DNA from: an uncultured Bacteroidales bacterium
GTDB taxonomy: Bacteria > Bacteroidota > Bacteroidia > Bacteroidales > FEN-979
Direction: 5' to 3'
Assembly: GCA_903926565.1 (NCBI GenBank)
Contig: CAIYJU010000135.1
Location: 6,751 to 70,750, forward strand
DNA: 64,000 bases
The notes beneath the pieces are model-generated. The model was not told the DNA's origin. It saw nothing but the letters and a program-made list of their open reading frames with translations, and made no database searches. Every line of letters begins with the position of its first letter. Position 1 is the stretch's first letter. Of the stretch, positions 1 through 64,000 are shown piece by piece. Both the position numbers and the translations under genes were made by a program.

Positions 1-244
1 CGTCAGGGCGCTCTTTGTCAATGACCTTTTCAACAAATTCGGGAGTGACAGGAAGAAAATAGACTTTGTCGGCCAGTTCCTGAGAGGTTTGAATGGTTGC
101 AATATTCGGGTTGATGAGGATGGTGAAGATCCCTTCTTCTTTCAACGCCTTCAATGCCTGGGAGCCGGAATAGTCGAACTCACCGGCCTCGCCAATTTTC
201 AGGGCACCGGACCCCAGTACAAGTACCTTATTCACTTTTATCAT
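1..244 (-). CDS. carB: carbamoyl-phosphate synthase large subunit, N-terminal fragment running off the window edge
   Basis: Absent from the ORF track because it is edge-truncated. Hand translation of the minus strand from the ATG at 244 gives [65 protein letters not shown], a typical CarB N-terminus. It overlaps the carA stop by 17 nt. Confidence 0.85.
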
Positions 245-1325
245 CATCTGAAATTGCTGATTTGTACTCCCTGACCCTGGCTAAAAACTCATCGAACAGG
301 AACCGCGTATCGGTTGGCCCGCCGGAAGCTTCCGGGTGGAACTGGGTCGAAAAAAAGGGTTTTGTCTTATGACAGATCCCTTCGTTGGTGTGGTCGTTGA
401 GATTGGTAAAAAGCGGTTCCCATTCATCTCCGAGCGTGGCATCATCCACTGCAAACCCATGGTTCTGGGAGGTTATATAGGCACGGTTTGTACCCACTTT
501 TAAAACCGGCTGGTTGTATCCCCGGTGTCCGTATTTCAGTTTATAGGTTTTTGCGCCGCCCGCCAGTGACAGCAGCTGGTTTCCCAGGCAGATGCCAAAG
601 ATGGGCCGGTCCTGCTGAATGGCTTTTTCAAGATGCTTAATAGTGGCTGAACACATTTGCGGATCGCCGGGGCCATTGGAAATCACCAGTCCATCGTAGT
701 AATCTCCGGTAAAGTCATAATCCCACGGAACCCTGACCACGGTGGCACCAAGGTTGAGCAGGCAACGGATGATGTTGTTCTTCACCCCGCAATCAACCAG
801 CATAATCGTTGCATCCCCACCGGGATAGACCTGTTTTTCTCTGACACTTACGGATGCGACAAGGTTCACTTTATTGGGATCATAAAAATCAATCTCGCCT
901 TGGTCATTTTGCACCAGTTTCCCCAGCATGGTACCGCGTTCACGCAGTACTTTTGTCAGGGCCCGTGTATCGATGCCACAGATGCCGGGCACGTTGTGCT
1001 CTTTCAGCCAGTCTGAAAGGCTTTCCAGCGCATTCCAGTGACTGTATTCTGCTGAGTAACCGGCAACGACAAGCCCGGAAATATGCACTTTGTCGGATTC
1101 AAAATACTTTGAAAGCTGCTCTTTGATCATCCTGCCAGGAACACCATAATTTCCAATGAGGGGATAGGTTAAAACCAGGATCTGGCCTTTATATGAGGGG
1201 TCGGTGAGGCTTTCGGGGTAGCCGGTCATGGCCGTGTTGAAAACCACCTCTCCGGCTGCAGCCCCCTGCGCCCCGAAAGACCGGCCTGTAAAACAGGTTC
1301 CGTCATCTAAAATAAGCTGCGGCAT
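228..1325 (-). CDS. carA: carbamoyl-phosphate synthase small (glutamine amidotransferase) subunit
   Basis: 365 aa. CarA-type N-terminus (FTGRSFGA...[30 protein letters not shown]) and class-I GATase nucleophile motif [10 protein letters not shown]. Followed by carB. Confidence 0.95.
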
Positions 1326-1352
1326 GTTGCGGGATTAATTTTGTCTGGTCTG

Positions 1353-1360
1353 CAAAATTA
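1353..1360 (-). promoter_or_regulatory. candidate Bacteroidota -7 box (TAATTTTG) for carA
   Basis: The minus strand reads TAATTTTG (TAnnTTTG consensus) about 27 nt upstream of the carA ATG. No clear -33 TTTG at canonical spacing. Confidence 0.3.
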
Positions 1361-1400
1361 ATGCAAACTGAACAACGATGCCAGAATTTTAATCAACAGG

Positions 1401-1778
1401 TTACATCAGGTCACCCAGCGGACCCAGGTTGATGTTCAAATCCCGATCGGTGAGGTTAAAATGTTTTTTCAGCTCCTCCATCTTCATTTCCAGCTTCATC
1501 AGCGTTTCGCCAAGCCGTTCAATTTCCTCTTCCGATAACGAACCGCCGTCGACTCTTCGCATGGCCTGTTTTTCAACCAGTTTCCGGATAAGTTCGACAA
1601 GGGTAAGCACCAGTTTCGCCAGTCCGGAATCTGCATTTTCTGGCGTAAGCTTCAGTCTTGAATCTTCAGCTTTGGATGCCAGTTTACCGATCTCCTCTGA
1701 TATTCCATCGAACGACCCGGTGTTGAACAGTATTTTATTTTCACTCATGCAAGGACTATTGAATTTTGATTTCAACAA
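1401..1778 (-). CDS. gvpK: gas vesicle protein GvpK
   Basis: GLAKLVLTLVELIRKLVEKQAMRRVDGGSLSEEEIERLGETLMKLEMKMEELKKHF...LGPLGDLM is the GvpK signature. The true start is probably the internal Met at 1748 (MSENKIL), which removes the 23-nt overlap with the upstream gene. Confidence 0.9.
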   Translation of the reverse strand: MLKSKFNSPCMSENKILFNTGSFDGISEEIGKLASKAEDSRLKLTPENADSGLAKLVLTLVELIRKLVEKQAMRRVDGGSLSEEEIERLGETLMKLEMKMEELKKHFNLTDRDLNINLGPLGDLM

Positions 1779-2511
1779 AATTATAGGGGGGCCAGGGCCC
1801 GGTAAGGATAAAGTTTAATCCCTGATGTTTATTCTGCAAATCCTGAACGGAGCGGACCAACTGAATTTCAACATCTTTATCAAGTAAAAATACTGCATCG
1901 ATGATGTTCTTTGCAGAGGCCATTTTTTTAAATCTGCTTTCCGCGCATAACAGGGCAAGACTTACGGTGATCTCTGCAATGACTGTATCAGCGTAATCAA
2001 CAAGCAGCTCTTCAAGCCTGTGTTCTTTCAGCTTTTTATTGATATATTCCCGATACGCTGAAATTGTGATGCCCGGGTCAGCGGGCGGGCTGAGGACAGC
2101 CTCTGATTTCATCCGCAGTTCTGCCGCCAATTTTTCGGAATCACAGAATATTTTCAATCCGAATTCTTGTTTGTTTTCAACCCGGTCGAGGTTCTGAAGA
2201 AATTCATCCCGGTTACGGACAAGCATTTCCAAGATTGCACCGGATGATTCCAGGGTTGAACCAAATCGCATTGGAAGAACCGGATACCGCTGAAACAGCG
2301 CATCGATCACGCCGGCATACTCAATGGCCAGAGATTTGTCTGCAGTAAAATCACATCTTTCTATCTCGCCGGTTACGGCAGCAATTTCATCATGGAAAAC
2401 AGCAAACAAATCAGCACCTCCAAGGCCTTTCATCCCCGCCAGAAGTGAAGTTAGCCCGTCCTGATTGTGTTTGACAGATACAACGGCATATATCATCTTC
2501 TGCATTTCCAT
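1756..2511 (-). CDS. GvpF/GvpL family gas vesicle protein (paralog 5)
   Basis: 251 aa. The N-terminus (IYAVV...) and the C-terminal LTGPWPPYNFV motif are typical of GvpF/L. Confidence 0.85.
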   Translation of the reverse strand: MEMQKMIYAVVSVKHNQDGLTSLLAGMKGLGGADLFAVFHDEIAAVTGEIERCDFTADKSLAIEYAGVIDALFQRYPVLPMRFGSTLESSGAILEMLVRNRDEFLQNLDRVENKQEFGLKIFCDSEKLAAELRMKSEAVLSPPADPGITISAYREYINKKLKEHRLEELLVDYADTVIAEITVSLALLCAESRFKKMASAKNIIDAVFLLDKDVEIQLVRSVQDLQNKHQGLNFILTGPWPPYNFVEIKIQ

Positions 2512-2523
2512 GTTCAGGTTGAT

Positions 2524-2730
2524 TTATTTCTCCGTGATCATCTTGCCCGCCTTCAACTGTTCCATGGTCTCGACAGAACTCAGCATTAATTTTAAGCCGA
2601 GATAAACCAGGTCAACATCTGCAACCGAGATAACAATATCGCCCGTGAGGATGACACCTTTGTTAAGGACCCTGTCGAGCAATTCAAGGATGGTAATGTC
2701 CTTCGAACGGTCAATTACATTATCATACAT
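2524..2730 (-). CDS. small GvpA-family protein (GvpS/GvpM/GvpJ-like minor structural protein)
   Basis: 68 aa. ITILELLDRVLNKGVILTGDIVISVADVDLVYLGLKLMLSSVE matches the GvpA-fold core. The start shares 1 nt with the upstream stop (TAATG). Confidence 0.85.
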   Translation of the reverse strand: MYDNVIDRSKDITILELLDRVLNKGVILTGDIVISVADVDLVYLGLKLMLSSVETMEQLKAGKMITEK

Positions 2731-3524
2731 TACTGATTCTCTTTAATGGAGACAAAGCTGAATGGCGGCCACGGCCCGGTTCCTTCAAGTTCAAAACCGA
2801 TCCCGGCATACTTTTTCTGTAACCGGCCAAGGAGTGAAACAAATTCAATGGTTTTATCTTTAGGCAGAAGAAATGCGGCATTCAGGATCATCTTGTCATT
2901 TCTTCCCGAAAATTCTTTTGGAATAATATTAATCAGTTTGGCAGATGCGCTGAGTGCATTAAATTCATTGAAAAATTCCTGTCCGTAACTCTTGGATAAC
3001 CTGTCGATTTCAAGGTCAATCAAATCCGCTTTTTTCCTGGTTAACAGGAACGCCTTCCCCGGCGAGCTTGCCATAATCTGGTATTCGAGTTCGGCTGCTT
3101 CATGGCTCAAATTATCTATCTGTGCCTTCATGACATCCTGGTTACAGTAAAGTTTGACTGCCCATTCCTCCTTCCATTCAACAAGAAGGAGGTTTTGCAC
3201 AATTGCATTTGAGTATTCGCCCATGAATTTTTTCAGTGATTCTTCAGACCGATAGATTGTACCAAAATTGAAAGGAATGACGGTATGGTCCTCCATCAGC
3301 ATGCTGATAATCGTAACATGCGACCGAACATTCAAATCGAGCCAGGCAAGATCTGACAACTTTTTTTTCAGGTTTTCTTCCGAAAAGTCGCATTCCTGAA
3401 CATTTTTCACAACGGCGTAAAACCCTCCAGAACTTACAACCTGCAAACCTTCAAACTCCGGCCTTCCGCCAGGTTCTGACATACTTGCGGAAACGCAATA
3501 GGCATAAATCAATTCCCTGTTCAT
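2730..3524 (-). CDS. GvpF/GvpL family gas vesicle protein (paralog 4)
   Basis: 264 aa. LIYAYCV... N-terminus, MILNAAFLLPKDK motif, C-terminal GTGPWPPFSFV. Confidence 0.85.
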   Translation of the reverse strand: MNRELIYAYCVSASMSEPGGRPEFEGLQVVSSGGFYAVVKNVQECDFSEENLKKKLSDLAWLDLNVRSHVTIISMLMEDHTVIPFNFGTIYRSEESLKKFMGEYSNAIVQNLLLVEWKEEWAVKLYCNQDVMKAQIDNLSHEAAELEYQIMASSPGKAFLLTRKKADLIDLEIDRLSKSYGQEFFNEFNALSASAKLINIIPKEFSGRNDKMILNAAFLLPKDKTIEFVSLLGRLQKKYAGIGFELEGTGPWPPFSFVSIKENQ

Positions 3525-3577
3525 TACATTGGTAAAATTAGCCCCGTTACAACAACATTTCCTGTAATTAAATGCGT

Positions 3578-3850
3578 CTATTGAGAAACGCTGTCCATCC
3601 CTTCAAAGGAATTGAGTCTTTCGAAGGCGGTTATTTCCAGTTTATCATCCATCTTCACCAAATAAAAAAGCCTTACCTGTTTCGGCGGGAGGTTCATTGA
3701 TTTCAGGAAGGAATCATCCTCATAAACCTCGGCGATGGAATTCCAGTTCTCCTGAACCTTCTCAATTTTAATAACCGTAACGTCGTAACAGTTAATATTC
3801 TCTTTCAGGAAATTAACCACTGTTTTTTTCACATCGATAATATTGCTCAT
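3578..3850 (-). CDS. GvpO-like small protein
   Basis: 90 aa. The segment VTVIKIEKVQENWNSIAEVYED...LFYLVKMDDKLEITAFERL has the same layout I recall for haloarchaeal GvpO (..EGWRTVVEVVER...YEITLD..G.VTGYE..). Called from similarity by eye only. Confidence 0.5.
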   Translation of the reverse strand: MSNIIDVKKTVVNFLKENINCYDVTVIKIEKVQENWNSIAEVYEDDSFLKSMNLPPKQVRLFYLVKMDDKLEITAFERLNSFEGMDSVSQ

Positions 3851-3918
3851 TGTCTCCTCCAGTTATTTTATGTTTTCATAGTCACAGGGATGGTTTGCGG
3901 GTCTGAATGTATCCGGTG

Positions 3919-4155
3919 CTATCTGTTTTGTTTATCGGCTCTGATCCTTTCAAGTAATTTCAACAACTCGTCTTCTCTTTCGTCGTATTCCTCTTCGTTA
4001 ATTTCATCCATTTCAAATTTCAGCTGCAGGGCCATCAGCCTCTCCTTGATGGCTCCTTCATCCGACATTTCCCTGTCGATCACTTCATTTATTTTCTTCC
4101 CGATAAAAATAACTCCTTTTAACGGAGCCAACAGGATGTCGTCAATTAAAAACAT
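3919..4155 (-). CDS. gvpG: gas vesicle protein GvpG
   Basis: 78 aa. MFLIDDILLAPLKGVIFIGKKINEVIDRE...EINEEEYDEREDELLKLLE is the GvpG pattern. 1-nt gap to the upstream gene. Confidence 0.8.
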   Translation of the reverse strand: MFLIDDILLAPLKGVIFIGKKINEVIDREMSDEGAIKERLMALQLKFEMDEINEEEYDEREDELLKLLERIRADKQNR

Positions 4156-4156
4156 G

Positions 4157-4939
4157 TTAAACTCCTTTAGTCTGGATTACAAGGTTGACAAAATTATAGG
4201 GAGGCAGCGTTCCGACGTATTTGAACGTCATCAATTTCCCGTATTTTTCGTCGAGGTCGGTCACGGCCTTGTCGAAGTCCGGCTCCACCGTGTTTTTTAT
4301 GAGAAATGCCGCGTTAAGTATCATCATTTCGCCATAATTGTCGTTGATTTTCTGGTCGTCTGAAAGCGGAGTAAGAACATCCATGATCATGTTTTTGTAA
4401 TTTCCCGTCTCCTTCTTCAGCGCTTCGGCAACCATTTCGCCAATTTTCATGCGCTGATAATGTGTTTTATCGACGGGCAGGTTGATCAGTTTTCCGCGCA
4501 ATGTTTTTATTTCATCATATTTTTCAATGATACTTTCGTACAACGGGGCTTCATGTGCAAGTACCTTCAGGCCCAGTTCCTTCTTCCCATCCATTTTAAG
4601 AAGAAGGTCGTCAAATTTTTTATATTCCTTTGCCAGGATGTTCAGAAGGCCTGAATCATCGTCATATTCGGAAATGGTTGAAAACCGCACCGGGAGCACG
4701 GTGAATTGCTTCATCACCTCCTCCAGCACCTTTTCATGCGTTGTCATGTTAACCCTCCTGGCTTCATATTGTATGACCGGCGAATTACTTACAACAGCAG
4801 TGACATCCTTGTAATTGATGCCATACACCCGGTCGGAGCGGACACCAATTCCGATGGGTCCGAATTCGATCGGGCCGGAATGCCTGATAATCCCGTAAAT
4901 GTACTTTCCTTCCTTTGGTATTCCAGCTGCTTCGCTCAT
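4157..4939 (-). CDS. GvpF/GvpL family gas vesicle protein (paralog 3)
   Basis: 260 aa. KYIYGII... N-terminus, MILNAAFLIKN motif, C-terminal GTLPPYNFVNL. Confidence 0.85.
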   Translation of the reverse strand: MSEAAGIPKEGKYIYGIIRHSGPIEFGPIGIGVRSDRVYGINYKDVTAVVSNSPVIQYEARRVNMTTHEKVLEEVMKQFTVLPVRFSTISEYDDDSGLLNILAKEYKKFDDLLLKMDGKKELGLKVLAHEAPLYESIIEKYDEIKTLRGKLINLPVDKTHYQRMKIGEMVAEALKKETGNYKNMIMDVLTPLSDDQKINDNYGEMMILNAAFLIKNTVEPDFDKAVTDLDEKYGKLMTFKYVGTLPPYNFVNLVIQTKGV

Positions 4940-4961
4940 ATAATGATTCGATTTATATTAG

Positions 4962-5735
4962 TTACAATTCCCATTTTTCAGGAAATATTTTAAGGTCAAT
5001 AAAATTAAAGATCGGCAGGGGTGCGGTATAAACAAAGTCGCTCCGATCCTGGTAAGTCGCGCCAATACCGGCCATGATGTTGTCAAATTCGATCTCCCTG
5101 CCGCTGTTGACCAGGAAGGCAGTATTCATGAACACCGCATCGCTGCTTGTTTTATTGTGCTTATATTCGAACACCGACCGGCGAAATGCATCAATAATGT
5201 TGTCGGACTCCTCCGCTTTCTTTTCAAGCAGAAGGCGTTCGACCATATGACCCGCTTCGTCTATCTTCATGTTCCTCTCCTTTGAGTCGCCCAGTACTTC
5301 AATTTCAGCCCTGAGCTTTTGAAGTTCAACGTGTTGCCGGTCGATTTCCTGGTAGATGACACCCATGTTTTTCCAGGTTCCCCGCACATTCAGTTCCACC
5401 TTGTTTTCGAATTGCTTCAGCAGTTCCATAAACTCACTGTACCTGCGGTTCAGGAGATTCCTGATCTCATCCGGGGTTGCTGCGATGGTGCCGAACCTGA
5501 TGGGCAGGATGCTTCTGAATTCCTTCATCACCTCTTCTATCACTTTCTGGTGGGCCAGCATGTTTTCGGGGTTGACGACAAACCGACTTAGCGGATGATC
5601 ACTCACCACCATGCACAAGCCTTCGAACCCGATGGTTGAGACAAGGTCTGCACGTCCGCCCACGCCTATCGGCCCCAGGTTGATGTCATAATCTGATGCA
5701 ATGATGCAATAAATGTATTTTCCGTCGCGCTGCAT
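4962..5735 (-). CDS. GvpF/GvpL family gas vesicle protein (paralog 2)
   Basis: 257 aa. KYIYCIIAS...GPIGVGGR...VSDHP, MNTAFLVNS motif, C-terminal PLPIFNFIDL. Confidence 0.85.
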   Translation of the reverse strand: MQRDGKYIYCIIASDYDINLGPIGVGGRADLVSTIGFEGLCMVVSDHPLSRFVVNPENMLAHQKVIEEVMKEFRSILPIRFGTIAATPDEIRNLLNRRYSEFMELLKQFENKVELNVRGTWKNMGVIYQEIDRQHVELQKLRAEIEVLGDSKERNMKIDEAGHMVERLLLEKKAEESDNIIDAFRRSVFEYKHNKTSSDAVFMNTAFLVNSGREIEFDNIMAGIGATYQDRSDFVYTAPLPIFNFIDLKIFPEKWEL

Positions 5736-5736
5736 A

Positions 5737-6777
5737 TTAATCCTTTATTTTAACCAAAATCAAATTCCCGGCAACATCTTCCTTCGCCAGGGATATTACT
5801 TCATCTTTAACCGACTGTCTGACTGAAGCAGCATAGTCAAGCAGGGAGTGGTAGGCCTCAAGGATGATGTTGAAATTCTCAGTATCACTGCTGTCGTGAT
5901 TGTTGTCGGGATGAAATTGCTTTGCTTTTTCCAGGTAGGCCCTTTTTATCTCCTGCTCGGATATTTTCTCCCTGACACCCAGCGCTTTCCGTGCCTGATC
6001 TACCTTGTCGGCATTCAACGCAACAACCTCCAGCGTGAAAAAACTGTAACAGGGCAACGGGCCTATCAGTTTAAAATTCAGGACCCCCTGGTATTTTTCG
6101 TCAAGCATGTCAATTGCATGCTCAAACTTTTCCCTTTTATTCCTGTTTATTAAAAATGCAGAATTTAAGATCATCTCGTCATTCATCACTTCATGCATTT
6201 TGATATCGAGGCCGTAAGGGGATAATACATCCAGCACCTTCAGCTCAACATCCTTATTTTCGGTATCCAACCTCTCTTTTATCAGCATACCTACTTTTAC
6301 CTGATCAACTTTTGTCAGGGCATGATTGTTTTGCAAGAGTTCGACTTTCAGCGCATTGATTTCGGGATGGGTGGAAATATCCTGAAGCAGCCCGGGAAAA
6401 TCACCCCATGTTACAACCAGGTCTATTTCAGTCAGGTACTCAATCTTCTTCAGGGCATCTATGATCAGATCATGACCACAGGTAAGAATTTTGAGCACCT
6501 CATCCGTTGAAGTTACGATGGTGCCAAGCCTCATTGGGAGGATCATGGTGAATCCCTTCCGCTGGAGTTCTTCGATGGTTTCCTGGTGATGGACCAGCAA
6601 ATAAGCCAGGGATTCCCTGTCTGAAAAATTGACTTCGGAGCTGTCTCTTTCTGAAACAATGGCCGAAATATTTTGAAACGTAACCGCATAAACTCCCGAA
6701 TTTTCAAGAGTTTGAAATTGGGTTGTACCATAAAAATTGGGCACAATCCCATAGATGTATAATCCTTTTGCTGTCAT
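5737..6777 (-). CDS. GvpF/GvpL family protein fused to a C-terminal DnaJ-type J-domain
   Basis: 346 aa. Residues 1-250 are GvpF/L-like (LYIYGIV..., MILNSAFLINRNK, GPLPCYSFFTL). Residues about 258-320 read ARKALGVREKISEQEIKRAYLEKAKQFHPDNNHD..ENFNIILEAYHSLLD, a J-domain. The HPD tripeptide is at nt 5913-5905, verified on the DNA. Confidence 0.8.
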   Translation of the reverse strand: MTAKGLYIYGIVPNFYGTTQFQTLENSGVYAVTFQNISAIVSERDSSEVNFSDRESLAYLLVHHQETIEELQRKGFTMILPMRLGTIVTSTDEVLKILTCGHDLIIDALKKIEYLTEIDLVVTWGDFPGLLQDISTHPEINALKVELLQNNHALTKVDQVKVGMLIKERLDTENKDVELKVLDVLSPYGLDIKMHEVMNDEMILNSAFLINRNKREKFEHAIDMLDEKYQGVLNFKLIGPLPCYSFFTLEVVALNADKVDQARKALGVREKISEQEIKRAYLEKAKQFHPDNNHDSSDTENFNIILEAYHSLLDYAASVRQSVKDEVISLAKEDVAGNLILVKIKD

Positions 6778-6839
6778 ATCAGTTGGTTGGTTGAATAAAC
6801 CCTCCGGGTATTAAAAACCCGGAAGGTTTCGGGTTCCGC

Positions 6840-8999
6840 TTACTTCTTCGTTATGTTTTGCTTCAATACCAGTTGTATTGCTTCTTCAAAATGTGTTTCC
6901 AAAATTGATATTTCACCAGAATTCACCTTGCCATTGTCCCTGTTTTTTTCAATCAGTTCCCGGATGGCAAGCATTGCAGCTTTGCGGCATACAAATTCGA
7001 TATCCGACCCCGTCATGGTATCGGTTTTAAGAGCGAGCTTCGCGATGTTTACTTTTTTCCCAAGGGGTTTGTTCCTTGTATGTATATGGAATATCTGCTC
7101 CCTGGTTTTCACATCCGGCAATGGCAATTCGAAGATCAGGTCGAACCGGCCGCTTCTGAGCAGGGCGGGATCTATCAAATCGATCCTGTTGGTTGCTGCG
7201 AGTACAATAACGCCTTTCAAATCCTCAATCCCATCCATTTCTGTAAGAAACTGCCCGATAACTCTTTCAATTACGCCGGAACCTGAGCCATCGTTGCTGC
7301 GCCTGGGTGTCAGACTGTCAATTTCGTCGAGGAAGAGGATGCATGGAGATGCCTGCTTTGCCATCCTGAAGAGTTCGCGTACCCCTTTTTCCGATTCACC
7401 GATATAACGGCTCAGGATCTGGGGCCCTTTTACTGAAATGAAATTCACGCCGCTTTCGCTTGCCAGCGCTTTGGCCAGGTATGTTTTGCCGGTTCCCGGT
7501 TTCCCGTGAAGGATAATTCCCTTGGGGGGCCGTGTATCAGCTTTCTTAAACAGTTCAGCATACTGGAGCGGCCATTCCACTGTCTCTTTCAGTGCCTCCT
7601 TTATTTCGTCAAGGCCGCCAACATCTTCCCATTTCACATCAGGCACCTCTACGAAAACCTCCCTGATTGCCGAAGGTTCCACCTCTTTCATGGCATCCGT
7701 AAAGTTGTCCATGGTCACTTCCAGCGCCATCAATATTTCGTATGGAATTTCGGCCATCGCAAAATCGATTTGCGGCAATATTTTCCGCAGGGCGGTCATG
7801 GCGGCTTCCCGGGCCAGCGCTTCAAGATCGGCACCCACAAATCCGTGGGTGATTTCGGCCAGTTTTTCCATATCCACATCCATCGACAGCGGAATCCCCC
7901 GGGTGTGGATGAGGAGAATTTCCAGCCTTCCCTTTTTGTCGGGGATGGAGATTGAAATTTCACGGTCAAACCTTCCGGGTCTTCTCAGTGCGGGATCAAT
8001 GGAATTAGGGATGTTGGTCGCGCCGATCACGATGACCTTCCCTCTCGATTCAAGGCCATCCATCAATGACAACAGTTGGGCGACAACACGTTTTTCAACC
8101 TGTTTTTCTCCCCCCATCTCCTCCCTTTTGGGGGCAATGGCATCAATTTCATCGATAAAGATAATGGAAGGCGCATGGGCCTGGGCCTCCTCAAAAAGTT
8201 TACGGATCCGGCCTTCGCTCTCCCCGTAAAATTTACCCATGATCTCCGGGCCGGAGATGTTGATAAAATAGGCATCTGTTTCCTGTGCAACCGCCCTGAC
8301 AATGAGTGTTTTTCCGGTTCCCGGAGGCCCGTAGAGGAATACCCCCTTGGGTGGCTGGATCCCCAGCCGGTCAAATATTTCCGGATACTTGAGGGGAAGT
8401 TCAATCATCTCCCTGATACGCTGAACCTGGTTGCCAAGTCCGCCGATATCCTCGTAAGAGACCTTGCTCCGGTGCTCTCCGTCCTGCTTTGCCAGTTCAA
8501 GCTGAAAAATGGTATTCGGGTGGATCAGCACGATCCCCTCCGGGTTGACACCGGTAACCGTATAATTCACTGAGCGTGAGCCGAATAAATTCGCCCTCAC
8601 TTTATCGCCTTTTATCACAGGCAGCCCACTGAACAAAGAACCGATATATTTTGAGTCATCAGCCTTGAACAAAGAGCCTGATTTAGTGTCTGGCTTTAAC
8701 TTTATTTTTATCGCCTGGCGGAAGGTTGCTTTTTCAACAGTCACTTTCTCATCGATCCCTGCCTGGGCATTTTCCCTGGTAATCCCGTCAATTTGAATGA
8801 GGCGCTTGTCCCTGTCTTCCGGATAACAAGGCATGATTTTTACCGGTGTTGCACGCTTGCCTTCAATCACAACAAGGTCGCCACTTTCCAGGTCAAGCAA
8901 TTTCATGTCTTTCGGGTCGATCCTTGCGATGGCCCTTCCAACGTCCTTTACCAGGGCTTCCTTTACACGGAGGATTATGTCGCTTTTTGTTTTAGTCAT
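6840..8999 (-). CDS. Cdc48/VCP/VAT-like AAA+ ATPase (Cdc48-N domain plus two AAA+ modules)
   Basis: 719 aa. Cdc48-type N-domain ([40 protein letters not shown]...). Two Walker A motifs ([18 protein letters not shown]) and two Walker B motifs ([20 protein letters not shown]). Confidence 0.9.
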
Positions 9000-9008
9000 T
9001 GCTGAAAT

Positions 9009-9944
9009 TTATTCAAACAGGCACATTTTCAACTTATTCAGAGCATCCAGCCCTTTTATCTCTTCTGCGAACCTTTGCACTTCAACTTTGTTTAAATGAC
9101 GAAAGGTTTCGTTGATGCCGGTTAAATAAGGCAATTGGCTGGCTTTGCTCCGCCTGCAGAATCCGCATTCATCCGAAACCATCACATTGTTTACAATGAG
9201 CTGTCGTGCAACGATACCAGAACTGGCAAGAATCGACAGCAATCTTTCTGTTTCCCTCATTGCCATTGCTTCCGGAATGCAAACCGGGATAAATTCACAC
9301 CGGGTTGCATCGCGCAGGATGTTTTCAATCCTTTTGACAGTCCTTTTCAGGCTGAGTAAAAGCACATCCACGTCATCATGCTGGTAGGATCCTGAAAAAC
9401 TGGTGATCATGTACCGGTATTTCCACCTCATTCTTGCAGCCACCTTGATCCAGTCGTCCAATAACTTCGGAGAAGATATCAACCTTAAGGCATGCCCGGT
9501 GGGTGCAGTATCCACAACATATTTATCGTATTCCCCCTGTTCCATGAAATCGGTGATGGTTTTAAAACTCATCACCTCGTCGATGCCGGGAATCGACAGG
9601 GCAAGCATCTCTTCAATATCCTGGTTATCAAGATTTGTTGAAGTTTCGAGCAACTTTTTCAGTTCAGCCTGATGCGCACTGATAAATACTGAAAGCGCCT
9701 CGTCGGCAAATACTTCAATCGCAGAGAGGTTGGGGCTGCCATCTACTTTAACTACCTGGAATCCAATTTTCTGACCAAGGCAATCCGACACGGAATGCGC
9801 CGGATCAGTTGAGATAAGCAATGTTTTAAAATTTTCAGCCAGTGACATGGCTGTGGCAACGGCACAACTGGTTTTTCCAACACCGCCTTTTCCGCCAAAA
9901 ATGAGAAGTTTCAGGTCGCTGTTATCTAAGCCCTTCAGTCCCAT
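9009..9944 (-). CDS. ArsA/Get3(TRC40)-family P-loop ATPase
   Basis: 311 aa. Deviant Walker A GGKGGVGKTS, STDPAHSVSD, switch II DTAPTGHALRL, and a Get3-style CxxC (SDECGFCRR). 4-nt gap to hsp20 and 9-nt gap to the cdc48-like gene. Confidence 0.85.
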   Translation of the reverse strand: MGLKGLDNSDLKLLIFGGKGGVGKTSCAVATAMSLAENFKTLLISTDPAHSVSDCLGQKIGFQVVKVDGSPNLSAIEVFADEALSVFISAHQAELKKLLETSTNLDNQDIEEMLALSIPGIDEVMSFKTITDFMEQGEYDKYVVDTAPTGHALRLISSPKLLDDWIKVAARMRWKYRYMITSFSGSYQHDDVDVLLLSLKRTVKRIENILRDATRCEFIPVCIPEAMAMRETERLLSILASSGIVARQLIVNNVMVSDECGFCRRSKASQLPYLTGINETFRHLNKVEVQRFAEEIKGLDALNKLKMCLFE

Positions 9945-9948
9945 TGCG

Positions 9949-10467
9949 CTATTTTTTTATCCTGATCTCAAGGATGCCGTTTGTAAATTTATGCCTTAGA
10001 TTTTTCCTTTCGGCTTTTTCAGGAAGCAGCACTTCCTTGCGGTATGACCTGCTTTTGTTGACTGCTGAAATTTCAAGGATATCTTCTTTCAAATCAATAA
10101 CAATGTCATTTTCCTCGATTCCCGGCATTTCTGCAATAATCACAAGTTCATTCTTTTCATTAAAGATGTCGGTAATGGGTTCCCGTTCTTCATCCACTTT
10201 GGGTCCCTCGGGTGTTTTTTTGATATTGCCGAAAGTTTCTACTTTCGGGCTTCCGCCAACTGCCGTGTTTATTGTAAAGCCATAGACACCTTTCATTCCT
10301 TTTTTGATGTGGTCAAAATTGAGCTCCCCTTCCTTTTTAATGCCACCCTTTTCATCGAGTTTCCCTGCAAGGTCAACAAGTTTCTCAATACCTTTGAACA
10401 GATCACCAAGTCCGAAAAATCCGGTATCGGCTTCGTCCTTTTTTTTATTATTCTTATCGTTGTCCAT
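9949..10467 (-). CDS. Hsp20/alpha-crystallin family small heat-shock protein (GvpH-position protein)
   Basis: 172 aa. C-terminal alpha-crystallin domain ELVIIAEMPGIEENDIVIDLKEDILEISA...RKEVLLPEKAE...KFTNGILEIRIKK. Confidence 0.8.
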   Translation of the reverse strand: MDNDKNNKKKDEADTGFFGLGDLFKGIEKLVDLAGKLDEKGGIKKEGELNFDHIKKGMKGVYGFTINTAVGGSPKVETFGNIKKTPEGPKVDEEREPITDIFNEKNELVIIAEMPGIEENDIVIDLKEDILEISAVNKSRSYRKEVLLPEKAERKNLRHKFTNGILEIRIKK

Positions 10468-10529
10468 TGTGAATCATGTTAATACGGTTTATAGAAAAAC
10501 TATTCCAGCCTCCGCCTGAACGGGGGAAG

Positions 10530-10829
10530 TTACTCCGGCCTGTTCATCGCCTCCAGTTTCTCCAGACGCGACACCAGCTCTTCCTGGTGCTGCATCAGCT
10601 CCTTCTCCCTGGCTTTTGTTGAAAGGTACGTATCTTCCTGCCACCAGTTGATCCCCATCTCCATCGCCTTGTCGACCGAAGCGATCAGCAACCTGATTTT
10701 GATGGTCAGCAGATCAATATCCGCTATCTGAATTTTTATATCTCCTGCAATTACGATTCCCTTGTCGAGGACTCTTTCAAGAATATCGGCAAGACCTGTC
10801 GCCTGAATGGAGTGGGTAGGTTCTGACAT
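10530..10829 (-). CDS. gvpJ: gas vesicle protein GvpJ (GvpA family with C-terminal extension)
   Basis: 99 aa. LADILERVLDKGIVIAGDIKIQIADIDLLTIKIRLLIASVDKAMEMGINWW is the GvpJ-type core. Confidence 0.85.
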   Translation of the reverse strand: MSEPTHSIQATGLADILERVLDKGIVIAGDIKIQIADIDLLTIKIRLLIASVDKAMEMGINWWQEDTYLSTKAREKELMQHQEELVSRLEKLEAMNRPE

Positions 10830-10839
10830 TGCATTTTTT

Positions 10840-11154
10840 TTAATAATCTATTGACATGGTCTTCCATGCTTTCTCATCATCCTTCTTTGGTTTTTTACTC
10901 TTTTCTGCAGGTTTGACGGAATGCATGTCCCCGGCTTTTTCATCATAATAGGCCTGGATCTCTTTCAGCCTGTCCTGGATGATTTCAAGTCTCAGTAAGA
11001 TCCGGACCTCTTCACTTTTCAGCCGGGTTCTCTCCTTTTCGAACATGTACAATTTTATAAAATCCGAATCTTCCTTGTTTGGAATACCCGATTTAACGAC
11101 ATTCTGCATGCTCTTGATGCTCTGAAGTCCCTTTAGTGCAGTTGATATTGGCAT
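10840..11154 (-). CDS. small coiled-coil protein directly downstream of gvpN (possible GvpV-position analog), function unknown
   Basis: 104 aa. Heptad-like central segment (LYMFEKERTRLKSEEVRILLRLEIIQDRLKEIQ) and a Lys-rich tail. Tightly packed in the operon. No family recognised with confidence. Confidence 0.55.
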   Translation of the reverse strand: MPISTALKGLQSIKSMQNVVKSGIPNKEDSDFIKLYMFEKERTRLKSEEVRILLRLEIIQDRLKEIQAYYDEKAGDMHSVKPAEKSKKPKKDDEKAWKTMSIDY

Positions 11155-11182
11155 GACATTGATTTTTTAATGCGGATGGATG

Positions 11183-12118
11183 TTATTGCGCAATTTTTAA
11201 ACTGGTGTATTGTTCTATCAGTTCGTTCACGATGAATTTCACCTTTTCCTGGTTGGTTTTTGAGCCAATCCTGCTGGTTTCTGACGTAAGAATATCCTGG
11301 CAGATTTTCCGGAACATATCTTTTGATTTCGAGGGTGTTGTTTTCAGGGTTGCCAGTGTTTTGGCAATCATGATGGAACCGCGGATGGTCGGATCGAATT
11401 CCGTTTTCCCTGATTCACGCAAACCTCTCACAATTTTAACGATAATTTCGGTATCCTTTAACGACAATTGCGATTTGGCCCTGGTAATCTGCAATTCGGT
11501 TTCATAGTCGAAATGGTCCAGGTCCATGGTCACCATGCGGTCGCGCAGTGCATCCTGCGTGCGGTTAACACCGGCATACTCTTCAGGGTTTGACGTAAAG
11601 ATGGCACGGAATTCAGGGTGTACCTTCATATAGTAATCCTCCTCCTTTGCTGCCGATGTGCTTAACATCCGCTCCTGAAGAATCGGAAGCAGGATATTGT
11701 TGGCCTCAGGACGTGAACGCGTAAATTCATCGTAGATCAGGGTGAACCCGTTTTTCACTGCGATGGTTAAACGGTTGTTCACCCATTGCTTGGTCATGTC
11801 CTCTTCATACTTATGAACAGAATGGATGAATTTGTCGTCAAGCTTTTTATATTTATACCCCTGTTCACTTCCGATCAAATCGGAAGTTTTATACTCGGCA
11901 TCACCATGGATAATGACAACAGGCCGGCCGATTTTACTTGCCAGGTGCATGGCTACCGTCGTTTTCCCGGTACCTGAAGGCCCCCTGAAATGAACCGGGA
12001 ATCCAGCCTGGATATACGTAAGGCCGCGGCTGGTGATGTCCCTTATGTAATCCGTTTCTACAAAATTGGACATCGGCTTCAGTTCAAGCACGGTATTCAT
12101 CTCATTGTTGTTGCTCAT
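11183..12118 (-). CDS. gvpN: gas vesicle protein GvpN (MoxR/CbbQ-like AAA+ ATPase)
   Basis: 311 aa. FVETDYIRDITSRGLTYIQAGFPVHFRGPSGTGKTTVAMHLA... and Walker B LIYDEFTRS are typical GvpN features. Confidence 0.9.
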   Translation of the reverse strand: MSNNNEMNTVLELKPMSNFVETDYIRDITSRGLTYIQAGFPVHFRGPSGTGKTTVAMHLASKIGRPVVIIHGDAEYKTSDLIGSEQGYKYKKLDDKFIHSVHKYEEDMTKQWVNNRLTIAVKNGFTLIYDEFTRSRPEANNILLPILQERMLSTSAAKEEDYYMKVHPEFRAIFTSNPEEYAGVNRTQDALRDRMVTMDLDHFDYETELQITRAKSQLSLKDTEIIVKIVRGLRESGKTEFDPTIRGSIMIAKTLATLKTTPSKSKDMFRKICQDILTSETSRIGSKTNQEKVKFIVNELIEQYTSLKIAQ

Positions 12119-12163
12119 TGTTGGTATAGTTTGTGCAAATGTGCTGGTTAATTTTGATTTGTA

Positions 12164-12343
12164 TTAAAAAGGCAGGTTCGGCAGCTGCTTCAGCGTCTCC
12201 TCCCAGATGGTCCTGGCTTCCTCAATCTCCTTTGTTATCTCTTCCCTTGCTGTCAGGAACGCGATCTTCCTTTCCCTGAACCTTTCCAGTGCAGCCTGCC
12301 GTTTGATCATGCTGTTCCTGATACCCGCTCCGACGTTTTTCAT
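12164..12343 (-). CDS. unlisted 59-aa ORF between the zinc-finger gene and gvpN (hypothetical)
   Basis: Below the ORF-track length cutoff. Hand translation: MKNVGAGIRNSMIKRQAALERFRERKIAFLTAREEITKEIEEARTIWEETLKQLPNLPF, stop TAA at 12166-12164. Same strand as the operon, 15 nt after the upstream stop and 45 nt before the gvpN ATG. Confidence 0.35.
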   Translation of the reverse strand: MKNVGAGIRNSMIKRQAALERFRERKIAFLTAREEITKEIEEARTIWEETLKQLPNLPF

Positions 12344-12358
12344 TTTCAGATACCCTGA

Positions 12359-12673
12359 TCAGGCGCCAAACCCTTTGCCTTTGCATTGCGTGCACGGCAG
12401 GTTATCTCCTGATTTGCCAGTCCCTTTGCATTTCAGGCACACATTGCTGCCGGCAACGTGATTGCTCCCTTTTCCGCTACACACAATACACGGCACCCTT
12501 GCTCCCAGCGGGTTTTTACCGGACCCGGCACAAAAAACGCATTTCATCAAGGGTTTCTCAACATTCACACGTCCGAGGCCATTGCATGCCAGGCAATGTG
12601 AGATTGAGGAAAGCAGGTCAAAAGGATCCTTGCCTGTGCCGCTGCAAAACGGGCAATTAAAAACTTCTATCAT
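12359..12673 (-). CDS. stand-alone DnaJ-type cysteine-rich zinc-finger protein (six CxxCxGxG repeats)
   Basis: 104 aa containing CPFCSGTG, CLACNGLG, CVFCAGSG, CIVCSGKG, CLKCKGTG and CTQCKGKG. This is the CxxCxGxG repeat of the DnaJ central domain, with no J-domain or C-terminal domains. Confidence 0.8.
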   Translation of the reverse strand: MIEVFNCPFCSGTGKDPFDLLSSISHCLACNGLGRVNVEKPLMKCVFCAGSGKNPLGARVPCIVCSGKGSNHVAGSNVCLKCKGTGKSGDNLPCTQCKGKGFGA

Positions 12674-12713
12674 GGGGCAAAATCATTTGGAAAATGAATG
12701 ACGAAGAACCGGG

Positions 12714-13922
12714 TTATTTCAACGGGAAGTAAATGTTGTCAATTTTCTGCACTTTACCCTCGTCGAGCAAACCTTTGGCGGTAAAGCCAAGTTTCATGCG
12801 TGTTTCTCCCAGTGGTGCTTCCATCTCCGAGATCTTTACGCCCTTGGGATGTTTATTAATAAAATCCAGCACCTTATCTTCAAGTTTCAGGGGCTCTTCC
12901 TTAAATGTGGCAAATGCAAGAACTTCCTGGGCCGGAACGGCACTTACTGCCTCAGCCGGGGCTGCCTTTGCAGGGGCTGCAGGGGCCTCTTTTTTCGCCT
13001 CCTGTTTTTCAGCTTTCTTCGGTGCCTGTTTGGGTGCGGGAACAACGCCAGTTTTCCTGATATGGTCCATCGCACTTTTCATTTTATTCCATTCGGCCGA
13101 TGCCTCAACCCGGTTTTGCAGCAGATCATCCAGCATTGCACCGGTTGATTTCTGTACATCCCTGACCTCTTTCCGGATATCTTTAATAGAGACATGAATG
13201 CCTTTCATGATTGCATTAAAATCGCTGATCCGTTCGTTTTCGCCTTTGGCAAGATCTTTTCTCAGTTTCTGGGCCATTTTCTGGTTTTCCCTGCCGATTT
13301 CCGACAATCTTTTCTGGAACCCGGAAAGCAGGGTCCTCGTGTACTCAACCCTTTCTCCAAGGTTCTTGGCAAGTTCCGCTCTCAGTTCTGCCGACATGTC
13401 CTGATGTTCCTTTTCAAACCGGTCGAGCATATCATTCGTATTCAGGAAAATTGCCGAAACTTCATCATTGATACTTTTGATATCAGCATTGATGTTTGTC
13501 ATGAGGGCATCAAACTCCTTCATACGTGTTTTTTCATTTTGCGCCCGTCCGGCTCTTTCTTCAGCAAAGGACTTCCCAAGTTCCTCAGCCATCTGCGACC
13601 GCTCAACGGTAAATTCATTGATCATGTTAAACGTGGAAGTTTGAATCGCCACTACTTCCTTCTGGATGGAGGCAATTGTTCCATGGATTCCTGTCATTAA
13701 TCCCTTGAAGTTGCCCAGCCGTTCTTTCTCCCCGCGGGCGAGGCCTTTTCTTAATGCAGCAGCATTTGCATTTAAAGCGGCAGCCATCTCCTGGTGGTCC
13801 TTGCGGAAACCGTCAAGCGTTATCTGCACATCGTTAACAAGTTCTTCATTTTCCCTGATGCGCTGCCTGAATGATGCAAGCAACTCTTCTGTCAGGTTCT
13901 TCATGTCTGATGCTAGTCCCAT
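12714..13922 (-). CDS. repeat-containing coiled-coil protein with Pro/Ala/Lys linker and small C-terminal globular (winged-helix-like?) domain; candidate non-canonical GvpC analog
   Basis: 402 aa. Internal repeats are visible by eye: RKGLARGEKERLGNFKGLMTGIHGTIASIQKEVVAIQTST vs RKDLAKGENERISDFNAIMKGIHVSIKDIRKEVRDVQKST vs RAQNEKTRMKEFDALMTNINADIKSINDEVSAIFLNT. Also FRKDHQEMAAAL vs FEKEHQDMSAEL. These are followed by APKQAPKKAEKQEAKKEAPAAPAKAAPAEA and a roughly 60-aa tail. Confidence 0.75.
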   Translation of the reverse strand: MGLASDMKNLTEELLASFRQRIRENEELVNDVQITLDGFRKDHQEMAAALNANAAALRKGLARGEKERLGNFKGLMTGIHGTIASIQKEVVAIQTSTFNMINEFTVERSQMAEELGKSFAEERAGRAQNEKTRMKEFDALMTNINADIKSINDEVSAIFLNTNDMLDRFEKEHQDMSAELRAELAKNLGERVEYTRTLLSGFQKRLSEIGRENQKMAQKLRKDLAKGENERISDFNAIMKGIHVSIKDIRKEVRDVQKSTGAMLDDLLQNRVEASAEWNKMKSAMDHIRKTGVVPAPKQAPKKAEKQEAKKEAPAAPAKAAPAEAVSAVPAQEVLAFATFKEEPLKLEDKVLDFINKHPKGVKISEMEAPLGETRMKLGFTAKGLLDEGKVQKIDNIYFPLK

Positions 13923-13964
13923 GTTGTTATCTCCTATTTTAGAATTATTGATATGTTACCTGAA

Positions 13965-14621
13965 TTAATTGATCTCCTTGATAATTTGATTTTTTATGCT
14001 TTTTATATCTTTTACCTGGATCTGATCGCCTTTTTCGAGCAAACTTTCCAGGCACTCCATCATCCTGCCGTGCATGTTCTGAAAATCCATGAAGGTCTTC
14101 ATTACTGTTTCCTTCCTCATTTCCTGTACTTTAGAAACCTGGGAAAGTTGCTCCTTGATGATGTTGATTTTTTCGGTGGCATCCTGCGATGTAATGTCCC
14201 TGATGCCGAGCAGGCTTAATTTAAGCGACTGGGCAGTCTCTTTCTGGGATTCGATAAATGAGAGGAACAAAATTTCAGCGGCCCGTTCTTTTTCGTCGAG
14301 CGCGCAAAGAATGCCTGACATCATCGAATAATAATCCTTTTTACGGAGGGATCCGTTTTTTGCCATAATTTCACAAATTCTGAAATTCAGGACTTCCCGC
14401 TCCTTTTTCAGATCGTTGAGAGAATTATGCACGTTGTCGAACAGGCAGTGCGATGATTCTGTAATATTTTCAGATGACTGGAAAGCTGTTTGAATTTTTT
14501 GAATGCGGGTTTCGTAGGAGGTTATGATGTTGTCAAAAAAACCATCGATGTTTAATTCGGGCAGTGGATTCATTCTTGGTAGTTTATTTGCAGGTTTTCG
14601 GGAAAGATGACTTTTTGACAT
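13965..14621 (-). CDS. coiled-coil protein, distant paralog of the 402-aa repeat protein; function unknown
   Basis: 218 aa. Shares motifs with the neighbour: TSYETRIQK vs ASFRQRIRE, and MAKNGSLRKKDYYSMMSGI vs LAKGENERISDFNAIMKGI. It is the first gene after gvpA. The start may instead be the Met at codon 17. Confidence 0.7.
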   Translation of the reverse strand: MSKSHLSRKPANKLPRMNPLPELNIDGFFDNIITSYETRIQKIQTAFQSSENITESSHCLFDNVHNSLNDLKKEREVLNFRICEIMAKNGSLRKKDYYSMMSGILCALDEKERAAEILFLSFIESQKETAQSLKLSLLGIRDITSQDATEKINIIKEQLSQVSKVQEMRKETVMKTFMDFQNMHGRMMECLESLLEKGDQIQVKDIKSIKNQIIKEIN

Positions 14622-14764
14622 TCCCTCATGATAATTATCGGGCCGGGGGTTGGTGTGATCGGGATACTGCAGGCGTGGAAAAAAGAAATTCTTGGTAACT
14701 CATGCTTTCGTGAATAATCAGGGAAGGATGTTTTAGCAAGAATAGCTGTTAATCTGAATGCAAA

Positions 14765-14968
14765 TTAAGCTGCTTTTGCAGTTAATCCGATGGCTTCAGC
14801 ATACTTCAGGTATGTTTCAACAGAGGCAACAACGATTCTTGCTTCAATTGCAAGCAATTCGATACCTACCAAAGAAACTCTTACCCATGCATCAACTACA
14901 ACACCTTTGTCAAGGATACGGTCGATAACTTCAACGAGGCTTGATGATCCGATAGTCTTTTCTACCAT
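14765..14968 (-). CDS. gvpA: major gas vesicle structural protein GvpA
   Basis: 67 aa. [55 protein letters not shown] is near-canonical GvpA. An SD-like GGAG sits about 9 nt upstream of the ATG, which is unusual for this window. Confidence 0.97.
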
Positions 14969-15144
14969 TTTTTTAATCTCCTATATTAAATAAAAAAAAC
15001 CGTGCTTTACATGAGGGACGGTTTACCTCTTGTGCCATGAGTATATACAAAGGGTGAGCCGTAAAAGAGATAATAACCAGGAAAACCCGTTTAAATGAGT
15101 TAAGCCCCTGAAGATGAAAACAAAAAAAAGTGATTTATTTTTTC

Positions 15145-15173
15145 AGAAAAAAATTACCACACGGAATGCGTGG
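15145..15173 (-). terminator. candidate intrinsic terminator downstream of the response-regulator gene
   Basis: The minus strand reads CCACGC-ATTCC-GTGTGG (6-bp stem with one G-U) followed by TAATTTTTTTCT. It lies about 80 nt after the stop at 15255. Confidence 0.35.
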
Positions 15174-15254
15174 AAATATCAGAACAGCCGGCAATATAAT
15201 CACGTGCTGTACGCGTTATCGCGTGAAACAAACAGCCTGTTTCCCTGTATAAGG

Positions 15255-16646
15255 TTAATCTTCGCTTTTATTCCCCGGAATATTGTACTTTTTCATTTTC
15301 CGGCTCAGGGCATCGCGGTGTATTCCGAGGGCATCTGCTGCAGCCTGCTGGTTGAACTTGCAAGCCAGCAGCACCTTACGGATCATCTTTATCTCAATCG
15401 TTTTCAAATTTGCTGAATCTGCCTCAGGAACATGCAATTCCGGCTTCGGTCCGTTAAGCGGGAAATCACGGACTTCAAGCCTGTTGCCTTTGCACAGGAT
15501 GGCTGCTCTTTCGACCAGGTTTCTAAGTTCCCGCACATTTCCGGGAAAATCGTATTTCACGAGCACATCAACGGCCTCCTTCGAAACATGGAGGGCAGGT
15601 TTGCTGAATTTCGAGGCATACACTTCAATAAAATAGTTCAGGAGAGGCTTGATATCTTCTGGTCTCTCCCGTAATGCCGGGATGTGAATGTGCAGTGTAT
15701 TGAGCCGGTGGAGGAGGTCGAGCCGGAATTTCTTCTTTGCAACCCTCTTATTAATATCGTGATTGGTTGCTGAAATAATGCGGAAGTTGGTCCGGATCTG
15801 GGCAGTATCGCCAACACGGGTTATCACCTTCTCTTCAGAAGCGCGCAGGATCTTTGCCTGAAGGTTGAGTGGCATATCCGCAATTTCATCCAGGAAAAGT
15901 GTCCCCCCGTTGCATACTTCAAAAAAACCCATTTTATCGGAGACGGCACCGGTAAATGAGCCTTTCTTATGACCAAAAAATTCACTTTCAAGAAGTGTTT
16001 CGGTAATGGCGCTGCTGTTTACCGCACCAAAAATATGATCTTTCCTGTTACTCGAATAGTGTATGATCCTTGCTATGTTCTCCTTGCCAGTTCCACTCTC
16101 CCCGGTAATCAGCACATTGGCATCAGGGTAATTCGCTGCTGCAAGGGCACTTTCAAAAACCTCGAGGATCCGGGGACTGACACCAATAAACTGCCGGTCG
16201 ATTTTCTCTTCAAGGGACTTCGAGATCAATGAGTTCTTCTCCTCCATCTGCTTCAGCCGTCGCTGCATCTGAAGATATTTCTGCGTCCGTTCTATGGCAA
16301 TCTGTATGTCAAGAAACCTGAATGGTTTGCGCAGGTAATCGAATGCCCCGAGACGCATGGCCTTGATTACGGTATCCATGTCACCGTGTGCAGAGATGAC
16401 GATAACCTCCATGAAAGGATAGTCACTTTTTACCTCTTTCAGAATATCGAGTCCATTCACACCCGGCAGGCGCACATCGAGGATGAGCAGGTCAATTGCG
16501 TGGATACTCATGATTTTTTTTCCTTCTGCAGCCGTGTTGGCCTCATACGAATCAAATTCCGAATCGACGAAAAATCCGCTTAACTCTTCCGTAAATTGCT
16601 TTTCATCGTCGAGGATCAGGATCTTGATCTTATTTTTCGCTTCCAT
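15255..16646 (-). CDS. sigma54-dependent Fis-family response regulator (NtrC-type: REC + AAA+ + HTH)
   Basis: 463 aa. REC domain (ILILDDE...DLLILDVRLPG), sigma54-interaction core (GESGTGKENIARIIH, GSFTGA loop, FLDEIADM) and C-terminal HTH (QQAAADALGIHRDALSRKMKKY). Confidence 0.92.
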   Translation of the reverse strand: MEAKNKIKILILDDEKQFTEELSGFFVDSEFDSYEANTAAEGKKIMSIHAIDLLILDVRLPGVNGLDILKEVKSDYPFMEVIVISAHGDMDTVIKAMRLGAFDYLRKPFRFLDIQIAIERTQKYLQMQRRLKQMEEKNSLISKSLEEKIDRQFIGVSPRILEVFESALAAANYPDANVLITGESGTGKENIARIIHYSSNRKDHIFGAVNSSAITETLLESEFFGHKKGSFTGAVSDKMGFFEVCNGGTLFLDEIADMPLNLQAKILRASEEKVITRVGDTAQIRTNFRIISATNHDINKRVAKKKFRLDLLHRLNTLHIHIPALRERPEDIKPLLNYFIEVYASKFSKPALHVSKEAVDVLVKYDFPGNVRELRNLVERAAILCKGNRLEVRDFPLNGPKPELHVPEADSANLKTIEIKMIRKVLLACKFNQQAAADALGIHRDALSRKMKKYNIPGNKSED

Positions 16647-16654
16647 GATGCCAG

Positions 16655-19600
16655 TTACAAGTGACTTGTCAATAATATTTTAACAATTGTTCCATGCATT
16701 TTGTTACTCACAACCTCAATGGTTCCTCCCATTGATTTGATTATCTGATAACAGATCGACAGCCCGAGCCCGGTTCCCTTTCCTTCATCTTTGGTCGTAT
16801 AAAAAGGGAGCATGATGTTGCTTATGTCGTCGGTGCTGATACCAATGCCATTGTCGGCGACTTCAACGATCAGATATCCATTCTCACTGTACGACCTGAT
16901 GTCAACAATCAGTTCACGCGCAGTTCCTTCATGGCCTTTGATGTCGATCACTGCATCTTTGGCATTTACGAGGAGGTTAATCATTACCTGTTCAAATTTA
17001 TACGTATTGCCATGTATCTGAGGAAGGTCCCTGTCAAGCTGAAGGTCCAGTGATATTCCAAGATGCTTGAACTGTTCGGCAATCATTGAAACGGCATTTT
17101 CGATGCTTGAGTTAATGTCAAAGGCTGTCAATAAATAATCATCCTGCGTTCTCGAGAATGTCCTGACATGGTCAATGATGTTTCGTATCCTGGTAATATT
17201 GTCAAAAATCTTTTCTGATTTTTTTACCAGGAAGTCCTGATCCTCACTTCCGGTTTTCGCCTTCTCAAATAAAATTTTATCCATGACCATTGATATGATA
17301 TTCAATGGCTGGTTGATTTCATGGGCGATGCCGGCTGCCATTTCGCCCAGGTTGGCCATCCTGTCGGAATGCATCAGCTTGGTTTCCATTTTTTTACGCT
17401 GGGAAATATCGCGGATAATGATCATAAAGGATAGCGGAGTGCCATCCTGACTTTGTATCAGTGTGGTGCTTATTTCAGCCGGAAACAACGTGTTGTTCCT
17501 CTTTCTTATTTTGAGTTCAATATTTTGTGCGAGCCCTTCATTGATTGTCTTTTCATATAAATCCCGAAACACCCTTCTTTCTTCTGATGGAACAAATGAC
17601 AGGCAATTTTTCCCCACCAGGTCATTCCGGGTCATGGCCCCGAATATTTCCAGCCCGATTTCAGAGGCTTCGCTGATAATTCCCCGGAGGTCGATCAAAA
17701 GAATGCCATCCGGAGAAGCATTCAGCATTGTTCTGTATTTTTCGTCACTCACCTTCCTGGCCTGCTCTTCTCTCTGGAGATCGGTGATATCCAGTGAGAT
17801 TCCAAGCAAATATTCAGGCTCACCCTGATCATCGAACATCGGCATCTTCTGCGTGTGCAATATCCGCACTCCTTTGTGCCTTGTCTGAATAGGCTCCTGG
17901 GGGATATCGGTCAACCTCTTATTGCTGAGAGCCTCGCGGTCTTTTTCCACAAAACCTGCCGCAGTTTCCTTCGGAAGGAAATCAAAGTCACTTTTACCCA
18001 CAAGCTCTTCCTGGGTAAAACCCAGAAGTTCCTCTCCCGCACGGTTGATCCTTACGAAACGCAGATCCTTTGCGTCCTTGATGAAAATCATGTCAGGAAT
18101 ATTATCAATGACCGAATCGAGAAAGCCGTTCACCCTGCGTATCTCTACCTCTGCCTGCTTTCGCTCTGTAACGTCGTGGACAACGGTATACCGGTATTTT
18201 TTCTCCTGGATGTTTATAATTTCAGCAGAGAGCATTACATGTTTGACGTCACCGTTCTTTGCAACCAGGTTCGTTTCAATGTTCATTCCATGCCCTTTAT
18301 CGGCGATCGATTGCAACAATTGGTTTCGACTGTCAACAGTTAAAATGCCCAATTCAAGGGGGGTTTTCCCTATAACTTCTTCTTTGACGAACCCGAGAAG
18401 CCTGCTAAACGCTTCATTTACCTCTATATATTTGCCCGTGATATAATCGTCGAGTCCGCAGGCCGAGGGATTGAGATAAAACACTTTTGAGAATTTCTCC
18501 TCCGACAGCTTGATCTGTGTGATGTCCTTGCTGACACCATAAATTGCCGGTTTCCCATTCCAGTGCCCCTTTGAAATCCTTGTTTCAACTTCAATCCGGA
18601 ACCCCGATTTGGCCATGATCGGGACATTGCAGTAGTCAACTTCTCCACGAAGCATCCCGGCTATAATTTTGCCTGCCTCCTTACGGAGTTCGGGCGGATG
18701 AACCATCAGCACCGATTGTCCGGTCAGTTCTTCCGGAGAGTAGCCAAGTCTTTGTATGACGGTGTTGTTGCAGTGTATAATAGCACCCTGTCCGTCAAGA
18801 ACAAAAAGGAAATCATCGATCGCATTAAAAAAGGTTTCAAAATTGTGATGCATTTGTTGCAACAGGACTTCGGTTTGCTTGCGTCCGGTGATATCGATCA
18901 CATTCATCAGGCATTGATTGTCTTGTCCGACAGTAATGCCTTCAACGTGGACATATTTTGGCCGTTCGCCTCCTGCTTCAAGGATTAGTTCGCATACCTG
19001 TTTTGAATTACTCTTAAAAACGTTCCTGAAAAAGAGATTGAAGGCCGGGAGTGTATTTCCTGAGACAACCCGGTCGAAACGGGTGCCCAATAATTTGGAC
19101 CGGTCACTTGCAAGCATTCGTGTCCCGCTGTAATTGAGATCCTGGATCACTTTGCCCTTTGACAGCGTAAAATAGGCTGACGGAGCAAAATCGTAGAGTT
19201 CTGAATATTTCAGGGAGGTAGCTTCCACCCTGGAATTTGCCTCCAGGAGTTCATCATTCTGCAGTTCCAGTTCAACCTGGTGACTCCTTAAGTTTTCCTC
19301 CATCTCTTTGCGCCGCGTGATGTCAATGGTAAAGCAAAGAAAGAGGTTATCAGAAAGCCTGGTGGCTTCAAGCACCCACCAGCGCAGCTCGCCGCTTTTA
19401 CGCCTGACAAAGATATCCGCCTGTAATGAGCCGTTAGTGATAAGGCTGTTCAAATGAGCCAGCCAATTCAGTTGTGAACTTTCGGTAAGGATATCCGGGA
19501 CAGACAGGGTTAAGAGTTCTTCGGAGGAGTATCCGCTCATTGCACAGGCAGCAGGGTTCACTTCGATGTAATTTCCTTTTTCATCCAGGATAAAAACACC

Positions 19601-20059
19601 GTCAGGGGCATGATCAATATAGCGTTTGTATCTCTGTTTACTTTGCTCCAGCGAAGAACTCAGCGTATCAAATCCCCTCCTTTTCGAAGCCTCCCTGAGT
19701 TCCTTCTCTACAATTGTGATGAAACGGGACATCTTCCCCTTTACCAGGATATCATGCACACCGGCTTTGACTAACTCTACTGCTTTTTCCTCTCCGATCG
19801 TTCCTGAAATGACGATAAACGGGATGTCAATTCCATGTGCATAATAGATTTCGAGTGCAGACTGAACACTGAAACGGGGCATGGAATAATCAGACAGAAT
19901 AATGTCCCAGTTGCCCCGGTTTAGCGCGATGGTCATCTGCTCACCATTCTCAACCCGCTCATAATGTACGTTATAGCCAGATGTACGCAGAATCCTTATG
20001 TTCATCTCGGCATCTGCCTGGTTGTCTTCAATAACCAGCACATTGAGTTTTTTATCCAT
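16655..20059 (-). CDS. hybrid sensor histidine kinase: N-terminal REC, multiple PAS/PAC, HisKA, HATPase_c
   Basis: 1134 aa. REC domain (VLVIEDNQADAE...ILSDYSMP). Several PAS-like blocks, each ending in ..DIT.RK..E. H-box GIAHEINQPLN and ATP-binding region GTGLGLSICYQII. 8-nt gap to the response-regulator gene. Confidence 0.9.
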   Translation of the reverse strand: MDKKLNVLVIEDNQADAEMNIRILRTSGYNVHYERVENGEQMTIALNRGNWDIILSDYSMPRFSVQSALEIYYAHGIDIPFIVISGTIGEEKAVELVKAGVHDILVKGKMSRFITIVEKELREASKRRGFDTLSSSLEQSKQRYKRYIDHAPDGVFILDEKGNYIEVNPAACAMSGYSSEELLTLSVPDILTESSQLNWLAHLNSLITNGSLQADIFVRRKSGELRWWVLEATRLSDNLFLCFTIDITRRKEMEENLRSHQVELELQNDELLEANSRVEATSLKYSELYDFAPSAYFTLSKGKVIQDLNYSGTRMLASDRSKLLGTRFDRVVSGNTLPAFNLFFRNVFKSNSKQVCELILEAGGERPKYVHVEGITVGQDNQCLMNVIDITGRKQTEVLLQQMHHNFETFFNAIDDFLFVLDGQGAIIHCNNTVIQRLGYSPEELTGQSVLMVHPPELRKEAGKIIAGMLRGEVDYCNVPIMAKSGFRIEVETRISKGHWNGKPAIYGVSKDITQIKLSEEKFSKVFYLNPSACGLDDYITGKYIEVNEAFSRLLGFVKEEVIGKTPLELGILTVDSRNQLLQSIADKGHGMNIETNLVAKNGDVKHVMLSAEIINIQEKKYRYTVVHDVTERKQAEVEIRRVNGFLDSVIDNIPDMIFIKDAKDLRFVRINRAGEELLGFTQEELVGKSDFDFLPKETAAGFVEKDREALSNKRLTDIPQEPIQTRHKGVRILHTQKMPMFDDQGEPEYLLGISLDITDLQREEQARKVSDEKYRTMLNASPDGILLIDLRGIISEASEIGLEIFGAMTRNDLVGKNCLSFVPSEERRVFRDLYEKTINEGLAQNIELKIRKRNNTLFPAEISTTLIQSQDGTPLSFMIIIRDISQRKKMETKLMHSDRMANLGEMAAGIAHEINQPLNIISMVMDKILFEKAKTGSEDQDFLVKKSEKIFDNITRIRNIIDHVRTFSRTQDDYLLTAFDINSSIENAVSMIAEQFKHLGISLDLQLDRDLPQIHGNTYKFEQVMINLLVNAKDAVIDIKGHEGTARELIVDIRSYSENGYLIVEVADNGIGISTDDISNIMLPFYTTKDEGKGTGLGLSICYQIIKSMGGTIEVVSNKMHGTIVKILLTSHL

Positions 20060-20129
20060 TGTATTACCTATAATACAGAATGATCATTTTTCCCGCCAGG
20101 CAAACTCCCTTTTGGCTGTCTATTTGCAA

Positions 20130-20137
20130 CAAAGGTA
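20130..20137 (-). promoter_or_regulatory. candidate -7 box (TACCTTTG) for the kinase/regulator operon
   Basis: The minus strand reads TACCTTTG (TAnnTTTG) about 70 nt upstream of the kinase ATG at 20059. Confidence 0.25.
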
Positions 20138-20209
20138 TTTCTTTACGGGGATTGAAGGGTTAAAATTCAGAAAAACTTCAAGTGGCTTCCTGGAAATCAA
20201 TGCTGCAGG

Positions 20210-23200
20210 CTATCTATCCTGTAACTCCATGAGCAGGAACTTAGTCTCGTAAGGTTTGAAAGCCAGCCAACAGGTGTGGAACATTAACCCGGCATCTGAG
20301 TTCCGGTCCCAGATTTTCAGGATCGGCTCTTCCAGCACATTGACCTCGGTTGCTGACCTGGCATGAACAGCAGATGCAAGCGTGGTGGAAGAGAGCCGCA
20401 TATCTTCGATCGGAATTGAATCATACTTGCCGGTAGTTTCACGAAGTTGAAATATGACCCCTTTCCCATTTGCCGACGGGCGGGCTGAAATAAGAGCAAG
20501 GTTATTCAACGTACTGGAAAAGAACGACCTGGGAATAAGTGCCGAATCAGACCCTGCCGAAGCAGGAAAAACCCTGGGCAGAAAAGGGATCCGGTTTTCC
20601 ATCCCGAACCTTGTGGCGAGGGTGTTTGAAGGATTGGCCCCCGATGTAACCTGGTAACTCCATTTCAGCTCGCCCTCCTGGCTGGCCAGGAAATTGGTTG
20701 TCCAGTAATTATTTAACACCCATGAAAAAATTTGTCCTGACGCGGGGTAGCTCATCCCCCCCTCCCTTCTTGGGGAGGGGCCGGGGGTGGGGTCATGAAA
20801 TCCTGGAAAGGGGCCGGGGGTGGGGTCTGGTAACCCGGGGGTGGGATTATTCCCCCTGAAAAACTTCCCCAGATTAATATCGCCCAGCTGCACCAGTGGG
20901 ATCTCCGGTGAAACAAAAACAACCTGCCCGCTGTCACTCCGAAGGGAGACAAAATTCTGAATGCCGGTCCAGTCGCTTGCCGACCCTTCGAGTTGTTCTT
21001 TCCCCGGAACCATGGTGCCTCCGGCTACTTCGGCAACATGATGACTTTTTTCCAGCTTAAATGGAAATGCAACGTAAACACCTTCAGGGTCTGTGACGGC
21101 AAGTTTCTTCATAGAGTAGCACAATTCGACCTTCTTTTCAAGATTGTACAGCCTGATTTCGCATCGGATCCCTGACGGATCTGCACACCCTTCCATTTGT
21201 CCTGACAGGATGATGCTCTGCCAGACCGGCCCCGGATGGATCGCACCCACCTTCAGATTGCTCCAGGTCTTTCGCGTAAACTCGTCAAGCTTATGTTGTT
21301 CCAGCTGGCCGCGGTTTTTTCCGAGGCGTTCATAAATAAATTCCCCGAGGGAGTATTTCGCGGAATTATCGATGATTTCCATCTTCCATTCCTTGTCATA
21401 AAACCCGGTAATTTTACTTGTCACCGGATCAAATGTTAACCGGTAATACTCATTTTCAAGGGTTCCACTGAAGGGTTTTTCCGCCAGGGGTTCCCTTGTT
21501 TCCCAGTCAACAGCGATCCTGTATACGGCATAACCCAGGGGTGGAATATCCTTCACATCGAGCATCCACCAGGTCCCCTCCTCACGGGTCGATACCTGCT
21601 GAAGCGCCATCACCTGGCTGCCTGCATCAAGGATCCTGAATTCTTTGTCCTTTGGCAGCAACTGGTGGTCTATATAAACCATCACCCCGCCGGAACGTCT
21701 CCAGTTCAGGGTATTGAAAACCGCGATGGTCGGATAACCCGAACGCGGAATGTATGGCTGCACCTGTCCCATCACATCTTCGCGCAGTATGTGGTTTTTC
21801 TTTACGGCACTCCAAACATAAGATTCCTTTTCACCCAGTTGCACCACGCTGTTTTCACAAAGCGGATCGGTGATACTCTCTGCCGCTCCGAAAGTATGTT
21901 CGTCATAAAATGCAATATCATCCGTGATCTGCTTCCGGAGTTCAACCAGGTGATTGTTCTGAGGCACTCCCATCATGGCGCTGACCGACATAAGTCCTTC
22001 GTTCGCAATGTAACCGGCGTGGGCTGAACGGGCATAAGCAGTCTGGATGGCAGCAGATCCGAAGCCATCCATCCACCAGTCGGGCCAGGCGCCGCGAATT
22101 ACGGGTAACTCACCGGCATGGTTCACCTTCATATAATCCATGAATTCAGAAATGGTGGCAAGCCGGAGTTTCGGCCACACATATTCCCTGTTCCACTGCT
22201 CCACCAGGGAACAGGCTGTGGTGGAAGGTGGTGAATTATCGGTAAGGTACCCGCTGAATTGTATCGCGTAATGATCGTAAGCATAACCTTTTAACGTTAT
22301 GTCCTGCAAATGCTGAAACAATCCTTTGCTGAAGGTTTCCGGGCTGCCAAGAATCCCGAGGCTGTTGGCCCACATGTAATGTTCGGGACGGTTAACGAGG
22401 ATCCGGTTTCCGGATGGCGATTCCCACCAAAAGGTGGTTGGCTTATCAAATGGTTTGTCTGCCCTGTGTGTATTTTGGGCCATATTCAGAAATTCGACCC
22501 CTGCACCGGAAAGGTAGTCAGTCAAACACCAGGGCACTCCGTTGATGTCGCTCTGCATGGCGGCCCTCACGGTAAATCCCTTATCACGCATCTCCTTTAT
22601 TGGCTGAAGTGTCGCAGCGATCATGGTTTCATCGGCAAGATCGGAGGAGTTCAGGAACAAACCGGTCAGTTCGACACGTCCCTCCTTTACCCTGCGTTTC
22701 AGGCGTTCAACCTGTAATCCCGGCCTTGTCAGAAGATACTCCCTTACCGCCCAGGATGTTTCACATGTCCAGCGAAACCTGGCATCATCCGGAAGAGAAT
22801 CAGTCTGATCGCAGAAATCGAGGGCATAATCAATGTATCTCAGGTGGTCGGGCAGAATCTCCGTTTGCGGGCGGGTGTACCCGATGTCGGTGTGGGTGTG
22901 CTGAACGAGGTAAATGGTGAATTGCCGGACAGGTGTGATGGTGAAGTTCCGGGTGAATGACGCTTCTCCGTTCAATTCAACGACTGCCGTATGTTCGCCC
23001 GCAGGAGTGGTTTCAGGAAGGAGGACTTTCACCTCGTTGAAGCCGGTTTCAAGGTTCAACTTAACTTTCGGGCCACCAGCGATATCAAGTGTGCCTGATA
23101 CAGGTTCTCCCAGATGAACAAACTGAAAAAGCACCGGGATCATATTCCCTTCGGGGTGCCGGACAAGGGCAGGCACCTGCTTTATCATAAGTTTTTCCTC

Positions 23201-23749
23201 CACTCCTGCTTCAAAGGTCATATACCATGATCTGCTTTCTTTCGACTCTCCTACGATGCGGATCTGTTGCGGCTTTCCCTTTTCGGTATAGGATGCAGGC
23301 AGGGTGAGTATGGCATATCCCATCAGATCACCATATTTATCAAGCATGGTGGTTTTAAAGAGCAGGGATGAACCACTGACGCCATCCACCACCCAGGTTT
23401 TCATCTCTGAGGTGAGTGGATTTGAAAAACCGAGCAGGTATTTTCCATTCACATATAACTTAAATTTGTGACTGTCGGTATTTGCATCAATGCCAAACAA
23501 CCAGATCAGCTTCACCTGATGCCCGGTATAACCTGCAGGGATCGTTTCACTCTGCCATTCAATATATTGTACCGAGTCGATGGAACGCAGCAGGAGTGAT
23601 GAAGTGACATCCGGCTGGGGGGAATGATATTGGAAACCACCGCCTTTTACAGATTTTGCATATCCCTTGAAGTACCCGTTCCATGTAACCTTTTGCGCCA
23701 TCATCAACATCGGGATTAACATGGCAAGGGTAACAACAAACTTTCGCAT
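20210..23749 (-). CDS. glycoside hydrolase family 38-like (alpha-mannosidase-type) secreted protein
   Basis: 1179 aa. Signal peptide (MRKFVVTLAMLIPMLMMAQ) and a GH38-type metal-site region (IYLVQHTHTDIGYTRPQTE). Carries an unusual Pro/Gly insert near the C-terminus (see repeats). Confidence 0.78.
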   Translation of the reverse strand: MRKFVVTLAMLIPMLMMAQKVTWNGYFKGYAKSVKGGGFQYHSPQPDVTSSLLLRSIDSVQYIEWQSETIPAGYTGHQVKLIWLFGIDANTDSHKFKLYVNGKYLLGFSNPLTSEMKTWVVDGVSGSSLLFKTTMLDKYGDLMGYAILTLPASYTEKGKPQQIRIVGESKESRSWYMTFEAGVEEKLMIKQVPALVRHPEGNMIPVLFQFVHLGEPVSGTLDIAGGPKVKLNLETGFNEVKVLLPETTPAGEHTAVVELNGEASFTRNFTITPVRQFTIYLVQHTHTDIGYTRPQTEILPDHLRYIDYALDFCDQTDSLPDDARFRWTCETSWAVREYLLTRPGLQVERLKRRVKEGRVELTGLFLNSSDLADETMIAATLQPIKEMRDKGFTVRAAMQSDINGVPWCLTDYLSGAGVEFLNMAQNTHRADKPFDKPTTFWWESPSGNRILVNRPEHYMWANSLGILGSPETFSKGLFQHLQDITLKGYAYDHYAIQFSGYLTDNSPPSTTACSLVEQWNREYVWPKLRLATISEFMDYMKVNHAGELPVIRGAWPDWWMDGFGSAAIQTAYARSAHAGYIANEGLMSVSAMMGVPQNNHLVELRKQITDDIAFYDEHTFGAAESITDPLCENSVVQLGEKESYVWSAVKKNHILREDVMGQVQPYIPRSGYPTIAVFNTLNWRRSGGVMVYIDHQLLPKDKEFRILDAGSQVMALQQVSTREEGTWWMLDVKDIPPLGYAVYRIAVDWETREPLAEKPFSGTLENEYYRLTFDPVTSKITGFYDKEWKMEIIDNSAKYSLGEFIYERLGKNRGQLEQHKLDEFTRKTWSNLKVGAIHPGPVWQSIILSGQMEGCADPSGIRCEIRLYNLEKKVELCYSMKKLAVTDPEGVYVAFPFKLEKSHHVAEVAGGTMVPGKEQLEGSASDWTGIQNFVSLRSDSGQVVFVSPEIPLVQLGDINLGKFFRGNNPTPGLPDPTPGPFPGFHDPTPGPSPRREGGMSYPASGQIFSWVLNNYWTTNFLASQEGELKWSYQVTSGANPSNTLATRFGMENRIPFLPRVFPASAGSDSALIPRSFFSSTLNNLALISARPSANGKGVIFQLRETTGKYDSIPIEDMRLSSTTLASAVHARSATEVNVLEEPILKIWDRNSDAGLMFHTCWLAFKPYETKFLLMELQDR
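20756..20846. repeat. GC-rich palindrome plus 18-nt direct repeat lying in frame inside the GH38 gene
   Basis: An 8-bp stem, cccctccc (20759-20766) / gggagggg (20773-20780). The 18-mer ggggccgggggtggggtc occurs identically at 20777-20794 and 20810-20827, with a partial third copy at 20833-20846. It encodes NPTPGLPDPTPGPFPGFHDPTPGPSPRREGG. Confidence 0.85.
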
Positions 23750-23800
23750 CGGAAATTCTATTTATGGGTAAAATCGTCTGAAATGGCCTGCAATTGATTT

Positions 23801-25984
23801 TTAGTAAAACAACCACTCTGCGGGCAGCCTCTGTTTCGGCTTTGTCTGACTCATCACTGAAACCTCCAGCGTGTCGCTTCCTGTCCTTTCAAAAAAGGCG
23901 ACCCTGATTTTGTGAAATCCTTTGGCCAGGGCAATGCTGCCAGACTTTTCGGTCAGTCCGTGAAGCCCGTCGTTATTCACAACCAGCTGGTCATCAATCC
24001 ACAAACAACTGCCATCGTCAGAACTGGTGAAGAATATATATACATCCGATTCGGGCACCTGCACATATCCGTCATAAACAAAACTGAAAAGATCATCCTG
24101 GTTGCGCGGGGTAAACACGAAACCGGGTGTGATCCCTTCTTTCACAGGTTTCATTGTGGTGAAATCGGGGAGGCTGTCCCAGGCACCTTCGAAATAGCGG
24201 TAGCGCAATCCGACCCTGACGGGGTCTCCCACCCTGACGGGGTCTCCCACCCTGACGGGGTCCTCAACCCTGACGGGGTGGGGTGCCCTGGGAGCAACTT
24301 TCCTAAACTCTTTTCTCACCGTACCACTCACAGGTTTTCCGTCCCTGAAACACCGGGCGCTGACCAGGGTTGTCTCCTTAACCGTGAACGGGCGCATGTA
24401 CAACGGAGAAGTCGAAGAAGGATCTTTTGTTCCAATGCTATACCGGATTTGAACATTGTCCCGATTGCTCACCAGGCTGACACTCAGAGAGTCAACAAAA
24501 GTGTCGAACACTGTTTGAAATCCAGGTGGATCGGTCAGATCGGGCTTGCCCTGAATGTACAATGCGATCACACTGTTAATGGTGTCGGGGGCTCTCTCTG
24601 GCAATGAGATCACCAGCGCATCATTTTGACGTTTGATCCGAAGGGGGGTCTTTGCGGGATCGGCAAGCAAATATGCTTTCTCCGCAGTATTCAGAACTCC
24701 GGACAGTTCAAGCTGACCATCGGAAGGCCAGTCGAAGACATGTAGATAGAGGATGGCCCCGGTTGCAGTCAGTTTCTGAGTGCATCTCCCCCATTTCAAC
24801 TGGCTGAAGGGGCTCGCCTGGGTTCCATAAACCGATTCGCCGTTCGATGCCATCCATTTACCGATTGCTGCAAGCCGATCCCTGCTTTCCTGCGGAAACA
24901 ACCCCTCTGACGTTGGCCCGACATTAAGCAGGTAATTCCCACCTTTCGAGGCAATATCGGCAAGCATCAGGATGATCTCTTTCGTCGATTTGAAATTTTT
25001 ATCGGCCTTGTTGTATCCCCAATGGTCGTTCATGGTCATGCAGGTTTCCCAATAAACCCCGGGCAATCCGGTGGCAGGGATCTGTTGCTCAGGGGTTCCG
25101 AAATCACCTCCAAAAGCACCCGCTTTGGTAAGTCCCTCCATGTCGAGGCGGCCGGCCCCGACACGGTTATTTACCAGGATACCGGGCTGCAGACTTTTAA
25201 CATATTGATAAATTTCTTTGCCATGTTTCTCATTCCAGGTACTCTCCCACTCCCCGTCAAACCACAAAACGCCGATCTCGCCATAATTTGTCAGCAACTC
25301 TTTCAACTGAGCCTTCATATATGACACATAACGATCAAAATCAGCGCCATCTGACGACCTGGTTTTTTCCCATGGACGGCGTGGCAGGTAATCGGGATGA
25401 TGCCAGTCCATGATGGAATAATAGAAACAGAATTTCAATCCGTATTTTTCACAGGCAGCAGTAAGCTCCCGCATCGGATCGCGTTTGAACGGGGTGCTCA
25501 TGATGTTGAATTCCGATTGCTTCGTATCAAACAGGCAAAACCCGTCATGGTGTTTCGAAGTAATAACAATATATTTCATCCCTGCATCCCTGGCCATTCT
25601 CACCCAGGCATCGGCATCAAACTGAACAGGGTTAAACCTGGGGCGAAACTGATCATATACTTCCAGCGGGATCTCTGCCGACGTCCTGATCCACTCCCCG
25701 TATTCCGTTTTACCATTCCATTCCCCTGCAGGGACTGAATACAACCCCCAATGGATGAACATCCCGAAGCGGGCATCGCTCCACCAGGCCATCTGCGCGG
25801 CGGGATCAGGTTTCCCGGTTGCAGGATCCGGCATTGCCGTGGAAGATTGAGACTCCGAACCGCGTGGCGATAAAAACGGCAGACTGGCAGAGGCATTCGG
25901 GAGGCTCACGCCTGATTGAGCCATGGCATTGTCAAACCCGGAGATAAACAGGATAAGACTAAAAATCAGTAACCGGTGTATCAT
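23801..25984 (-). CDS. GH29 alpha-L-fucosidase with C-terminal PA14/GLEYA-like domain
   Basis: 727 aa. Signal peptide, GH29 motif WWSDARFGMFIHWGLYSVPAGEW, and a C-terminal GLRYRYFEGAWDSLPDF...SSDDGSCLWIDDQLVVNNDG PA14-type domain. Confidence 0.88.
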   Translation of the reverse strand: MIHRLLIFSLILFISGFDNAMAQSGVSLPNASASLPFLSPRGSESQSSTAMPDPATGKPDPAAQMAWWSDARFGMFIHWGLYSVPAGEWNGKTEYGEWIRTSAEIPLEVYDQFRPRFNPVQFDADAWVRMARDAGMKYIVITSKHHDGFCLFDTKQSEFNIMSTPFKRDPMRELTAACEKYGLKFCFYYSIMDWHHPDYLPRRPWEKTRSSDGADFDRYVSYMKAQLKELLTNYGEIGVLWFDGEWESTWNEKHGKEIYQYVKSLQPGILVNNRVGAGRLDMEGLTKAGAFGGDFGTPEQQIPATGLPGVYWETCMTMNDHWGYNKADKNFKSTKEIILMLADIASKGGNYLLNVGPTSEGLFPQESRDRLAAIGKWMASNGESVYGTQASPFSQLKWGRCTQKLTATGAILYLHVFDWPSDGQLELSGVLNTAEKAYLLADPAKTPLRIKRQNDALVISLPERAPDTINSVIALYIQGKPDLTDPPGFQTVFDTFVDSLSVSLVSNRDNVQIRYSIGTKDPSSTSPLYMRPFTVKETTLVSARCFRDGKPVSGTVRKEFRKVAPRAPHPVRVEDPVRVGDPVRVGDPVRVGLRYRYFEGAWDSLPDFTTMKPVKEGITPGFVFTPRNQDDLFSFVYDGYVQVPESDVYIFFTSSDDGSCLWIDDQLVVNNDGLHGLTEKSGSIALAKGFHKIRVAFFERTGSDTLEVSVMSQTKPKQRLPAEWLFY
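24213..24284. repeat. 18-bp in-frame tandem repeat x4 inside the GH29 gene
   Basis: accctgacggggtctccc occurs twice exactly, then two diverged copies. It encodes (H/D)PVRV(E/G) x4 in the linker between the catalytic region and the PA14-like domain. Confidence 0.9.
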
Positions 25985-25995
25985 AGTTTATTTGT

Positions 25996-27879
25996 TTATC
26001 TTGACAAGGTAAATGTTCCGGATTCCCGGTATGTCTCCCCCGGGGACTGCCAGGTTTCAAAGAAGGCATCAAATGTATAAACATCAGGTTCGGCTTTTCC
26101 TCCTTTCACATACCCATCCCAACCAATGCTGATGTCGTTCGACTCAAATATCATGGCTCCCCAGCGATTATAAATCTGAAGCTTGTATCTGGTTATCTCC
26201 TTTCCCACCGGTTTGTAAAAATCATTCAGCCCGTCACCGTTCGGGGTGAAGGCATTTGGAAACCAAATCAGCAACGGACACTCTTTAAACTGAAGCGTTG
26301 TTTTGACAACACTGTCGCACCCATTTGCACTTTGAAGTGTATCATGATAGATCCCGCCGGTATTTTGCAGGGCATGCTGAACATAATATGTCTGCCCCTG
26401 GCAGATGGTGGTATCGACCGCAGCCTCCGAATTTTCTTTCAAAGTAACCTGAATTGTGTCAGAAGATTCGCACGATGATGAATTGACTGCCTGAACCCAA
26501 TAAATGCCTGAGGTATCTGCAGTGATGGTTCTCGTGGTTGCCCCTGTTGACCACAAATACCGGCTTGCATTTGTGCCTGCATCCAGGAGGGTGTTTTGTC
26601 CCCGGCACACGATACGGTCGGGACCCAGTGAAACAGCCGGTTGCGGGATAACCACAATTTTTTTGCACGCCGAGCTGATACCGGCAGCGCCACCGTCAAC
26701 AGTGAGTAATACATTGTAATTACCCGCATCGTTATAGGTGAATGGCGGAGGAATAATGCCGGTGGCAAAAGGAGGAACAGCCGCCATGCATGTTGGAAGG
26801 AACATCCGGATGATGGAAGAACTTCCGAAGTTGGCGATAAATGCGTAAAGTACATCATTCTGCCGCACGAATTCAGTTATTCCGAATGGTTTGTTCAATA
26901 TCCCGCCGTTATTGATGCGATACCCGGTTACATTGCCTCCGAGACCTTTACTGAAAACAAGGTGGATGATGCAATCGTTCGAGGTATTGACCATGTTTGT
27001 CACAAATCCGCTCACTCCTCCGCAGTCGTTTGTCAGGGAGATTCCGGAATTCTGGGTCAACCCGGTTATGCCGGGGAGGCTCATTGCGGGCGGAGCCGGA
27101 TTAAGCAGGGAGGAGCCATAAACAATCCGGGTTAAGCTGCTGCTTGTCGCGTTGCACACGAAAGCATACCATATGTTTTTTTCCAGGGCAAGAACGAGGT
27201 TTACGGGGCCGGAGAGTTGTCCGATGTTTCCCATGTCAAAACTCAAAGGGGTGTTGTTAAGATTTGTCCCGAATTCCAGGCGGAAAATCCTGTCGCCCGA
27301 CACATCAAGTAAAAATCCAACCCAATCAGTGTTTTGCTTTTCTATTGCCAACCCGGAACCCATCGACACTTTTCCCAGGTTAATCACCTGCGAGGTCGGA
27401 GAATTTGCCAGTGACGAACCAAAAACCAGTTTGATCAGGTTCGGGCCACTTGCAATAAACCCATACCAGATCCCATTGTCGTTTTTTACCTGGATGCCCC
27501 GCATCAACCCTGGCGGAACTGCAAAACTTCCCAGGTCGGTGGTTGATATCGGAAATTGCGCCAGGGACGGCCCGAAAAAACACTTTACAATTCTATTGTT
27601 TCCCGTACTTGTGATGAAGGTATAATAATCCTGTCCCTCCTTGGCCATGGTGATGTAGCTCGGACCATTCAGCTTCTGGCCAGGGTTGCCTATATTTGAT
27701 CCGTCAGGTTCGGAAGAAGCATTGCCACTGCAGAAACTCCAGTTGTAGGAGATGGCGGAGGGTGGCTGAACATTTGTGATATTCACCGGTGCTCCTGCAC
27801 AAACTGTATCAGGCATTGTGAACGCCGCATTCTGGGCCGTACAAAAGGCGGAAGCAGCAAAAAACAATAAAAAAAACAT
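25996..27879 (-). CDS. T9SS type-B (gliding-motility-associated) C-terminal-domain secreted protein
   Basis: C-terminus FPNAFTPNGDGLNDFYKPVGKEITRYKLQIYNRWGAMIFES...GWDG is the type-B sorting domain. I place the start at the Met at 27879 (MFFLLFFAASAFCTAQN signal peptide). The ORF-track extension to 27987 is Cys-rich read-through of a repeat element. Confidence 0.8.
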   Translation of the reverse strand: MFFLLFFAASAFCTAQNAAFTMPDTVCAGAPVNITNVQPPSAISYNWSFCSGNASSEPDGSNIGNPGQKLNGPSYITMAKEGQDYYTFITSTGNNRIVKCFFGPSLAQFPISTTDLGSFAVPPGLMRGIQVKNDNGIWYGFIASGPNLIKLVFGSSLANSPTSQVINLGKVSMGSGLAIEKQNTDWVGFLLDVSGDRIFRLEFGTNLNNTPLSFDMGNIGQLSGPVNLVLALEKNIWYAFVCNATSSSLTRIVYGSSLLNPAPPAMSLPGITGLTQNSGISLTNDCGGVSGFVTNMVNTSNDCIIHLVFSKGLGGNVTGYRINNGGILNKPFGITEFVRQNDVLYAFIANFGSSSIIRMFLPTCMAAVPPFATGIIPPPFTYNDAGNYNVLLTVDGGAAGISSACKKIVVIPQPAVSLGPDRIVCRGQNTLLDAGTNASRYLWSTGATTRTITADTSGIYWVQAVNSSSCESSDTIQVTLKENSEAAVDTTICQGQTYYVQHALQNTGGIYHDTLQSANGCDSVVKTTLQFKECPLLIWFPNAFTPNGDGLNDFYKPVGKEITRYKLQIYNRWGAMIFESNDISIGWDGYVKGGKAEPDVYTFDAFFETWQSPGETYRESGTFTLSR

Positions 27880-27945
27880 CCTCCGTATTAAATTATTACA
27901 CGAAGTACCACAGAGACAACACGAAGAGACACGAAGAAAAAAATT
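27875..27945. repeat. degenerate copy of the CACRGAG decamer/palindrome REP-like element
   Basis: cctccgtattaaattattacacgaagtaccacagagacaacacgaagagacacgaag resembles the loop plus right arm of the elements at 54556, 62469 and 62948. Confidence 0.4.
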
Positions 27946-27983
27946 ACAAAACATATCTTGAATGATCATCAGGCAGCAATTAC

Positions 27984-29162
27984 TCACCGTACAAGTGTTA
28001 TTGTGCCTTTGTTGCTGGTTCTCGTTTTTTTATTATCCTCATAGAAAATCACCCACAAATAATTACCCTCAGGGCAATAGTCGCCTTTCATCGTACCATC
28101 CCAGCCTTCCAGGATGTCTTTGGAACTGAAAACCACCTGTCCCCAACGATTGAATATCTGCATGTTGAACTGCGTGATGTTCTCCTGTGGCAACCCAAGG
28201 ATGCGAAAGTAATCATTCAATCCGTCCCCGTTGGGCGTGAACGCGTTGGGAATATATGGCGATACATAAACGGTAACTTCATCCGTGAACTCCTCACCGC
28301 TGCACAGGGTACAAAGCACACGGTAGGTTGTTGTGACAGAGGGAGCAACCACCAGGGTCTGCTCTTCTGACAATAAATCCGAACCGATATACCAATGATA
28401 CGATATTTTATCCCCGGGAGTTATCGGTTCCATATGATACGGAATTTCCGTTATACTGTAAGTATCTGAGGATGTTGGCACATATCGCCAGCCCTCCTTG
28501 CTGACGCTGAAAGAGGTTGAATTCCTGTTTTTATTGGGGAGGGTATCACAACGGAATCCGTTTTCATTCTGGATTCCCATGGTGCATTTGTTATCCCAGT
28601 TCACACAAACCGGCTTATTGAATATGTGTGTTTCAATGGTGTCCCCCTCAATCAATACGATCTGAAAAGAGACAGACAGGTCGGTGCATCCAAACATGGG
28701 GCACTGGCACCACATGACGACAAGTTTTCGGTTCGGGGCCTTTCCGACTGTCTGAAAAAAGATGTACGGACTTCCGGCTGCGATCGGATTATAGTCTTCC
28801 ATCGCCCCAAGAATGCAATTTTTCGGACTGGCATCATTTGAGCTTGGCAGGCGGATGTTGCGCATCGACCCCCAGTTGAGGTTATGGGTAAAACTGATCC
28901 ATCCATTGTCGCCAATCGAGAATGTGGTATACTTTTTTCCATAGAAGGTAAAGGAGAACCCGATATCATAAGGCCCTTCAACATGGTTGTCGTAGGTTGT
29001 CAACCCAATCGCCAGTGTTCCGAATTTAGCCGTCAGGTTTACGGGGACCCCCGGGTTGATGGTATCGTCTTTGCCCGCTGAAACCTGACCAAACGATTTC
29101 CCTGCAAATAAAAGGAAGAAAAAAACCATTATTACAAGGGAGAAATTCATGGAATATGCCAA
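27984..29162 (-). CDS. T9SS type-B C-terminal-domain secreted protein
   Basis: 392 aa. Signal peptide, and C-terminus IPNAFTPNGDGLNDYFRILGLPQENITQFNMQIFNRWGQVVFSSKDILEGWDG. Confidence 0.85.
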   Translation of the reverse strand: MAYSMNFSLVIMVFFFLLFAGKSFGQVSAGKDDTINPGVPVNLTAKFGTLAIGLTTYDNHVEGPYDIGFSFTFYGKKYTTFSIGDNGWISFTHNLNWGSMRNIRLPSSNDASPKNCILGAMEDYNPIAAGSPYIFFQTVGKAPNRKLVVMWCQCPMFGCTDLSVSFQIVLIEGDTIETHIFNKPVCVNWDNKCTMGIQNENGFRCDTLPNKNRNSTSFSVSKEGWRYVPTSSDTYSITEIPYHMEPITPGDKISYHWYIGSDLLSEEQTLVVAPSVTTTYRVLCTLCSGEEFTDEVTVYVSPYIPNAFTPNGDGLNDYFRILGLPQENITQFNMQIFNRWGQVVFSSKDILEGWDGTMKGDYCPEGNYLWVIFYEDNKKTRTSNKGTITLVR

Positions 29163-29172
29163 TTAGAACCGT

Positions 29173-29215
29173 GATTTTGCATTTTGCTTTCTGCAATTTG
29201 CATTTTGCATTTTAC
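29173..29215. repeat. heptamer-periodic TTTGCAT-like repeat tract
   Basis: gattttgcattttgctttctgcaatttgcattttgcatttta lies in the divergent intergenic region between the T9SS gene and glyA. Confidence 0.6.
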
Positions 29216-29261
29216 TTATGCCTTTTCCAAGCAAATATCAAGATTTTATCTGAAATAATTT

Positions 29262-29269
29262 TACTTTTG
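29262..29269 (+). promoter_or_regulatory. candidate -7 box (TACTTTTG) for glyA
   Basis: TAnnTTTG match 61 nt upstream of the glyA ATG. Confidence 0.3.
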
Positions 29270-29329
29270 TTGTTCCGTAAGACCTTCATCAAAATTAACG
29301 ATATTTAATCTCCAAAATTTTAACTTGTT

Positions 29330-30610
29330 ATGAAAAAAGATAGTGCGATTTTCAAGGTCATTAAGGATGAATTGCATCGGCAAACCAGCGGACTGGAGCT
29401 GATCGCTTCTGAAAATTTTGTCAGCGACCAGGTATTGAAAGCCATGGGTTCCTGTCTGACAAACAAATATGCCGAAGGATATCCCGGAAAACGATATTAC
29501 GGCGGCTGCCAGAATGTTGATATTTCTGAGCAAATCGCAATTGACCGCGCCAAAGAATTATTCAATGCCGCATGGGCCAATGTACAGCCCCACTCCGGTG
29601 CCCAGGCCAACATGGCCGTTCTGATGACCTGCCTGAAACCTGGCGACACTTTCATGGGACTTGATCTTTCACATGGCGGCCACCTTTCACACGGCTCACC
29701 GGTGAACTCTTCAGGAATCCTCTACAAGGCAGTATCTTACGAAGTGGAGCAGGAAACCGGGATGATCGATTATGACAAGATGGAGGCAAAAGCACTTGCA
29801 CTGAAGCCAAAACTGATCATTGCCGGAGCCTCGGCATACTCCCGTGACTGGGACTATAAACGGATGCGGAGCATTGCTGATAAAATCGGCGCTTTACTCC
29901 TGGCCGACATCGCCCATCCTGCAGGTCTTATTGCCCGCGGCCTCCTCAACGACCCGATGCCCCATTGCCACTTTGTGACCACCACCACCCATAAAACCCT
30001 GCGCGGCCCCCGCGGCGGGATGATCCTGATGGGTTCGGACTTTGAAAACCCCTGGAAGCTTACCACCCCGAAAGGTGAGATTAAGATGATGTCACAGCTG
30101 CTGGATTCGGCAGTCTTCCCGGGAATCCAGGGCGGCCCACTCGAACATGTGATCGCTGCAAAGGCCGTATCTTTTTATGAGGCGCTTTCAGATGAATACA
30201 TGGACTACATCCTCCAGGTGAAGAAAAATGCCACTGCCATGGCCAAGGCATTCACCGACAAAGGGTACCATGTAATTTCAGGCGGCACCGACAACCACCT
30301 GATGCTCATCGATCTGCGGACCAAATTCCCGAACATCACAGGGAAGCAGGTGGAAAACACATTGGTAAGAGCCGACATCACCGTGAATAAAAACATGGTG
30401 CCGTTCGACAGCCGTTCTCCGTTCACAACCTCCGGATTGCGTGTGGGAACGCCTGCCATAACCACCCGCGGATTGAAAGAAAAACACATGGCGAAGATCG
30501 TAACCCTGATTGACGAGGTGATCAGCGACATCGAAAATGAAGCAAAAATCCTGAAAGTGGGCAAAAAAGTCAATGAAATGATGGCTGAATTCCCACTGTT
30601 TGCCTACTAA
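29330..30610 (+). CDS. glyA: serine hydroxymethyltransferase
   Basis: 426 aa. ELIASENF, and [14 protein letters not shown] (PLP-lysine motif). Confidence 0.97.
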
Positions 30611-30618
30611 CCCACCAA

Positions 30619-30638
30619 CCCTGGTCTTCAGACCAGGG
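30619..30638 (+). terminator. perfect 8-bp-stem hairpin after glyA (terminator-like, no U-tract)
   Basis: ccctggtc-ttca-gaccaggg begins 9 nt after the glyA stop. Member of the TGAA/TTCA-loop hairpin family (see findings). Confidence 0.4.
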
Positions 30639-30662
30639 ACCTGGAAGAGCTTATAAAAGCCT

Positions 30663-31157
30663 ATGAAGACCTTATATCTGATGCGCCACGCTAAATCCTC
30701 CTGGGAAGAACCCGGTGTGTCGGATTTCGACCGGCCCCTGGTTCCCAGGGGCGGTAAAAAAACCCAGCTGATGGTGGATTTCCTGTTAAAGCGAAACACC
30801 ACCATTGACCTGATGGTTTCAAGCCCTGCTCTCCGCGCCTTTGAAACGGCAAAACTCATGGCCGCCGGGCTCAATTACCCGGTGAACAAGATAAAGACAG
30901 ACCGGAAGATCTATGATGGTTATTACGACCGTATTCTCGACATCATTTACGGTACACCGAACGATGTCAGCTCCCTGATGTTGTTCGGGCACAACCCGAC
31001 CATCACCAACCTGGCGAACCTGTTTCTTCATCCCGGGATCGATGAGATGACGACATCATGCATCGTATGCCTATCCTTCAACACGGATAAATGGGAAGAG
31101 ATTCCTTCCCAGGAAGCCATCCAGGAGTTTGTTGTATTTCCGAAAATGCTGAAGTAA
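30663..31157 (+). CDS. histidine phosphatase family protein (SixA-like)
   Basis: 164 aa. LYLMRHAKS...DFDRPL..RG and a later GHNP motif. Confidence 0.8.
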   Translation: MKTLYLMRHAKSSWEEPGVSDFDRPLVPRGGKKTQLMVDFLLKRNTTIDLMVSSPALRAFETAKLMAAGLNYPVNKIKTDRKIYDGYYDRILDIIYGTPNDVSSLMLFGHNPTITNLANLFLHPGIDEMTTSCIVCLSFNTDKWEEIPSQEAIQEFVVFPKMLK

Positions 31158-31158
31158 G

Positions 31159-33216
31159 ATGGCTCCCAGGCAGAAAGTTCCGATCTTAAACCGCGACCTT
31201 AACTGGCTCTACTTCAACGGGCGGGTATTGCAGGAAGCGGCCGATACGCGCAATCCTTTGCTTGAGCGCCTGAAGTTCCTCGGAATTTTCTCCAACAACA
31301 GGGATGAATTTTTCAGGGTACGGGTGGCCACCCTGAACCGGATGACGAAAGTTGACCATTTTCATTATGACACCCCTGTCAATCCCAGGAAGGCCCTGAA
31401 AGAGATCGGAGCACTGGTTCAGTTGCAGGAACGGGAATTTATGCTGATCTACGAAAAGATCCTTGAAGAGCTTAAGCCGCATAACATATTTATCATCAAC
31501 GAAACACAGCTTTCAGAATCCCAGGGGGATTTTGTGCGTAAATATTTCAGGGAGCAGGTTCGAGGAGGGCTATTCCCCATCATGGTCAGCAGCTTACAGG
31601 ATATCTCCTCCCTGCGCGACAAGTCGATCTACCTGGCTGTGGTTGTCGGACGGCATGACAAGGCGCTCAAAGACGATTATGCACTGATTGAATTGCCCAC
31701 GAAATCAATTTCCCGGTTTTTAATCCTTCCCACCGAAGGGGAAAAACGGTACATCATCCTGCTCGACGACATTGTCAGGTATTGCCTTTCTGAGATATTT
31801 TCAATTTTCGGTTACGACACTTTTTCCGCCTTTACGGTTAAAATCACCCGCGATGCGGAGATTGACATTGATACGGATGTCTCTAAAAGCTTTGTGGAGG
31901 TGATGACAGAAAGCCTGAAACAACGGAAACGCGGCATCCCGGTAAGGTTCGTTTATGACAAGTCGATCCCCTCCGATCTCCTGAAAATCATCACCAAACG
32001 ACTGGAAATCACCAAAGAAGATCCCATCAGGGGAGGCGGCAGGTATCATAACTTCAAAGATTTCATGGCCTTTCCCAACCTCGGGCATCGCGAACTGGAA
32101 TATGAACCCCTGGTTCCCCTGATGCACAAAGACCTTCCCCTGAGCAGAAGCATTCTTTCCTCAATCAGGGAGAAAGATATCATGCTCCATTATCCTTACC
32201 AGTCATTTCAGTATATCATCGACCTCCTGCGCGAAGCATCTATTGATCCGAAAGTACGGTCTGTTAAAATGACCATCTACCGGGCGGCAAAAAATTCCAA
32301 TGTCATCAATGCCCTGATCAACGCCGCAAGAAACGGCAAATATGTTACCGTGTTTATGGAACTCCAGGCCAGGTTTGATGAGGAGGCCAATATTTTCTGG
32401 ACGGAACGGTTACGCGAAGAGGGCGTCAAAGTCATCCACAGCATCCCGGGATTTAAAGTGCACAGCAAACTGATCCTGATCCGCCGGAAGGAAAACACAA
32501 GCAATTTCTTTTTCGCCTTTATCGGTACGGGGAATTTCAATGAAGTGACTGCAAAAGTCTATTCCGATGTAAGCCTTCTCACTGCCGATCAGACTATTTG
32601 CAACGATGTTGTAAATGCGTTTCACCTCATCGAAGAGAGCTACCGGCCATACAAGTTTAAAGCGCTGGTAGTAGCACCCTTGAATATGAGGAAGTTCTAC
32701 ACAAAGATGCTGCAGAATGAGATGTACCATGCAGCCGAGGGGCGAGAGGCCTGGGTCATCATCAAACTGAACAGCCTTGTGGATGGGGCCATGGTGAAAA
32801 AGTTGTATAAAGCAAGCCAGGCAGGGGTAAAGATCAAACTCATCATCCGGGGAGTGTGTACCCTTGTTCCGGGAATACCGGGATTAAGTGACAACATCGA
32901 AGCCATCAGCATCGTCGACCGCTTTCTGGAACATGCCCGCATCATCGTTTTCTGCAACGGGGGCGACAACCAGTACTACATCACTTCGGCAGACTGGATG
33001 GTACGGAATTTCGACAACCGCATTGAAGTGGCAACACCGATTTACGACCCCGGCATCCGGGAACAACTTCGCAAAATGCTTGACCTGCAGCTTGCAGATA
33101 ATGTAAAAGCACGGGTGATCGGGCCGCAGGAGCAAAACAAGTATAAAAAAACCAGAGGGGCCGCCATCCGGTCGCAGGTGGAGATATACAACTATTTAAA
33201 AGAGATGACGTTGTAG
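31159..33216 (+). CDS. ppk1: polyphosphate kinase 1
   Basis: 685 aa. NRDLNWLYFNGRVLQEA N-terminus, and two HKD-like segments (KVHSKLILI, RFLEHARIIVF). Confidence 0.95.
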   Translation: MAPRQKVPILNRDLNWLYFNGRVLQEAADTRNPLLERLKFLGIFSNNRDEFFRVRVATLNRMTKVDHFHYDTPVNPRKALKEIGALVQLQEREFMLIYEKILEELKPHNIFIINETQLSESQGDFVRKYFREQVRGGLFPIMVSSLQDISSLRDKSIYLAVVVGRHDKALKDDYALIELPTKSISRFLILPTEGEKRYIILLDDIVRYCLSEIFSIFGYDTFSAFTVKITRDAEIDIDTDVSKSFVEVMTESLKQRKRGIPVRFVYDKSIPSDLLKIITKRLEITKEDPIRGGGRYHNFKDFMAFPNLGHRELEYEPLVPLMHKDLPLSRSILSSIREKDIMLHYPYQSFQYIIDLLREASIDPKVRSVKMTIYRAAKNSNVINALINAARNGKYVTVFMELQARFDEEANIFWTERLREEGVKVIHSIPGFKVHSKLILIRRKENTSNFFFAFIGTGNFNEVTAKVYSDVSLLTADQTICNDVVNAFHLIEESYRPYKFKALVVAPLNMRKFYTKMLQNEMYHAAEGREAWVIIKLNSLVDGAMVKKLYKASQAGVKIKLIIRGVCTLVPGIPGLSDNIEAISIVDRFLEHARIIVFCNGGDNQYYITSADWMVRNFDNRIEVATPIYDPGIREQLRKMLDLQLADNVKARVIGPQEQNKYKKTRGAAIRSQVEIYNYLKEMTL

Positions 33217-33264
33217 AATATGGATATTCGTCAATCGCATATTCGTCAATTATAAATCAAAATC
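33217..33264. repeat. two ATTCGTCAAT boxes 15 bp apart immediately upstream of the ftsB-like start
   Basis: attcgtcaat occurs at 33226-33235 and 33241-33250. Related to the TCGTAAAT boxes in the cox intergenic regions. Confidence 0.7.
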
Positions 33265-33579
33265 ATGGCTGTCTTAAGATTTATTTTCCGGATCCTGATC
33301 AACAAATTCTTCCTCACGACAGTGGCGTTTATTGTGTGGATGATTTTTTTCGACAGCAACAACCTTTTACGGCGCAACCAGGTACAGGAAAAGCTTGACG
33401 GCTTGAACCTTGAAAAGCAGTTCTACCTCCAGGAGATCAGGAAAGACTCCATTCTGACCAACCAGATCATGACCGACAGCACGCAGTTAGAGAAATTCGC
33501 CCGGGAGCGCTACCTGATGAAAAAGGAGAACGAAGACCTTTTCCTGGTCATTGACACTACTGCGGATCGACATCCATGA
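33265..33579 (+). CDS. septum formation initiator (FtsB/DivIC-like) family protein
   Basis: 104 aa. N-terminal TM segment then a coiled coil, ending FARERYLMKKENEDLFLV. Confidence 0.7.
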   Translation: MAVLRFIFRILINKFFLTTVAFIVWMIFFDSNNLLRRNQVQEKLDGLNLEKQFYLQEIRKDSILTNQIMTDSTQLEKFARERYLMKKENEDLFLVIDTTADRHP

Positions 33580-36061
33580 CGACTCTCACCGGCCTGAAGG
33601 CCGGTGCTGAATGAAACTCTGTAATTACTACCACCATCTTTGCCTTCATGGCCGAAGAAGAGACCTCCCGTTCCATCTTGAACATGATGTGCTTGATGAA
33701 ATAGTTCATAATCCTGGAGACCATGGGGAATTCGGGCCCGAGGATTCGCTTTCCAAAGTTCTTTCGCAGCAATTTCGCCAGTTCATCCGCTGCCTTGTTC
33801 AGCAATTCCGGATCTTTGTGTTTCAGCTTAAGCAGTACCAGGCGCGTGTATGGCGGATACTTGAATTTCTGCCGCTCCACGAGCTGTTTTTTATACATTG
33901 CCAGAAAATCATTGTTTACAACATCCCTGATCACCGGGTGGCTGGCATTGTAGGTTTGAATGATCACCCTGCCCTGCTTGTATTTGCGACCCGAACGTCC
34001 GCTCACCTGTGCCATCATCTGGTAACTTCGTTCTGCTGCCCTGAAATCCGGATAACTGAGCATGTTGTCGGCATTCAGGATGCATACGAGGCTTACATTG
34101 TCAAAATCGAGACCCTTGGTGACCATTTGGGTACCCACAAGAACATCAATTTTCCGGGCTTCAAAATCGGCAATGATCTGTTGCAGTGAATGTTTGCTGC
34201 GGGTAGTGTCGAGATCCATCCGCGCAATGCGGGCCTTTGGAAAGATCAACCCCAGTTCTTCCTCCACTTTTTCGGTACCAAATCCCTTCATTTTAACATG
34301 AACGCCATGGCATTCAGGACATTTATCAGGTATTCCCGCAACATACCCGCAATAATGGCAGCGGAGCTGGTTGTTTTTTTTATGATAGACGAGGGTAACA
34401 TCACAGTTTTTACAGGAGGGCATCCAGTGGCAAAGATCACATTCAAGGCGAAGTGAAAACCCACGCCGGTTCTGAAACAGGATGGCCTGTTCGCCATTTT
34501 CAAGCGCTTTTTCCAGTTGACCGAGCAACGAAGAAGAAAAATGACTTTTCATCAATCCCCGTCGCAACGCCTCCTTTATATCCACGATCTGGATTTGGGG
34601 CATCTCCATCTTTCCATAGCGCTCAAACAGTTCAACGAGTCCATACTTGCCTTGTGTTGTTGCATTAAAATAACTCTCCACGGAGGGTGTGGCAGAGCCG
34701 AGCAGGGTTTTTGCCCCATGCAGGTGCGCCAGGTAGATGGCCGCATCACGGCCATTATAGCGCGGAGCCGGATCCATCTGCTTGAAAGAGGGGTCGTGCT
34801 CCTCATCAACCACCACCAGTCCCAGGTTTGAAAAGGGTAAAAAAAGAGATGAGCGTGCACCAAGGATGATATCATACTTTCTCACGGTCGCATCGCCGGT
34901 GGGGTCGTACCCAAGTACGGCCCGCCAGGTTTCAACCCGTTCATGCAGGTTAAACCGTGAATGATAAACTCCGACCCGATCGCCAAAATATTTACGCAAC
35001 CTGCTGATTATTTGCGTTGTAAGGGCAATTTCAGGTAACATGAACAAAACCTGCTTACCCTCGTCAATCGTCTCACGGATCAGTTTGATATATAGCTCAG
35101 TCTTGCCGCTCGATGTAACCCCGTGCAGTAATACGACATCTTTCGTTTCAAACGATTTTCTGATCGAAGCCAGTGCATCCTGCTGACCACTGGTAAGCTC
35201 AATCAGTTCGGAATCAGACTCCTGTCCCTCGGCATCAAATCTGCTAACGGTTTTCTGGTATGATTCGAATACCCCCTTTCCAATGAGGATATCAAGCTGG
35301 GCAGCAGTTCCCTTTGCCTGTTTAAGGAGATCCTGCCGTTTCACCTCAATTATCTTTCCAAATCCAAAGCCTGATATCCTGAAAAATGCCATGACCATCT
35401 CAAGCTGTTTCTTCGCTCTTTTTTCAAGCTGGTCGAACAGCGTCTTCACTGCCTCCTCATCTTCCAGGTATTCCGGAGCCAGCCTTATAAACACTTCCCG
35501 CTTTGGTTTGTACGGGTCAGTAAGTTCCTCCTCAGGAACAATAAACCCTTTTTCGATCAGGGTCTTGATAACCGGAATGGTCTTCTGCAGGTCAAGGATT
35601 TTTGAAACCTCAGATATGGCAAGGCTTTTGCGATGATGCAGCGCTTCAACGAGAAGCAGCTCCTTTTCATTCAGGGATGAAAAATCATCGGGAAGCACGG
35701 GGTTTAATGCGATTTTAGATTCGCTGGCAAGTTTTAAAGCCGACGGCATCGCCGCATTCATCACCTCACCGGGAAAGCAGAGGTAATACCCGGCAAGCCA
35801 ATCCCAGAAACTTCGCTGAACAGGGGTAACAATCGGGTTTTCATCAAGGATCGAGAGAATATATTTCGGAACATGGGTTTGAGGGGGATGCTCATGAACC
35901 AGGATGACCATGGCCGTATAAATTTTACGGGCTCCGAATTGCACTACCACGCGCACCCCTTCCTTCACCTGCTCATTCAGGTCGAAAGGTACGCGGTAGG
36001 TGAAAGTTCCACCTACCGGCAGCGGCAATGAAACGTCGGCAAACAGGGTGATCCGTTCCAA
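33557..36061 (-). CDS. priA: primosomal protein N' (replication restart helicase PriA)
   Basis: 834 aa. Walker A GVTSSGKT, DEEHD box, and Cys-rich zinc region CDLCHW..CKNCD...CHYCG...CPEC. Converges on and overlaps the ftsB-like gene by 23 nt. Confidence 0.93.
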   Translation of the reverse strand: MERITLFADVSLPLPVGGTFTYRVPFDLNEQVKEGVRVVVQFGARKIYTAMVILVHEHPPQTHVPKYILSILDENPIVTPVQRSFWDWLAGYYLCFPGEVMNAAMPSALKLASESKIALNPVLPDDFSSLNEKELLLVEALHHRKSLAISEVSKILDLQKTIPVIKTLIEKGFIVPEEELTDPYKPKREVFIRLAPEYLEDEEAVKTLFDQLEKRAKKQLEMVMAFFRISGFGFGKIIEVKRQDLLKQAKGTAAQLDILIGKGVFESYQKTVSRFDAEGQESDSELIELTSGQQDALASIRKSFETKDVVLLHGVTSSGKTELYIKLIRETIDEGKQVLFMLPEIALTTQIISRLRKYFGDRVGVYHSRFNLHERVETWRAVLGYDPTGDATVRKYDIILGARSSLFLPFSNLGLVVVDEEHDPSFKQMDPAPRYNGRDAAIYLAHLHGAKTLLGSATPSVESYFNATTQGKYGLVELFERYGKMEMPQIQIVDIKEALRRGLMKSHFSSSLLGQLEKALENGEQAILFQNRRGFSLRLECDLCHWMPSCKNCDVTLVYHKKNNQLRCHYCGYVAGIPDKCPECHGVHVKMKGFGTEKVEEELGLIFPKARIARMDLDTTRSKHSLQQIIADFEARKIDVLVGTQMVTKGLDFDNVSLVCILNADNMLSYPDFRAAERSYQMMAQVSGRSGRKYKQGRVIIQTYNASHPVIRDVVNNDFLAMYKKQLVERQKFKYPPYTRLVLLKLKHKDPELLNKAADELAKLLRKNFGKRILGPEFPMVSRIMNYFIKHIMFKMEREVSSSAMKAKMVVVITEFHSAPAFRPVRVVMDVDPQ

Positions 36062-36080
36062 TTAAAGAAGAGTTAAAGCT

Positions 36081-37061
36081 TTACAGGGCAAGGATGCGCG
36101 ACATCTCGAGCATCTCTTTATTGATATCTTTATGGTGTTTTATTGCCTTCTCAAACGGTGTAAATACAACCTCTTTATTGACAATTCCGGCCATCTCGCC
36201 GCGATGCCCTCCCAGCAACCCTTTCACGGCAATATATCCAAGCGTGCTGGCAAGTACCCGGTCGAACCCGCTGGGAGAACCTCCACGCTGAATATGCCCC
36301 AGTATGGTTACCCTTGCATCCATTTCAGGAAGCCTCTCTTTGACCTGCTTAGCTATTTCATAAGCACCGCCGCTGTCGTCCCCTTCTGCAACAATGACAA
36401 TGCCCGATGTTTTGCTTTTCCGCCAGTCATGCTTCAGCAATCGCGTAAAATTGTCGATATAGGTCGTGGTTTCCGGCACCAGGATGAATTCAGCACCGCA
36501 GGCAATGCCACTTCGCAGTGCGATGAAACCGGCATCGCGCCCCATCACCTCGATAAAAAAGAGCCTTTCGTGGGAATTCGCTGTATCCCTGATTTTATCG
36601 GCTGCCTCAACAACCGTATTCACGGCTGTATCGTAACCAATCGTGGCATCTGTTCCATAAAGGTCATTGTCGATGGTACCCGGCAATCCAATGATGGGAA
36701 AATCAAACTCCCTGTCAAAAATGGAGGCGCCGGTGAAGGTGCCGTTGCCACCAATCGCCACCAGTGCATCGATGTTGTGTTCACGGAGGTTGTTGTATGC
36801 CTGCAGTCTGCCGTTGTACTCCATGAAGCGCTTGCTGCGTGCGGTTTTCAGAACGGTCCCTCCGCGCTGGACGATGTTCGACACCGAGCTGCTGTACAGC
36901 TGCTCGATCTGGTTGTCGATCATACCTTCATACCCGCGGTAGATTCCAAAAACATCGAGCCCGCTGAAAATTGCTGTACGTACCACCGCCCTGATGGCGG
37001 CATTCATCCCTGGGGAGTCGCCTCCGGAGGTCATGATTCCGATTCTGGTTATTTGAGACAT
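36081..37061 (-). CDS. pfkA: ATP-dependent 6-phosphofructokinase
   Basis: 326 aa. IGIMTSGGDSPGMNAAIRAVV, GLPGTIDNDL, and LGHIQRGG. Confidence 0.95.
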   Translation of the reverse strand: MSQITRIGIMTSGGDSPGMNAAIRAVVRTAIFSGLDVFGIYRGYEGMIDNQIEQLYSSSVSNIVQRGGTVLKTARSKRFMEYNGRLQAYNNLREHNIDALVAIGGNGTFTGASIFDREFDFPIIGLPGTIDNDLYGTDATIGYDTAVNTVVEAADKIRDTANSHERLFFIEVMGRDAGFIALRSGIACGAEFILVPETTTYIDNFTRLLKHDWRKSKTSGIVIVAEGDDSGGAYEIAKQVKERLPEMDARVTILGHIQRGGSPSGFDRVLASTLGYIAVKGLLGGHRGEMAGIVNKEVVFTPFEKAIKHHKDINKEMLEMSRILAL

Positions 37062-37087
37062 GTTGGTTGAGTTTTGTTTTGATTCTC

Positions 37088-37399
37088 CTATTCCGAAATG
37101 GTCAAATTTATCTGTTTGCCAAATCCAATTTCGACAAGCCGATAAAGGGTTGAAAGTTGAATGTCGCTATGTCCATTTTCTATCCGTGAAATGAAACTTT
37201 TTCGTGTTCCAGTCTTAACAGCAAGTTCTTCCTGAGTCATTTTTGCTTGTTTTCTGCCATCTCTAATGATTTCTCCAATAGCAAACGCTTTTGCTTTAAT
37301 TTCAAACTCAGTCCGTTTTAAACTGCCTACCGGACCATACCGCTTTTCCAGGTGTTCATCGAATGATGTCAATTCCATCTTAATATTTGTCACTTTCAT
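37088..37399 (-). CDS. XRE-family helix-turn-helix protein (HigA-antitoxin-like)
   Basis: 103 aa. MTQEELAVKTGTRKSFISRIENG is a Cro/C1-type HTH. No partner toxin ORF is visible upstream. Confidence 0.78.
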   Translation of the reverse strand: MKVTNIKMELTSFDEHLEKRYGPVGSLKRTEFEIKAKAFAIGEIIRDGRKQAKMTQEELAVKTGTRKSFISRIENGHSDIQLSTLYRLVEIGFGKQINLTISE

Positions 37400-37509
37400 T
37401 TAAAAAGAGAATGTTACGCTTTCGATCCTTCCGACAAAGTTAACGAATAATGTAACAAGATGGAAACTTACAACATTAATTTCCAGATCCTGCTATTACC
37501 AAATTAGTG

Positions 37510-38172
37510 TCAAGGTGTACCGAACATAAAGCCAAATAACAGAACAGTCGAATTGGTTTTCAGCTCTTTATATTTTGAATACAAGGGCAGCAGGCTAAGG
37601 TTGTTTCTTGCTTCAAATGTCAGCGTGAAACTTTGTTTTATTTCAACAGCAAGCCCCAATCCGAAAGATATCCCCATATCAAACTTATTGGTGTTGGGGG
37701 TGAAGGTATAGGTTGAATTGTCGGGTGTTTCAACAATCCCTTTTCCATGAACCATTACGCCAAAGTAAGGGCCAAGATTTGCGAAGAAGTTCACAGGATG
37801 GCCGGCATCAAACTGAATCAGCAGCGGCAGGGTTAAATAATCAAAATTTGAATGCCCCCGTCCTGAAACAGTTGCCTGCATGGTCTCGTCACTGTAATTC
37901 ACATCTTCCTGGATTTTCTCAACTTTTCGTTCAAATGATAAACCTGTTTTAAATGAGAGGTGTTTTATCAGTGCAGCCTGGAAGTTAAAACCGCAAGAGA
38001 ATGCAACTGCGGGTACGGTATGAAGAGGCCGGTATCTATCGCCGTATATTTCCGTGAGATTCGGGCCTGCTTCGATGCCGAATCTGAATTTCTTTATGGC
38101 CGCATCCTGTGCTCTTAATCCGATTGACAGCGTAACGGAGACGAGGATCGATAGAAAATATTTCAGCATCAT
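37510..38172 (-). CDS. outer-membrane beta-barrel (porin-family/OMP_b-brl_2-like) protein
   Basis: 220 aa. Signal peptide, alternating-hydrophobicity strands, and a C-terminal ...LLFGFMFGTP aromatic-rich end. Confidence 0.65.
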   Translation of the reverse strand: MMLKYFLSILVSVTLSIGLRAQDAAIKKFRFGIEAGPNLTEIYGDRYRPLHTVPAVAFSCGFNFQAALIKHLSFKTGLSFERKVEKIQEDVNYSDETMQATVSGRGHSNFDYLTLPLLIQFDAGHPVNFFANLGPYFGVMVHGKGIVETPDNSTYTFTPNTNKFDMGISFGLGLAVEIKQSFTLTFEARNNLSLLPLYSKYKELKTNSTVLLFGFMFGTP

Positions 38173-38283
38173 TGTTTAAGAATATTGGGACGCTTCGTTG
38201 CCAGCATGCTTAAATATTTCAAAATTTCACACACTGGTTTGATGGCGGTCGCCCGGCCCTTCAAGTTTTTGGATTCTGTTTTT

Positions 38284-38439
38284 CTACCTTATTATTGTAA
38301 AAAACATGGCTATAGATAATCCTGTCAAGAAATTCCTTGCAATAAAATCATCAAAAAACTGAAATTTAAAATATGCTGCGATCGTCGGAAACGCTATCGC
38401 GAGTGCAGTTACGATGTAACTTATTTGAAACTTCTTCAT
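38284..38439 (-). CDS. unlisted 51-aa putative membrane peptide (hypothetical)
   Basis: Hand translation: MKKFQISYIVTALAIAFPTIAAYFKFQFFDDFIARNFLTGLSIAMFFTIIR, stop TAG at 38286-38284. Two hydrophobic segments. Lies in the AT-rich islet. Confidence 0.25.
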   Translation of the reverse strand: MKKFQISYIVTALAIAFPTIAAYFKFQFFDDFIARNFLTGLSIAMFFTIIR

Positions 38440-38556
38440 TTTTGAAAATTTTTATTTATAAAAGAAGCAGTGTTATCAGTTAAAAATAAGCAAAGAGCAA
38501 AAAATTACACGAATCATATAATCTATGTTTGTATTATCCAAGCCATAACTCGCTTG

Positions 38557-39276
38557 CTATTTTGCATTTTCTTTTTGAATTATATTTTCTAAACCGAAAA
38601 GTTCAGCAACCAATTTATGAACCATTGTGCAAGGATTTTGAGTGGAATATTTGTATTGTCCGGCATATATTTTTTCAAGGTTTGTTGCATTCCTTATTGC
38701 ATTCTCACGGCTTCCGTGAGTTTCAACCAATGAAAACATTTCTGTACTGTTCTTTTTGTATTCGTAGTTTTTCAGCCCTTTCTTTTTAAAATTCCCTTCA
38801 ATTAAATCTTGATATTTTTTCCTGTTAATACCTGTATTGTAATAATGAAAGTGAAGAAGATACCAAAGTTCAAACGCTTCATTAGTCCATGCTGCTTCTA
38901 CCTTTGGGTTCTTGTTTAAACAAGTTTTTATAGCATTATTAAACGCCTTAGGTGTAAAACTATCCCGATCAAAAACAACCCAAAGTTTATCTATTTTTCT
39001 ATTTATTTCCTTTTCCCATTTTGATTTAAATTTTAAAGATCTTTTTACAAGAGATTCAGTATTGTATCCTTCTCCTTCAATTGAAAATTCACAAACATCT
39101 AAAACTCCTTTTGGCAGAGAGTCTCTTAATGATTTAAAATAATTGGGCTCCGTTTTTTTTCCTTCACAAACGATTAAAAAGAACCTTCGCTTAGATTTTG
39201 TTTCCTCTAAACGCTTTAGGTCTACTCGATTATGCACCTTTTTTATATGATTGGGAACTTTTATTTTTCTTGCCAT
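38557..39276 (-). CDS. RloB-like (Toprim-like) protein, partner of the upstream AAA ATPase
   Basis: 239 aa. RRFFLIVCEGKKTEPNYF is the RloB-family signature as I recall it. A later WVVFDRD gives an E...DxD Toprim-like pattern. The start overlaps the ATPase gene by 16 nt. Confidence 0.75.
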   Translation of the reverse strand: MARKIKVPNHIKKVHNRVDLKRLEETKSKRRFFLIVCEGKKTEPNYFKSLRDSLPKGVLDVCEFSIEGEGYNTESLVKRSLKFKSKWEKEINRKIDKLWVVFDRDSFTPKAFNNAIKTCLNKNPKVEAAWTNEAFELWYLLHFHYYNTGINRKKYQDLIEGNFKKKGLKNYEYKKNSTEMFSLVETHGSRENAIRNATNLEKIYAGQYKYSTQNPCTMVHKLVAELFGLENIIQKENAK

Positions 39277-40553
39277 TCCTTTATGATTTTTGAGATATCT
39301 CCGATATAAGGAATAGCACCATATCTTCCTTGAATGTAATCACTTTCAAAAGAACGGTCTTTACGAACCTTACTACCACCTTCTTCACGATATTCAACTA
39401 AAGAATACAGGTCCGACACTCCGTATTTATCCTTTTCAATTAGGTAGATCTGGTCTCTCCTATATTTGCCATATGAAAACAAGTTGGTATCGTGCGTAGT
39501 GAAAATTAGTTGCGCATTTTTTGCATTCTCTTTTACAGAATTGAATAATCGGGTTATGGCTAAGGTCATTAAAGGATGCAAACTTGAATCAAGTTCATCA
39601 ATCACTAAAACTCCTCCGTCTTGTAAAACATCAAATATAGGTCCAGAGATGTTAAATACTTTGTTTGTTCCCGCAGATTCCTGACTTCTCATATCAAATT
39701 CAACTTCTCCAATTTCTTTGTTTTTTTTGTCAAATTTTTTGTGACGCGTTTTAATTTTAAAACGGTAAGCACCTTCTAAATCCTTAATCAAAAGCCTAAC
39801 TATATTTTCAGGGGTGTCTTCAGGTATGCTTTTCGTGTTAAATTTTTCCTTATTGATTGATAAGCCATCAAAACCAAGATCTAAGTTGTCATAAAAATCT
39901 CCTAGTGATTTTGCCGTATTCTTGTTATCCAACATTTTAAAAGTGACCATTTCATAATTTTCATGTGTTAACCCTGAAATAGCAATGAAATTGCTAAACC
40001 ATTTCATTATTCTTTTGGCAATGAAACCATTAAATTGGTCAACAACCGATAGAAACAGCGCATTGTTTCTTGTTTTGTCCTCTAAATTTTGTCCCTCCTT
40101 ATATGATGGCGTAACTTCAATTCCATCACCTTGCCTAATGTAAAGAAGTTTTTCAGCGTTTTTTTTAGATTCATAAAGCCATTCACCAACAACTTCCTGG
40201 TCAGTTACTTCAAACCCATACCGATAACGAATACCAAGTATCTCAAATAATATTTCAAAGTATGAAGGACTTTTTTCCGTTTCAGAATTCAACAAAAAAG
40301 GAGTCACATCTAAAGATTTAGTGGATGATTGACTGAATGAAAACATTACAATCCGTTTCATTGTGCTCATTGCACGAATGAAGTTTGATTTCCCACTTGC
40401 ATTTGCACCATAGATAACTGCACCTTTAAGCAAAGTGTGTCTTTCAGAGATTACGATATTTTCTTTGTAGTCGCTTATACTTGAAGCTACTAAACTCAAA
40501 GTTTTCTTCTCCCGGAAAGAAAGGTAATTGCCGACACTAAATTCAAGTAGCAT
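39261..40553 (-). CDS. AAA_15/AAA_21-type (SMC/ABC-like) ATPase of abortive-infection type
   Basis: 430 aa. MLLEFSVGNYLSFREKKTL...GANASGKSNFIRAM (Walker A) and VLVIDELDSSLHP (Walker B plus D-loop). Confidence 0.85.
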   Translation of the reverse strand: MLLEFSVGNYLSFREKKTLSLVASSISDYKENIVISERHTLLKGAVIYGANASGKSNFIRAMSTMKRIVMFSFSQSSTKSLDVTPFLLNSETEKSPSYFEILFEILGIRYRYGFEVTDQEVVGEWLYESKKNAEKLLYIRQGDGIEVTPSYKEGQNLEDKTRNNALFLSVVDQFNGFIAKRIMKWFSNFIAISGLTHENYEMVTFKMLDNKNTAKSLGDFYDNLDLGFDGLSINKEKFNTKSIPEDTPENIVRLLIKDLEGAYRFKIKTRHKKFDKKNKEIGEVEFDMRSQESAGTNKVFNISGPIFDVLQDGGVLVIDELDSSLHPLMTLAITRLFNSVKENAKNAQLIFTTHDTNLFSYGKYRRDQIYLIEKDKYGVSDLYSLVEYREEGGSKVRKDRSFESDYIQGRYGAIPYIGDISKIIKEWQEK

Positions 40554-40800
40554 AATTGTTAATTATTTGAGATTATTTCGCAAATATAAATGAATTAATA
40601 AAACAACTGCCACATAATGAGATATATTCTCAAAATATAATCATTTTCACAGGTGGTATTATAAGCTATGAACTGAAAAGGTATGATCTCAAAGAAATTT
40701 ATTTCGATAATCAAACGGGTGCTTTGCACACCCTATCATAAATGAGCAACATAAGATGATTCCTATGGCAGAAATAAATCTTATAACACAAACTTCTGTT

Positions 40801-41304
40801 TTATTTCTCAATTAATTCGAGATTGTCAATCCATGCACCTCTTGTGGTTCCTACTAAAAATTTGATTTTCACCGCTGCCGAAGAAGCAGCTTCAAATGAA
40901 TAGGATTTCTGTGTCCATGAACCGTATTGCCCAAAACTTTCAGAAATTAAATTTGTGCTGCCCTGAACAACATAGATCAGGAAATCCCCTGCGCATAATC
41001 CGGGATCTCCGGAAGTGGAAGAATTAACTTTCCCGGTTAACTTCAACTCATAAACTTTCCCCTTTTGAACCGGAATCAGGTTTAAAGTCTCGAAATGGTA
41101 GCATTCTGTGATGCTGTCAAATTTTACCGAATTTACATCGATAACCGCTTTTCCTCCAACAGATTGGGTCCATGCATTCAGATCGGTCTGGCTTTCGAAC
41201 TTTGTACTGAAAATCGTTGTCGGAGCATCAGTTGAATCCTTTTTACAGGCATATAAAACGGTAATGATGCCAAATACCAGCAATAATAAATGTTTGTTTT
41301 TCAT
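40801..41304 (-). CDS. lipoprotein with jelly-roll/CBM-like domain (hypothetical)
   Basis: 167 aa. Lipobox LLVFGIITVLYAC. The C-terminal ...GAWIDNLELIE is reminiscent of CBM4/9-type folds. Confidence 0.6.
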   Translation of the reverse strand: MKNKHLLLLVFGIITVLYACKKDSTDAPTTIFSTKFESQTDLNAWTQSVGGKAVIDVNSVKFDSITECYHFETLNLIPVQKGKVYELKLTGKVNSSTSGDPGLCAGDFLIYVVQGSTNLISESFGQYGSWTQKSYSFEAASSAAVKIKFLVGTTRGAWIDNLELIEK

Positions 41305-41375
41305 GGGAGAGATGTTCGTTTAAAAAGTCTATAACTTATCGTCAGGTAATCTCTATACCTTTCATCCTTATAAAT

Positions 41376-42542
41376 TTAATCAATTACATCCTGATACCCT
41401 TTCCTCCCTGCAAACAGGTCAAACTTCAAAAACCGGCACTCCAGCGGGCCGTTGAACACCGGGATCCTGCGCGACGGGCGAAGGCCGATAAATTTGACTG
41501 ACTCCAGGTCGGAGGAGATCATCCAGGCGGTGTAGCCGGCAAATTTCCGCTTCATGGTGTCGCCGATCATCTTGTAAAACGCCAGTGAATCTTCAATTTC
41601 AAGCCGTTCATCATACGGGGGATTTGAAATGATGAATCCTTTTTCAAAGGGAGGCTGGCTGTCTTCGAATGATTTTACTTCGAGGGTGATATCCTCGTAG
41701 AGATTGGTAAACCTCAGGTTTTCACGTGCAGATTCTATGGCCCGTTCTGCCCTGTCGGAACCATGGATTTTCACTTTCAACGCAGTCGTGAGGGCATTGG
41801 CATCTGCCCTTACCTTCTCCCATAAGTCTGCGTCAAAATCACGCCATTTCATAAAACCCCACTCTTCACGGAAATAACCTGCCGGCATATTTTTCGCCAG
41901 CATGGCGGCCTCTATCAGCAGGGTTCCCGAGCCGCACATCGGGTCGAACAACGGGGTGTTGGCATCCCATCCTGAAAGTTTGATCAGCCCGGCCGCCAGG
42001 ACTTCATTGATCGGCGCCGGACCGGTGCTCTTACGATAGCCGCGACGGTGAAGCGACTGACCGGATGAATCAAGCGCCACCGTGCAGGCATCCTTAAAAA
42101 GATGAACATTGACCTTCAGATCAGGATGTTCAAGGTCAACCGATGGCCGGGTGCCCAGTTTGTCGCGCAACCTGTCAACAATGGCATCCTTCGACTTCTG
42201 TGCAACAAATTGCGAGTTGGTGAACACCGTATAGGAGATCACGGCATCGATGGCCAGGGAGTGTTCCGCATCGAGGTAGTCCTCCCAGGGGAACTCATAA
42301 ATTTTTTCATACAGGTCCTTTTGTTCAAGTATCTCAAAATGGAACAACGGTTTCAGTATCCGCAGGGCGGTACGGCAGGCATAATTGGCCTTGTACATCA
42401 TCTCCGTGTCGCCTGTAAAGGAGACTGCGCGGTTCAGCTTCATAGCGCCGGTTGCACCCAGGGCTTCGAGTTCAAGCACCAGCGCATCTTCCAGTCCTGA
42501 AATCGTCTTGGCTATTAATGGGAAGGTTGATTCTTTTTTCAC
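41376..42542 (-). CDS. THUMP-domain class I SAM-dependent RNA methyltransferase (RlmL/UPF0020-like)
   Basis: 388 aa. DPMCGSGTLLIEAA (motif I) and ISNPPYDERL (NPPY motif IV). Confidence 0.88.
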   Translation of the reverse strand: MKKESTFPLIAKTISGLEDALVLELEALGATGAMKLNRAVSFTGDTEMMYKANYACRTALRILKPLFHFEILEQKDLYEKIYEFPWEDYLDAEHSLAIDAVISYTVFTNSQFVAQKSKDAIVDRLRDKLGTRPSVDLEHPDLKVNVHLFKDACTVALDSSGQSLHRRGYRKSTGPAPINEVLAAGLIKLSGWDANTPLFDPMCGSGTLLIEAAMLAKNMPAGYFREEWGFMKWRDFDADLWEKVRADANALTTALKVKIHGSDRAERAIESARENLRFTNLYEDITLEVKSFEDSQPPFEKGFIISNPPYDERLEIEDSLAFYKMIGDTMKRKFAGYTAWMISSDLESVKFIGLRPSRRIPVFNGPLECRFLKFDLFAGRKGYQDVID

Positions 42543-42644
42543 AAGATTCGTTTTATCAGTAATTCTCTTTCATCGCGAAGGCATCCATGCCCCCACCGGG
42601 AGAAGTTGCATTTTTTTGGTGAATTTACGATTATTTTAAATTCT

Positions 42645-42652
42645 TACCTTTG
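42645..42652 (+). promoter_or_regulatory. candidate -7 box (TACCTTTG)
   Basis: TAnnTTTG match 17 nt before the ATG at 42669. A TTTG at 42615-42618 is a possible -33, but the spacing is long. Confidence 0.3.
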
Positions 42653-42668
42653 AAAAAAATCATTTTCC

Positions 42669-45188
42669 ATGGTTAACCAACGACTGCTACTCCTGCTCCT
42701 TGCCCTTATCACTTCTATCAACTGCCATTCCCAGGACACCTATCTCGTCAGCGGAAGGGTCATTGATTCCAGAACGAAGGAATCGCTTGCCTTCGTCAAC
42801 ATCGTGATCAACAACAGCAACAGCAAAGGTGGCACCACCGACATCGACGGAAAATTCAACCTCCGGTCGCAACAGCCCATTCAAACCCTGAGGCTGAGTT
42901 ATGTGGGATATGAACCGATGACAGTTAACCCCGGCAACCGCACCAAAGACTTCATCATCCAAATGACACAAAAGGAGATCGACCTGAAGGAGGTTGAGAT
43001 CCTACCCGGCATCAACCCGGCGCATCGAATCATTCGTAATGTGCTGGACAACCGCGACATCAATGATCCTGAAAAAGTCAGCACCTTCTCATATACAGCG
43101 TATGATAAAACGGTTTTCACAGCGAACAATGACACCACCCTCAAAGGCGATTTTGCGGCACTTGTTGACACCTCCGTCATGCAGGGAAGCCAGGGCGTTG
43201 GAATTGGATTTTCCATAGAGGCCGACTCTGTTAAAATGGACACAACCCGGAAGGATTCTACAGACAAATTCGTCGAAAAGCTGATCAACAGCCAATATCT
43301 CTTCCTGATGGAAAATGTGACCAAACGGAAATTCATGGCGCCCGACAAGAACTACAACAAAGTGATGGCCACCAAGATGTCTGGATTTAAAGACCCGATC
43401 CTGGTATTCCTGTCCACGCAGATCCAGAGTTTTTCGTTCTACAAACCCATCATCTCCATCATGATGAAAGATTATGTAAATCCAATCGGGAGCGGGAGTT
43501 TCAGTAAATATTTCTTTAAAATCGAAGATACCACTTATGTTGGAAAGGATACCGTTTTCATTTTGTCGTTCCGACCCAGAAAAGGCACCAATTTCGACGG
43601 TATGAAAGGCGTCATTTCGATCAGCAGCCACAACTGGGGAATTCAGAATGTGACCGCCGAACCTTATCCTAATACGGGAGGATTTATGATCAGGATTCAC
43701 CAGTTGTATGAACTGATCGACGGAAAACAGTGGTTTCCCGTGCAACTCAACACTGATGTGGCATTTAACAACCTGCAAATCGGGAAATACAAGGCAGTCG
43801 GGAGCGGCCGAAGTTACATCCGCGACATTGTACTCAACCCGGAGCTTGTGCGTCGTGAATTCAGCCACCTGGATGTAGAGGTTGACAAAGACGCAACATC
43901 GAGAAGCGAATCATTCTGGAACCAGTACCGCATTGACACGCTCAGCAAAAAAGACCGCCAGACCTATAAAGTACTCGACAGCATTGGCAAGGCAGAGAAT
44001 TTCGACAAGATGGCCAAAGGACTTCAGACCCTGCTCACCGGCCGGATTCCCTGGGGGCCGATCGACATTGACATCAACCGGTTTATCAACTACAACACTT
44101 ATGAAGGATTGGTACTCGGAGCTGGCATTCACACAAACGACCGTCTGTCAGAATGGTTTAAAATAGGCGGCTTTTACCAGTATGCTTTTGGCGCCTCCAC
44201 CTCTAAATATGGCGGGGATGTGAGTTTCCTGGTTAGCCGGCGGCAGGACATAACCATCAATGCATCTGGCTTTTATGACCTGACCGAGTCGGGAGGTGTT
44301 AACTTTCCTGGCGACTATGAATCGATCCTTTCCGGCAACTTCAGACAACTCCTGCTCAAAAAACTCGACCGGACACGCAGCTACAACTTATCCATGGGAT
44401 TCAGGGCTTTTAAATATGTATTGTTCAATGTCGGAATCTCCAACAACTTCAAAAAAACATCAACTAATGACCTTACAACCATTGAAGGAAGTGACACGCT
44501 GATTCAGTCACAGTTCAATTTTACCACCATAACGGCAGGGTTCAAATGGGCCTATGGTGAGAAGTTCATTAAAACCATCAACAACAAGATCTCCCTGGGC
44601 ACAAAATATCCGGTTGTATGGGTTGAATATACACGGGGTATCAAGGATTTCCTCGGAGGCGAATATGACTATGACCGGTTCGACCTGAAGATACGCAAAA
44701 CATTCAATATAAAATACTTAGGGAAGCTGACCGTTCAACTTAATGGAGGTTATGTTGACCAGCCGATTCCGGTCTGCAATCTATATTATGCACCAGCCAG
44801 TTACCGCCAGTTCACACTCTATGCACCAAACAGCTTCGGCACCATGCGTATGAACGAATTTCTTTCGAATAAATATGCATCCCTTTATCTTTACCATGAT
44901 TTCGGGTACCTCCTTTTCAAGGGAAAGAAGTGGTTCCATCCCGAGTTCGCCCTGTCGCAGAACCTCGGCTTCGGCTGGCTCGATCATCCCGAACAATACA
45001 TCAATAACAACCTGAATCCGAAGGTGATGAACCTTGGATACTACGAGTCGGGTTTGCTGGTAAACAACCTGATCAACCTCAAGATTTACACCATCGGCAT
45101 TGGCGCTTTTTACCGCTGGGGACCTTACTCATTTGATAATGTCGGGGATAATTTCGCGTATAAGGTGTCGATGATCTTCCCGTTTTAA
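42669..45188 (+). CDS. carboxypeptidase-regulatory-like domain protein with large beta-rich C-terminal region (DUF5686-like)
   Basis: 839 aa. Signal peptide, then VSGRVIDSRTKESLAFVNIVINNS...TTDIDGKFNL (CarboxypepD_reg-like). The C-terminus ends in an aromatic residue, as in OM proteins. Confidence 0.72.
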   Translation: MVNQRLLLLLLALITSINCHSQDTYLVSGRVIDSRTKESLAFVNIVINNSNSKGGTTDIDGKFNLRSQQPIQTLRLSYVGYEPMTVNPGNRTKDFIIQMTQKEIDLKEVEILPGINPAHRIIRNVLDNRDINDPEKVSTFSYTAYDKTVFTANNDTTLKGDFAALVDTSVMQGSQGVGIGFSIEADSVKMDTTRKDSTDKFVEKLINSQYLFLMENVTKRKFMAPDKNYNKVMATKMSGFKDPILVFLSTQIQSFSFYKPIISIMMKDYVNPIGSGSFSKYFFKIEDTTYVGKDTVFILSFRPRKGTNFDGMKGVISISSHNWGIQNVTAEPYPNTGGFMIRIHQLYELIDGKQWFPVQLNTDVAFNNLQIGKYKAVGSGRSYIRDIVLNPELVRREFSHLDVEVDKDATSRSESFWNQYRIDTLSKKDRQTYKVLDSIGKAENFDKMAKGLQTLLTGRIPWGPIDIDINRFINYNTYEGLVLGAGIHTNDRLSEWFKIGGFYQYAFGASTSKYGGDVSFLVSRRQDITINASGFYDLTESGGVNFPGDYESILSGNFRQLLLKKLDRTRSYNLSMGFRAFKYVLFNVGISNNFKKTSTNDLTTIEGSDTLIQSQFNFTTITAGFKWAYGEKFIKTINNKISLGTKYPVVWVEYTRGIKDFLGGEYDYDRFDLKIRKTFNIKYLGKLTVQLNGGYVDQPIPVCNLYYAPASYRQFTLYAPNSFGTMRMNEFLSNKYASLYLYHDFGYLLFKGKKWFHPEFALSQNLGFGWLDHPEQYINNNLNPKVMNLGYYESGLLVNNLINLKIYTIGIGAFYRWGPYSFDNVGDNFAYKVSMIFPF

Positions 45189-45258
45189 TCCCATTTCCCT
45201 CACCTATTTAGACTGCCTCAAAATTACATTTCGGTATTAGAAGGTTTGATTATTTTTT

Positions 45259-45266
45259 TACATTTG
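45259..45266 (+). promoter_or_regulatory. candidate -7 box (TACATTTG) for the respiratory operon
   Basis: TAnnTTTG match 30 nt upstream of the ATG at 45296. Confidence 0.3.
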
Positions 45267-45295
45267 TGCTTATAAATTCCGACAAGTAAGTAAAT

Positions 45296-46267
45296 ATGGA
45301 AGACAGCAATACTCCTCATTCTCCTCATGATTCGGAGGATCAAAAAAACTCTACCCGAAGAAATTTTCTGAAGAATATCGGATTGGCCGGAGTTGGTGTG
45401 GCCACCGGTGCTGCGGCACTTTATTCGGGCCATATCTTTGAAGCAAAGAAAGAGGTTTCCGGAGACCAGAAGGTTCTGCTCACGCAGGACGGGAAACTGG
45501 TCCAGGTTGACTCGCTTGAGATCAAGGCGATGGAAAAAACAGGAACCTCGCTTCATGAGGTCGAGGGCCGCGAAGGAATTCCCGGTCGCCGCTTTGTGAT
45601 GGTAACGGATCTTTCGAAATGCCGTAATGCCCGCAAATGCATCAATTCCTGCCAGGATGCTCACCAGCTCCGCCCCGAACAGTATCACATGAATACCCTG
45701 CAGATGCAGGATACGCCGAATACTGCGCCCTACCACATGCCAAAAAACTGTCAGCATTGCGACAATCCGCCCTGCGTTTCGGTTTGCCCGGTTGATGCAA
45801 CATACAAACGACCCGATGGCATCGTTCTGATTGACAACGAACGTTGTATCGGTTGCCGCTTCTGCATGGCTGCCTGCCCCTATTCTGCGCGTATCTTCAA
45901 CTGGATTGAACCCAAAGATGCGGCCACTCATGAGGGTCAGAACTACAATGTAGAGCTGAATGTTCCGCAAAGAACGGGAACCATCTCCAAATGCCTCTTC
46001 AGCGCCGATCGTTTGCGCGAAGGCAAACTTCCCTATTGCGTGGAAGCCTGCCCGAACGGGGTCTATTATTTCGGAGATGAAAACGAAGATGCCGTAACCA
46101 ACGGCACCACCAAAGAGACAGTCAGGCTGAGCAAGCTTCTCCGCGACAATGGCGGATACCAGCTGATGCCTGAACTTGGCACCAAGCCAAGGGTTTATTA
46201 CCTTCCTCCGAAGAACCGGCTCTTTCCGTTTGAAGAAGCCACCGATGCAACACCCGAAAAAGTATGA
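45296..46267 (+). CDS. Tat-exported 4Fe-4S cluster protein (NrfC/DmsB/PsrB family)
   Basis: 323 aa. Twin-arginine leader TRRNFLKNIGLAGVGVA, and ferredoxin motifs CQHCDNPPCVSVCP, CIGCRFCMAACP and ...CVEACP. Confidence 0.88.
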   Translation: MEDSNTPHSPHDSEDQKNSTRRNFLKNIGLAGVGVATGAAALYSGHIFEAKKEVSGDQKVLLTQDGKLVQVDSLEIKAMEKTGTSLHEVEGREGIPGRRFVMVTDLSKCRNARKCINSCQDAHQLRPEQYHMNTLQMQDTPNTAPYHMPKNCQHCDNPPCVSVCPVDATYKRPDGIVLIDNERCIGCRFCMAACPYSARIFNWIEPKDAATHEGQNYNVELNVPQRTGTISKCLFSADRLREGKLPYCVEACPNGVYYFGDENEDAVTNGTTKETVRLSKLLRDNGGYQLMPELGTKPRVYYLPPKNRLFPFEEATDATPEKV

Positions 46268-47595
46268 TGACCATGGATGAAAACAAACTGACTTTCGACA
46301 AAATCACCGCCGATCTCACACACCATATCCGGATCAACAAAGGGTTCCTTCTCTGGATGGGTTTTCTCACAGTATCGCTGCTGGTATGCCTTTACGCCTA
46401 TTCATTGCAGCTCCGCAACGGACTGGGCGTGGCCGGCATCCGCGACTATGTTACCTGGGGCATGTACCTCGCAAACTTTGTCTTCTTTGTGGCAGCCAGC
46501 CTCATCGGGATGCTCATCAGCGCCGTGCTTGGACTGATCGGCATGAAATGGCTTACCCCGATCACCAGGATCGCAGAGACCATCGCCGTGGCTTTTGCAG
46601 CGGTTGCAGGACTGGTCATCGTTTCCGATATGGGACGCCCTGAAAGGCTCGCTTATGTATTTCTTTACGGCAGGCCGCAGTCACCCATTCTCTGGGATGT
46701 AACGGTAATTACGACTTATTTTGTCCTGAGCCTGTTGCTACTTTTCCTTCCATTGATCGCCGACATGGCCATCATTCACCGGAAAGTACCTACCCTGCCA
46801 TCCTGGCTAAAACCAGTTTACAAATTTTTGTCGCTTAACTTTACCAATCACCCTGAACAAAACAAGATCATCAACCGCTCCATCCGTATCCTGCTCATCC
46901 TCCTCATCCCGGCGGCATTGTCGATCCACACGGTCACCTCCTGGCTGTTTGCCGTCACTTCAAGGGCAGGCTGGGACAGTACTGTTTTCGGCCCCTATTT
47001 CGTTTCAGGCGCCTTTGTTGCCGGTTCAGCAGCCGTGATCATTGCCATGTTCTTCTTCCGTAAAAATTACAAACTGGAGAATTACCTTACAGACATGCAT
47101 TTCAACAACATGGGAAAGGTGCTGGCAACTGTTTCACTGGTCTATCTCTATTTTAACATCAATGAATTCCTTGTTCCAGGCTACAAATTGAAACATGCCG
47201 ATGCCATTCACCTGCAGGAGCTGTTTGCCGGAAAAGACGCAATACTCTTTTGGATCGTGCAACTCGGCGGATTGATCATCCCCATTCTTTTCTTACTGTT
47301 CCGGCGTTTCAGAAATCCCATGCCACTCATGCTGATCTCGGCTGCCGTGATGATTGCAGCATGGTTCAAACGATACCTCATCGTTGTTCCCACACAGGAA
47401 CATCCGTTTCTGCCAATCCAGCATGTGCCGCAAAACTTTGTGCATTACACACCCACACTGATTGAGACCCTCATTACCATTGCCCCATTCATCCTGGTAC
47501 TCATCATCATCACGCTGATCTCCAAGTTTTTCCCGGTTATCCCGCTGCATGAAACTGCGGTGGAAAAAGGAGTGGACCATGTCAAATTTGATTAA
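46264..47595 (+). CDS. NrfD/PsrC-family polytopic quinol-interacting membrane subunit
   Basis: 443 aa with many TM helices. 4-nt overlap with the FeS gene. This is the typical NrfC-NrfD gene order. Confidence 0.82.
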   Translation: MMTMDENKLTFDKITADLTHHIRINKGFLLWMGFLTVSLLVCLYAYSLQLRNGLGVAGIRDYVTWGMYLANFVFFVAASLIGMLISAVLGLIGMKWLTPITRIAETIAVAFAAVAGLVIVSDMGRPERLAYVFLYGRPQSPILWDVTVITTYFVLSLLLLFLPLIADMAIIHRKVPTLPSWLKPVYKFLSLNFTNHPEQNKIINRSIRILLILLIPAALSIHTVTSWLFAVTSRAGWDSTVFGPYFVSGAFVAGSAAVIIAMFFFRKNYKLENYLTDMHFNNMGKVLATVSLVYLYFNINEFLVPGYKLKHADAIHLQELFAGKDAILFWIVQLGGLIIPILFLLFRRFRNPMPLMLISAAVMIAAWFKRYLIVVPTQEHPFLPIQHVPQNFVHYTPTLIETLITIAPFILVLIIITLISKFFPVIPLHETAVEKGVDHVKFD

Positions 47596-47616
47596 TCAAG
47601 AAATAATCAGGATACT

Positions 47617-48516
47617 ATGCGCTTCAATAAACTACTTTTAATCTTCTTCATTTTCTCAGTCGGAACAAGGGTTTCAGCTCAAACCTGGGTTGTTCCCGAC
47701 GACCAAAAAGGGGTGGTGGCATCTTTTAAATTCACACCCGACATGCAGAAGCAGGGAGAACAGATCTATGTGAAAAACTGCCAGTCGTGCCATGGTCAGA
47801 TGGGAAAAGACAATTGGGCAAAACTCACACCCCCACCGGGCGATTTGTCGAAGGAGAAAGCCCAGGTTCAAACAGATGGCGAACTCTTTTACCGCATCAC
47901 CGCGGGAAAGGTGCCTATGCCGGAATTCCGCAACATACTGGCGGAAGATGACCGCTGGTGGGTGATTGCATACATCCGCTCCTTCAACCCGAAATATGTT
48001 CAGCCAAATCCGGTTGCCAAAGCTGCGTTTACCGGCAGGATTGTCACCCTCGCCATGCAATACAGCGACCCGATGAAAAAGATCGTCGTTTCGGCAACCG
48101 AACAATTGAAAGAAGGGCAAACCGGTCCTGCTGCCGGTGTTGAGGTCATGCTGTACGTGAAACGCTATTTTGGCAGCATGCAGGTCGGAGATATCAAAAC
48201 GACCAATGCCAAAGGAGAGGTGATGTTCGAATTTCCTGCCGACCTGCCCGGGAATAAAGATGGATTTGTAGAGGTTACGGCAAGGGTCAACGACCCGAAA
48301 AGTGTCATGAAAACCACGCCGGCAAATGCTGCACTGGCGATTGGCGCAAAAACCGATAAACCCAGTCTTACCGACACCCGGGCATGGTGGTCGGTGCGTT
48401 CGCAGGCGCCAATCTGGATTCTGCTAACCTATACCTTATCTGTGATCATTGTGTGGGGATTCATTCTCTATATCGTTTATTCGATTATGAAGATCAGGAA
48501 GCTGAGCAAAGGGTAG
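47617..48516 (+). CDS. membrane-anchored monohaem cytochrome c
   Basis: 299 aa. Signal peptide, a single CQSCH haem-binding motif with a downstream Met (VPMPEF), and a C-terminal TM helix. Confidence 0.8.
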   Translation: MRFNKLLLIFFIFSVGTRVSAQTWVVPDDQKGVVASFKFTPDMQKQGEQIYVKNCQSCHGQMGKDNWAKLTPPPGDLSKEKAQVQTDGELFYRITAGKVPMPEFRNILAEDDRWWVIAYIRSFNPKYVQPNPVAKAAFTGRIVTLAMQYSDPMKKIVVSATEQLKEGQTGPAAGVEVMLYVKRYFGSMQVGDIKTTNAKGEVMFEFPADLPGNKDGFVEVTARVNDPKSVMKTTPANAALAIGAKTDKPSLTDTRAWWSVRSQAPIWILLTYTLSVIIVWGFILYIVYSIMKIRKLSKG

Positions 48517-48565
48517 ATTGAATTGACGATTATAGGATTGACGATTGAGGGATTTTAAATAATGG
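48517..48565. repeat. two ATTGACGATT boxes 15 bp apart (reverse orientation of the AATCGTCAAT box)
   Basis: attgacgatt occurs at 48522-48531 and 48537-48546, between the cytochrome c stop and the doxX start. Confidence 0.7.
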
Positions 48566-48585
48566 TTGGGTTTTAATAAAGTCGA

Positions 48586-48957
48586 ATGAAACAATTATCA
48601 ACTATCGGAAGGATACTTTTTGCACTGCCTTTTGGCATCATGGGGCTGAACCATTTCTTCATGTACAATTACTACGTCGGGATGGTCAGCTCGTTTATTC
48701 CGGGTGGCGGATTCACCGTGATCATCACCGGGCTTGCGCTGGTGGCAGCATGCATCGCCATCATTTCGAAAAAACTCATTCAGATTGCATGTCTACTGCT
48801 TGCCCTGCTCCTGCTGATTTTCATTTGTACCATTCACATTCCCGGACTGTTTGAACCGGCCACTGCAAACATGGCCCTGATCGAATTGCTGAAAGATACT
48901 GCATTGTTGGGCGGGTCGCTGATGATAGCTGGGATATATAAGGAGGAAACTATTTAA
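48586..48957 (+). CDS. DoxX-family membrane protein
   Basis: 123 aa with four hydrophobic helices. GRILFALPFGIMGLNHF is a DoxX-like N-terminus. Confidence 0.65.
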   Translation: MKQLSTIGRILFALPFGIMGLNHFFMYNYYVGMVSSFIPGGGFTVIITGLALVAACIAIISKKLIQIACLLLALLLLIFICTIHIPGLFEPATANMALIELLKDTALLGGSLMIAGIYKEETI

Positions 48958-49033
48958 TTGAATAACTATAAATGGAAAGTGCAAACAAGATAAATTTGGA
49001 CTAAAGTCCTGCAAGCGGGTTGCCATTAGTTAA

Positions 49034-49053
49034 CCACGGCCTGAAGGCCGTGG
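49034..49053. repeat. perfect 8-bp-stem TGAA-loop hairpin
   Basis: ccacggcc-tgaa-ggccgtgg. Its right arm runs into the first unit of the 15-bp tandem array. Confidence 0.85.
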
Positions 49054-49139
49054 CAATTCAAAGCGTGGCAATTCAAAGCGTGGCAATTCAAAGCGGGGCA
49101 ATTCAAAGCGTGGCAATTCAAAGCGGGGCAATTCAAAAC
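49050..49139. repeat. 15-bp tandem repeat x6 (gtggcaattcaaagc)
   Basis: Six head-to-tail units: four are gtggcaattcaaagc, one is ggggcaattcaaagc and the last is ggggcaattcaaaac. Intergenic, between doxX and the SCO1 gene. Confidence 0.95.
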
Positions 49140-49145
49140 GATCAA

Positions 49146-49170
49146 TTGGCTTTAGCCAAATTTTTTATTA
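49146..49170 (+). terminator. weak terminator-like hairpin plus T-tract
   Basis: ttggc-ttta-gccaa followed by attttttatt. The stem is short (5 bp). Confidence 0.25.
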
Positions 49171-49225
49171 AGAAATTCATTTTTAACCATGAAGCAACAA
49201 ATACACTAAATCCAAACCAACAATC

Positions 49226-50014
49226 ATGAAAAATCGATTTTTCGGTTTCAGTATTTTCTTTTTCTTTTGTTTGGGATTTGGCTCATTGCAGGCAATTTCC
49301 CAGGTAGAGGGACTTGCAGAAGAGGTTGGTATCGTTGAACATCTCGACACAATTATTCCTGCAAACCTGACCTTTAACAATGAGCAGGGTCAGCCTGTTC
49401 AGTTGAAATCGCTCATTACAAGGCCCACCATCCTTTCGCTGGTTTACTATGATTGCCCGGGAATATGCCCGCAATTACTGTCCGGAATTTCTGATGTCAT
49501 TGAAAAATCAGGACTGGAGCTGGGCAAGGATTACCAGGTAATCACCGTAAGCTTCAATTATGATGATACACCTGAAGCTTCTGTTGAAAAAAAGAAGAAC
49601 TTTTTACGTGCGCACAGCAAGCCACGGGCCGACCATTGGACCTATCTTACAGGCGACAGCGCCAACATCTATGCGTTAACCCATACGGTTGGCTATAATT
49701 TCACACGCGCCGGCAATGATTTCATGCATCCCTCCTGCATCATGGTCCTCAGCCCGGAAGGCAAGGTTACACGTTATCTGTATGGAACATCCTACCTCCC
49801 TTTTGACGTAAAAATGGCGCTTGTCGAAGCTCAGAAAGGACAGTCGAGGCCTACCATCAACCGCGTACTTGAATATTGCTTTACGTATGACCCTGAAGGC
49901 AGAAAATACACGTTGCAGGTGACGAAAATCGCCGCCACCATCATCATTTTCTTTGCGATTGCTTTATTTATCACATTACTTGTCCGATCATCCCGAAAAA
50001 AATCGAAAACATAA
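49226..50014 (+). CDS. SCO1/SenC-family copper chaperone
   Basis: 262 aa. Thioredoxin-fold CxxxC (YYDCPGICPQL), a conserved His further on, and a C-terminal TM segment. Confidence 0.85.
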   Translation: MKNRFFGFSIFFFFCLGFGSLQAISQVEGLAEEVGIVEHLDTIIPANLTFNNEQGQPVQLKSLITRPTILSLVYYDCPGICPQLLSGISDVIEKSGLELGKDYQVITVSFNYDDTPEASVEKKKNFLRAHSKPRADHWTYLTGDSANIYALTHTVGYNFTRAGNDFMHPSCIMVLSPEGKVTRYLYGTSYLPFDVKMALVEAQKGQSRPTINRVLEYCFTYDPEGRKYTLQVTKIAATIIIFFAIALFITLLVRSSRKKSKT

Positions 50015-50023
50015 ATTCATAAT

Positions 50024-51634
50024 ATGACTGAACAAACGACTCATCACCCTGAGCCAAGTTACCTGGTTGATACCGGCAAATACAAAGGCCTGATGGCCTG
50101 GCTCACATCAACCGACCACAAGCGGATCGGCTTGATGTATATGTATGCCATGATGGTCTTTTTCGCCGTAGGGGTGCTCCTTGGTGTAGTGATGCGCATG
50201 GAACTGTTCTGGCCGGGACAGCAATTTTACGGACCACAGATGTACAACGGGATATTCACCATTCATGGCATCATCATGATCTTTACAGTGGTGATTCCCG
50301 GGCTGGCCGCGGTATTTGGCAACTTCTCAATGCCCATCATGATTGGCGCCAAGGATGTCGCATTTCCAAGGTTAAACCTGTTCTCCTTTTATCTTTATGT
50401 GCTGGGTGCTGCCATTGCACTTTCTTCACAGTTTATGGGGAATGGCCCTCCTGATACAGGATGGACGTTTTATGCACCTTACAGCATTCAAACCCATACC
50501 AATGTGGTGGCAGCAGTCTTTGGTGCGTTTGTGCTGGGATTTTCGTCCATCCTCACCGGATTGAACTTCATCGTGACCATGCATCGCATGCGTGCACCCG
50601 GCATGACATTTTTCAAGATGCCACTCTTTCCATGGTCGCTTTATGCAACTGCATGGATACAGGTTCTTGCCACACCGATCGTTGGAATTACGCTGCTGAT
50701 GATCATCGCAGAGCGTTGGCTGCGCATCGGCTTCTTCGATCCATCCCTGGGAGGCGACCCCGTACTCTACCAGCACCTTTTCTGGATCTATTCCCACCCG
50801 GCCGTTTATATCATGATCCTGCCGGCCATGGGCGTGATCACTGAAATCATTCCTACCTTCGCGCAAAAGAAGGTTTTCGGATACAAGGCCATCGCCATAT
50901 CCAGTCTGGCCATCGCGCTGGTCGGATATTTCGTGTGGGCCCATCACATGTACACCTCCGGTATGAGTACTACGGCCCGGTGGGTCTTCTCCCTGCTAAC
51001 CTTCCTGGTTGCCGTTCCAAGCGCCATCAAGGTGTTTAACTGGGTTACCACCATGTATAAAGGCTCCATCTCCATGAAACCGCCGATGCTGTTCGCCATC
51101 GGGTTCATCTTCCTGTTCATGATTGGCGGGATGACCGGACTCTCATTGGGTGCACTCGCCACCAATGTGCATGTGCATGACACTGCATATGTTGTTGCCC
51201 ATTTCCACTACATTGTTTTCGGCGGTGTGGGTTTTGCGTTCTTTGCTGCGATATATTACTGGTATCCAAAGATGTATGGGCGTATGTATAACTTTAAAAT
51301 GGCCAACTGGTCATTCGTCTTTCTTTTCAGTGGATTCAACCTGCTCTACTTCCCTCAATTTATCATCGGAATGATGGGCATGCCCCGCAGATATTTTGAT
51401 TACCTGCCACAGTTTACCTTTGGGCATCAGCTCTCCTTCTTCGGAGGGATCCTGCTGGTTATTGGCTTCATCATCATGCTGATCACCCTGTTCAGTAAAA
51501 AAGGCGCAAAAGCTCCCGATAATCCCTGGGGCGGAAGAACATTTGAGTGGCGGATAGCCTCCCCTCCTACCCTGGAGAATTTTGAGGTGATGCCCGAGAT
51601 GGGACCAGATGAGCAGCCTTATGATTACAAATAG
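50024..51634 (+). CDS. ctaD: cytochrome c oxidase subunit I (haem-copper oxidase)
   Basis: 536 aa. GIFTIHGIIMIF, WAHHMYTSGM, HDTAYVVAHFHYIVFGG. Confidence 0.97.
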   Translation: MTEQTTHHPEPSYLVDTGKYKGLMAWLTSTDHKRIGLMYMYAMMVFFAVGVLLGVVMRMELFWPGQQFYGPQMYNGIFTIHGIIMIFTVVIPGLAAVFGNFSMPIMIGAKDVAFPRLNLFSFYLYVLGAAIALSSQFMGNGPPDTGWTFYAPYSIQTHTNVVAAVFGAFVLGFSSILTGLNFIVTMHRMRAPGMTFFKMPLFPWSLYATAWIQVLATPIVGITLLMIIAERWLRIGFFDPSLGGDPVLYQHLFWIYSHPAVYIMILPAMGVITEIIPTFAQKKVFGYKAIAISSLAIALVGYFVWAHHMYTSGMSTTARWVFSLLTFLVAVPSAIKVFNWVTTMYKGSISMKPPMLFAIGFIFLFMIGGMTGLSLGALATNVHVHDTAYVVAHFHYIVFGGVGFAFFAAIYYWYPKMYGRMYNFKMANWSFVFLFSGFNLLYFPQFIIGMMGMPRRYFDYLPQFTFGHQLSFFGGILLVIGFIIMLITLFSKKGAKAPDNPWGGRTFEWRIASPPTLENFEVMPEMGPDEQPYDYK

Positions 51635-51670
51635 TCAGACAGGCTGACATGCAGGAGGATGAATAACAAG

Positions 51671-51705
51671 AAATCGTAAATCGTAAATCGTTTAATCGTA
51701 AATTG
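51671..51705. repeat. TCGTAAAT box cluster upstream of the oxidase subunit III start
   Basis: TCGTAAAT at 51674, 51681 and 51696, plus a degenerate copy at 51688. The cluster ends 7 nt before the ATG. Confidence 0.8.
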
Positions 51706-51709
51706 AAAC

Positions 51710-52303
51710 ATGGAACATCGCGACGACATTGGTGCAAAATTGGGTATGTGGATCTTTATTTTCACGGAGATCCTGCTTTTTGGCGGGTTATTTCTGGTAT
51801 ATGCCATCATGCGCAGCAACTATTCCACGGAATTCCACCAGGCAGCACACCACCTCAATGCATTCATCGGTACCATCAACACAATTGTTTTGCTGGCAAG
51901 TAGTGCAACAGTGGCAATGTCGATTACTGCCGTGCAAAAAGGAAACAACAAACTGGCAGTGATCCTGTTGTTCTTCACCCTGCTTTGTGCCGCGGCATTC
52001 ATGGTTAACAAGTATTTTGAGTGGGGGCACAAGATCCACATCGGCCTTTACCCCGGTTCCGACCTGATGGTTTCACTGAGCCACGGCCAGGTGATGTTTT
52101 TCAGCCTCTATTATTTCATGACAGGGTTGCACATGTTCCACCTTGTTGTTGGCGGGATCATTTTAACAATCGTAATGATCAAAGTGCAGAAAGGCACGAT
52201 TAATGCCGGCCGGTTTGTCCTGCTCGAAAATGGCGGTCTCTACTGGCATCTGGTCGATTTGATCTGGATATTTTTGTTCCCGTTGCTGTACCTTATAACT
52301 TAA
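51710..52303 (+). CDS. ctaE: cytochrome c oxidase subunit III
   Basis: 197 aa. GMWIFIFTEILLFGGLF and YWHLVDLIWIFLFPLLY motifs. Confidence 0.9.
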   Translation: MEHRDDIGAKLGMWIFIFTEILLFGGLFLVYAIMRSNYSTEFHQAAHHLNAFIGTINTIVLLASSATVAMSITAVQKGNNKLAVILLFFTLLCAAAFMVNKYFEWGHKIHIGLYPGSDLMVSLSHGQVMFFSLYYFMTGLHMFHLVVGGIILTIVMIKVQKGTINAGRFVLLENGGLYWHLVDLIWIFLFPLLYLIT

Positions 52304-52304
52304 A

Positions 52305-52380
52305 CTGGTGAACAGGTAAACAGGTGAACAGGTTAGCAGAGCCTGAAATCGTAAATCGTAAATCAATAAATCGTAAATTA
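52305..52380. repeat. composite intergenic element: 8-bp tandem (gtRaacRg x3-4) + gttagcagagcc + TCGTAAAT boxes
   Basis: gtgaacag gtaaacag gtgaacag gttagcag agcc tgaaa, then TCGTAAAT at 52349, 52356 and 52371. Confidence 0.85.
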
Positions 52381-52386
52381 TAAAAT

Positions 52387-52671
52387 ATGCACAACGAAAC
52401 TGCTCATATAACCCCTTACCGGGCCCATGCATGGGTGCTGATCACCCTGCTGACACTGACATTTGTTACCATTACCGTGACCTGGGTCGATTTATCGGCA
52501 CTAACGGTGCTTGTGGCCATGCTGATCGCTTCGGTCAAAGCATACATCGTGCTCACCTATTTTATGCATTTAAAATTCGAATCGTCATTGTTTCGGGTAT
52601 TCGTTGTCATGGTGCTGGCTATCTATGTGCTGGTTATTTTGTTTACGTTATCGGATTATTTGTTTCGGTAA
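52387..52671 (+). CDS. cytochrome c oxidase subunit IV (prokaryotic COX4 family)
   Basis: 94 aa with three TM segments. KAYIVLTYFMHLKFE is the family motif. Confidence 0.78.
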   Translation: MHNETAHITPYRAHAWVLITLLTLTFVTITVTWVDLSALTVLVAMLIASVKAYIVLTYFMHLKFESSLFRVFVVMVLAIYVLVILFTLSDYLFR

Positions 52672-52741
52672 ACGGGTAAGCGGGTAAACAGGTTAGCGGA
52701 GCCAACAATCGTAAATCGTAAATCATACAATCGTAAATCAA
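52668..52741. repeat. second copy of the composite intergenic element
   Basis: gtaaacgg gtaagcgg gtaaacag gttagcgg agcc aaca, then TCGTAAAT at 52709, 52716 and 52731. This is the same architecture and box spacing (7 and 15 bp) as at 52305-52380. Confidence 0.85.
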
Positions 52742-52745
52742 AAAT

Positions 52746-53651
52746 ATGGGTGCTTCAAATTTTGTTGAAGGTGTAGATCTGGCCTTTAAAGTCATTTTCG
52801 GGATCAGTCTGTTTTTCCTTGTCGGGATAACTTCGGTCATGCTCTTTTTCGTATTCAGGTACAGCAAAAAGAGACATCCTGTGGCAGTGCAGATCAAAGA
52901 TAACAACATCCTTGAATTCACCTGGATCACCATCCCGCTGATCCTGGTACTGCTGATGTTCTATTATGGATATATCGCCTTCAGCCCGCAACGGATTGTC
53001 CCCAAGGATGCCATTCCCATCACGGTTATCGGGAAAATGTGGGTCTGGACTTTTGAATACGAGGGAGGAAAGCAATCACCGGTACTGGTAGTTCCACTTA
53101 ACAAGGCCGTTAAACTGAACCTCCACTCCGAAGATGTCATCCACAGCCTCTACATCCCCGCATTCCGCATCAAGGAAGATGTGGTGCCCGGAAAAGAAAA
53201 TTACATGTGGTTCATTGCCCAGCAACCGGGCGAATATGATGTGTTGTGTACCGTATATTGCGGACTTCGCCACTCTTACATGGAAACCAAAACGAAGGTC
53301 GTTTCGGAAGCCGAATATGCCGCCTGGCTGAAAGCGTTGCCCGAAAAATCGACAGAGCCTGAAGGACTTGTCATCCTGAAGAAAAATGCCTGCACCGGCT
53401 GTCATTCAATTGACGGGACCAAGATCGTAAGCGCATCATTTAAAGGCCTTTATGGCAAGTCAGAAAAAGTCATGACCAATGGGGCTGAACGAACGATCAC
53501 TGTTGATGACGAATATCTCAAATCTTCTGTTTACACCCCCGACAAAGATATCGTGGTTGGTTACCAGAAAGGGATCATGAAGACATACCAGGGCATTGTC
53601 AAAGACGATGAGATGACAAAGATCATCGACTATTTAAAAAGCATCAAGTAA
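52746..53651 (+). CDS. ctaC: cytochrome c oxidase subunit II with fused C-terminal cytochrome c domain (caa3-type)
   Basis: 301 aa with two N-terminal TM helices. CuA site DVIHS...CTVYCGLRHSYM, and a C-terminal CTGCH haem c motif. Confidence 0.92.
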   Translation: MGASNFVEGVDLAFKVIFGISLFFLVGITSVMLFFVFRYSKKRHPVAVQIKDNNILEFTWITIPLILVLLMFYYGYIAFSPQRIVPKDAIPITVIGKMWVWTFEYEGGKQSPVLVVPLNKAVKLNLHSEDVIHSLYIPAFRIKEDVVPGKENYMWFIAQQPGEYDVLCTVYCGLRHSYMETKTKVVSEAEYAAWLKALPEKSTEPEGLVILKKNACTGCHSIDGTKIVSASFKGLYGKSEKVMTNGAERTITVDDEYLKSSVYTPDKDIVVGYQKGIMKTYQGIVKDDEMTKIIDYLKSIK

Positions 53652-53665
53652 ACTCCTTACAATCT

Positions 53666-54532
53666 TTGCAGACCTCCGGCTTCCGAGTAATCCTTACTTT
53701 AACAAGATTCCCTGTTTCACTGGCAGTGACCTTTACGGCTTTTACCGCCCTGTTGCTGAGCCCGGTTGACCTCACTCCGGCCTCCCTGATTCCGGTGGCC
53801 GGCATTTTCCTGCTCGCTTCCGGTGCTTCTGCCTTCAACCAATACCAGGAGTGGCCTTACGACGAAAAGATGGAGCGCACACGGAGACGGCCGCTGCCAT
53901 CGCGCCGGATCACCACTGCAGAGGCACTCAGGTATTCAACAATGTTCATCATCGGGGGAATGCTGCTGCTGCTCTATTATGCCCCGCCTGTTTGTTTTCT
54001 CCTGGGGCTGGGAAATCTTGTCTGGTACAACGGCGTTTACACCTATCTGAAGCGAAAAACCGCATTTGCAGTCGTTCCGGGAGCACTTACAGGGGCCATC
54101 CCCATCTTCATGGGCTGGACAGCCGGGGGCGGCTCGCTGCTTGCACCTGAAGTTCTGTTCCTGGCATTTTTCCTTTTTCTCTGGCAGATGCCCCATTTCT
54201 GGCTGCTTACTCTTAAATACGGGCATGAATATCGCAATGCCGGCTTCCCGGTGCTGAACGACCTGTTCTCCGAATTCCAGATCAGGAGCGTTGTGATGGG
54301 GTGGATGATCGCCTCGTCGGGAGCTTCCATCATGCTGGTGCTGTTTAAAATACTGGCACATCCTGTGCTTGGTTATGCAATTATCGGGTTGAACATGTCA
54401 TTGCTGATCGTGATGTTCTGGCAGCTGTTCATGGCATCTTCTCTTCGTTACCGGCTGATTTTCATTGCCGCCAACCTGTTCATGCTGATCGTGATGCTGT
54501 CGCTGATTGCCGACAGGTTTGTGAGTGGCTGA
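53666..54532 (+). CDS. ctaB: protohaem IX farnesyltransferase (haem O synthase)
   Basis: 288 aa polytopic UbiA-family protein (NQYQEWPYDEKMERTRRRPLP). Position next to the oxidase genes supports the call. Confidence 0.88.
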   Translation: MQTSGFRVILTLTRFPVSLAVTFTAFTALLLSPVDLTPASLIPVAGIFLLASGASAFNQYQEWPYDEKMERTRRRPLPSRRITTAEALRYSTMFIIGGMLLLLYYAPPVCFLLGLGNLVWYNGVYTYLKRKTAFAVVPGALTGAIPIFMGWTAGGGSLLAPEVLFLAFFLFLWQMPHFWLLTLKYGHEYRNAGFPVLNDLFSEFQIRSVVMGWMIASSGASIMLVLFKILAHPVLGYAIIGLNMSLLIVMFWQLFMASSLRYRLIFIAANLFMLIVMLSLIADRFVSG

Positions 54533-54555
54533 AAAGTAGTTTTCCAGGATTTTTT

Positions 54556-54650
54556 TCTCTGTGTTTCTCCGTGTCTCCTCAGTGGTTCTCCGTGTAATTT
54601 TTTTTATTACACAGAGTTAAAGGGAGAAGGCACGTAGAAACACAGAGAGG
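54556..54650. repeat. REP-like palindromic element built from CTCYGTG decamers (copy 1)
   Basis: tctctgtgtttctccgtgtctcctcagtggttctccgtgtaattttttttattacacagagttaaagggagaaggcacgtagaaacacagagagg. The left arm is a decamer array, the centre is an AT loop, and the right arm is the reverse complement. Confidence 0.85.
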
Positions 54651-54745
54651 TTGGGCAATATTTTAGCCGAATACCTGACCAACAGGCTCTCTTCTCATTC
54701 TGCAGAATTATCCATTAATATTAGATTTTTCCGGAATTTACGTTG

Positions 54746-54753
54746 TATCTTTG
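54746..54753 (+). promoter_or_regulatory. candidate -7 box (TATCTTTG)
   Basis: TAnnTTTG match 34 nt upstream of the ATG at 54787. A T-rich tract lies about 20 nt further upstream. Confidence 0.3.
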
Positions 54754-54786
54754 CATTTATTAAGTCTAATTTAACATAATCATCCT

Positions 54787-56178
54787 ATGAATAATAACAT
54801 TTACAGGATTCCTTTCATTATACTGACCGCCATGGTCATCTGTACTATAAATGTGTATGCTGTCAAACGCGTTGTGTCTGTCGGAAATTTCTTTTTCAAC
54901 CCGGCAAGCATCAGCGCGAATGTTGGCGATACGATGCGCTGGGTTTGGGTTGCCGGTTTTCATACAACAACCTCATTGACCGTGCCCCCTGGTGCAGCAA
55001 TTTGGGATGCACCAATCACCAGTTCAAGCCAGACCTATGAATATAAAATAACGGTAGCCGGCAGCTACACGTATGATTGCAAAATTCACGGTCTCGGGAT
55101 GTCTGGTTCGTTTACCGCTGCAAATGTTACACCGACACTTGCCGTCGCACCATCAAATCAGAATGTAAGCGCCGCCTCGGGGAGTACTTCATTCGGCGTT
55201 ATTTCCAATTCCACATGGACGACCAGCAGCAATGCCGTTTGGTGCTCGGTAACAAGCGGCGGAACTGGAAATGGAACCATTACGGCGAATTATTTATCAA
55301 ATCCCGATGTAAGCCAACGGGTTGCATCAATTGTAGTTACAGTACCAGCCATTCCATCGCAAACAGTCACCGTTACACAGGCAGGATCGCCGCAATTACA
55401 GGCATCTGCCACCGCAACCCCTGCATCAATTATTGCCGGTCAATCTTCACAACTGGATATATCTCCAACCGGAGGCACCGGAACTTATTCCTATTCATGG
55501 ACCTCTGTTCCTGCCGGATTCACCTCAACATTGAAAAATCCCATTGTAACCCCAGCCATCACAACCGTTTACTCATGCATGGTAATGAGTGGAGCCCAAA
55601 TGGTAAACCCGACCACTTCTGTCACTGTTAATCCGGCGCCGCCGGCAACATTAATCCTCCAGAATAACACGATAATTAACGGACAATCATTTTGTTATAA
55701 TGCCAGCCAGACCATCACAGTGGGTGGCGATGGAAATTTATTTGACATTGAGAACGGGGGAATTGCGACAATGATTGCCGGACAAAATATCCTTTTTCTT
55801 CCCGGTACACTTGTTAATTCAGGTGGTAATTTGAATGCCTACATCACAGTAAATGGCCCCTACTGCACACCTGCAGCGGCACCTGCTATTTTAAGCCATG
55901 TTAAACAAGGTGAGATTCAGGGGCAAGCGACAACAACAATTTTCAGGGTTTTTCCAAACCCAACGTCAGGAGATTTTATGATTGAACAAAACGGCTCGCT
56001 TTCAGGTTCCCCAATCGCAGTTGATGTCATTGGAACTCTCGGAGAAACAGCGATATCTGAAAGACTCTCAGGAGAGTTCAGCCACAGGTTTTCTCTGGCC
56101 GGCAAACCTGCAGGAATTTATTACATCCGGTTAATTTTTGACGGCAGCACAGATGTTCTGAAACTTGTCAAACAGTAG
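54787..56178 (+). CDS. secreted cupredoxin (type-1 copper) - BACON-like - T9SS type-A CTD protein
   Basis: 463 aa. Plastocyanin-like ligand pattern (GFHTTT ... YDCKIHGLGM), a BACON-like segment (VAPSNQNVSAASGSTSFGVISNSTWTTSSNAVWCSV), and C-terminus FRVFPNPTSGDFMI...GIYYIRL. Confidence 0.8.
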   Translation: MNNNIYRIPFIILTAMVICTINVYAVKRVVSVGNFFFNPASISANVGDTMRWVWVAGFHTTTSLTVPPGAAIWDAPITSSSQTYEYKITVAGSYTYDCKIHGLGMSGSFTAANVTPTLAVAPSNQNVSAASGSTSFGVISNSTWTTSSNAVWCSVTSGGTGNGTITANYLSNPDVSQRVASIVVTVPAIPSQTVTVTQAGSPQLQASATATPASIIAGQSSQLDISPTGGTGTYSYSWTSVPAGFTSTLKNPIVTPAITTVYSCMVMSGAQMVNPTTSVTVNPAPPATLILQNNTIINGQSFCYNASQTITVGGDGNLFDIENGGIATMIAGQNILFLPGTLVNSGGNLNAYITVNGPYCTPAAAPAILSHVKQGEIQGQATTTIFRVFPNPTSGDFMIEQNGSLSGSPIAVDVIGTLGETAISERLSGEFSHRFSLAGKPAGIYYIRLIFDGSTDVLKLVKQ

Positions 56179-56240
56179 TTTAAGAAAAACATTACAGCAA
56201 CAAAACAATTAATAATAAATCATTCAACTTAATATTAAAA

Positions 56241-59200
56241 ATGAAAAACTATATTTCTTTAACAATTATCACGATTTTCCTGGTTTTCTTTTCCATAACA
56301 AACGCTTCTGCATTAACGAAAGTGATCACCCAGTCGGGAAACTGGAGTGCTCCCAGTACCTGGGGGGGCACCTCCCCTCCCATAAGCACCGATGACGTTA
56401 TCATCAATGGTGGATTCACGGTGACCATAGATGTGTCAAATGCCGCATGCCAAAGCCTGCAGCTTGGCGGATCCGTCCTGAATACGGGAACAGGAACCCT
56501 TGCCTTTACTGCTCTTTCGCAGTTAACTGTCTCCGGCATTGTAAACATCGGTCCTGTAAACAACAATGGTACAGCGGGAAGCCTAACCATGACCGCCGGG
56601 GGCACCCTTGTTTGTGACGGGATTATACTCGGAAGGCTCGGCACCTGGACTCCGGGGACTGGCACCATCGCTTTTACCGGGACCAATTCAATCCCCAACA
56701 ATACAAATATCAGTTTCAACAATTTGTCGATCAACAGCGGCACTACAACGCTAACAAGAAATTTAACGGTAACCGGTAACATCTTGGTTTTATCAGGAGG
56801 CACACTTGACGGAGGGGCCAATATTCTTAGCCTGGAGGGTAACTGGACAAACAACGGAACATTCACCGGAAGCACCTCAACTGTTACTTTTATCAGGAAT
56901 GGCAACCAGACGATAACCGGAACAGGGTTGAACAACTTCAACCTCATCAGGCTGAACATGGGAACAAGCATCAATAACACGCTCGAAGTTCTTGCTTCAA
57001 ATTTCAGCGCCCCCGACCCTTTCCTCACAATTGTCAATGGGACATTCAAGATTTCCGGGACATTCACCTTCACCAACACGTTTTTCACCGGCCCGGCTTA
57101 CACCATAGATCCTACTGCCGGATTTTGGCTGAATAATCCAAATGTGACAGTGAATGCCCAGGCAGGAGGAATTTCCAACAAGGGCCTGTTAAGACTTTCG
57201 ACGGGAACATATAATATTGGAACCGGGGTTGACAACTCGTTCGCCTACTACACAGGTTCTTCGATCATCATCGACGGGGGTATCCTCAACATTGCAGGAC
57301 AGCTGACACGCAACAACTCAACACAAACAACCTCCTATACCCAGAGCGGAGGCATTGTTACGGTAGTCGGACAAGGCTCAACAGATCCGACATTTGCGGG
57401 TTTTGACCTTGGTGCTGTTGGTTCAACCTTTACCATGTCGGGTGGAACCATCGTGATCAGAAATGCAACCAGTGCACCTTCAGATTTTTTGAATGCATCG
57501 TCGGTTGCCAACGTCACCGGAGGAGTTCTCCAGATCGGAGATGCGAACACCTTAAATGCACAGGTGATCCGGATTCAAAGCCTCCGGCCAATTGGTAATC
57601 TTTTTATTTCAAATACAACTTCGCAAGCCACAAAGCCAACAGCCCAATTGGTTACTTCAGGTTTAAATGTCGTCGGGAATGTCACAATCCAGTCGGGAAC
57701 TACTTTTAATGGCAACGGGCTAAATCTTTCCCTGGGCGGAGATTGGTCCAACAACGGGACATTTGTTCCAGGAGGCAACACCATTACCTTCAATGGTTCA
57801 GGTTCCCAGGCACTTACTACGCCGGGAGGAGAAACGCTCAACAATCTCACAATTAACAAAGTCAGCAGCACACTTACGCTGAATAATTCCCTGACAGTGA
57901 ATAATACGTTCAGCCTGGCACTGGGAACGATTTCGATCGGCAACAACACTTTAACTCTGAATGGAATTGTGACAGGCGCAGGCACCCTGACAAGTGGAGG
58001 CAGCGGCACAGTCAGCTACAACCAGGGAAGTGCCGGGCAAAATATCCTGGCATCAGGTTATGGAAATCTGATTTTCAGCAACTTCAGCAAGACACTTGCC
58101 GCATCAGGCATCATTGGCATAATGGGAACCTTCACCCCCGGAACTGCATCCGGACATACGCTAACCGGCAGTACCATTGACTTCAACGGAGGGTCTCAAC
58201 CCGTTCCTGCATTCGCCTTCAACAATTTAACGTTGAGCGGCAGTGGCATAAAATCGGGTTCAGGAACCGTTACAGTAGCAGGAACCCTGACAAACAACGT
58301 GGGTATTGACTTCTCCGGTGTGTCCATACTGAACCTGAACGGGGCAGTAAATTCGAACAATGGTACGATCAGTGCCGCCACCCTTAATGTCGGTACCGGA
58401 GCTGTACTTACGAACAACGGGACAATCACCAGCTCACTTGATTTAAACGGGCCAGGTACCCTGGTGCAGGGTGTGACCGGCAGCCTGAACATCGGCGGAG
58501 TTGCCGGCATTACAGGTCTCAACGCCACCGCGGCAGGCAATACGGTCAATTACACAGGCACTTCGCAAACACTCGTACCAGCGATCTACCACCATCTTTC
58601 ACTTTCAGGATCGGGGATACCGATCCTCGCCGGGGTGAATACCATCAATGGGAACTTCTCCTTCACAGGGAGTGTTGCGCCATCAGCTTCGGGCGACCTG
58701 GCGATTGGCGGGAACTTTACGATCGGATCCGGGACCTCATTCGACGCCGGTTCGTTCTCACATACATTAAAAGGAAACTGGGTAAACAACGGGACCTTCA
58801 TTGAAGGAATAAGTACTTTCACGCTGAACGGCAGCAGCCTGCAAACCATGAACGGTTCATCGTTTTTCAACCTTTCAGTTGCCAATGCTGCCGGAGTCAC
58901 AATACTTGCAGATGAGACTGTAAACGGGACACTCACGCTTTCAGGCGGAGTGTTTTCCCTGGGACCCCATACACTCTTCATGAATGGGGCACTTGCAACT
59001 GGAAGTGGCTCTTTGCTGGGCGGTTCATCCTCAACCATCCTGATCGGAGGATCAGGCGCAACTACAACACTGCCGAACATCACCCTGAATGCACTCACAC
59101 TGAACCGTGCAAGCGGAATTTCCCTGTCGGGAGATGTTTCAATCAGCAGCGCACTGACGATATTAAACGGCACGCTGGTTACCGGCACCAACTCAATCCT

Positions 59201-62200
59201 GCTCGGGCCAGCCGGAACCATTTCAGAACCGGCAGGGCAGCCGGTTGTAGGAAACATGACCACGACCCGTACCATCAATGCCACAACCGGGACGGTTACA
59301 TTCGGGAATATTGGCGCAGATATCTTATTAAACGGTGTGGCACCAGGCAGCACAACCGTGTTGCGTAAAACAGGAGTTGCATCATTGGGCGGCGGCCACA
59401 GTTCCATCAATCGCTATTATGAGATCACTCCTGCCACAAACACGGGATTGAATGCAGGGTTCGTATTTCATTACGACGTATCTGAAGTAAATGGTCAAAA
59501 TCCGGATATATTTGAACTTTACAGGTCAAACGACAATGGCCTGACCTGGAACAATATCGGGGGCATCGTAAACCCGGCGTTGCTGACGGTAAGCGTTGCA
59601 GGTGTCAATGATTTTTCGAGGTGGACCGCATCAGACACAAACAATCGCATCGGTAATACAATTTCGCCCTCAACTTCGAATATCAGCCCCGCAGCTGTCA
59701 CAGTAGGTAATCCGGCATTTACCCTTATTGTCAACGGTACCAATTTCATCAATGGGAAATCAACAGTACGTTTAAACGGCTTAAACAGAACAACCACTTT
59801 TGTCAGTTCAACCCAGTTAACTGCATTAATTCCCACAGGGGATTTGCTTGTTTCAGGCGCATTTCCTGTCACCGTATTCAGCTCTGGTGGTGGTGGAGAG
59901 TCTAATGCACAGACCCTGGCAGTGAATCCTGCACAGCCGGTAAAGGTAAATGTGGAGACTGCAGCCAACGGAACAGGGAGTATCGTTGCATCACAATCAC
60001 TGGTTTCCGGGTCATCAATCACGGTTTACGCGGTAGCAAGGGATGCCTCAGATAACTTTGTTGCGAACATTTCTGCCACTGCCTGGACACTGGAAAACAT
60101 ATCCGGGGGAGTTGTTGGAGGGGATCTGGTACCAGCCGTTGATGGTAAGAGTGCTGTGTTTACAGGTCATATTGTGGGTAGTACAAAAATAGCTGCAACA
60201 TCAGGAATTCTGGTGGCGACACCATCCGGGGCTATTACTGTCACACCAGGCATCTCGGCAAAGATCAGTGCAGAGACACTGGCGAATGGCACCGGGGTCG
60301 TTGTTCCCTCGCAAACCCTGGCTTCAGGGTCTTCCATGATAGTATATGCCATAACCAGGGATGCTTCAAACAATTTTATTGCTAATGTATCACCAGCCAC
60401 ATGGATTCTGGAGAACCTTTCCGGCGGAGTAGTGCAGGGGGACATGGTGATCGCACCCGATGGGAAAAGCGCTGCATTTACAGCGCATTTAGTTGGTTCA
60501 GCTGATATCAGGGTAACTTCCGGAGTATTGGCACAAACAGCGACCGGGATCATTACCGTCACCCCGGGCACCCCGGTAAAAATAAGGGTAGAAACAGCTG
60601 CGAATGGCTCAGGAACAGTTGTTCCGGCACAAATACTGGTGTCAGGATCATCGATCACTATCTATGCTATAACCAGGGATGCTTTAAACAATTTCGTGGC
60701 AAATATATCACCAACCTCCTGGATATTGGAGAACATTTCGGGCGGAGTTGTTGCAGGGGACCTGGTGGTTGCACCTGGCGGAAAAAGTGCAGTTTTCACT
60801 GGTCATGCAATCGGAACAGTGGATATCAAATCAACTTTCGGAGCGCTTGTACCAACGGCGACAGGTATCTTAACGATCACGGCGGGCTCTGCAACAAAAG
60901 TGAGGGCAGAAACGGCTGCAAACGGGTCGGGAACAGTTGTTCCGGCACAATCAGTGGCCTCAGGTTCTTCGATTAGCATATTTGCCATCACAAGGGATGC
61001 GTCAAACAATTTCGTGGCCAATATATCACCGACCTCGTGGATACTTGAGAACATTTCAGGTGGTATTGTGGCAGGTGATGTGGTAGTTGCTCCTGGCGGG
61101 AAAAGTGCAACTTTTACAGGTCATGTTACCGGGGCACTGGATATCAAGGTAACTTCCGGGGCACTGGTTCCAACTGCGACAGGAATCATTACCGTCACAC
61201 CGGGCGCGGCAGCAAAAGTGAGGGCAGAAACGGCTGCAAACGGTTCGGGAACTGTCGTTCCTGCACAATCTCTGGCCTCAGGGTCGTCGATCAGCATATT
61301 TGCCATCACCAGAGATGCTTCAAACAATTTCGTAGCCAATATATCACCAGCCTCCTGGATACTGGAAAACATTTCAGGCGGTGTTGTGGCGGGTGATCTT
61401 GTTGCGGCAGTTAACAATAAGAGTGCGATTTTCACAGGCCATCTGACTGGTATTGCTGACATTAAAGCCACCTTCGGAGTATTGCCTGCATTCCCATCAG
61501 GTTTTATCACCGTAACACCCGGAGCAGCAGCCACAATTGCCGTTGAAACTTCGGCAAACGGAACCGGGACTGTGGTTCAGGCACAGTTGCTCTCATCGGG
61601 TAATACATTGTCGGCATATGCGATTACCAGGGATGCTTCGGGCAACTACACCGCAAATATAGCACCAACCAGCTGGATTCTTGAAAACATCACCGGCAAT
61701 ATACAGGCAGGTGACCTTGTCTCCGCTCCCGATGGGAAGAGTGCAATATTCTCGGCTCATGCCAGTGGTTCAGCTGATATCAGAGCAACGCTGGGAGTAT
61801 TGGCAACAACACCATCAGGAACAATCACAGTAGGGATTCCGGCCATCCAGGTTACTCAAAATGAGTTCATCGGAACCGGACAATCAAGTTGTTACAACGC
61901 AACCCAGACAATTAATGTTGCAGGTGGAGGAACGACCTTTGTTGTCGATAACGGAGGCAGCGTTACCATGATCGCCGGTCAGAACATCATTTATCTGCCG
62001 GGAACAACAGTTAATGCCGGAGGATATATGCATGGTTATATTACTCCCAACAACCAGTTTTGTTATCCTGCACCAATTCCTGCCATTCCTGTGCTAACAG
62101 GAGAAGCGGAAACACAGCTTAACTCAGCCCAATCCCTCTTCACGACTTATCCGAATCCAACCTCCGGAGAATTCTCTCTCGAAATAAAAGGTGAAATTGA

Positions 62201-62375
62201 AAATACCCCGATAAAGGTGCAGATATATGGGATGCATGGAGAGAACATTTTAAATACTGAATTACCAGGAACGGGAAAATATTCGCTTTCCCTGGCAGAA
62301 CAACCTGCAGGAATCTATATTATCAGGGTAAGCGCCGGAGGTAAAACTGAAATGGCGAAAATTATCCGGTTGTAA
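56241..62375 (+). CDS. giant T9SS type-A CTD surface protein (beta-helix-like Thr/Gly/Asn-rich repeats plus six Ig-like tandem domains)
   Basis: 2044 aa. Signal peptide, recurring L.L.G.W.NNGTF motifs, six 106-aa repeats, and C-terminus LFTTYPNPTSGEFSLEI...GIYIIRV. Confidence 0.88.
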   Translation: MKNYISLTIITIFLVFFSITNASALTKVITQSGNWSAPSTWGGTSPPISTDDVIINGGFTVTIDVSNAACQSLQLGGSVLNTGTGTLAFTALSQLTVSGIVNIGPVNNNGTAGSLTMTAGGTLVCDGIILGRLGTWTPGTGTIAFTGTNSIPNNTNISFNNLSINSGTTTLTRNLTVTGNILVLSGGTLDGGANILSLEGNWTNNGTFTGSTSTVTFIRNGNQTITGTGLNNFNLIRLNMGTSINNTLEVLASNFSAPDPFLTIVNGTFKISGTFTFTNTFFTGPAYTIDPTAGFWLNNPNVTVNAQAGGISNKGLLRLSTGTYNIGTGVDNSFAYYTGSSIIIDGGILNIAGQLTRNNSTQTTSYTQSGGIVTVVGQGSTDPTFAGFDLGAVGSTFTMSGGTIVIRNATSAPSDFLNASSVANVTGGVLQIGDANTLNAQVIRIQSLRPIGNLFISNTTSQATKPTAQLVTSGLNVVGNVTIQSGTTFNGNGLNLSLGGDWSNNGTFVPGGNTITFNGSGSQALTTPGGETLNNLTINKVSSTLTLNNSLTVNNTFSLALGTISIGNNTLTLNGIVTGAGTLTSGGSGTVSYNQGSAGQNILASGYGNLIFSNFSKTLAASGIIGIMGTFTPGTASGHTLTGSTIDFNGGSQPVPAFAFNNLTLSGSGIKSGSGTVTVAGTLTNNVGIDFSGVSILNLNGAVNSNNGTISAATLNVGTGAVLTNNGTITSSLDLNGPGTLVQGVTGSLNIGGVAGITGLNATAAGNTVNYTGTSQTLVPAIYHHLSLSGSGIPILAGVNTINGNFSFTGSVAPSASGDLAIGGNFTIGSGTSFDAGSFSHTLKGNWVNNGTFIEGISTFTLNGSSLQTMNGSSFFNLSVANAAGVTILADETVNGTLTLSGGVFSLGPHTLFMNGALATGSGSLLGGSSSTILIGGSGATTTLPNITLNALTLNRASGISLSGDVSISSALTILNGTLVTGTNSILLGPAGTISEPAGQPVVGNMTTTRTINATTGTVTFGNIGADILLNGVAPGSTTVLRKTGVASLGGGHSSINRYYEITPATNTGLNAGFVFHYDVSEVNGQNPDIFELYRSNDNGLTWNNIGGIVNPALLTVSVAGVNDFSRWTASDTNNRIGNTISPSTSNISPAAVTVGNPAFTLIVNGTNFINGKSTVRLNGLNRTTTFVSSTQLTALIPTGDLLVSGAFPVTVFSSGGGGESNAQTLAVNPAQPVKVNVETAANGTGSIVASQSLVSGSSITVYAVARDASDNFVANISATAWTLENISGGVVGGDLVPAVDGKSAVFTGHIVGSTKIAATSGILVATPSGAITVTPGISAKISAETLANGTGVVVPSQTLASGSSMIVYAITRDASNNFIANVSPATWILENLSGGVVQGDMVIAPDGKSAAFTAHLVGSADIRVTSGVLAQTATGIITVTPGTPVKIRVETAANGSGTVVPAQILVSGSSITIYAITRDALNNFVANISPTSWILENISGGVVAGDLVVAPGGKSAVFTGHAIGTVDIKSTFGALVPTATGILTITAGSATKVRAETAANGSGTVVPAQSVASGSSISIFAITRDASNNFVANISPTSWILENISGGIVAGDVVVAPGGKSATFTGHVTGALDIKVTSGALVPTATGIITVTPGAAAKVRAETAANGSGTVVPAQSLASGSSISIFAITRDASNNFVANISPASWILENISGGVVAGDLVAAVNNKSAIFTGHLTGIADIKATFGVLPAFPSGFITVTPGAAATIAVETSANGTGTVVQAQLLSSGNTLSAYAITRDASGNYTANIAPTSWILENITGNIQAGDLVSAPDGKSAIFSAHASGSADIRATLGVLATTPSGTITVGIPAIQVTQNEFIGTGQSSCYNATQTINVAGGGTTFVVDNGGSVTMIAGQNIIYLPGTTVNAGGYMHGYITPNNQFCYPAPIPAIPVLTGEAETQLNSAQSLFTTYPNPTSGEFSLEIKGEIENTPIKVQIYGMHGENILNTELPGTGKYSLSLAEQPAGIYIIRVSAGGKTEMAKIIRL
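59931..61838 (+). repeat. six in-frame 318-bp tandem repeats (106-aa Ig-like modules)
   Basis: Repeat boundaries at 59931, 60249, 60567, 60885, 61203 and 61521, exactly 318 nt apart. Consensus K.R.ETAANGSGTVVPAQ..ASGSSI.I.AITRDASNNFVANISP.SWILENISGGVVAGDLV.APGGKSA.FTGH..G..DIK.T.G.L....TG.ITVTPG. Confidence 0.95.
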
Positions 62376-62468
62376 TTCCTGGCTTTCAAAGGTGTATCTC
62401 AATCATGCCTCTGACCGGCTGATTGGTGATCAGTTTATCAATGGATAAACATTAGTTTAGGGTTATTT

Positions 62469-62561
62469 TTCTCTGTGGTCCTCCGTGTCTCCTCCGTGGT
62501 TCTCCGTGTAATTCTTTTTATTACACAGAGTTAAAAGGAGGTGAAAAGGAGAACCACAGAG
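62469..62561. repeat. REP-like palindromic element (copy 2), abutting the 3' end of the GxxExxY gene
   Basis: tctctgtggtcctccgtgtctcctccgtggttctccgtgtaattctttttattacacagagttaaaaggaggtgaaaaggagaaccacagag. Confidence 0.85.
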
Positions 62562-62563
62562 CT

Positions 62564-62935
62564 TTACATTCGGTACCTTTTTAATCCATTTTTGAGCAAG
62601 GCTACATTAAAGTTTATTAACAGACCAATGCTTTTATGTGCAAATTTCATGTAGGTAAGTATTTGGGCTTCATGAACGGGAGAGATGAGTTCCACCGCTT
62701 TAAGTTCAATAATTACGGTATTTTCAACAAGGAGATCGATCCGGTAACCATAATCCAGATGAATATCCTTATAAATGACTGGTACAGGTCGCTGCCTGAC
62801 TACGTTTAGCCCGGTGTTTTGTAATTCATAAACCAGGCACTCTTCATAAGCCGATTCCAGCAAACCCGGTCCCAAATGCTTGTGCACTTCAATTGCGCAG
62901 CCGATAATTCTTTCTGTAATCCGATTAGTTTCCAT
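62564..62935 (-). CDS. GxxExxY family protein (PD-(D/E)xK-like small protein)
   Basis: 123 aa. IIGCAIEVHKHLGPGLLESAYEECL contains the GxxExxY signature. This is followed by RIDLLVENTVIIELKA. Confidence 0.85.
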   Translation of the reverse strand: METNRITERIIGCAIEVHKHLGPGLLESAYEECLVYELQNTGLNVVRQRPVPVIYKDIHLDYGYRIDLLVENTVIIELKAVELISPVHEAQILTYMKFAHKSIGLLINFNVALLKNGLKRYRM

Positions 62936-62947
62936 AACAATTAATTT

Positions 62948-63042
62948 TTCTCTGTGGTTCTCTGTGACTTCTCTGTGGTTCTCCGTGTAATTCTTTTTAT
63001 TACACAGAGGTAAAAGGAGAAGACACGGAGAACCACAGAGAG
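62948..63042. repeat. REP-like palindromic element (copy 3), abutting the 5' end of the GxxExxY gene
   Basis: ttctctgtggttctctgtgacttctctgtggttctccgtgtaattctttttattacacagaggtaaaaggagaagacacggagaaccacagagagg. Same orientation as copies 1 and 2. Confidence 0.85.
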
Positions 63043-63235
63043 GTTAGACGATATTTTGGCCGGATACAAAGCAAAATTGCTTAACCCTGCGAATTACTGC
63101 TTAATCAGAAAAAGAAGAAAAGGTGATCAGTTTACAGGAATATTATTCGAATATTTTTACCGGAAATCAGTAAATTTGTCAAAACCTCCTGTAAAGAGAA
63201 GATAAACCTTGCTCATAAGGAATTATGTACCTGGC

Positions 63236-64000
63236 ATGTTGAAACTAGAATCGTTCCTCGAAAGCTGGAACATCACAGCTCACACCAATCCAACTGACCC
63301 GCATATTGCATTTAAGATTGTTCAGGAATCCTCCAGGGTTTTTGATGAACAAGAGGCCGGTTTATACCCACGCGGATTCTGGTTTAACTTCCTGAACATC
63401 ACCAAAAAACCGGCATTCCTCCAGGCGCTGGAATCCGATGAGAACCGGCGGAGATGGACTGAAGTTGTCTTCCGTGTCATTCAGCACGCAAACTACGGCC
63501 TCCTCGAGATGATGGAGCAGCGCGTTGCCGAACATCCAAACCAGGTATTGTTTAAAGATATGACCACGGCCAATGCCGTTGACTGGAGTTATGAGCAGAT
63601 CTACCGGCACCTCCGTGAGATAGCAAGTCTTTTCTATAAAACCGCGGAAGCGGCACCCAGGGTCGCATTTTACACTGAGAACAGCCTTGAAGGCGCATGC
63701 ACCGACCTGGCCTGCCTGATGTTCAACATCTATGACACGCCACTGAGCCCTCATTTCCGGATCGATGTGCTGCTTCCCATTTTTGAGGAGCTGAAGATCA
63801 ACATTGCCCTTGCTGATACAGAGGAGCGGCTTCAGACGCTTCAGAAAATCCGTGAAAAAACGGAGATCAGATTCACGATATTTTCATTGCTGCCGGCGAC
63901 CCCTAAAACCCGTAACATCCCTTTCCTCGTTGAGGAGTGTAAAAAAATCTCCCGCTGGGATATGGATGCAATCCTTGGCAAATTGCCGATGATTCCGAAC
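63236..64000 (+). CDS. AMP-dependent synthetase/ligase-like protein, N-terminal part (runs off window)
   Basis: Not in the ORF track. The frame is open from the ATG at 63236 to the window end (255 codons): MLKLESFLES...VLFKDMTTANAVDWSYEQIYRHLREIASLF...PRVAFYTENSLEGACTDLACLMFNIYDTPLSP. This resembles the N-terminal region of long-chain acyl-CoA ligases. The AMP-binding signature itself would lie beyond the window. Confidence 0.5.
   Translation, partial: MLKLESFLESWNITAHTNPTDPHIAFKIVQESSRVFDEQEAGLYPRGFWFNFLNITKKPAFLQALESDENRRRWTEVVFRVIQHANYGLLEMMEQRVAEHPNQVLFKDMTTANAVDWSYEQIYRHLREIASLFYKTAEAAPRVAFYTENSLEGACTDLACLMFNIYDTPLSPHFRIDVLLPIFEELKINIALADTEERLQTLQKIREKTEIRFTIFSLLPATPKTRNIPFLVEECKKISRWDMDAILGKLPMIPN

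Follow-up and report, generated by a model that had tools for sequence, protein, structure and literature searches.

The window analysed here, a 64,000-nt stretch of DNA from an uncultured lake Bacteroidota bacterium, carries a sensor kinase gene and an activator gene immediately upstream of the gas-vesicle gene gvpA, all three on the minus strand. The first gene of the cluster, gvpA (14765–14968), encodes a 67-aa shell protein that matches both PF00741 and NF006874 above cut-off (131.7 bits against a GvpA NCBIfam cut-off of 100). The activator gene (15255–16646) ends 286 nt upstream of it, measured from stop codon to gvpA ATG, a distance that a sequence-only reading of this DNA had given and that the ORF coordinates reproduce. 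Its 463-aa product is an NtrC-family sigma-54 enhancer-binding response regulator with the Pfam architecture Response_reg (PF00072, residues 9–118, phospho-acceptor Asp57 within LLILDVRLPG), Sigma54_activat (the AAA+ sigma-54 interaction domain, PF00158, E = 6.6e-60), AAA_lid_14 (PF25601), and HTH_8 (PF02954, residues 414–454), a C-terminal Fis-type helix-turn-helix whose DNA-recognition helix reads LGIHRDALSRK. Walker A (GESGTGK) is found at residue 182 and Walker B (FLDE) at 251, and residues 229–234 form a GSFTGA loop, a one-residue variant (Ser at position 2) of GAFTGA, the part of enhancer-binding proteins that touches sigma-54. The protein carries every defining domain and motif of sigma-54 activators, in line with the NtrC-type activator and intact GSFTGA loop noted earlier. 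Its best NCBIfam matches were ntrC and AtoC (AtoS for the kinase), at 352.6 against a cut-off of 558.6 for ntrC (TIGR01818) and 351.4 against 714 for AtoC (NF008469); because its scores lie far under every equivalog cut-off, the activator is not one of the regulators so named.

The kinase gene (16655–20059) stops 8 nt short of the activator gene and encodes a cytoplasmic sensor histidine kinase of 1134 aa, in which Pfam and NCBIfam models place an N-terminal receiver (Asp56), five to six PAS domains, HisKA (His913), and HATPase_c, the same receiver-and-PAS layout that had been read from the sequence. The same reading took the many PAS domains as a sign of redox, light, or oxygen input, which the data do not support: The PAS count varies from one to six among the orthologous kinases of relatives, a motif search of the 1134-aa protein found no LOV signature, and the conservation of the N-terminal receiver suggests that a different kinase provides the input. 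A scan of the whole protein revealed no transmembrane or hydrophobic segment, and the stretch 14969–20209 showed no small receiver gene standing apart from the pair. A Bacteroidota-type -7 box, TACCTTTG, was found by motif scan 78 nt 5′ of the kinase ATG (20130–20137, minus strand), and it is likely to be the housekeeping promoter of the kinase-activator operon.

The sequence-only reading had proposed looking for the pair beside gvpA in relatives, and we observed the order activator, promoter, gvpA, with the kinase upstream, at 15 other loci, namely in Bacteroidota (L001–L003, L006–L010, L013, L014, L017, L027, L109, and L163) and in one bin assigned to Spirochaetales (L042). The spacing from activator to gvpA in these loci is ~260 to 370 nt, and 708 and ~1000 nt where inserts intervene. 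Relatives likewise carry an orthologous kinase, with a receiver and a varying number of PAS domains, directly upstream of the activator gene. Adjacency alone is, however, no proof of a gvp-specific role, because orthologues of the pair, at 60 to 76% identity, drive genes other than gvp. Judging from these orthologues, the pair is not dedicated to gas vesicles.

Scanning the window for the housekeeping TAnnTTTG box revealed copies upstream of carA, the kinase, glyA, and the genes or operons at 42669, 45296, and 54787, as had been claimed, and also upstream of pfk, while the 286-nt gvpA leader contains zero. At the background of 0.375 boxes per kb per strand, one such stretch without a box is expected by chance, and the absence is meaningful only because the 16 homologous gvpA control regions, that of the window included (4.9 kb in total), are likewise devoid of it.

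A putative promoter of the sigma-54 type, aCGGCTCACCCTTTGTat, is located at 15062–15045 on the minus strand, by positional homology to the TGGCAC-N5-TTGC of relatives. It reads cGGCtC-N5-TTGt, with GG (15060–15059) and TTTG (15051–15048) at the correct spacing and three departures from consensus: -26 is C instead of T, -22 is T instead of A, and -12 (T15047) is T instead of C. It scores 14.5 of 18, a level at which the window holds 0.7 sites per kb and strand; on its own, this site is no better than chance. Across 12 aligned gvpA control regions (alignment A2), GG and TTTG are invariant, and at the same aligned position six relatives have a canonical or near-canonical TGGC(A/C)N-N5-TTGC, which is fully canonical in L008, L009, and L013 and begins with TGGCAT in L027 and L042 and with TGGCCC in L109. 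The distance from promoter to ATG is 89 to 99 nt in 12 of the 15 measurable loci, and 18 of ~44 orthologous cassettes carry, within 500 nt, a site with a score of 16 or more out of 18, versus ~2 expected. About half of the related promoters have no C at -12, an unusual state for promoters of the sigma-54 type. We found no RpoN box in the window or the related loci, and no rpoN among the genes within ~10 kb beyond either window end.

Upstream of this promoter, conservation, spacing, and co-variation with the activator point to a predicted activator site at 15225–15201 (minus strand), made up of three half-sites, CACGCG, CGCGTA, and CACGTG, which are separated by ataa and cag and followed by ATTATATT. 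Between the centre of the palindrome and the -24 GG downstream lie 148 bp, and in Bacteroidota gvp loci the position of the palindrome is fixed at -158/-150 relative to the GG, as a conserved block in A2. Where inserts part it from the activator gene (L002, L007, L012, L025, and L028), it travels with the promoter. Across ~45 orthologues, in a pattern that the tree reduces to only two or three evolutionary events, the half-site sequence co-varies with the recognition helix of the activator: LGIHRDAL(S/G)RK is paired with CGCGTA/TACG(C/T)G in all 12 loci, LGI(T/S)RDALIRK with CGCACA/TGTGCG in ~24 of 29, and LGIQRMAL(A/T)RK with GCTCA/TGAGC in all three.

Three further blocks, all on the minus strand, lie between this palindrome and the promoter. 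An intrinsic-terminator-like hairpin, CCACGCATTCCGTGTGG, followed by seven T (15173–15147; ΔG = -8.1 kcal/mol, z = -4.2), was picked up by a terminator scan between the activator gene and the promoter, and an analogous hairpin with a T-run is present in L018 and L021; it is likely the end of the kinase-activator transcript. Next to it, a conserved A-run and then T-run, CTGAAAAAATAAATCACTTTTTTTTG (15146–15121; A2 columns ~100–125), is a candidate bending or IHF/HU-type site. A second conserved block (15116–15093; A2 columns ~128–150) is degenerate in the window (TTCAGGGGCTTAACTCA); in relatives it forms an inverted repeat, TCAG-N8-CTGA, which was not found in cassettes without gvp genes.

Downstream of the promoter, transcription is predicted to start at ~15035, ~12 nt past the -12 element. 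A 33-nt leader element, AAGAGGTAAACCGTCCCTCATGTAAAGCACGGT (15031–14999, minus strand), is nearly invariant in 16 leaders, was not found in cassettes without gvp genes, and recurs between tandem gvpA copies on metatranscriptome contigs. It may form a 5-bp hairpin (ACCGU/ACGGU) and perhaps a pseudoknot (GAGG/CCUC): 95% of cells pair in the 16 leaders, with almost nil covariation and a minimum free energy z of -1.0 to -1.2, and folding energies are no better than those of shuffles. Scanning metagenomes with the pattern GAGGTAAN{3,5}GTCCCTC gave mostly chance matches; among the matches listed, true gvpA leaders were confined to L109, L157, and L163. Two ideas formed by eye were discarded, namely a start-stop ORF in the leader (ATG-TAA is absent in L006, L007, L017, and L163) and pairing of the element with the Shine-Dalgarno sequence (L002 and L027 retain the element and lack a Shine-Dalgarno sequence). 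A Shine-Dalgarno–like TAGGAGAT (14983–14976, minus strand) stands 7 nt 5′ of the gvpA ATG, and the same word precedes orf402 (13936–13929); such words occur upstream of 3 of 16 gvp genes versus 1 of 24 other genes. Bacteroidota mostly lack Shine-Dalgarno sequences, and strong ones, as on gvpA and orf402, are rare within the phylum.

Rfam detected no family at threshold in the leader of the window or of seven relatives. A weak full-length match over 14966–15052 pairs the leader with freshwater-2 (RF02980), a cis-regulatory candidate from freshwater metagenomes, and both end in AGGAGA-N-AAAUG; it reached 17.4 bits versus a gathering score of 49.9, with no match in the seven relatives at E ≤ 1, and we take it as chance, along with weak matches to DUF2815 and mir-7132. 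The text of the freshwater-2 paper is silent on the gene context of the motif. In lake metatranscriptomes, contigs cover gvpA and its leader at high depth up to 15031–15035 and no further upstream, and some match the window leader (14943–14991) with zero mismatch, also at high depth. Being short Logan contigs, many of them from relatives, whose upstream limit may only mark sequence divergence, they fit initiation close to 15035, short of proof.

Very probably, then, judging from these sequences, the kinase/activator pair switches gvpA on through the sigma-54 promoter, and to the circuit as a whole, comprising the two-gene operon, the enhancer, the sigma-54 promoter, a start at ~15035, the leader, and gvpA, we assign a probability of just under 80%. 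The earlier proposal that gvpA lacks a housekeeping promoter and is run by sigma-54 with the adjacent pair, as by GvrA in Serratia, is strongly supported on comparative grounds, namely by the synteny at 15 other loci, the conserved -24/-12 element, and the helix-co-varying enhancer. In this circuit, kinase and activator would form an operon with its own housekeeping-type promoter (20137–20130) and its own terminator (15173–15147), and the cytoplasmic kinase would phosphorylate the activator receiver at Asp57. Phosphorylated activator would assemble on the palindromic enhancer (15225–15201), contact sigma-54 RNA polymerase at 15062–15045 with the aid of the A/T-tract, and spend ATP to open the promoter. 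A transcript starting near 15035 would have a leader of ~67 nt, with the 33-nt element first and the unusually strong Shine-Dalgarno sequence last, and would continue into gvpA and probably into further gvp genes.

The other readings differ from this circuit mainly in what they make of the promoter and of the palindrome. The sequence-only reading had picked an exact TGGCAC (15037–15032, minus strand), 69 nt 5′ of the gvpA ATG, as a candidate -24 element, having correctly stated that it lacks a TTGC at the right spacing. That this hexamer belongs to a sigma-54 promoter whose -12 region is aberrant is hardly credible: The -12 position reads GTAA (12.5 of 18), L006, L009, L017, and L027 do not conserve the hexamer (ATCGAA in L006 and GCCATA in L009), and it sits downstream of the conserved GG-N10-TTTG, ~25 bases from the homologous promoter. 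It falls instead at the predicted transcript start, ~+1, where the conserved leader element begins, within a block also found between tandem copies of gvpA, a setting in which a promoter is unexpected. One could also imagine that the design was ancestrally sigma-54 dependent and that the promoter copy in the window has decayed, leaving gvpA silent, weak, or otherwise expressed. Its chance-level score and its three departures from consensus, with L008, L009, and L013 being canonical, fit such decay, which we nevertheless judge improbable, given that the family-invariant GG and TTTG are intact, that the -12 C is likewise missing from eight other relatives whose clusters are intact, that enhancer, A/T-tract, and leader blocks are all retained, and that the zero-mismatch RNA contigs occur at high depth.

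Equally improbable, in our estimate, is that read-through of the kinase-activator operon, or else an unrecognized housekeeping or alternative-sigma promoter, accounts for gvpA transcription, with the activator serving other targets and the palindrome being merely a terminator. Orthologous pairs do adjoin unrelated genes, and a T-rich run comes after the palindrome, which was weakly flagged as terminator-like; its counterpart in L023, L024, and L033 is CCGCACA..TGTGCGG, with eight T behind it. As RNA, however, the palindrome of the window forms no stable hairpin (z = -0.35), and a good terminator is present separately, further downstream. Moreover, it is conserved in sequence beyond mere pairing, takes the form of direct repeats in some loci, tracks the recognition helix of the activator, and keeps its ~150 bp to the -24/-12 element and not to the stop codon, all of which favours an enhancer. 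The zero count of -7 boxes in the 16 control regions speaks against a housekeeping promoter as well.

The cassettes without gvp genes raise a further idea about the origin of the locus. Their cargo is most often a small winged-helix protein, and tblastn (alignment A3) revealed a homologue of this stand-alone gene fused here to the end of orf402 (12714–13922, minus strand), the third gene of the gvp cluster, as a C-terminal winged-helix domain (12717–12902). Its AF2 model has a pLDDT of 91 and Foldseek matches to IclR, MarR, Z-alpha, and CggR winged helices at TM 0.75 to 0.85; sequence search retrieved no solved structures for it, and fold comparison alone was informative. Conceivably, although we regard this as rather unlikely, a portable cassette of kinase, activator, enhancer, and sigma-54 promoter first served a ~65-aa winged-helix protein as its original cargo and, in the gas-vesicle lineage, gained gvpA, orf218, and a repeat-rich GvpC-like region ahead of that cargo, downstream of the promoter. 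Now the C terminus of a probably vesicle-associated orf402, the winged helix may then feed back on conserved, operator-like sequences in the gvpA control region, either the TCAG-N8-CTGA repeat or the +1 to +35 leader element; or the 33-nt element may be a new gvpA-specific regulatory or stabilizing RNA. If true, such feedback would link vesicle assembly to transcription.

Gas vesicles let uncultured anaerobic lake Bacteroidota keep their depth, and to our knowledge, nothing is known of how these bacteria regulate buoyancy. The locus offers a complete putative circuit with exact coordinates, from sensor and activator to enhancer, promoter, and leader, that is testable in a laboratory host. It would extend sigma-54/NtrC-type gvp control, known from Serratia, to another phylum, with the same control cassette reused for other cargo, and the natural helix and half-site variants predict binding specificity. 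Two small concrete leads are the missing -12 C, for promoter silencing, and the strong Shine-Dalgarno sequences, rare in this phylum, of gvpA and orf402, for translational control.

Among known systems, the haloarchaeal GvpE/GvpD pair, a bZIP-like activator and its antagonist acting in archaeal transcription, resembles the present locus in that the gvpA promoter is under regulators from the cluster itself, while proteins and mechanism are unrelated. Another comparison is with NtrB/NtrC at glnAp2, AtoS/AtoC, and ZraS/ZraR, which likewise combine a kinase with a REC-AAA+-HTH_8 activator and palindromic enhancers >100 bp upstream of a -24/-12 element across a bendable stretch; their targets and sensor architecture differ from those found here. 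Control of gvpA1 in Serratia sp. ATCC 39006 is said, after Ramsay 2011, to involve GvrA, GvrB, and GvrC. The gvpA1 promoter belongs to the sigma-54 class, and its activity requires GvrA, an NtrC-like protein (Tashiro 2016, PMC4982088). The two loci share an arrangement: gvpA comes first in the cluster, a promoter of the -24/-12 type, predicted in the present case, precedes it, and an NtrC-family protein encoded beside the cluster is the activator, presumed or shown. In Serratia, as in other Proteobacteria, the activator gene stands first in a second gvp operon (gvrA...gvrB, gvrC), overlaid with SmaR quorum sensing, whereas the Bacteroidota locus, known from its sequence alone, has a classical kinase-activator operon directly upstream of gvpA, with a REC-PAS hybrid kinase, a promoter that lacks the -12 C, and a cassette that also serves non-gvp genes.

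On the minus strand, a GH38 glycosidase gene (20210-23749) is followed in order by the gene for a histidine kinase of 1134 aa (16655-20059), by that for a response regulator of 463 aa (15255-16646), eight bases past the kinase gene, and, 286 nt past the regulator, by gvpA (14765-14968), which heads a long gas-vesicle cluster extending to about position 1401. This cluster holds gvpN, a gvpJ-like gene, Hsp20, ArsA, a CDC48-type ATPase, five GvpF/L genes, GvpG, and GvpK; CHU_C/T9SS-tail, BACON, and DUF5686 genes occur elsewhere in the window and, together with the relatives recovered, indicate a lake bacterium of Bacteroidales/Prolixibacteraceae-like affiliation. Four DNA runs from lake samples (X1-X4) contain 54-82% of the sequence words. 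The regulator comprises a receiver (Asp57), a sigma-54 interaction AAA+ domain, a lid, and a Fis-type HTH, with the motifs GESGTGK, FLDE, and a GSFTGA loop, and because it scores well under the NCBIfam cut-offs for NtrC, AtoC, ZraR, and others, we treat it as an unnamed family member. The kinase consists of an N-terminal receiver (Asp56), five or six PAS domains, HisKA (His913), and HATPase_c; neither a membrane segment nor a LOV signature was found in it. The gene coordinates, the 286-nt gap, and the GSFTGA loop reported in an earlier sequence-only reading all proved correct on re-check. That reading proposed that gvpA is controlled by sigma-54 and the adjacent activator, which we consider right in substance, at a probability of about 0.78, with the promoter position corrected to 15062-15045.

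The arrangement recurs widely among relatives. A regulator-protein scan, limited to one genome per species, gave 80 loci, and a tblastn survey placed gvpA right behind the regulator gene in 11 loci from Bacteroidota MAGs (L001, L002, L003, L006, L008, L009, L010, L013, L014, L017, and L027) and also in L042, a contig binned as Spirochaetales. In L007, the contig is cut just short of gvpA and the entire control region is present, while L109 and L163 were added from a metagenome scan, among the matches listed. In all, the order kinase, regulator, control region, gvpA was found in at least 15 further loci, which bears out the expected synteny of regulator and gvpA. Regulator identity to the window was 72-80% in the Bacteroidota loci, and the downstream gvp genes were collinear with the window as far as the contigs reach. 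L042 carries the whole cassette (kinase, regulator, enhancer, and sigma-54 promoter) and a collinear gvp cluster, with GvpA 94%, GvpN 80%, and the activator 55% identical, an outcome of inter-phylum transfer or else of faulty binning. Activators 60-61% identical occur in Chlorobiaceae MAGs (L036, L038, L043, and L045), and L038 has gvp genes at a distance of 6-10 kb on the opposite strand. The closest homologue of the activator, that of L004 (80% identical), has a CGCGTA-type recognition helix; enhancer, promoter, and gvpA are all absent from the 5.7 kb downstream of it, which may be due to rearrangement, loss, or misassembly.

Between regulator and gvpA, textbook sigma-54 elements are present in L008 (TGGCACTCCCTTTGC), in L009 and L013 (TGGCACACCCTTTGC), in L027 (TGGCATCATCTTTGC), and in L042 (TGGCATTCTTTTTGC). 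When 12 gvpA control regions were aligned, the GG and TTTG of the element were invariant, and positional homology in this alignment places the corresponding sigma-54-type site of the window, aCGGCTCACCCTTTGTat, at 15062-15045 (minus strand). This site retains GG (15060-15059), the spacing, and TTTG (15051-15048). Three bases differ: the first is C rather than T, an A is replaced by T, and the -12 C by T15047. Its simple consensus score is 14.5 of 18, and sites this good turn up in the window 0.7 times per kb on each strand, so that the site draws its credibility only from positional homology. Few sigma-54 promoter positions are as well conserved as the -12 GC, and the missing C is therefore a mild anomaly of this promoter family: TTTGT, TTTGG, or TTTGA stands there in 9 of the 16 gvpA-linked promoters, window included, and the C is likewise missing from related cassettes without gvp genes. 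The start of the site (2 nt before the -24 GG) lies 89-99 nt from the gvpA ATG in 12 of 15 measurable loci; the insert-bearing L003 and L013 have 169-170 nt, and L042 has 74 nt. Within 500 nt past the regulator gene, 18 of about 44 orthologous cassettes contain a site that scores 16 or more, against about two expected. No rpoN gene was found in the window, in the fetched loci, or among the genes within about 10 kb past either window end. The joint-best generic sigma-54-like site of the window, TGGCACATCCTGTGCT (54354-54369, plus strand; 17 of 18), ties with one at 49010-49025 (minus strand); the former falls within the 3' portion of a UbiA-family gene, 417 nt ahead of the BACON/T9SS-tail gene at 54787, and may be a chance occurrence.

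With the -12 at 15047, transcription would be predicted to start near 15035. This falls within the hexamer TGGCAC (15037-15032) to which the sequence-only reading had drawn attention; the hexamer exists and, as stated there, has no TTGC at the right spacing, but it is not a -24 element. Its sequence is not conserved, being ATCGAA in L006 and GCCATA in L009, and it sits at the predicted start. A housekeeping -7 box (TAnnTTTG) is indeed missing from the gvpA leader and also from 16 homologous gvpA control regions (4.9 kb), and the six boxes noted elsewhere in the window are present, with one more preceding pfk; at a background of 0.375 boxes per kb per strand, a single box-free stretch of 286 nt is not significant alone. 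In seven lake metatranscriptomes, gvpA-like contigs occur at high depth, some identical to the window over 14943-14991, and their coverage stops at 15031-15035, with none upstream. Drawn from short contigs, many of them from relatives, this weak evidence is in line with the predicted start as well as with strong natural expression of this type of gvpA.

Just past the regulator stop codon lies a candidate enhancer, CACGCG-ataa-CGCGTA-cag-CACGTG, followed by ATTATATT (15225-15193, minus strand). A palindrome CGC(G/A)(T/C)A-N2-4-T(A/G)(C/T)GCG was found at -158/-150 from the -24 GG in all Bacteroidota gvpA loci, with 148 bp from palindrome centre to GG in the window. Given its position, the palindrome could be read merely as the terminator of the regulator gene; we argue that it is instead the putative binding site of the activator, because its sequence and not just its pairing is conserved, its distance to the promoter is constant, it is unstable as RNA, and its half-site follows the recognition helix. 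In L002, L007, L012, L025, and L028, extra DNA parts the palindrome from the regulator gene and the promoter distance is still about 150 bp, and in L029, L031, and L032 the half-sites are arranged as direct repeats. The palindrome RNA forms no stable hairpin (z -0.35); further downstream, at 15173-15147 (minus strand; dG -8.1, z -4.2), a distinct element, CCACGCATTCCGTGTGG with seven T after it, makes a good terminator. The helix LGIHRDAL(S/G)RK pairs with CGCGTA/TACG(C/T)G in every one of the 12 loci whose sequence is long enough, LGI(T/S)RDALIRK with CGCACA/TGTGCG in about 24 of 29, and LGIQRMAL(A/T)RK with GCTCA/TGAGC in 3 of 3. This is the pattern that co-evolution of regulator and site would predict, although the changes fall on only two or three tree branches and so represent few independent events. 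Between enhancer and promoter, the alignment contains a conserved A-run/T-run block (15146-15121, minus strand), which may bend the DNA, and an inverted repeat TCAG-N8-CTGA, degenerate in the window (15116-15093, minus strand; alignment columns ~128-150). Confined to gvpA control regions, this repeat precedes the -24 GG by ~45-60 bp and may be the site of another factor or second regulator.

Use of the kinase/regulator pair is not confined to gas vesicles. A maximum-likelihood tree of 53 regulators places those linked to gvpA largely in a single clade, where they intermingle with cassettes of other cargo and also have such cassettes as sisters. Ten cassettes, all without gvp genes (L012, L016, L018, L021, L025, L026, L028, L029, L031, and L032), have a stand-alone gene of ~65 aa directly behind the sigma-54 promoter; further cargo includes DUF4402, PorP/SprF, HYR-repeat, and TonB-receptor genes, or a GvpF-DnaJ gene. 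Homology (43-63% identity) links the small cargo protein with the final 57-62 residues of orf402 (12714-13922, minus strand; third gvp-cluster gene), whose C-terminus (12717-12902) is a winged helix in a confident AF2 model (pLDDT 91). This domain resembles the DNA-binding domains of IclR, MarR, CggR, and Z-alpha (TM 0.75-0.85) and has a sequence match in neither Pfam nor PDB. Between the promoter and the usual winged-helix cargo, the gas-vesicle lineage has gvpA, orf218, and the repeat-rich segment of orf402. Given the varied cargo and the winged-helix homology, the unit of kinase, regulator, enhancer, and promoter looks, from sequence comparison, like a portable cassette.

The many PAS domains of the kinase had been taken to suggest redox, light, or oxygen input, which our comparison does not support. 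Orthologous kinases keep the N-terminal receiver, the last PAS, and the catalytic core, and they have anywhere from a single PAS (L042, 356 aa; L018, 429 aa) to the six of the window, so that many PAS domains are a trait of this genome and not of the system; a cofactor signature was sought in the window kinase and none was found. The receiver of the kinase suggests input from another kinase.

Downstream of the predicted start, a block AAGAGGTAAACCGTCCCTCATGTAAAGCACGGT (15031-14999) is nearly invariant across 16 leaders and missing from cassettes without gvp genes. It can fold a 5-bp hairpin ACCGU/ACGGU, with a compensating U:A pair in one relative (L027), and an extra GAGG/CCUC pairing would give a pseudoknot. 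The hairpin shows 95% pairing, which says little given almost no covariation, and its folding energy is no better than that of shuffles; an Rfam search of the leader gave no family at threshold (freshwater-2, 17.4 versus 49.9 bits). In lake metatranscriptome contigs from relatives with tandem gvpA, the block restarts 19-26 nt past the first gvpA stop codon. Compared with window positions 14765-15031, contigs from four metatranscriptomes (X12, X13, X22, and X25) join the gvpA stop, via 19-26 letters, to 15031, and some relatives thus have tandem gvpA copies with the conserved leader element before each. The block could be merely the boundary of the duplicated unit; between functional roles, one in the RNA, for example to stabilise the 5' end or to signal translation or processing, fits somewhat better than a promoter role.

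An insert of ~75 nt interrupts the gvpA leader in L003 (~11610-11690), L013 (~11625-11705), and L157; it carries GTCGTTCGAGTCCGGCAC, like a tRNA T-arm, and with its flanking duplicated GAGGTAA(A/G)CC suggests a small element that is mobile or derived from a tRNA. Shine-Dalgarno-like words are scarce in the window, as expected for Bacteroidota: 3 of 16 gvp genes have one, and 1 of the 24 others. The strong word TAGGAGAT occurs only at gvpA (14976-14983) and orf402 (13929-13936), both on the minus strand, and is kept before the orf402 homologues in L003, L008, L010, and L013, which suggests special translational control of the gvpA and orf402 products, both probably structural proteins made in bulk.

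In Serratia sp. ATCC 39006, a sigma-54 consensus precedes the gvpA1 start site, and transcription of gvpA1 requires the NtrC-like GvrA plus GvrB and GvrC, while in Proteobacterial clusters generally gvrA heads a second operon (PMC4982088). The present locus would work like the GvrA system. It differs in phylum, in its wiring, which is a classical kinase-regulator operon directly upstream of gvpA, in its sensor, in the degenerate -12 element of its promoter, and in the reuse of its cassette for other cargo.

Follow-up and report, generated by a model that had tools for sequence, protein, structure and literature searches.

To our knowledge, quinol:cytochrome c oxidoreduction is known from two types of enzyme only, the bc1/b6f complexes and alternative complex III (ACIII). 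How ACIII works is still under debate, and so is its minimal core. This enzyme (ActABCDEF; 6F0K, 6BTM, 6LOD, 8K9E) has six or seven subunits: a periplasmic, Tat-exported FeS module stands on a 10-helix NrfD-type quinol subunit (ActC), and is joined by a pentahaem cytochrome (ActA), a lipid-anchored monohaem cytochrome c, ActD and a second NrfD-like subunit, ActF. The FeS module (B2) is fused to a molybdopterin-like part (B1) in ActB, a protein of about 1000 aa. ACIII works as a menaquinol:cytochrome c oxidoreductase, and its genes can precede those of a caa3 oxidase. A comparable set is found in the DsrJOP part of DsrMKJOP: an FeS protein in the periplasm, an NrfD-like protein of 10 helices and, in the trihaem DsrJ, a c-type cytochrome. 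The Qrc complex (QrcABCD) is likewise built on a FeS and NrfD core with periplasmic cytochrome partners; it carries electrons from cytochrome c3 to menaquinone and contains the molybdopterin-like QrcB and the hexahaem QrcA. Finally, E. coli-type NrfCD and the NrfCD cluster of Melioribacter roseus (PMC3534657) are FeS-NrfD pairs devoid of a molybdopterin subunit. They lack a third subunit, are taken to pass menaquinol electrons to periplasmic c-type cytochromes, and have a nitrite reductase as their sink, not an oxidase.

The locus described here lies in DNA from an uncultured lake Bacteroidales bacterium; by the window we mean the whole stretch analysed, 64,000 nucleotides long. It contains three genes, for a FeS subunit, a NrfD-like membrane subunit and a monohaem cytochrome c (hereafter X3), placed ahead of the genes of a caa3-type oxidase. 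We consider it probable that this trio forms a membrane complex that oxidises menaquinol, reduces cytochrome c and feeds the downstream caa3 oxidase in place of ACIII. Judged from sequence, the trio most likely fills the role of respiratory complex III. A search of the literature on ACIII, NrfD, NrfCD, caa3 and Marinilabiliales returned no description of it, the coverage of that search being partial and no proof of novelty.

The trio and the oxidase genes

The reading frames of the trio occupy positions 45296-48516, precisely where the original prediction had put them, and the locus is laid out as follows:

42669-45188, upstream of the trio: gene for a CarboxypepD_reg/DUF5686 protein, not a molybdopterin subunit
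45296..46267, + strand: periplasmic FeS subunit, 323 aa, twin-arginine motif TRRNFLK, Fer4_11 dicluster domains
46264..47595, + strand: NrfD-like membrane subunit, 443 aa, about 10 TM helices (PF03916, 107 bits)
47617..48516, + strand: third subunit (X3), monohaem cytochrome c, 299 aa, signal peptide, one CXXCH (C55-H59)
48586..48957, + strand: small membrane protein, weakly DoxX-like (PF07681, E 0.17, 12.9 bits against a cut-off of 23.6)
48958..49225, no strand: repeat-rich gap of 268 bp, with a weak terminator-like hairpin at 49146-49159
49226..50014, + strand: SCO1/SenC copper chaperone
50024..51634, + strand: CoxI, cytochrome c oxidase subunit I, A-type (TIGR02891, 651.8 bits)
51710..52303, + strand: CoxIII, oxidase subunit III
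52387..52671, + strand: CoxIV, caa3-type oxidase subunit IV (TIGR02229)
52746..53651, + strand: CoxII, CuA motif CxxxCxxxHxxM and C-terminal haem c domain (CXXCH at 216)
53666..54532, + strand: ctaB-like protohaem IX farnesyltransferase, UbiA family

The start of the NrfD-like gene overlaps the end of the FeS gene by 4 nt, and X3 is indeed a membrane-anchored monohaem cytochrome c, both as predicted. The FeS subunit had been taken for a Tat-exported ferredoxin with four clusters. The Tat signal is there, followed by a conserved N-terminal stretch of about 50 aa and by a ferredoxin domain with four sites, but the full complement of 16 Cys is not: the protein has 14, in four groups (109, 115, 119; 152, 155, 160, 164; 184, 187, 190, 194; 233, 248, 252). 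Group III is complete (CIGCRFC), while groups I (CxxAxxC) and IV (CxxS) are short of Cys, which leaves two cluster sites out of four with only three Cys ligands each.

No cofactor motifs are present in the NrfD-like subunit. Against the sequences of the PDB, it matches only ActC, from four ACIII structures (6f0k_C, 8e-46 over the full length). At its predicted quinone site, S140 and D145 are conserved; the residues corresponding to ActC His139 and Asp253 are D122 and Leu228, respectively. X3, whose predicted structure has a pLDDT of 93, consists of an ActE-like cytochrome c domain (C55xxCH, M101), a beta-sandwich (about 140-245) and a C-terminal TM helix (264-298). The top fold match of the haem domain is ActE (6lod_E, E 7.8e-6), with weak likeness in sequence, and the domain is set in an architecture that is not that of ActE, with the beta domain and the C-terminal helix behind it. 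The C-terminal domain has no match in Pfam, and in the ESM Atlas it retrieves only clusters of Bacteroidota "hypothetical protein" with scores below 0.9.

Among the downstream genes, SCO1, CoxI/III/IV/II(c) and ctaB were correctly named at the outset; the DoxX assignment is weak. A DoxX-like gene occurs at the equivalent spot in some relatives only (homologues in L047 and L049). The repeat-rich gap with its weak hairpin separates it from sco1 in the window's genome, which leaves co-transcription of the trio with the oxidase genes putative here; relatives lack the gap, and in them sco1 follows X3 directly. Since CoxII carries both CuA and a haem c domain, the oxidase needs a donor at the level of cytochrome c. 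The predicted absence of a molybdopterin subunit, of a pentahaem ActA and of a large ActB holds as well, given the nature of the upstream gene, the single CXXCH of the trio and the 323 aa of the FeS protein; no multihaem gene was found within 42669-54532. A scan for sigma-70 promoters gave 13 sites where 14 were expected and is uninformative, and the promoters of Bacteroidota differ in any case. Contigs from an RNA library, derived from a relative that is about 90-95% identical, cover the FeS, NrfD, X3, CoxI and CoxII genes. None of them bridges the trio and the oxidase, and DNA carry-over is possible, so these contigs show neither transcription nor co-transcription.

A separate family of FeS-NrfD modules

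The trio shares a set of traits with a larger family of modules: the gene order FeS-NrfD-X3, the CxxAxxC of FeS group I, an "EDxVTNGT" insert in the FeS subunit, and, in X3, a KRYFG motif in the C-terminal domain ahead of the terminal TM helix. The C-terminal domain of X3 recurs in 638 clusters at 50% identity, and the FeS-NrfD-X3 family is widespread. In the FeS tree, the module subunits form a clade of their own (support 99), apart from ActB2, DsrO and NrfC. In the NrfD tree, all module NrfDs together with ActC and ActF make up one clade (91/92), which excludes DsrP, HybB and NrfD/PsrC; within it, the module clade A+B (98/100) is separate from the ActC clade (100/100), and the cox-linked modules group together (97/97). 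For this tree the "DsrP" ORF of L043 was left out and the DsrP of L040 taken in. By these phylogenies the trio makes up a family apart, one whose third subunit also carries a domain specific to it, and would not be a cut-down ACIII by descent.

Set beside ACIII, the trio has the same kind of FeS module on the same kind of quinol subunit, a monohaem cytochrome attached to the membrane, the same operon position and, as proposed here, the same role. It differs in having three subunits instead of six or seven, with one NrfD gene and neither ActD nor ActF. Its single CXXCH contrasts with the pentahaem ActA, and its FeS protein lacks any match to PF00384, whereas true ActB proteins in the relatives are 985-990 aa long. 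The Cys-poor site of ActB is group III (CxxTxxC, [3Fe-4S], by the quinol site), and not groups I and IV. X3 is held by its C-terminal helix behind the beta domain instead of a lipid, the quinone site has Asp and Leu where ActC has His and Asp, and in the trees the FeS subunit is no member of the ActB2 clade, nor the NrfD-like subunit of the ActC clade.

The other described systems are further away. E. coli NrfD has 318 aa and groups with PsrC as the outgroup of the NrfD tree, far from the clade of the trio; the FeS and NrfD genes of the trio do not cluster with the reductive NrfCD or PsrBC systems, which would have spoken against the original prediction. NrfC has the full 16-Cys pattern, in contrast to the 14 of the trio FeS subunit, which scores 119 bits against the NrfC equivalog model TIGR03149 (cut-off 377.6), and no nrfA or nrfB was found near the trio. 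The top NCBIfam models are those of DsrO (186.8 bits for the FeS subunit, below the cut-off of 200) and DsrP (124.5, below 350). A DsrOP-like identity was rejected on these cut-offs, on the trees, where genuine DsrP and DsrO from Chlorobia form clades separate from the trio, and on context, no dsrMK or dsrAB being found nearby; besides, X3 is monohaem and DsrJ trihaem.

Distribution and synteny

Related loci were gathered with a 12-row X3 alignment, and their contexts were read from the contigs of named genomes. In two relatives (G027 and G035) the oxidase genes come after those of ACIII, in the order actA-B-C-D-E-F-sco-coxI-III-IV-II-ctaB. The window, G025 and 11 named MAG loci have the trio at that place instead: FeS-NrfD-X3-(doxX)-sco-coxI-III-IV-II-ctaB. 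Among 24 genomes of the same genus, 17 have an X3 orthologue and a caa3 coxI 1-3 kb apart on one contig, four have neither, and none has ActD. ActD is also missing from all 11 further named genomes that carry a cox-linked module. At the level of the order, an A-type CoxI occurs in 69 genomes, of which 32 have ActD and 21 an X3 adjacent to coxI. Both occur only in G463 and G483, each of which has two coxI operons, one adjoining ActD and the other adjoining X3. Eighteen of the 37 oxidase genomes without ActD have no X3 directly adjoining coxI. Cytochrome b was detected in only two of 32 named genomes.

The exchange of places in the operon and the near mutual exclusion with ActD support one half of the original suggestion, that of a stripped-down, ACIII-like feeder of the oxidase: the ACIII-like role gains support, and the descent implied by "stripped-down" does not, the subunits having clades of their own.

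The window's genome is a MAG of 210 contigs, 93.8% complete, in which an ACIII or a bc1 complex could be missed; the check for these enzymes returned neither ActD (PF11821) nor cytochrome b. It encodes two cytochrome-c-dependent oxidases, caa3 and cbb3. A hidden catalytic partner was also looked for: no molybdopterin subunit of the Psr/Ttr type adjoins the trio, the assembly has no orphan periplasmic molybdoenzyme, and its only two PF00384 proteins are otherwise accounted for: one is PsrA-like and comes with B and C subunits of its own, the other is a cytoplasmic NuoG/Nfn-like fusion. The genome has two more paralogous modules (on C35 and C46), which the original prediction had missed; these could likewise reduce cytochrome c. 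Elsewhere, sister modules adjoin napAGHBD in Marinifilum, Draconibacterium and one Melioribacteraceae MAG, and ccoI-ccoNO in Ancylomarina and Labilibaculum.

Predicted complex

Modelling of the three-subunit complex gave the trio a score of 0.77, against 0.49 for the best control; among solved complexes 58 of 80 attain the mark set for this score, among mismatched pairs 2 of 110. At least 89% of the contacts agree between runs, and the partner has a pLDDT of at least 80. In the model, the family-specific insert of the FeS subunit (residues 259-277) touches the KRYFG loop of X3 (181-189); the haem domain of X3 itself has no confident contact. Moreover, the C-terminal domain of X3 is fused to NrfD in one paralogue (742 aa) and in G306 (775 aa). 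The domain fusion and the complex model both indicate that X3 is a predicted member of the FeS-NrfD complex.

Proposed mechanism and alternative explanations

The gene content, homology, synteny and distribution of the trio suggest the following route, in which the direction of electron flow is the one we infer. Menaquinol would bind a site on the periplasmic side of the NrfD-like subunit, and its electrons would pass to the nearest [4Fe-4S] cluster of the FeS subunit and along a wire of four clusters, whose types are presumed; the two distal sites with three Cys ligands may hold clusters of higher potential. From this wire they would reach the haem of X3, a subunit that would be anchored to NrfD through its C-terminal helix and to the FeS subunit through its beta domain, and then, through a putative contact with the oxidase, the haem c domain of subunit II. 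Any proton translocation would be an additional feature of the scheme.

The sister modules beside nap or cbb3 genes could mean that the trio is a general quinol dehydrogenase, which charges a pool of periplasmic cytochrome c shared by several sinks (cbb3 and other reductases), and that its adjacency to caa3 reflects co-regulation; the genome has a cbb3 oxidase and no other recognised quinol:cytochrome c enzyme, which points the same way. Nevertheless, this seems unlikely, since synteny with coxI is near-invariant inside the cox-linked clade, the haem of X3 is tethered to the membrane and not soluble, and in G463 and G483 each oxidase operon has a feeder of its own. We give very little credit to a flow in the opposite sense, in which a Qrc-like cytochrome c:menaquinone reductase would deliver electrons from a periplasmic donor to the quinone pool. 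Qrc and Hmc/Nhc use the same FeS and NrfD core in that way, as is established for QrcABCD (see PMC6303296), but no periplasmic dehydrogenase or hydrogenase lies near the trio, the neighbours found are all sinks (caa3, cbb3, Nap), and the QrcC and QrcD models score 114.6 and 59.6 against cut-offs of 400 and 570.

The position of the trio directly upstream of sco1 and of a small membrane protein could also suggest a device for oxidase biogenesis or redox maintenance, for instance a source of reductant for copper or thiol handling with SCO1, instead of the main feed. This is highly improbable: family members adjoin nap genes, where no SCO1 is involved, the trio replaces a bulk electron-transfer enzyme, ACIII, at the same operon position, and the carriers of cox-linked modules have no other candidate for complex III. 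Just as hard to credit is a degenerate remnant, either of ACIII, ActC being the closest solved relative, or of a molybdoenzyme with the gene of its catalytic partner at another locus, as the scores of the FeS protein near the DsrO and TtrB models might hint. The well-supported clades outside ActB2 and ActC, the conserved third subunit and FeS insert peculiar to the family, and the lack of an orphan periplasmic molybdopterin protein in the genome argue against it; so do the three genes, all intact and kept at 60-90% identity across many genomes.

Implications

Beyond its probable role of feeding caa3 in place of ACIII, the trio may, with about even chances, represent a self-sufficient third kind of "complex III", possibly energy-conserving. 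Made of three subunits, it would act as a menaquinol:cytochrome c oxidoreductase, its family-specific tethered cytochrome would dock straight onto caa3, cbb3 or Nap, and in much of the Bacteroidales it would have taken over from ACIII. If this is true, a FeS wire, one NrfD-type subunit and one haem suffice for the reaction. A natural three-subunit relative that replaces ACIII before the same oxidase would define the minimal core, and its small size would suit it to structural and mutational studies. Experiments are feasible, since sisters linked to nap or cbb3 genes are found in cultured strains of Marinifilum, Ancylomarina and Draconibacterium. For ACIII itself, genetics is established in Flavobacterium johnsoniae (PMC8552683). 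The finding would also correct the reconstructions of many Bacteroidales MAGs, which have cytochrome c oxidases and no apparent route for the reduction of cytochrome c.

Gene content of the locus

The original prediction placed a ferredoxin-type subunit, an NrfD-type membrane subunit and a monohaem cytochrome c at the head of a caa3 oxidase operon. An ORF map, together with Pfam and NCBIfam scans, bore out this gene list:

45296-46267, + strand: FeS protein, 323 aa, twin-arginine motif TRRNFLK
46264-47595, + strand: NrfD-family protein, 443 aa, 4-nt overlap with the FeS gene
47617-48516, + strand: cytochrome c (X3), 299 aa, identified in the Pfam/NCBIfam scans
After X3: membrane protein of 123 aa, DoxX match at E 0.17 only
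Then, in order: SCO1, CoxI, CoxIII, caa3-type CoxIV, CoxII, UbiA-family ctaB

The FeS, NrfD, cytochrome c, SCO1, oxidase and ctaB calls all stand; the DoxX identity of the 123-aa protein is weak. The gene upstream of the trio encodes a CarboxypepD_reg/DUF5686 protein and not a molybdoenzyme, in line with the original prediction. CoxII has a CuA motif (CxxxCxxxHxxM) as well as a CXXCH domain at its C-terminus, which means that the enzyme is a true cytochrome c oxidase requiring a donor at the level of cytochrome c.

The window (C135:6751-70750) comes from an assembly that comprises 210 contigs and is 93.8% complete. Its close homologues are labelled as Bacteroidales, Bacteroidota or Prolixibacteraceae MAGs, and the window DNA is present in lake-water metagenomes. 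The doxX-like gene and sco1 are separated by a repeat-rich gap of 268 bp with a weak terminator-like hairpin at 49146-49159, so that the trio and sco1 may not share one transcript; in close relatives, sco1 abuts the third gene. This gap (48958-49225) differs among lake samples: in run X1 a GGT is inserted and 15 letters are replaced around 49058-49144, and in run X6 there are numerous small deletions in 49076-49122, which fits an unstable tandem-repeat array. Contigs of a 90-95% identical relative, from a freshwater RNA library in which DNA carry-over is possible, cover the module and the oxidase genes, none of them bridging the two. At 54787-56178, directly 3' of ctaB, lies the gene of a plastocyanin/azurin-like cupredoxin that also has a BACON domain and, at its C-terminus, a T9SS sorting domain; a blue copper protein exported to the surface is odd beside a respiratory operon.

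Relationship to alternative complex III

The NrfD subunit has PDB sequence matches only in the ActC chains of four alternative complex III (ACIII) structures, each spanning its whole length (8e-46 to 2e-38), whereas on the NCBIfam DsrP model (cut-off 350) it scores 124.5 bits, against 53.6 bits for a relative's genuine ActC. On the DsrO model (cut-off 200) the FeS protein reaches 186.8, while the top NCBIfam model of ActB is QrcC. Trees were therefore built. References were ActC, ActF and ActB from three genomes of the same order, genuine DsrO and DsrP from Chlorobia, E. coli NrfCD, HybAB and DmsBC, and the Psr-like and Hmc-like pairs of the window's genome.

In the careful NrfD tree, module-type subunits fall with ActC and ActF in one clade (91/92, not starred) that leaves out DsrP, HybB/HmcC and NrfD/PsrC, so that the clustering with reductive NrfD/PsrC for which the original prediction proposed a check is not seen. 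The tree supports no particular branching order inside this clade, ActC plus ActF (86/95) being one lineage of several. Cox-linked copies form a single group (97/97*), which is nested among nap-linked and cbb3-linked ones (98/100*). A quick FeS tree gives the module proteins a clade of their own (99*), apart from ActB2, DsrO and NrfC/PsrB, with deeper nodes open. From both trees we infer that the module is the nearest relative of the ACIII core, yet is not a recently reduced ACIII; the earlier description of a "stripped-down" complex does not apply in the sense of descent. One NrfD sequence from a contig labelled "uncultured Bifidobacteriaceae" (CAYMRD010000003.1) groups tightly with a Flavobacteriaceae copy; the contig is probably mis-binned Bacteroidota DNA.

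The third subunit

In the predicted structure of X3 (pLDDT 93), a cytochrome c domain of class I is joined by a beta-sandwich (about 140-245) and, at the C-terminus, a long helix (266-298). The structure that it matches best is the ActE chain of Roseiflexus ACIII (6lod_E, E 7.8e-6). The beta domain and helix have no Pfam match, and their ESM Atlas neighbours are all unnamed. X3 is a family subunit and not a chance neighbour: its C-terminal 174 residues match 638 clusters (50% identity, E <=1e-3) and, among the best 150 of these, 67 are about 300 aa long and have a single CXXCH at around residue 55-65, while another 46 of about 300 aa lack haem.

A model of the three-chain complex, proposed earlier as a check, supports the binding of X3 to the FeS and NrfD subunits. 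X3 reached a partner score of 0.77 (best control, 0.49), a mark attained by 58 of 80 solved complexes and by 2 of 110 mismatched pairs; runs agreed on at least 89% of contacts, and partner pLDDT was at least 80. In the model, helix 264-298 lies on NrfD residues 135-217, and the conserved KRYFG loop (181-189) on FeS residues 259-277, an insert unique to the module family; the haem domain makes no confident contact. Resemblance to the solved ACIII may explain part of this pass.

Cofactor and quinone sites

There are 14 cysteines in the FeS protein rather than 16. An alignment with ActB, a PsrB-like protein and the E. coli proteins NrfC and DmsB shows complete motifs in groups II and III, group I reading CxxAxxC-xxx-C and group IV CxxS...CxxxC. 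In this protein family (NarH, DmsB, PsrB), a common ligand scheme assigns the Cys groups to clusters. By that scheme, the two clusters most distant from the membrane would each have three Cys ligands; the cluster types are likewise predicted. In ActB of relatives, by contrast, the Cys-poor site is the quinol-proximal group III (CxxTxxC). It is a speculation that three-Cys sites at the cytochrome end would suit a wire running uphill in potential.

About ten hydrophobic helices are seen in the NrfD-like protein, which was aligned to Rhodothermus ActC, using the quinone-site residues listed in PMC8076601. Ser164 and Asp169 of ActC correspond to S140 and D145, both invariant in 34 homologues; His139 corresponds to D122, Asp being likewise found there in DsrP, QrcD and HybB, and Asp253 to L228.

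Distribution of the module, ACIII and bc1

Two related genomes (G027, G035) have the operon actA-B-C-D-E-F-sco-coxI-III-IV-II-ctaB; the window, the related genome G025 and 11 named MAG loci of sufficient length to judge have FeS-NrfD-X3-(doxX)-sco-coxI-III-IV-II-ctaB. An X3 orthologue lies 1-3 kb from coxI in 17 of 24 genomes of the same genus, both being absent in 4, and the ACIII marker ActD is found in none of the 24. From an order-wide draw of 250 genomes, the 69 with A-type CoxI, spanning dozens of family codes, were analysed; ActD occurs in 32 and X3 within 3 kb of coxI in 21, counts that are descriptive and carry no statistical test because the genomes are related. X3 of this type (E <=1e-25) is present anywhere in the genome in 33 of 37 ActD-negative but 3 of 32 ActD-positive members. 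Only G463 and G483 combine ActD with a cox-adjacent X3, and each has two coxI operons, one adjoining ActD and one adjoining X3; these are less than 18 kb apart in the former (G463:C1:1557546-1575113), and the latter has its two A-type oxidase operons on contigs C13 and C15.

Among named genomes, a search for ActD in 11 further ones with a cox-linked module found none, and 2 of 32 yielded cytochrome b. In the window's own 93.8%-complete genome, which the original prediction proposed to check for bc1 or full ACIII, neither ActD nor cytochrome b was detected; it encodes one Rieske protein (344 aa, separate contig) and three oxidases: caa3, a fused CcoNO cbb3 and cytochrome bd. Its two molybdopterin proteins were excluded as partners of the trio, one being PsrA-like with its own B and C subunits, the other a cytoplasmic NuoG/Nfn-like fusion.

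Paralogous modules

The genome holds two further FeS-NrfD-X3 modules. The first, on contig C46 (90000-108000), has a haem-free X3. It belongs to a same-strand run (locus positions 2115-10656) in which it comes after genes for a beta-barrel protein (DUF5777), a pair of small cytochromes c, a multihaem cytochrome of 362 aa and a cytochrome b561; this run may be an outward electron-transfer route. In the second (contig C35, 1-16000; locus positions 5857-12042), the X3 domain is carried at the end of NrfD, a fusion of 742 aa. Genes for a free-standing cytochrome c of 139 aa and a DUF2339-like membrane protein follow, and a Crp-family regulator is divergent from the run, which starts with the FeS gene. 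This type is widespread (Chitinophagaceae, Flavobacteriaceae, Saprospiraceae and Ignavibacteria; loci L086-L124), and a 775-aa NrfD-X3 fusion adjoins coxI in the related genome G306. Another branch of the family (L077, Prolixibacteraceae UBA9940 MAG; L078, Odoribacter sp. MAG; about 11300-17000) shows an ActA-like multihaem match after the trio, along with another FeS gene some 6 kb downstream. Separately, at locus positions 5592-10231 of contig C206 (28000-45000), two glycine-cleavage-H-domain proteins, one of which also has a periplasmic-binding-protein-like domain fused to it, border an HmcB/HmcC-like FeS and NrfD pair (HmcC model 392 bits, cut-off 550), a combination of a lipoyl-carrier-type protein with a quinone module.

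Proposed role

Cytochrome reduction by an FeS-NrfD pair is an old idea (E. coli NrfCD), so the trio is not a new kind of system. Full-text searches gave no account of the FeS-NrfD-X3 trio; the nearest published statement is that of the Melioribacter genome paper, which remarks that an NrfCD pair lacking a catalytic subunit might act as a quinol:cytochrome reductase (PMC3534657). Such a complex is not listed in the consulted passages of the NrfD-family survey of Calisto and Pereira.

Sister modules whose NrfD is 55-60% identical lie ahead of napA-napG-napH-napB-napD in Marinifilum flexuosum, Draconibacterium aestuarii, Prolixibacteraceae JC049 and a Melioribacteraceae MAG, and ccoI-ccoNO in Ancylomarina longa and Labilibaculum; ACIII was also present in all four cultured carriers checked. 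All known module neighbours are sinks that draw electrons at the cytochrome c level, the pattern expected of a quinol-oxidising, cytochrome-c-reducing module. The trio is likely to be a menaquinol-oxidising feeder of the caa3 oxidase, acting through a tethered haem; rival, less likely explanations are that the module is a shared, not dedicated, feeder, that it runs in the reverse direction, that it has a role in biogenesis, or that it is a remnant of another enzyme. The NrfD subunit may also translocate protons, as discussed for ActC (PMC8076601). Menaquinol would be oxidised at a periplasmic-side pocket of the NrfD-like subunit, its protons being released outside the membrane, and electrons would travel by way of the four FeS sites, and then the tethered haem, to the haem c domain of CoxII.
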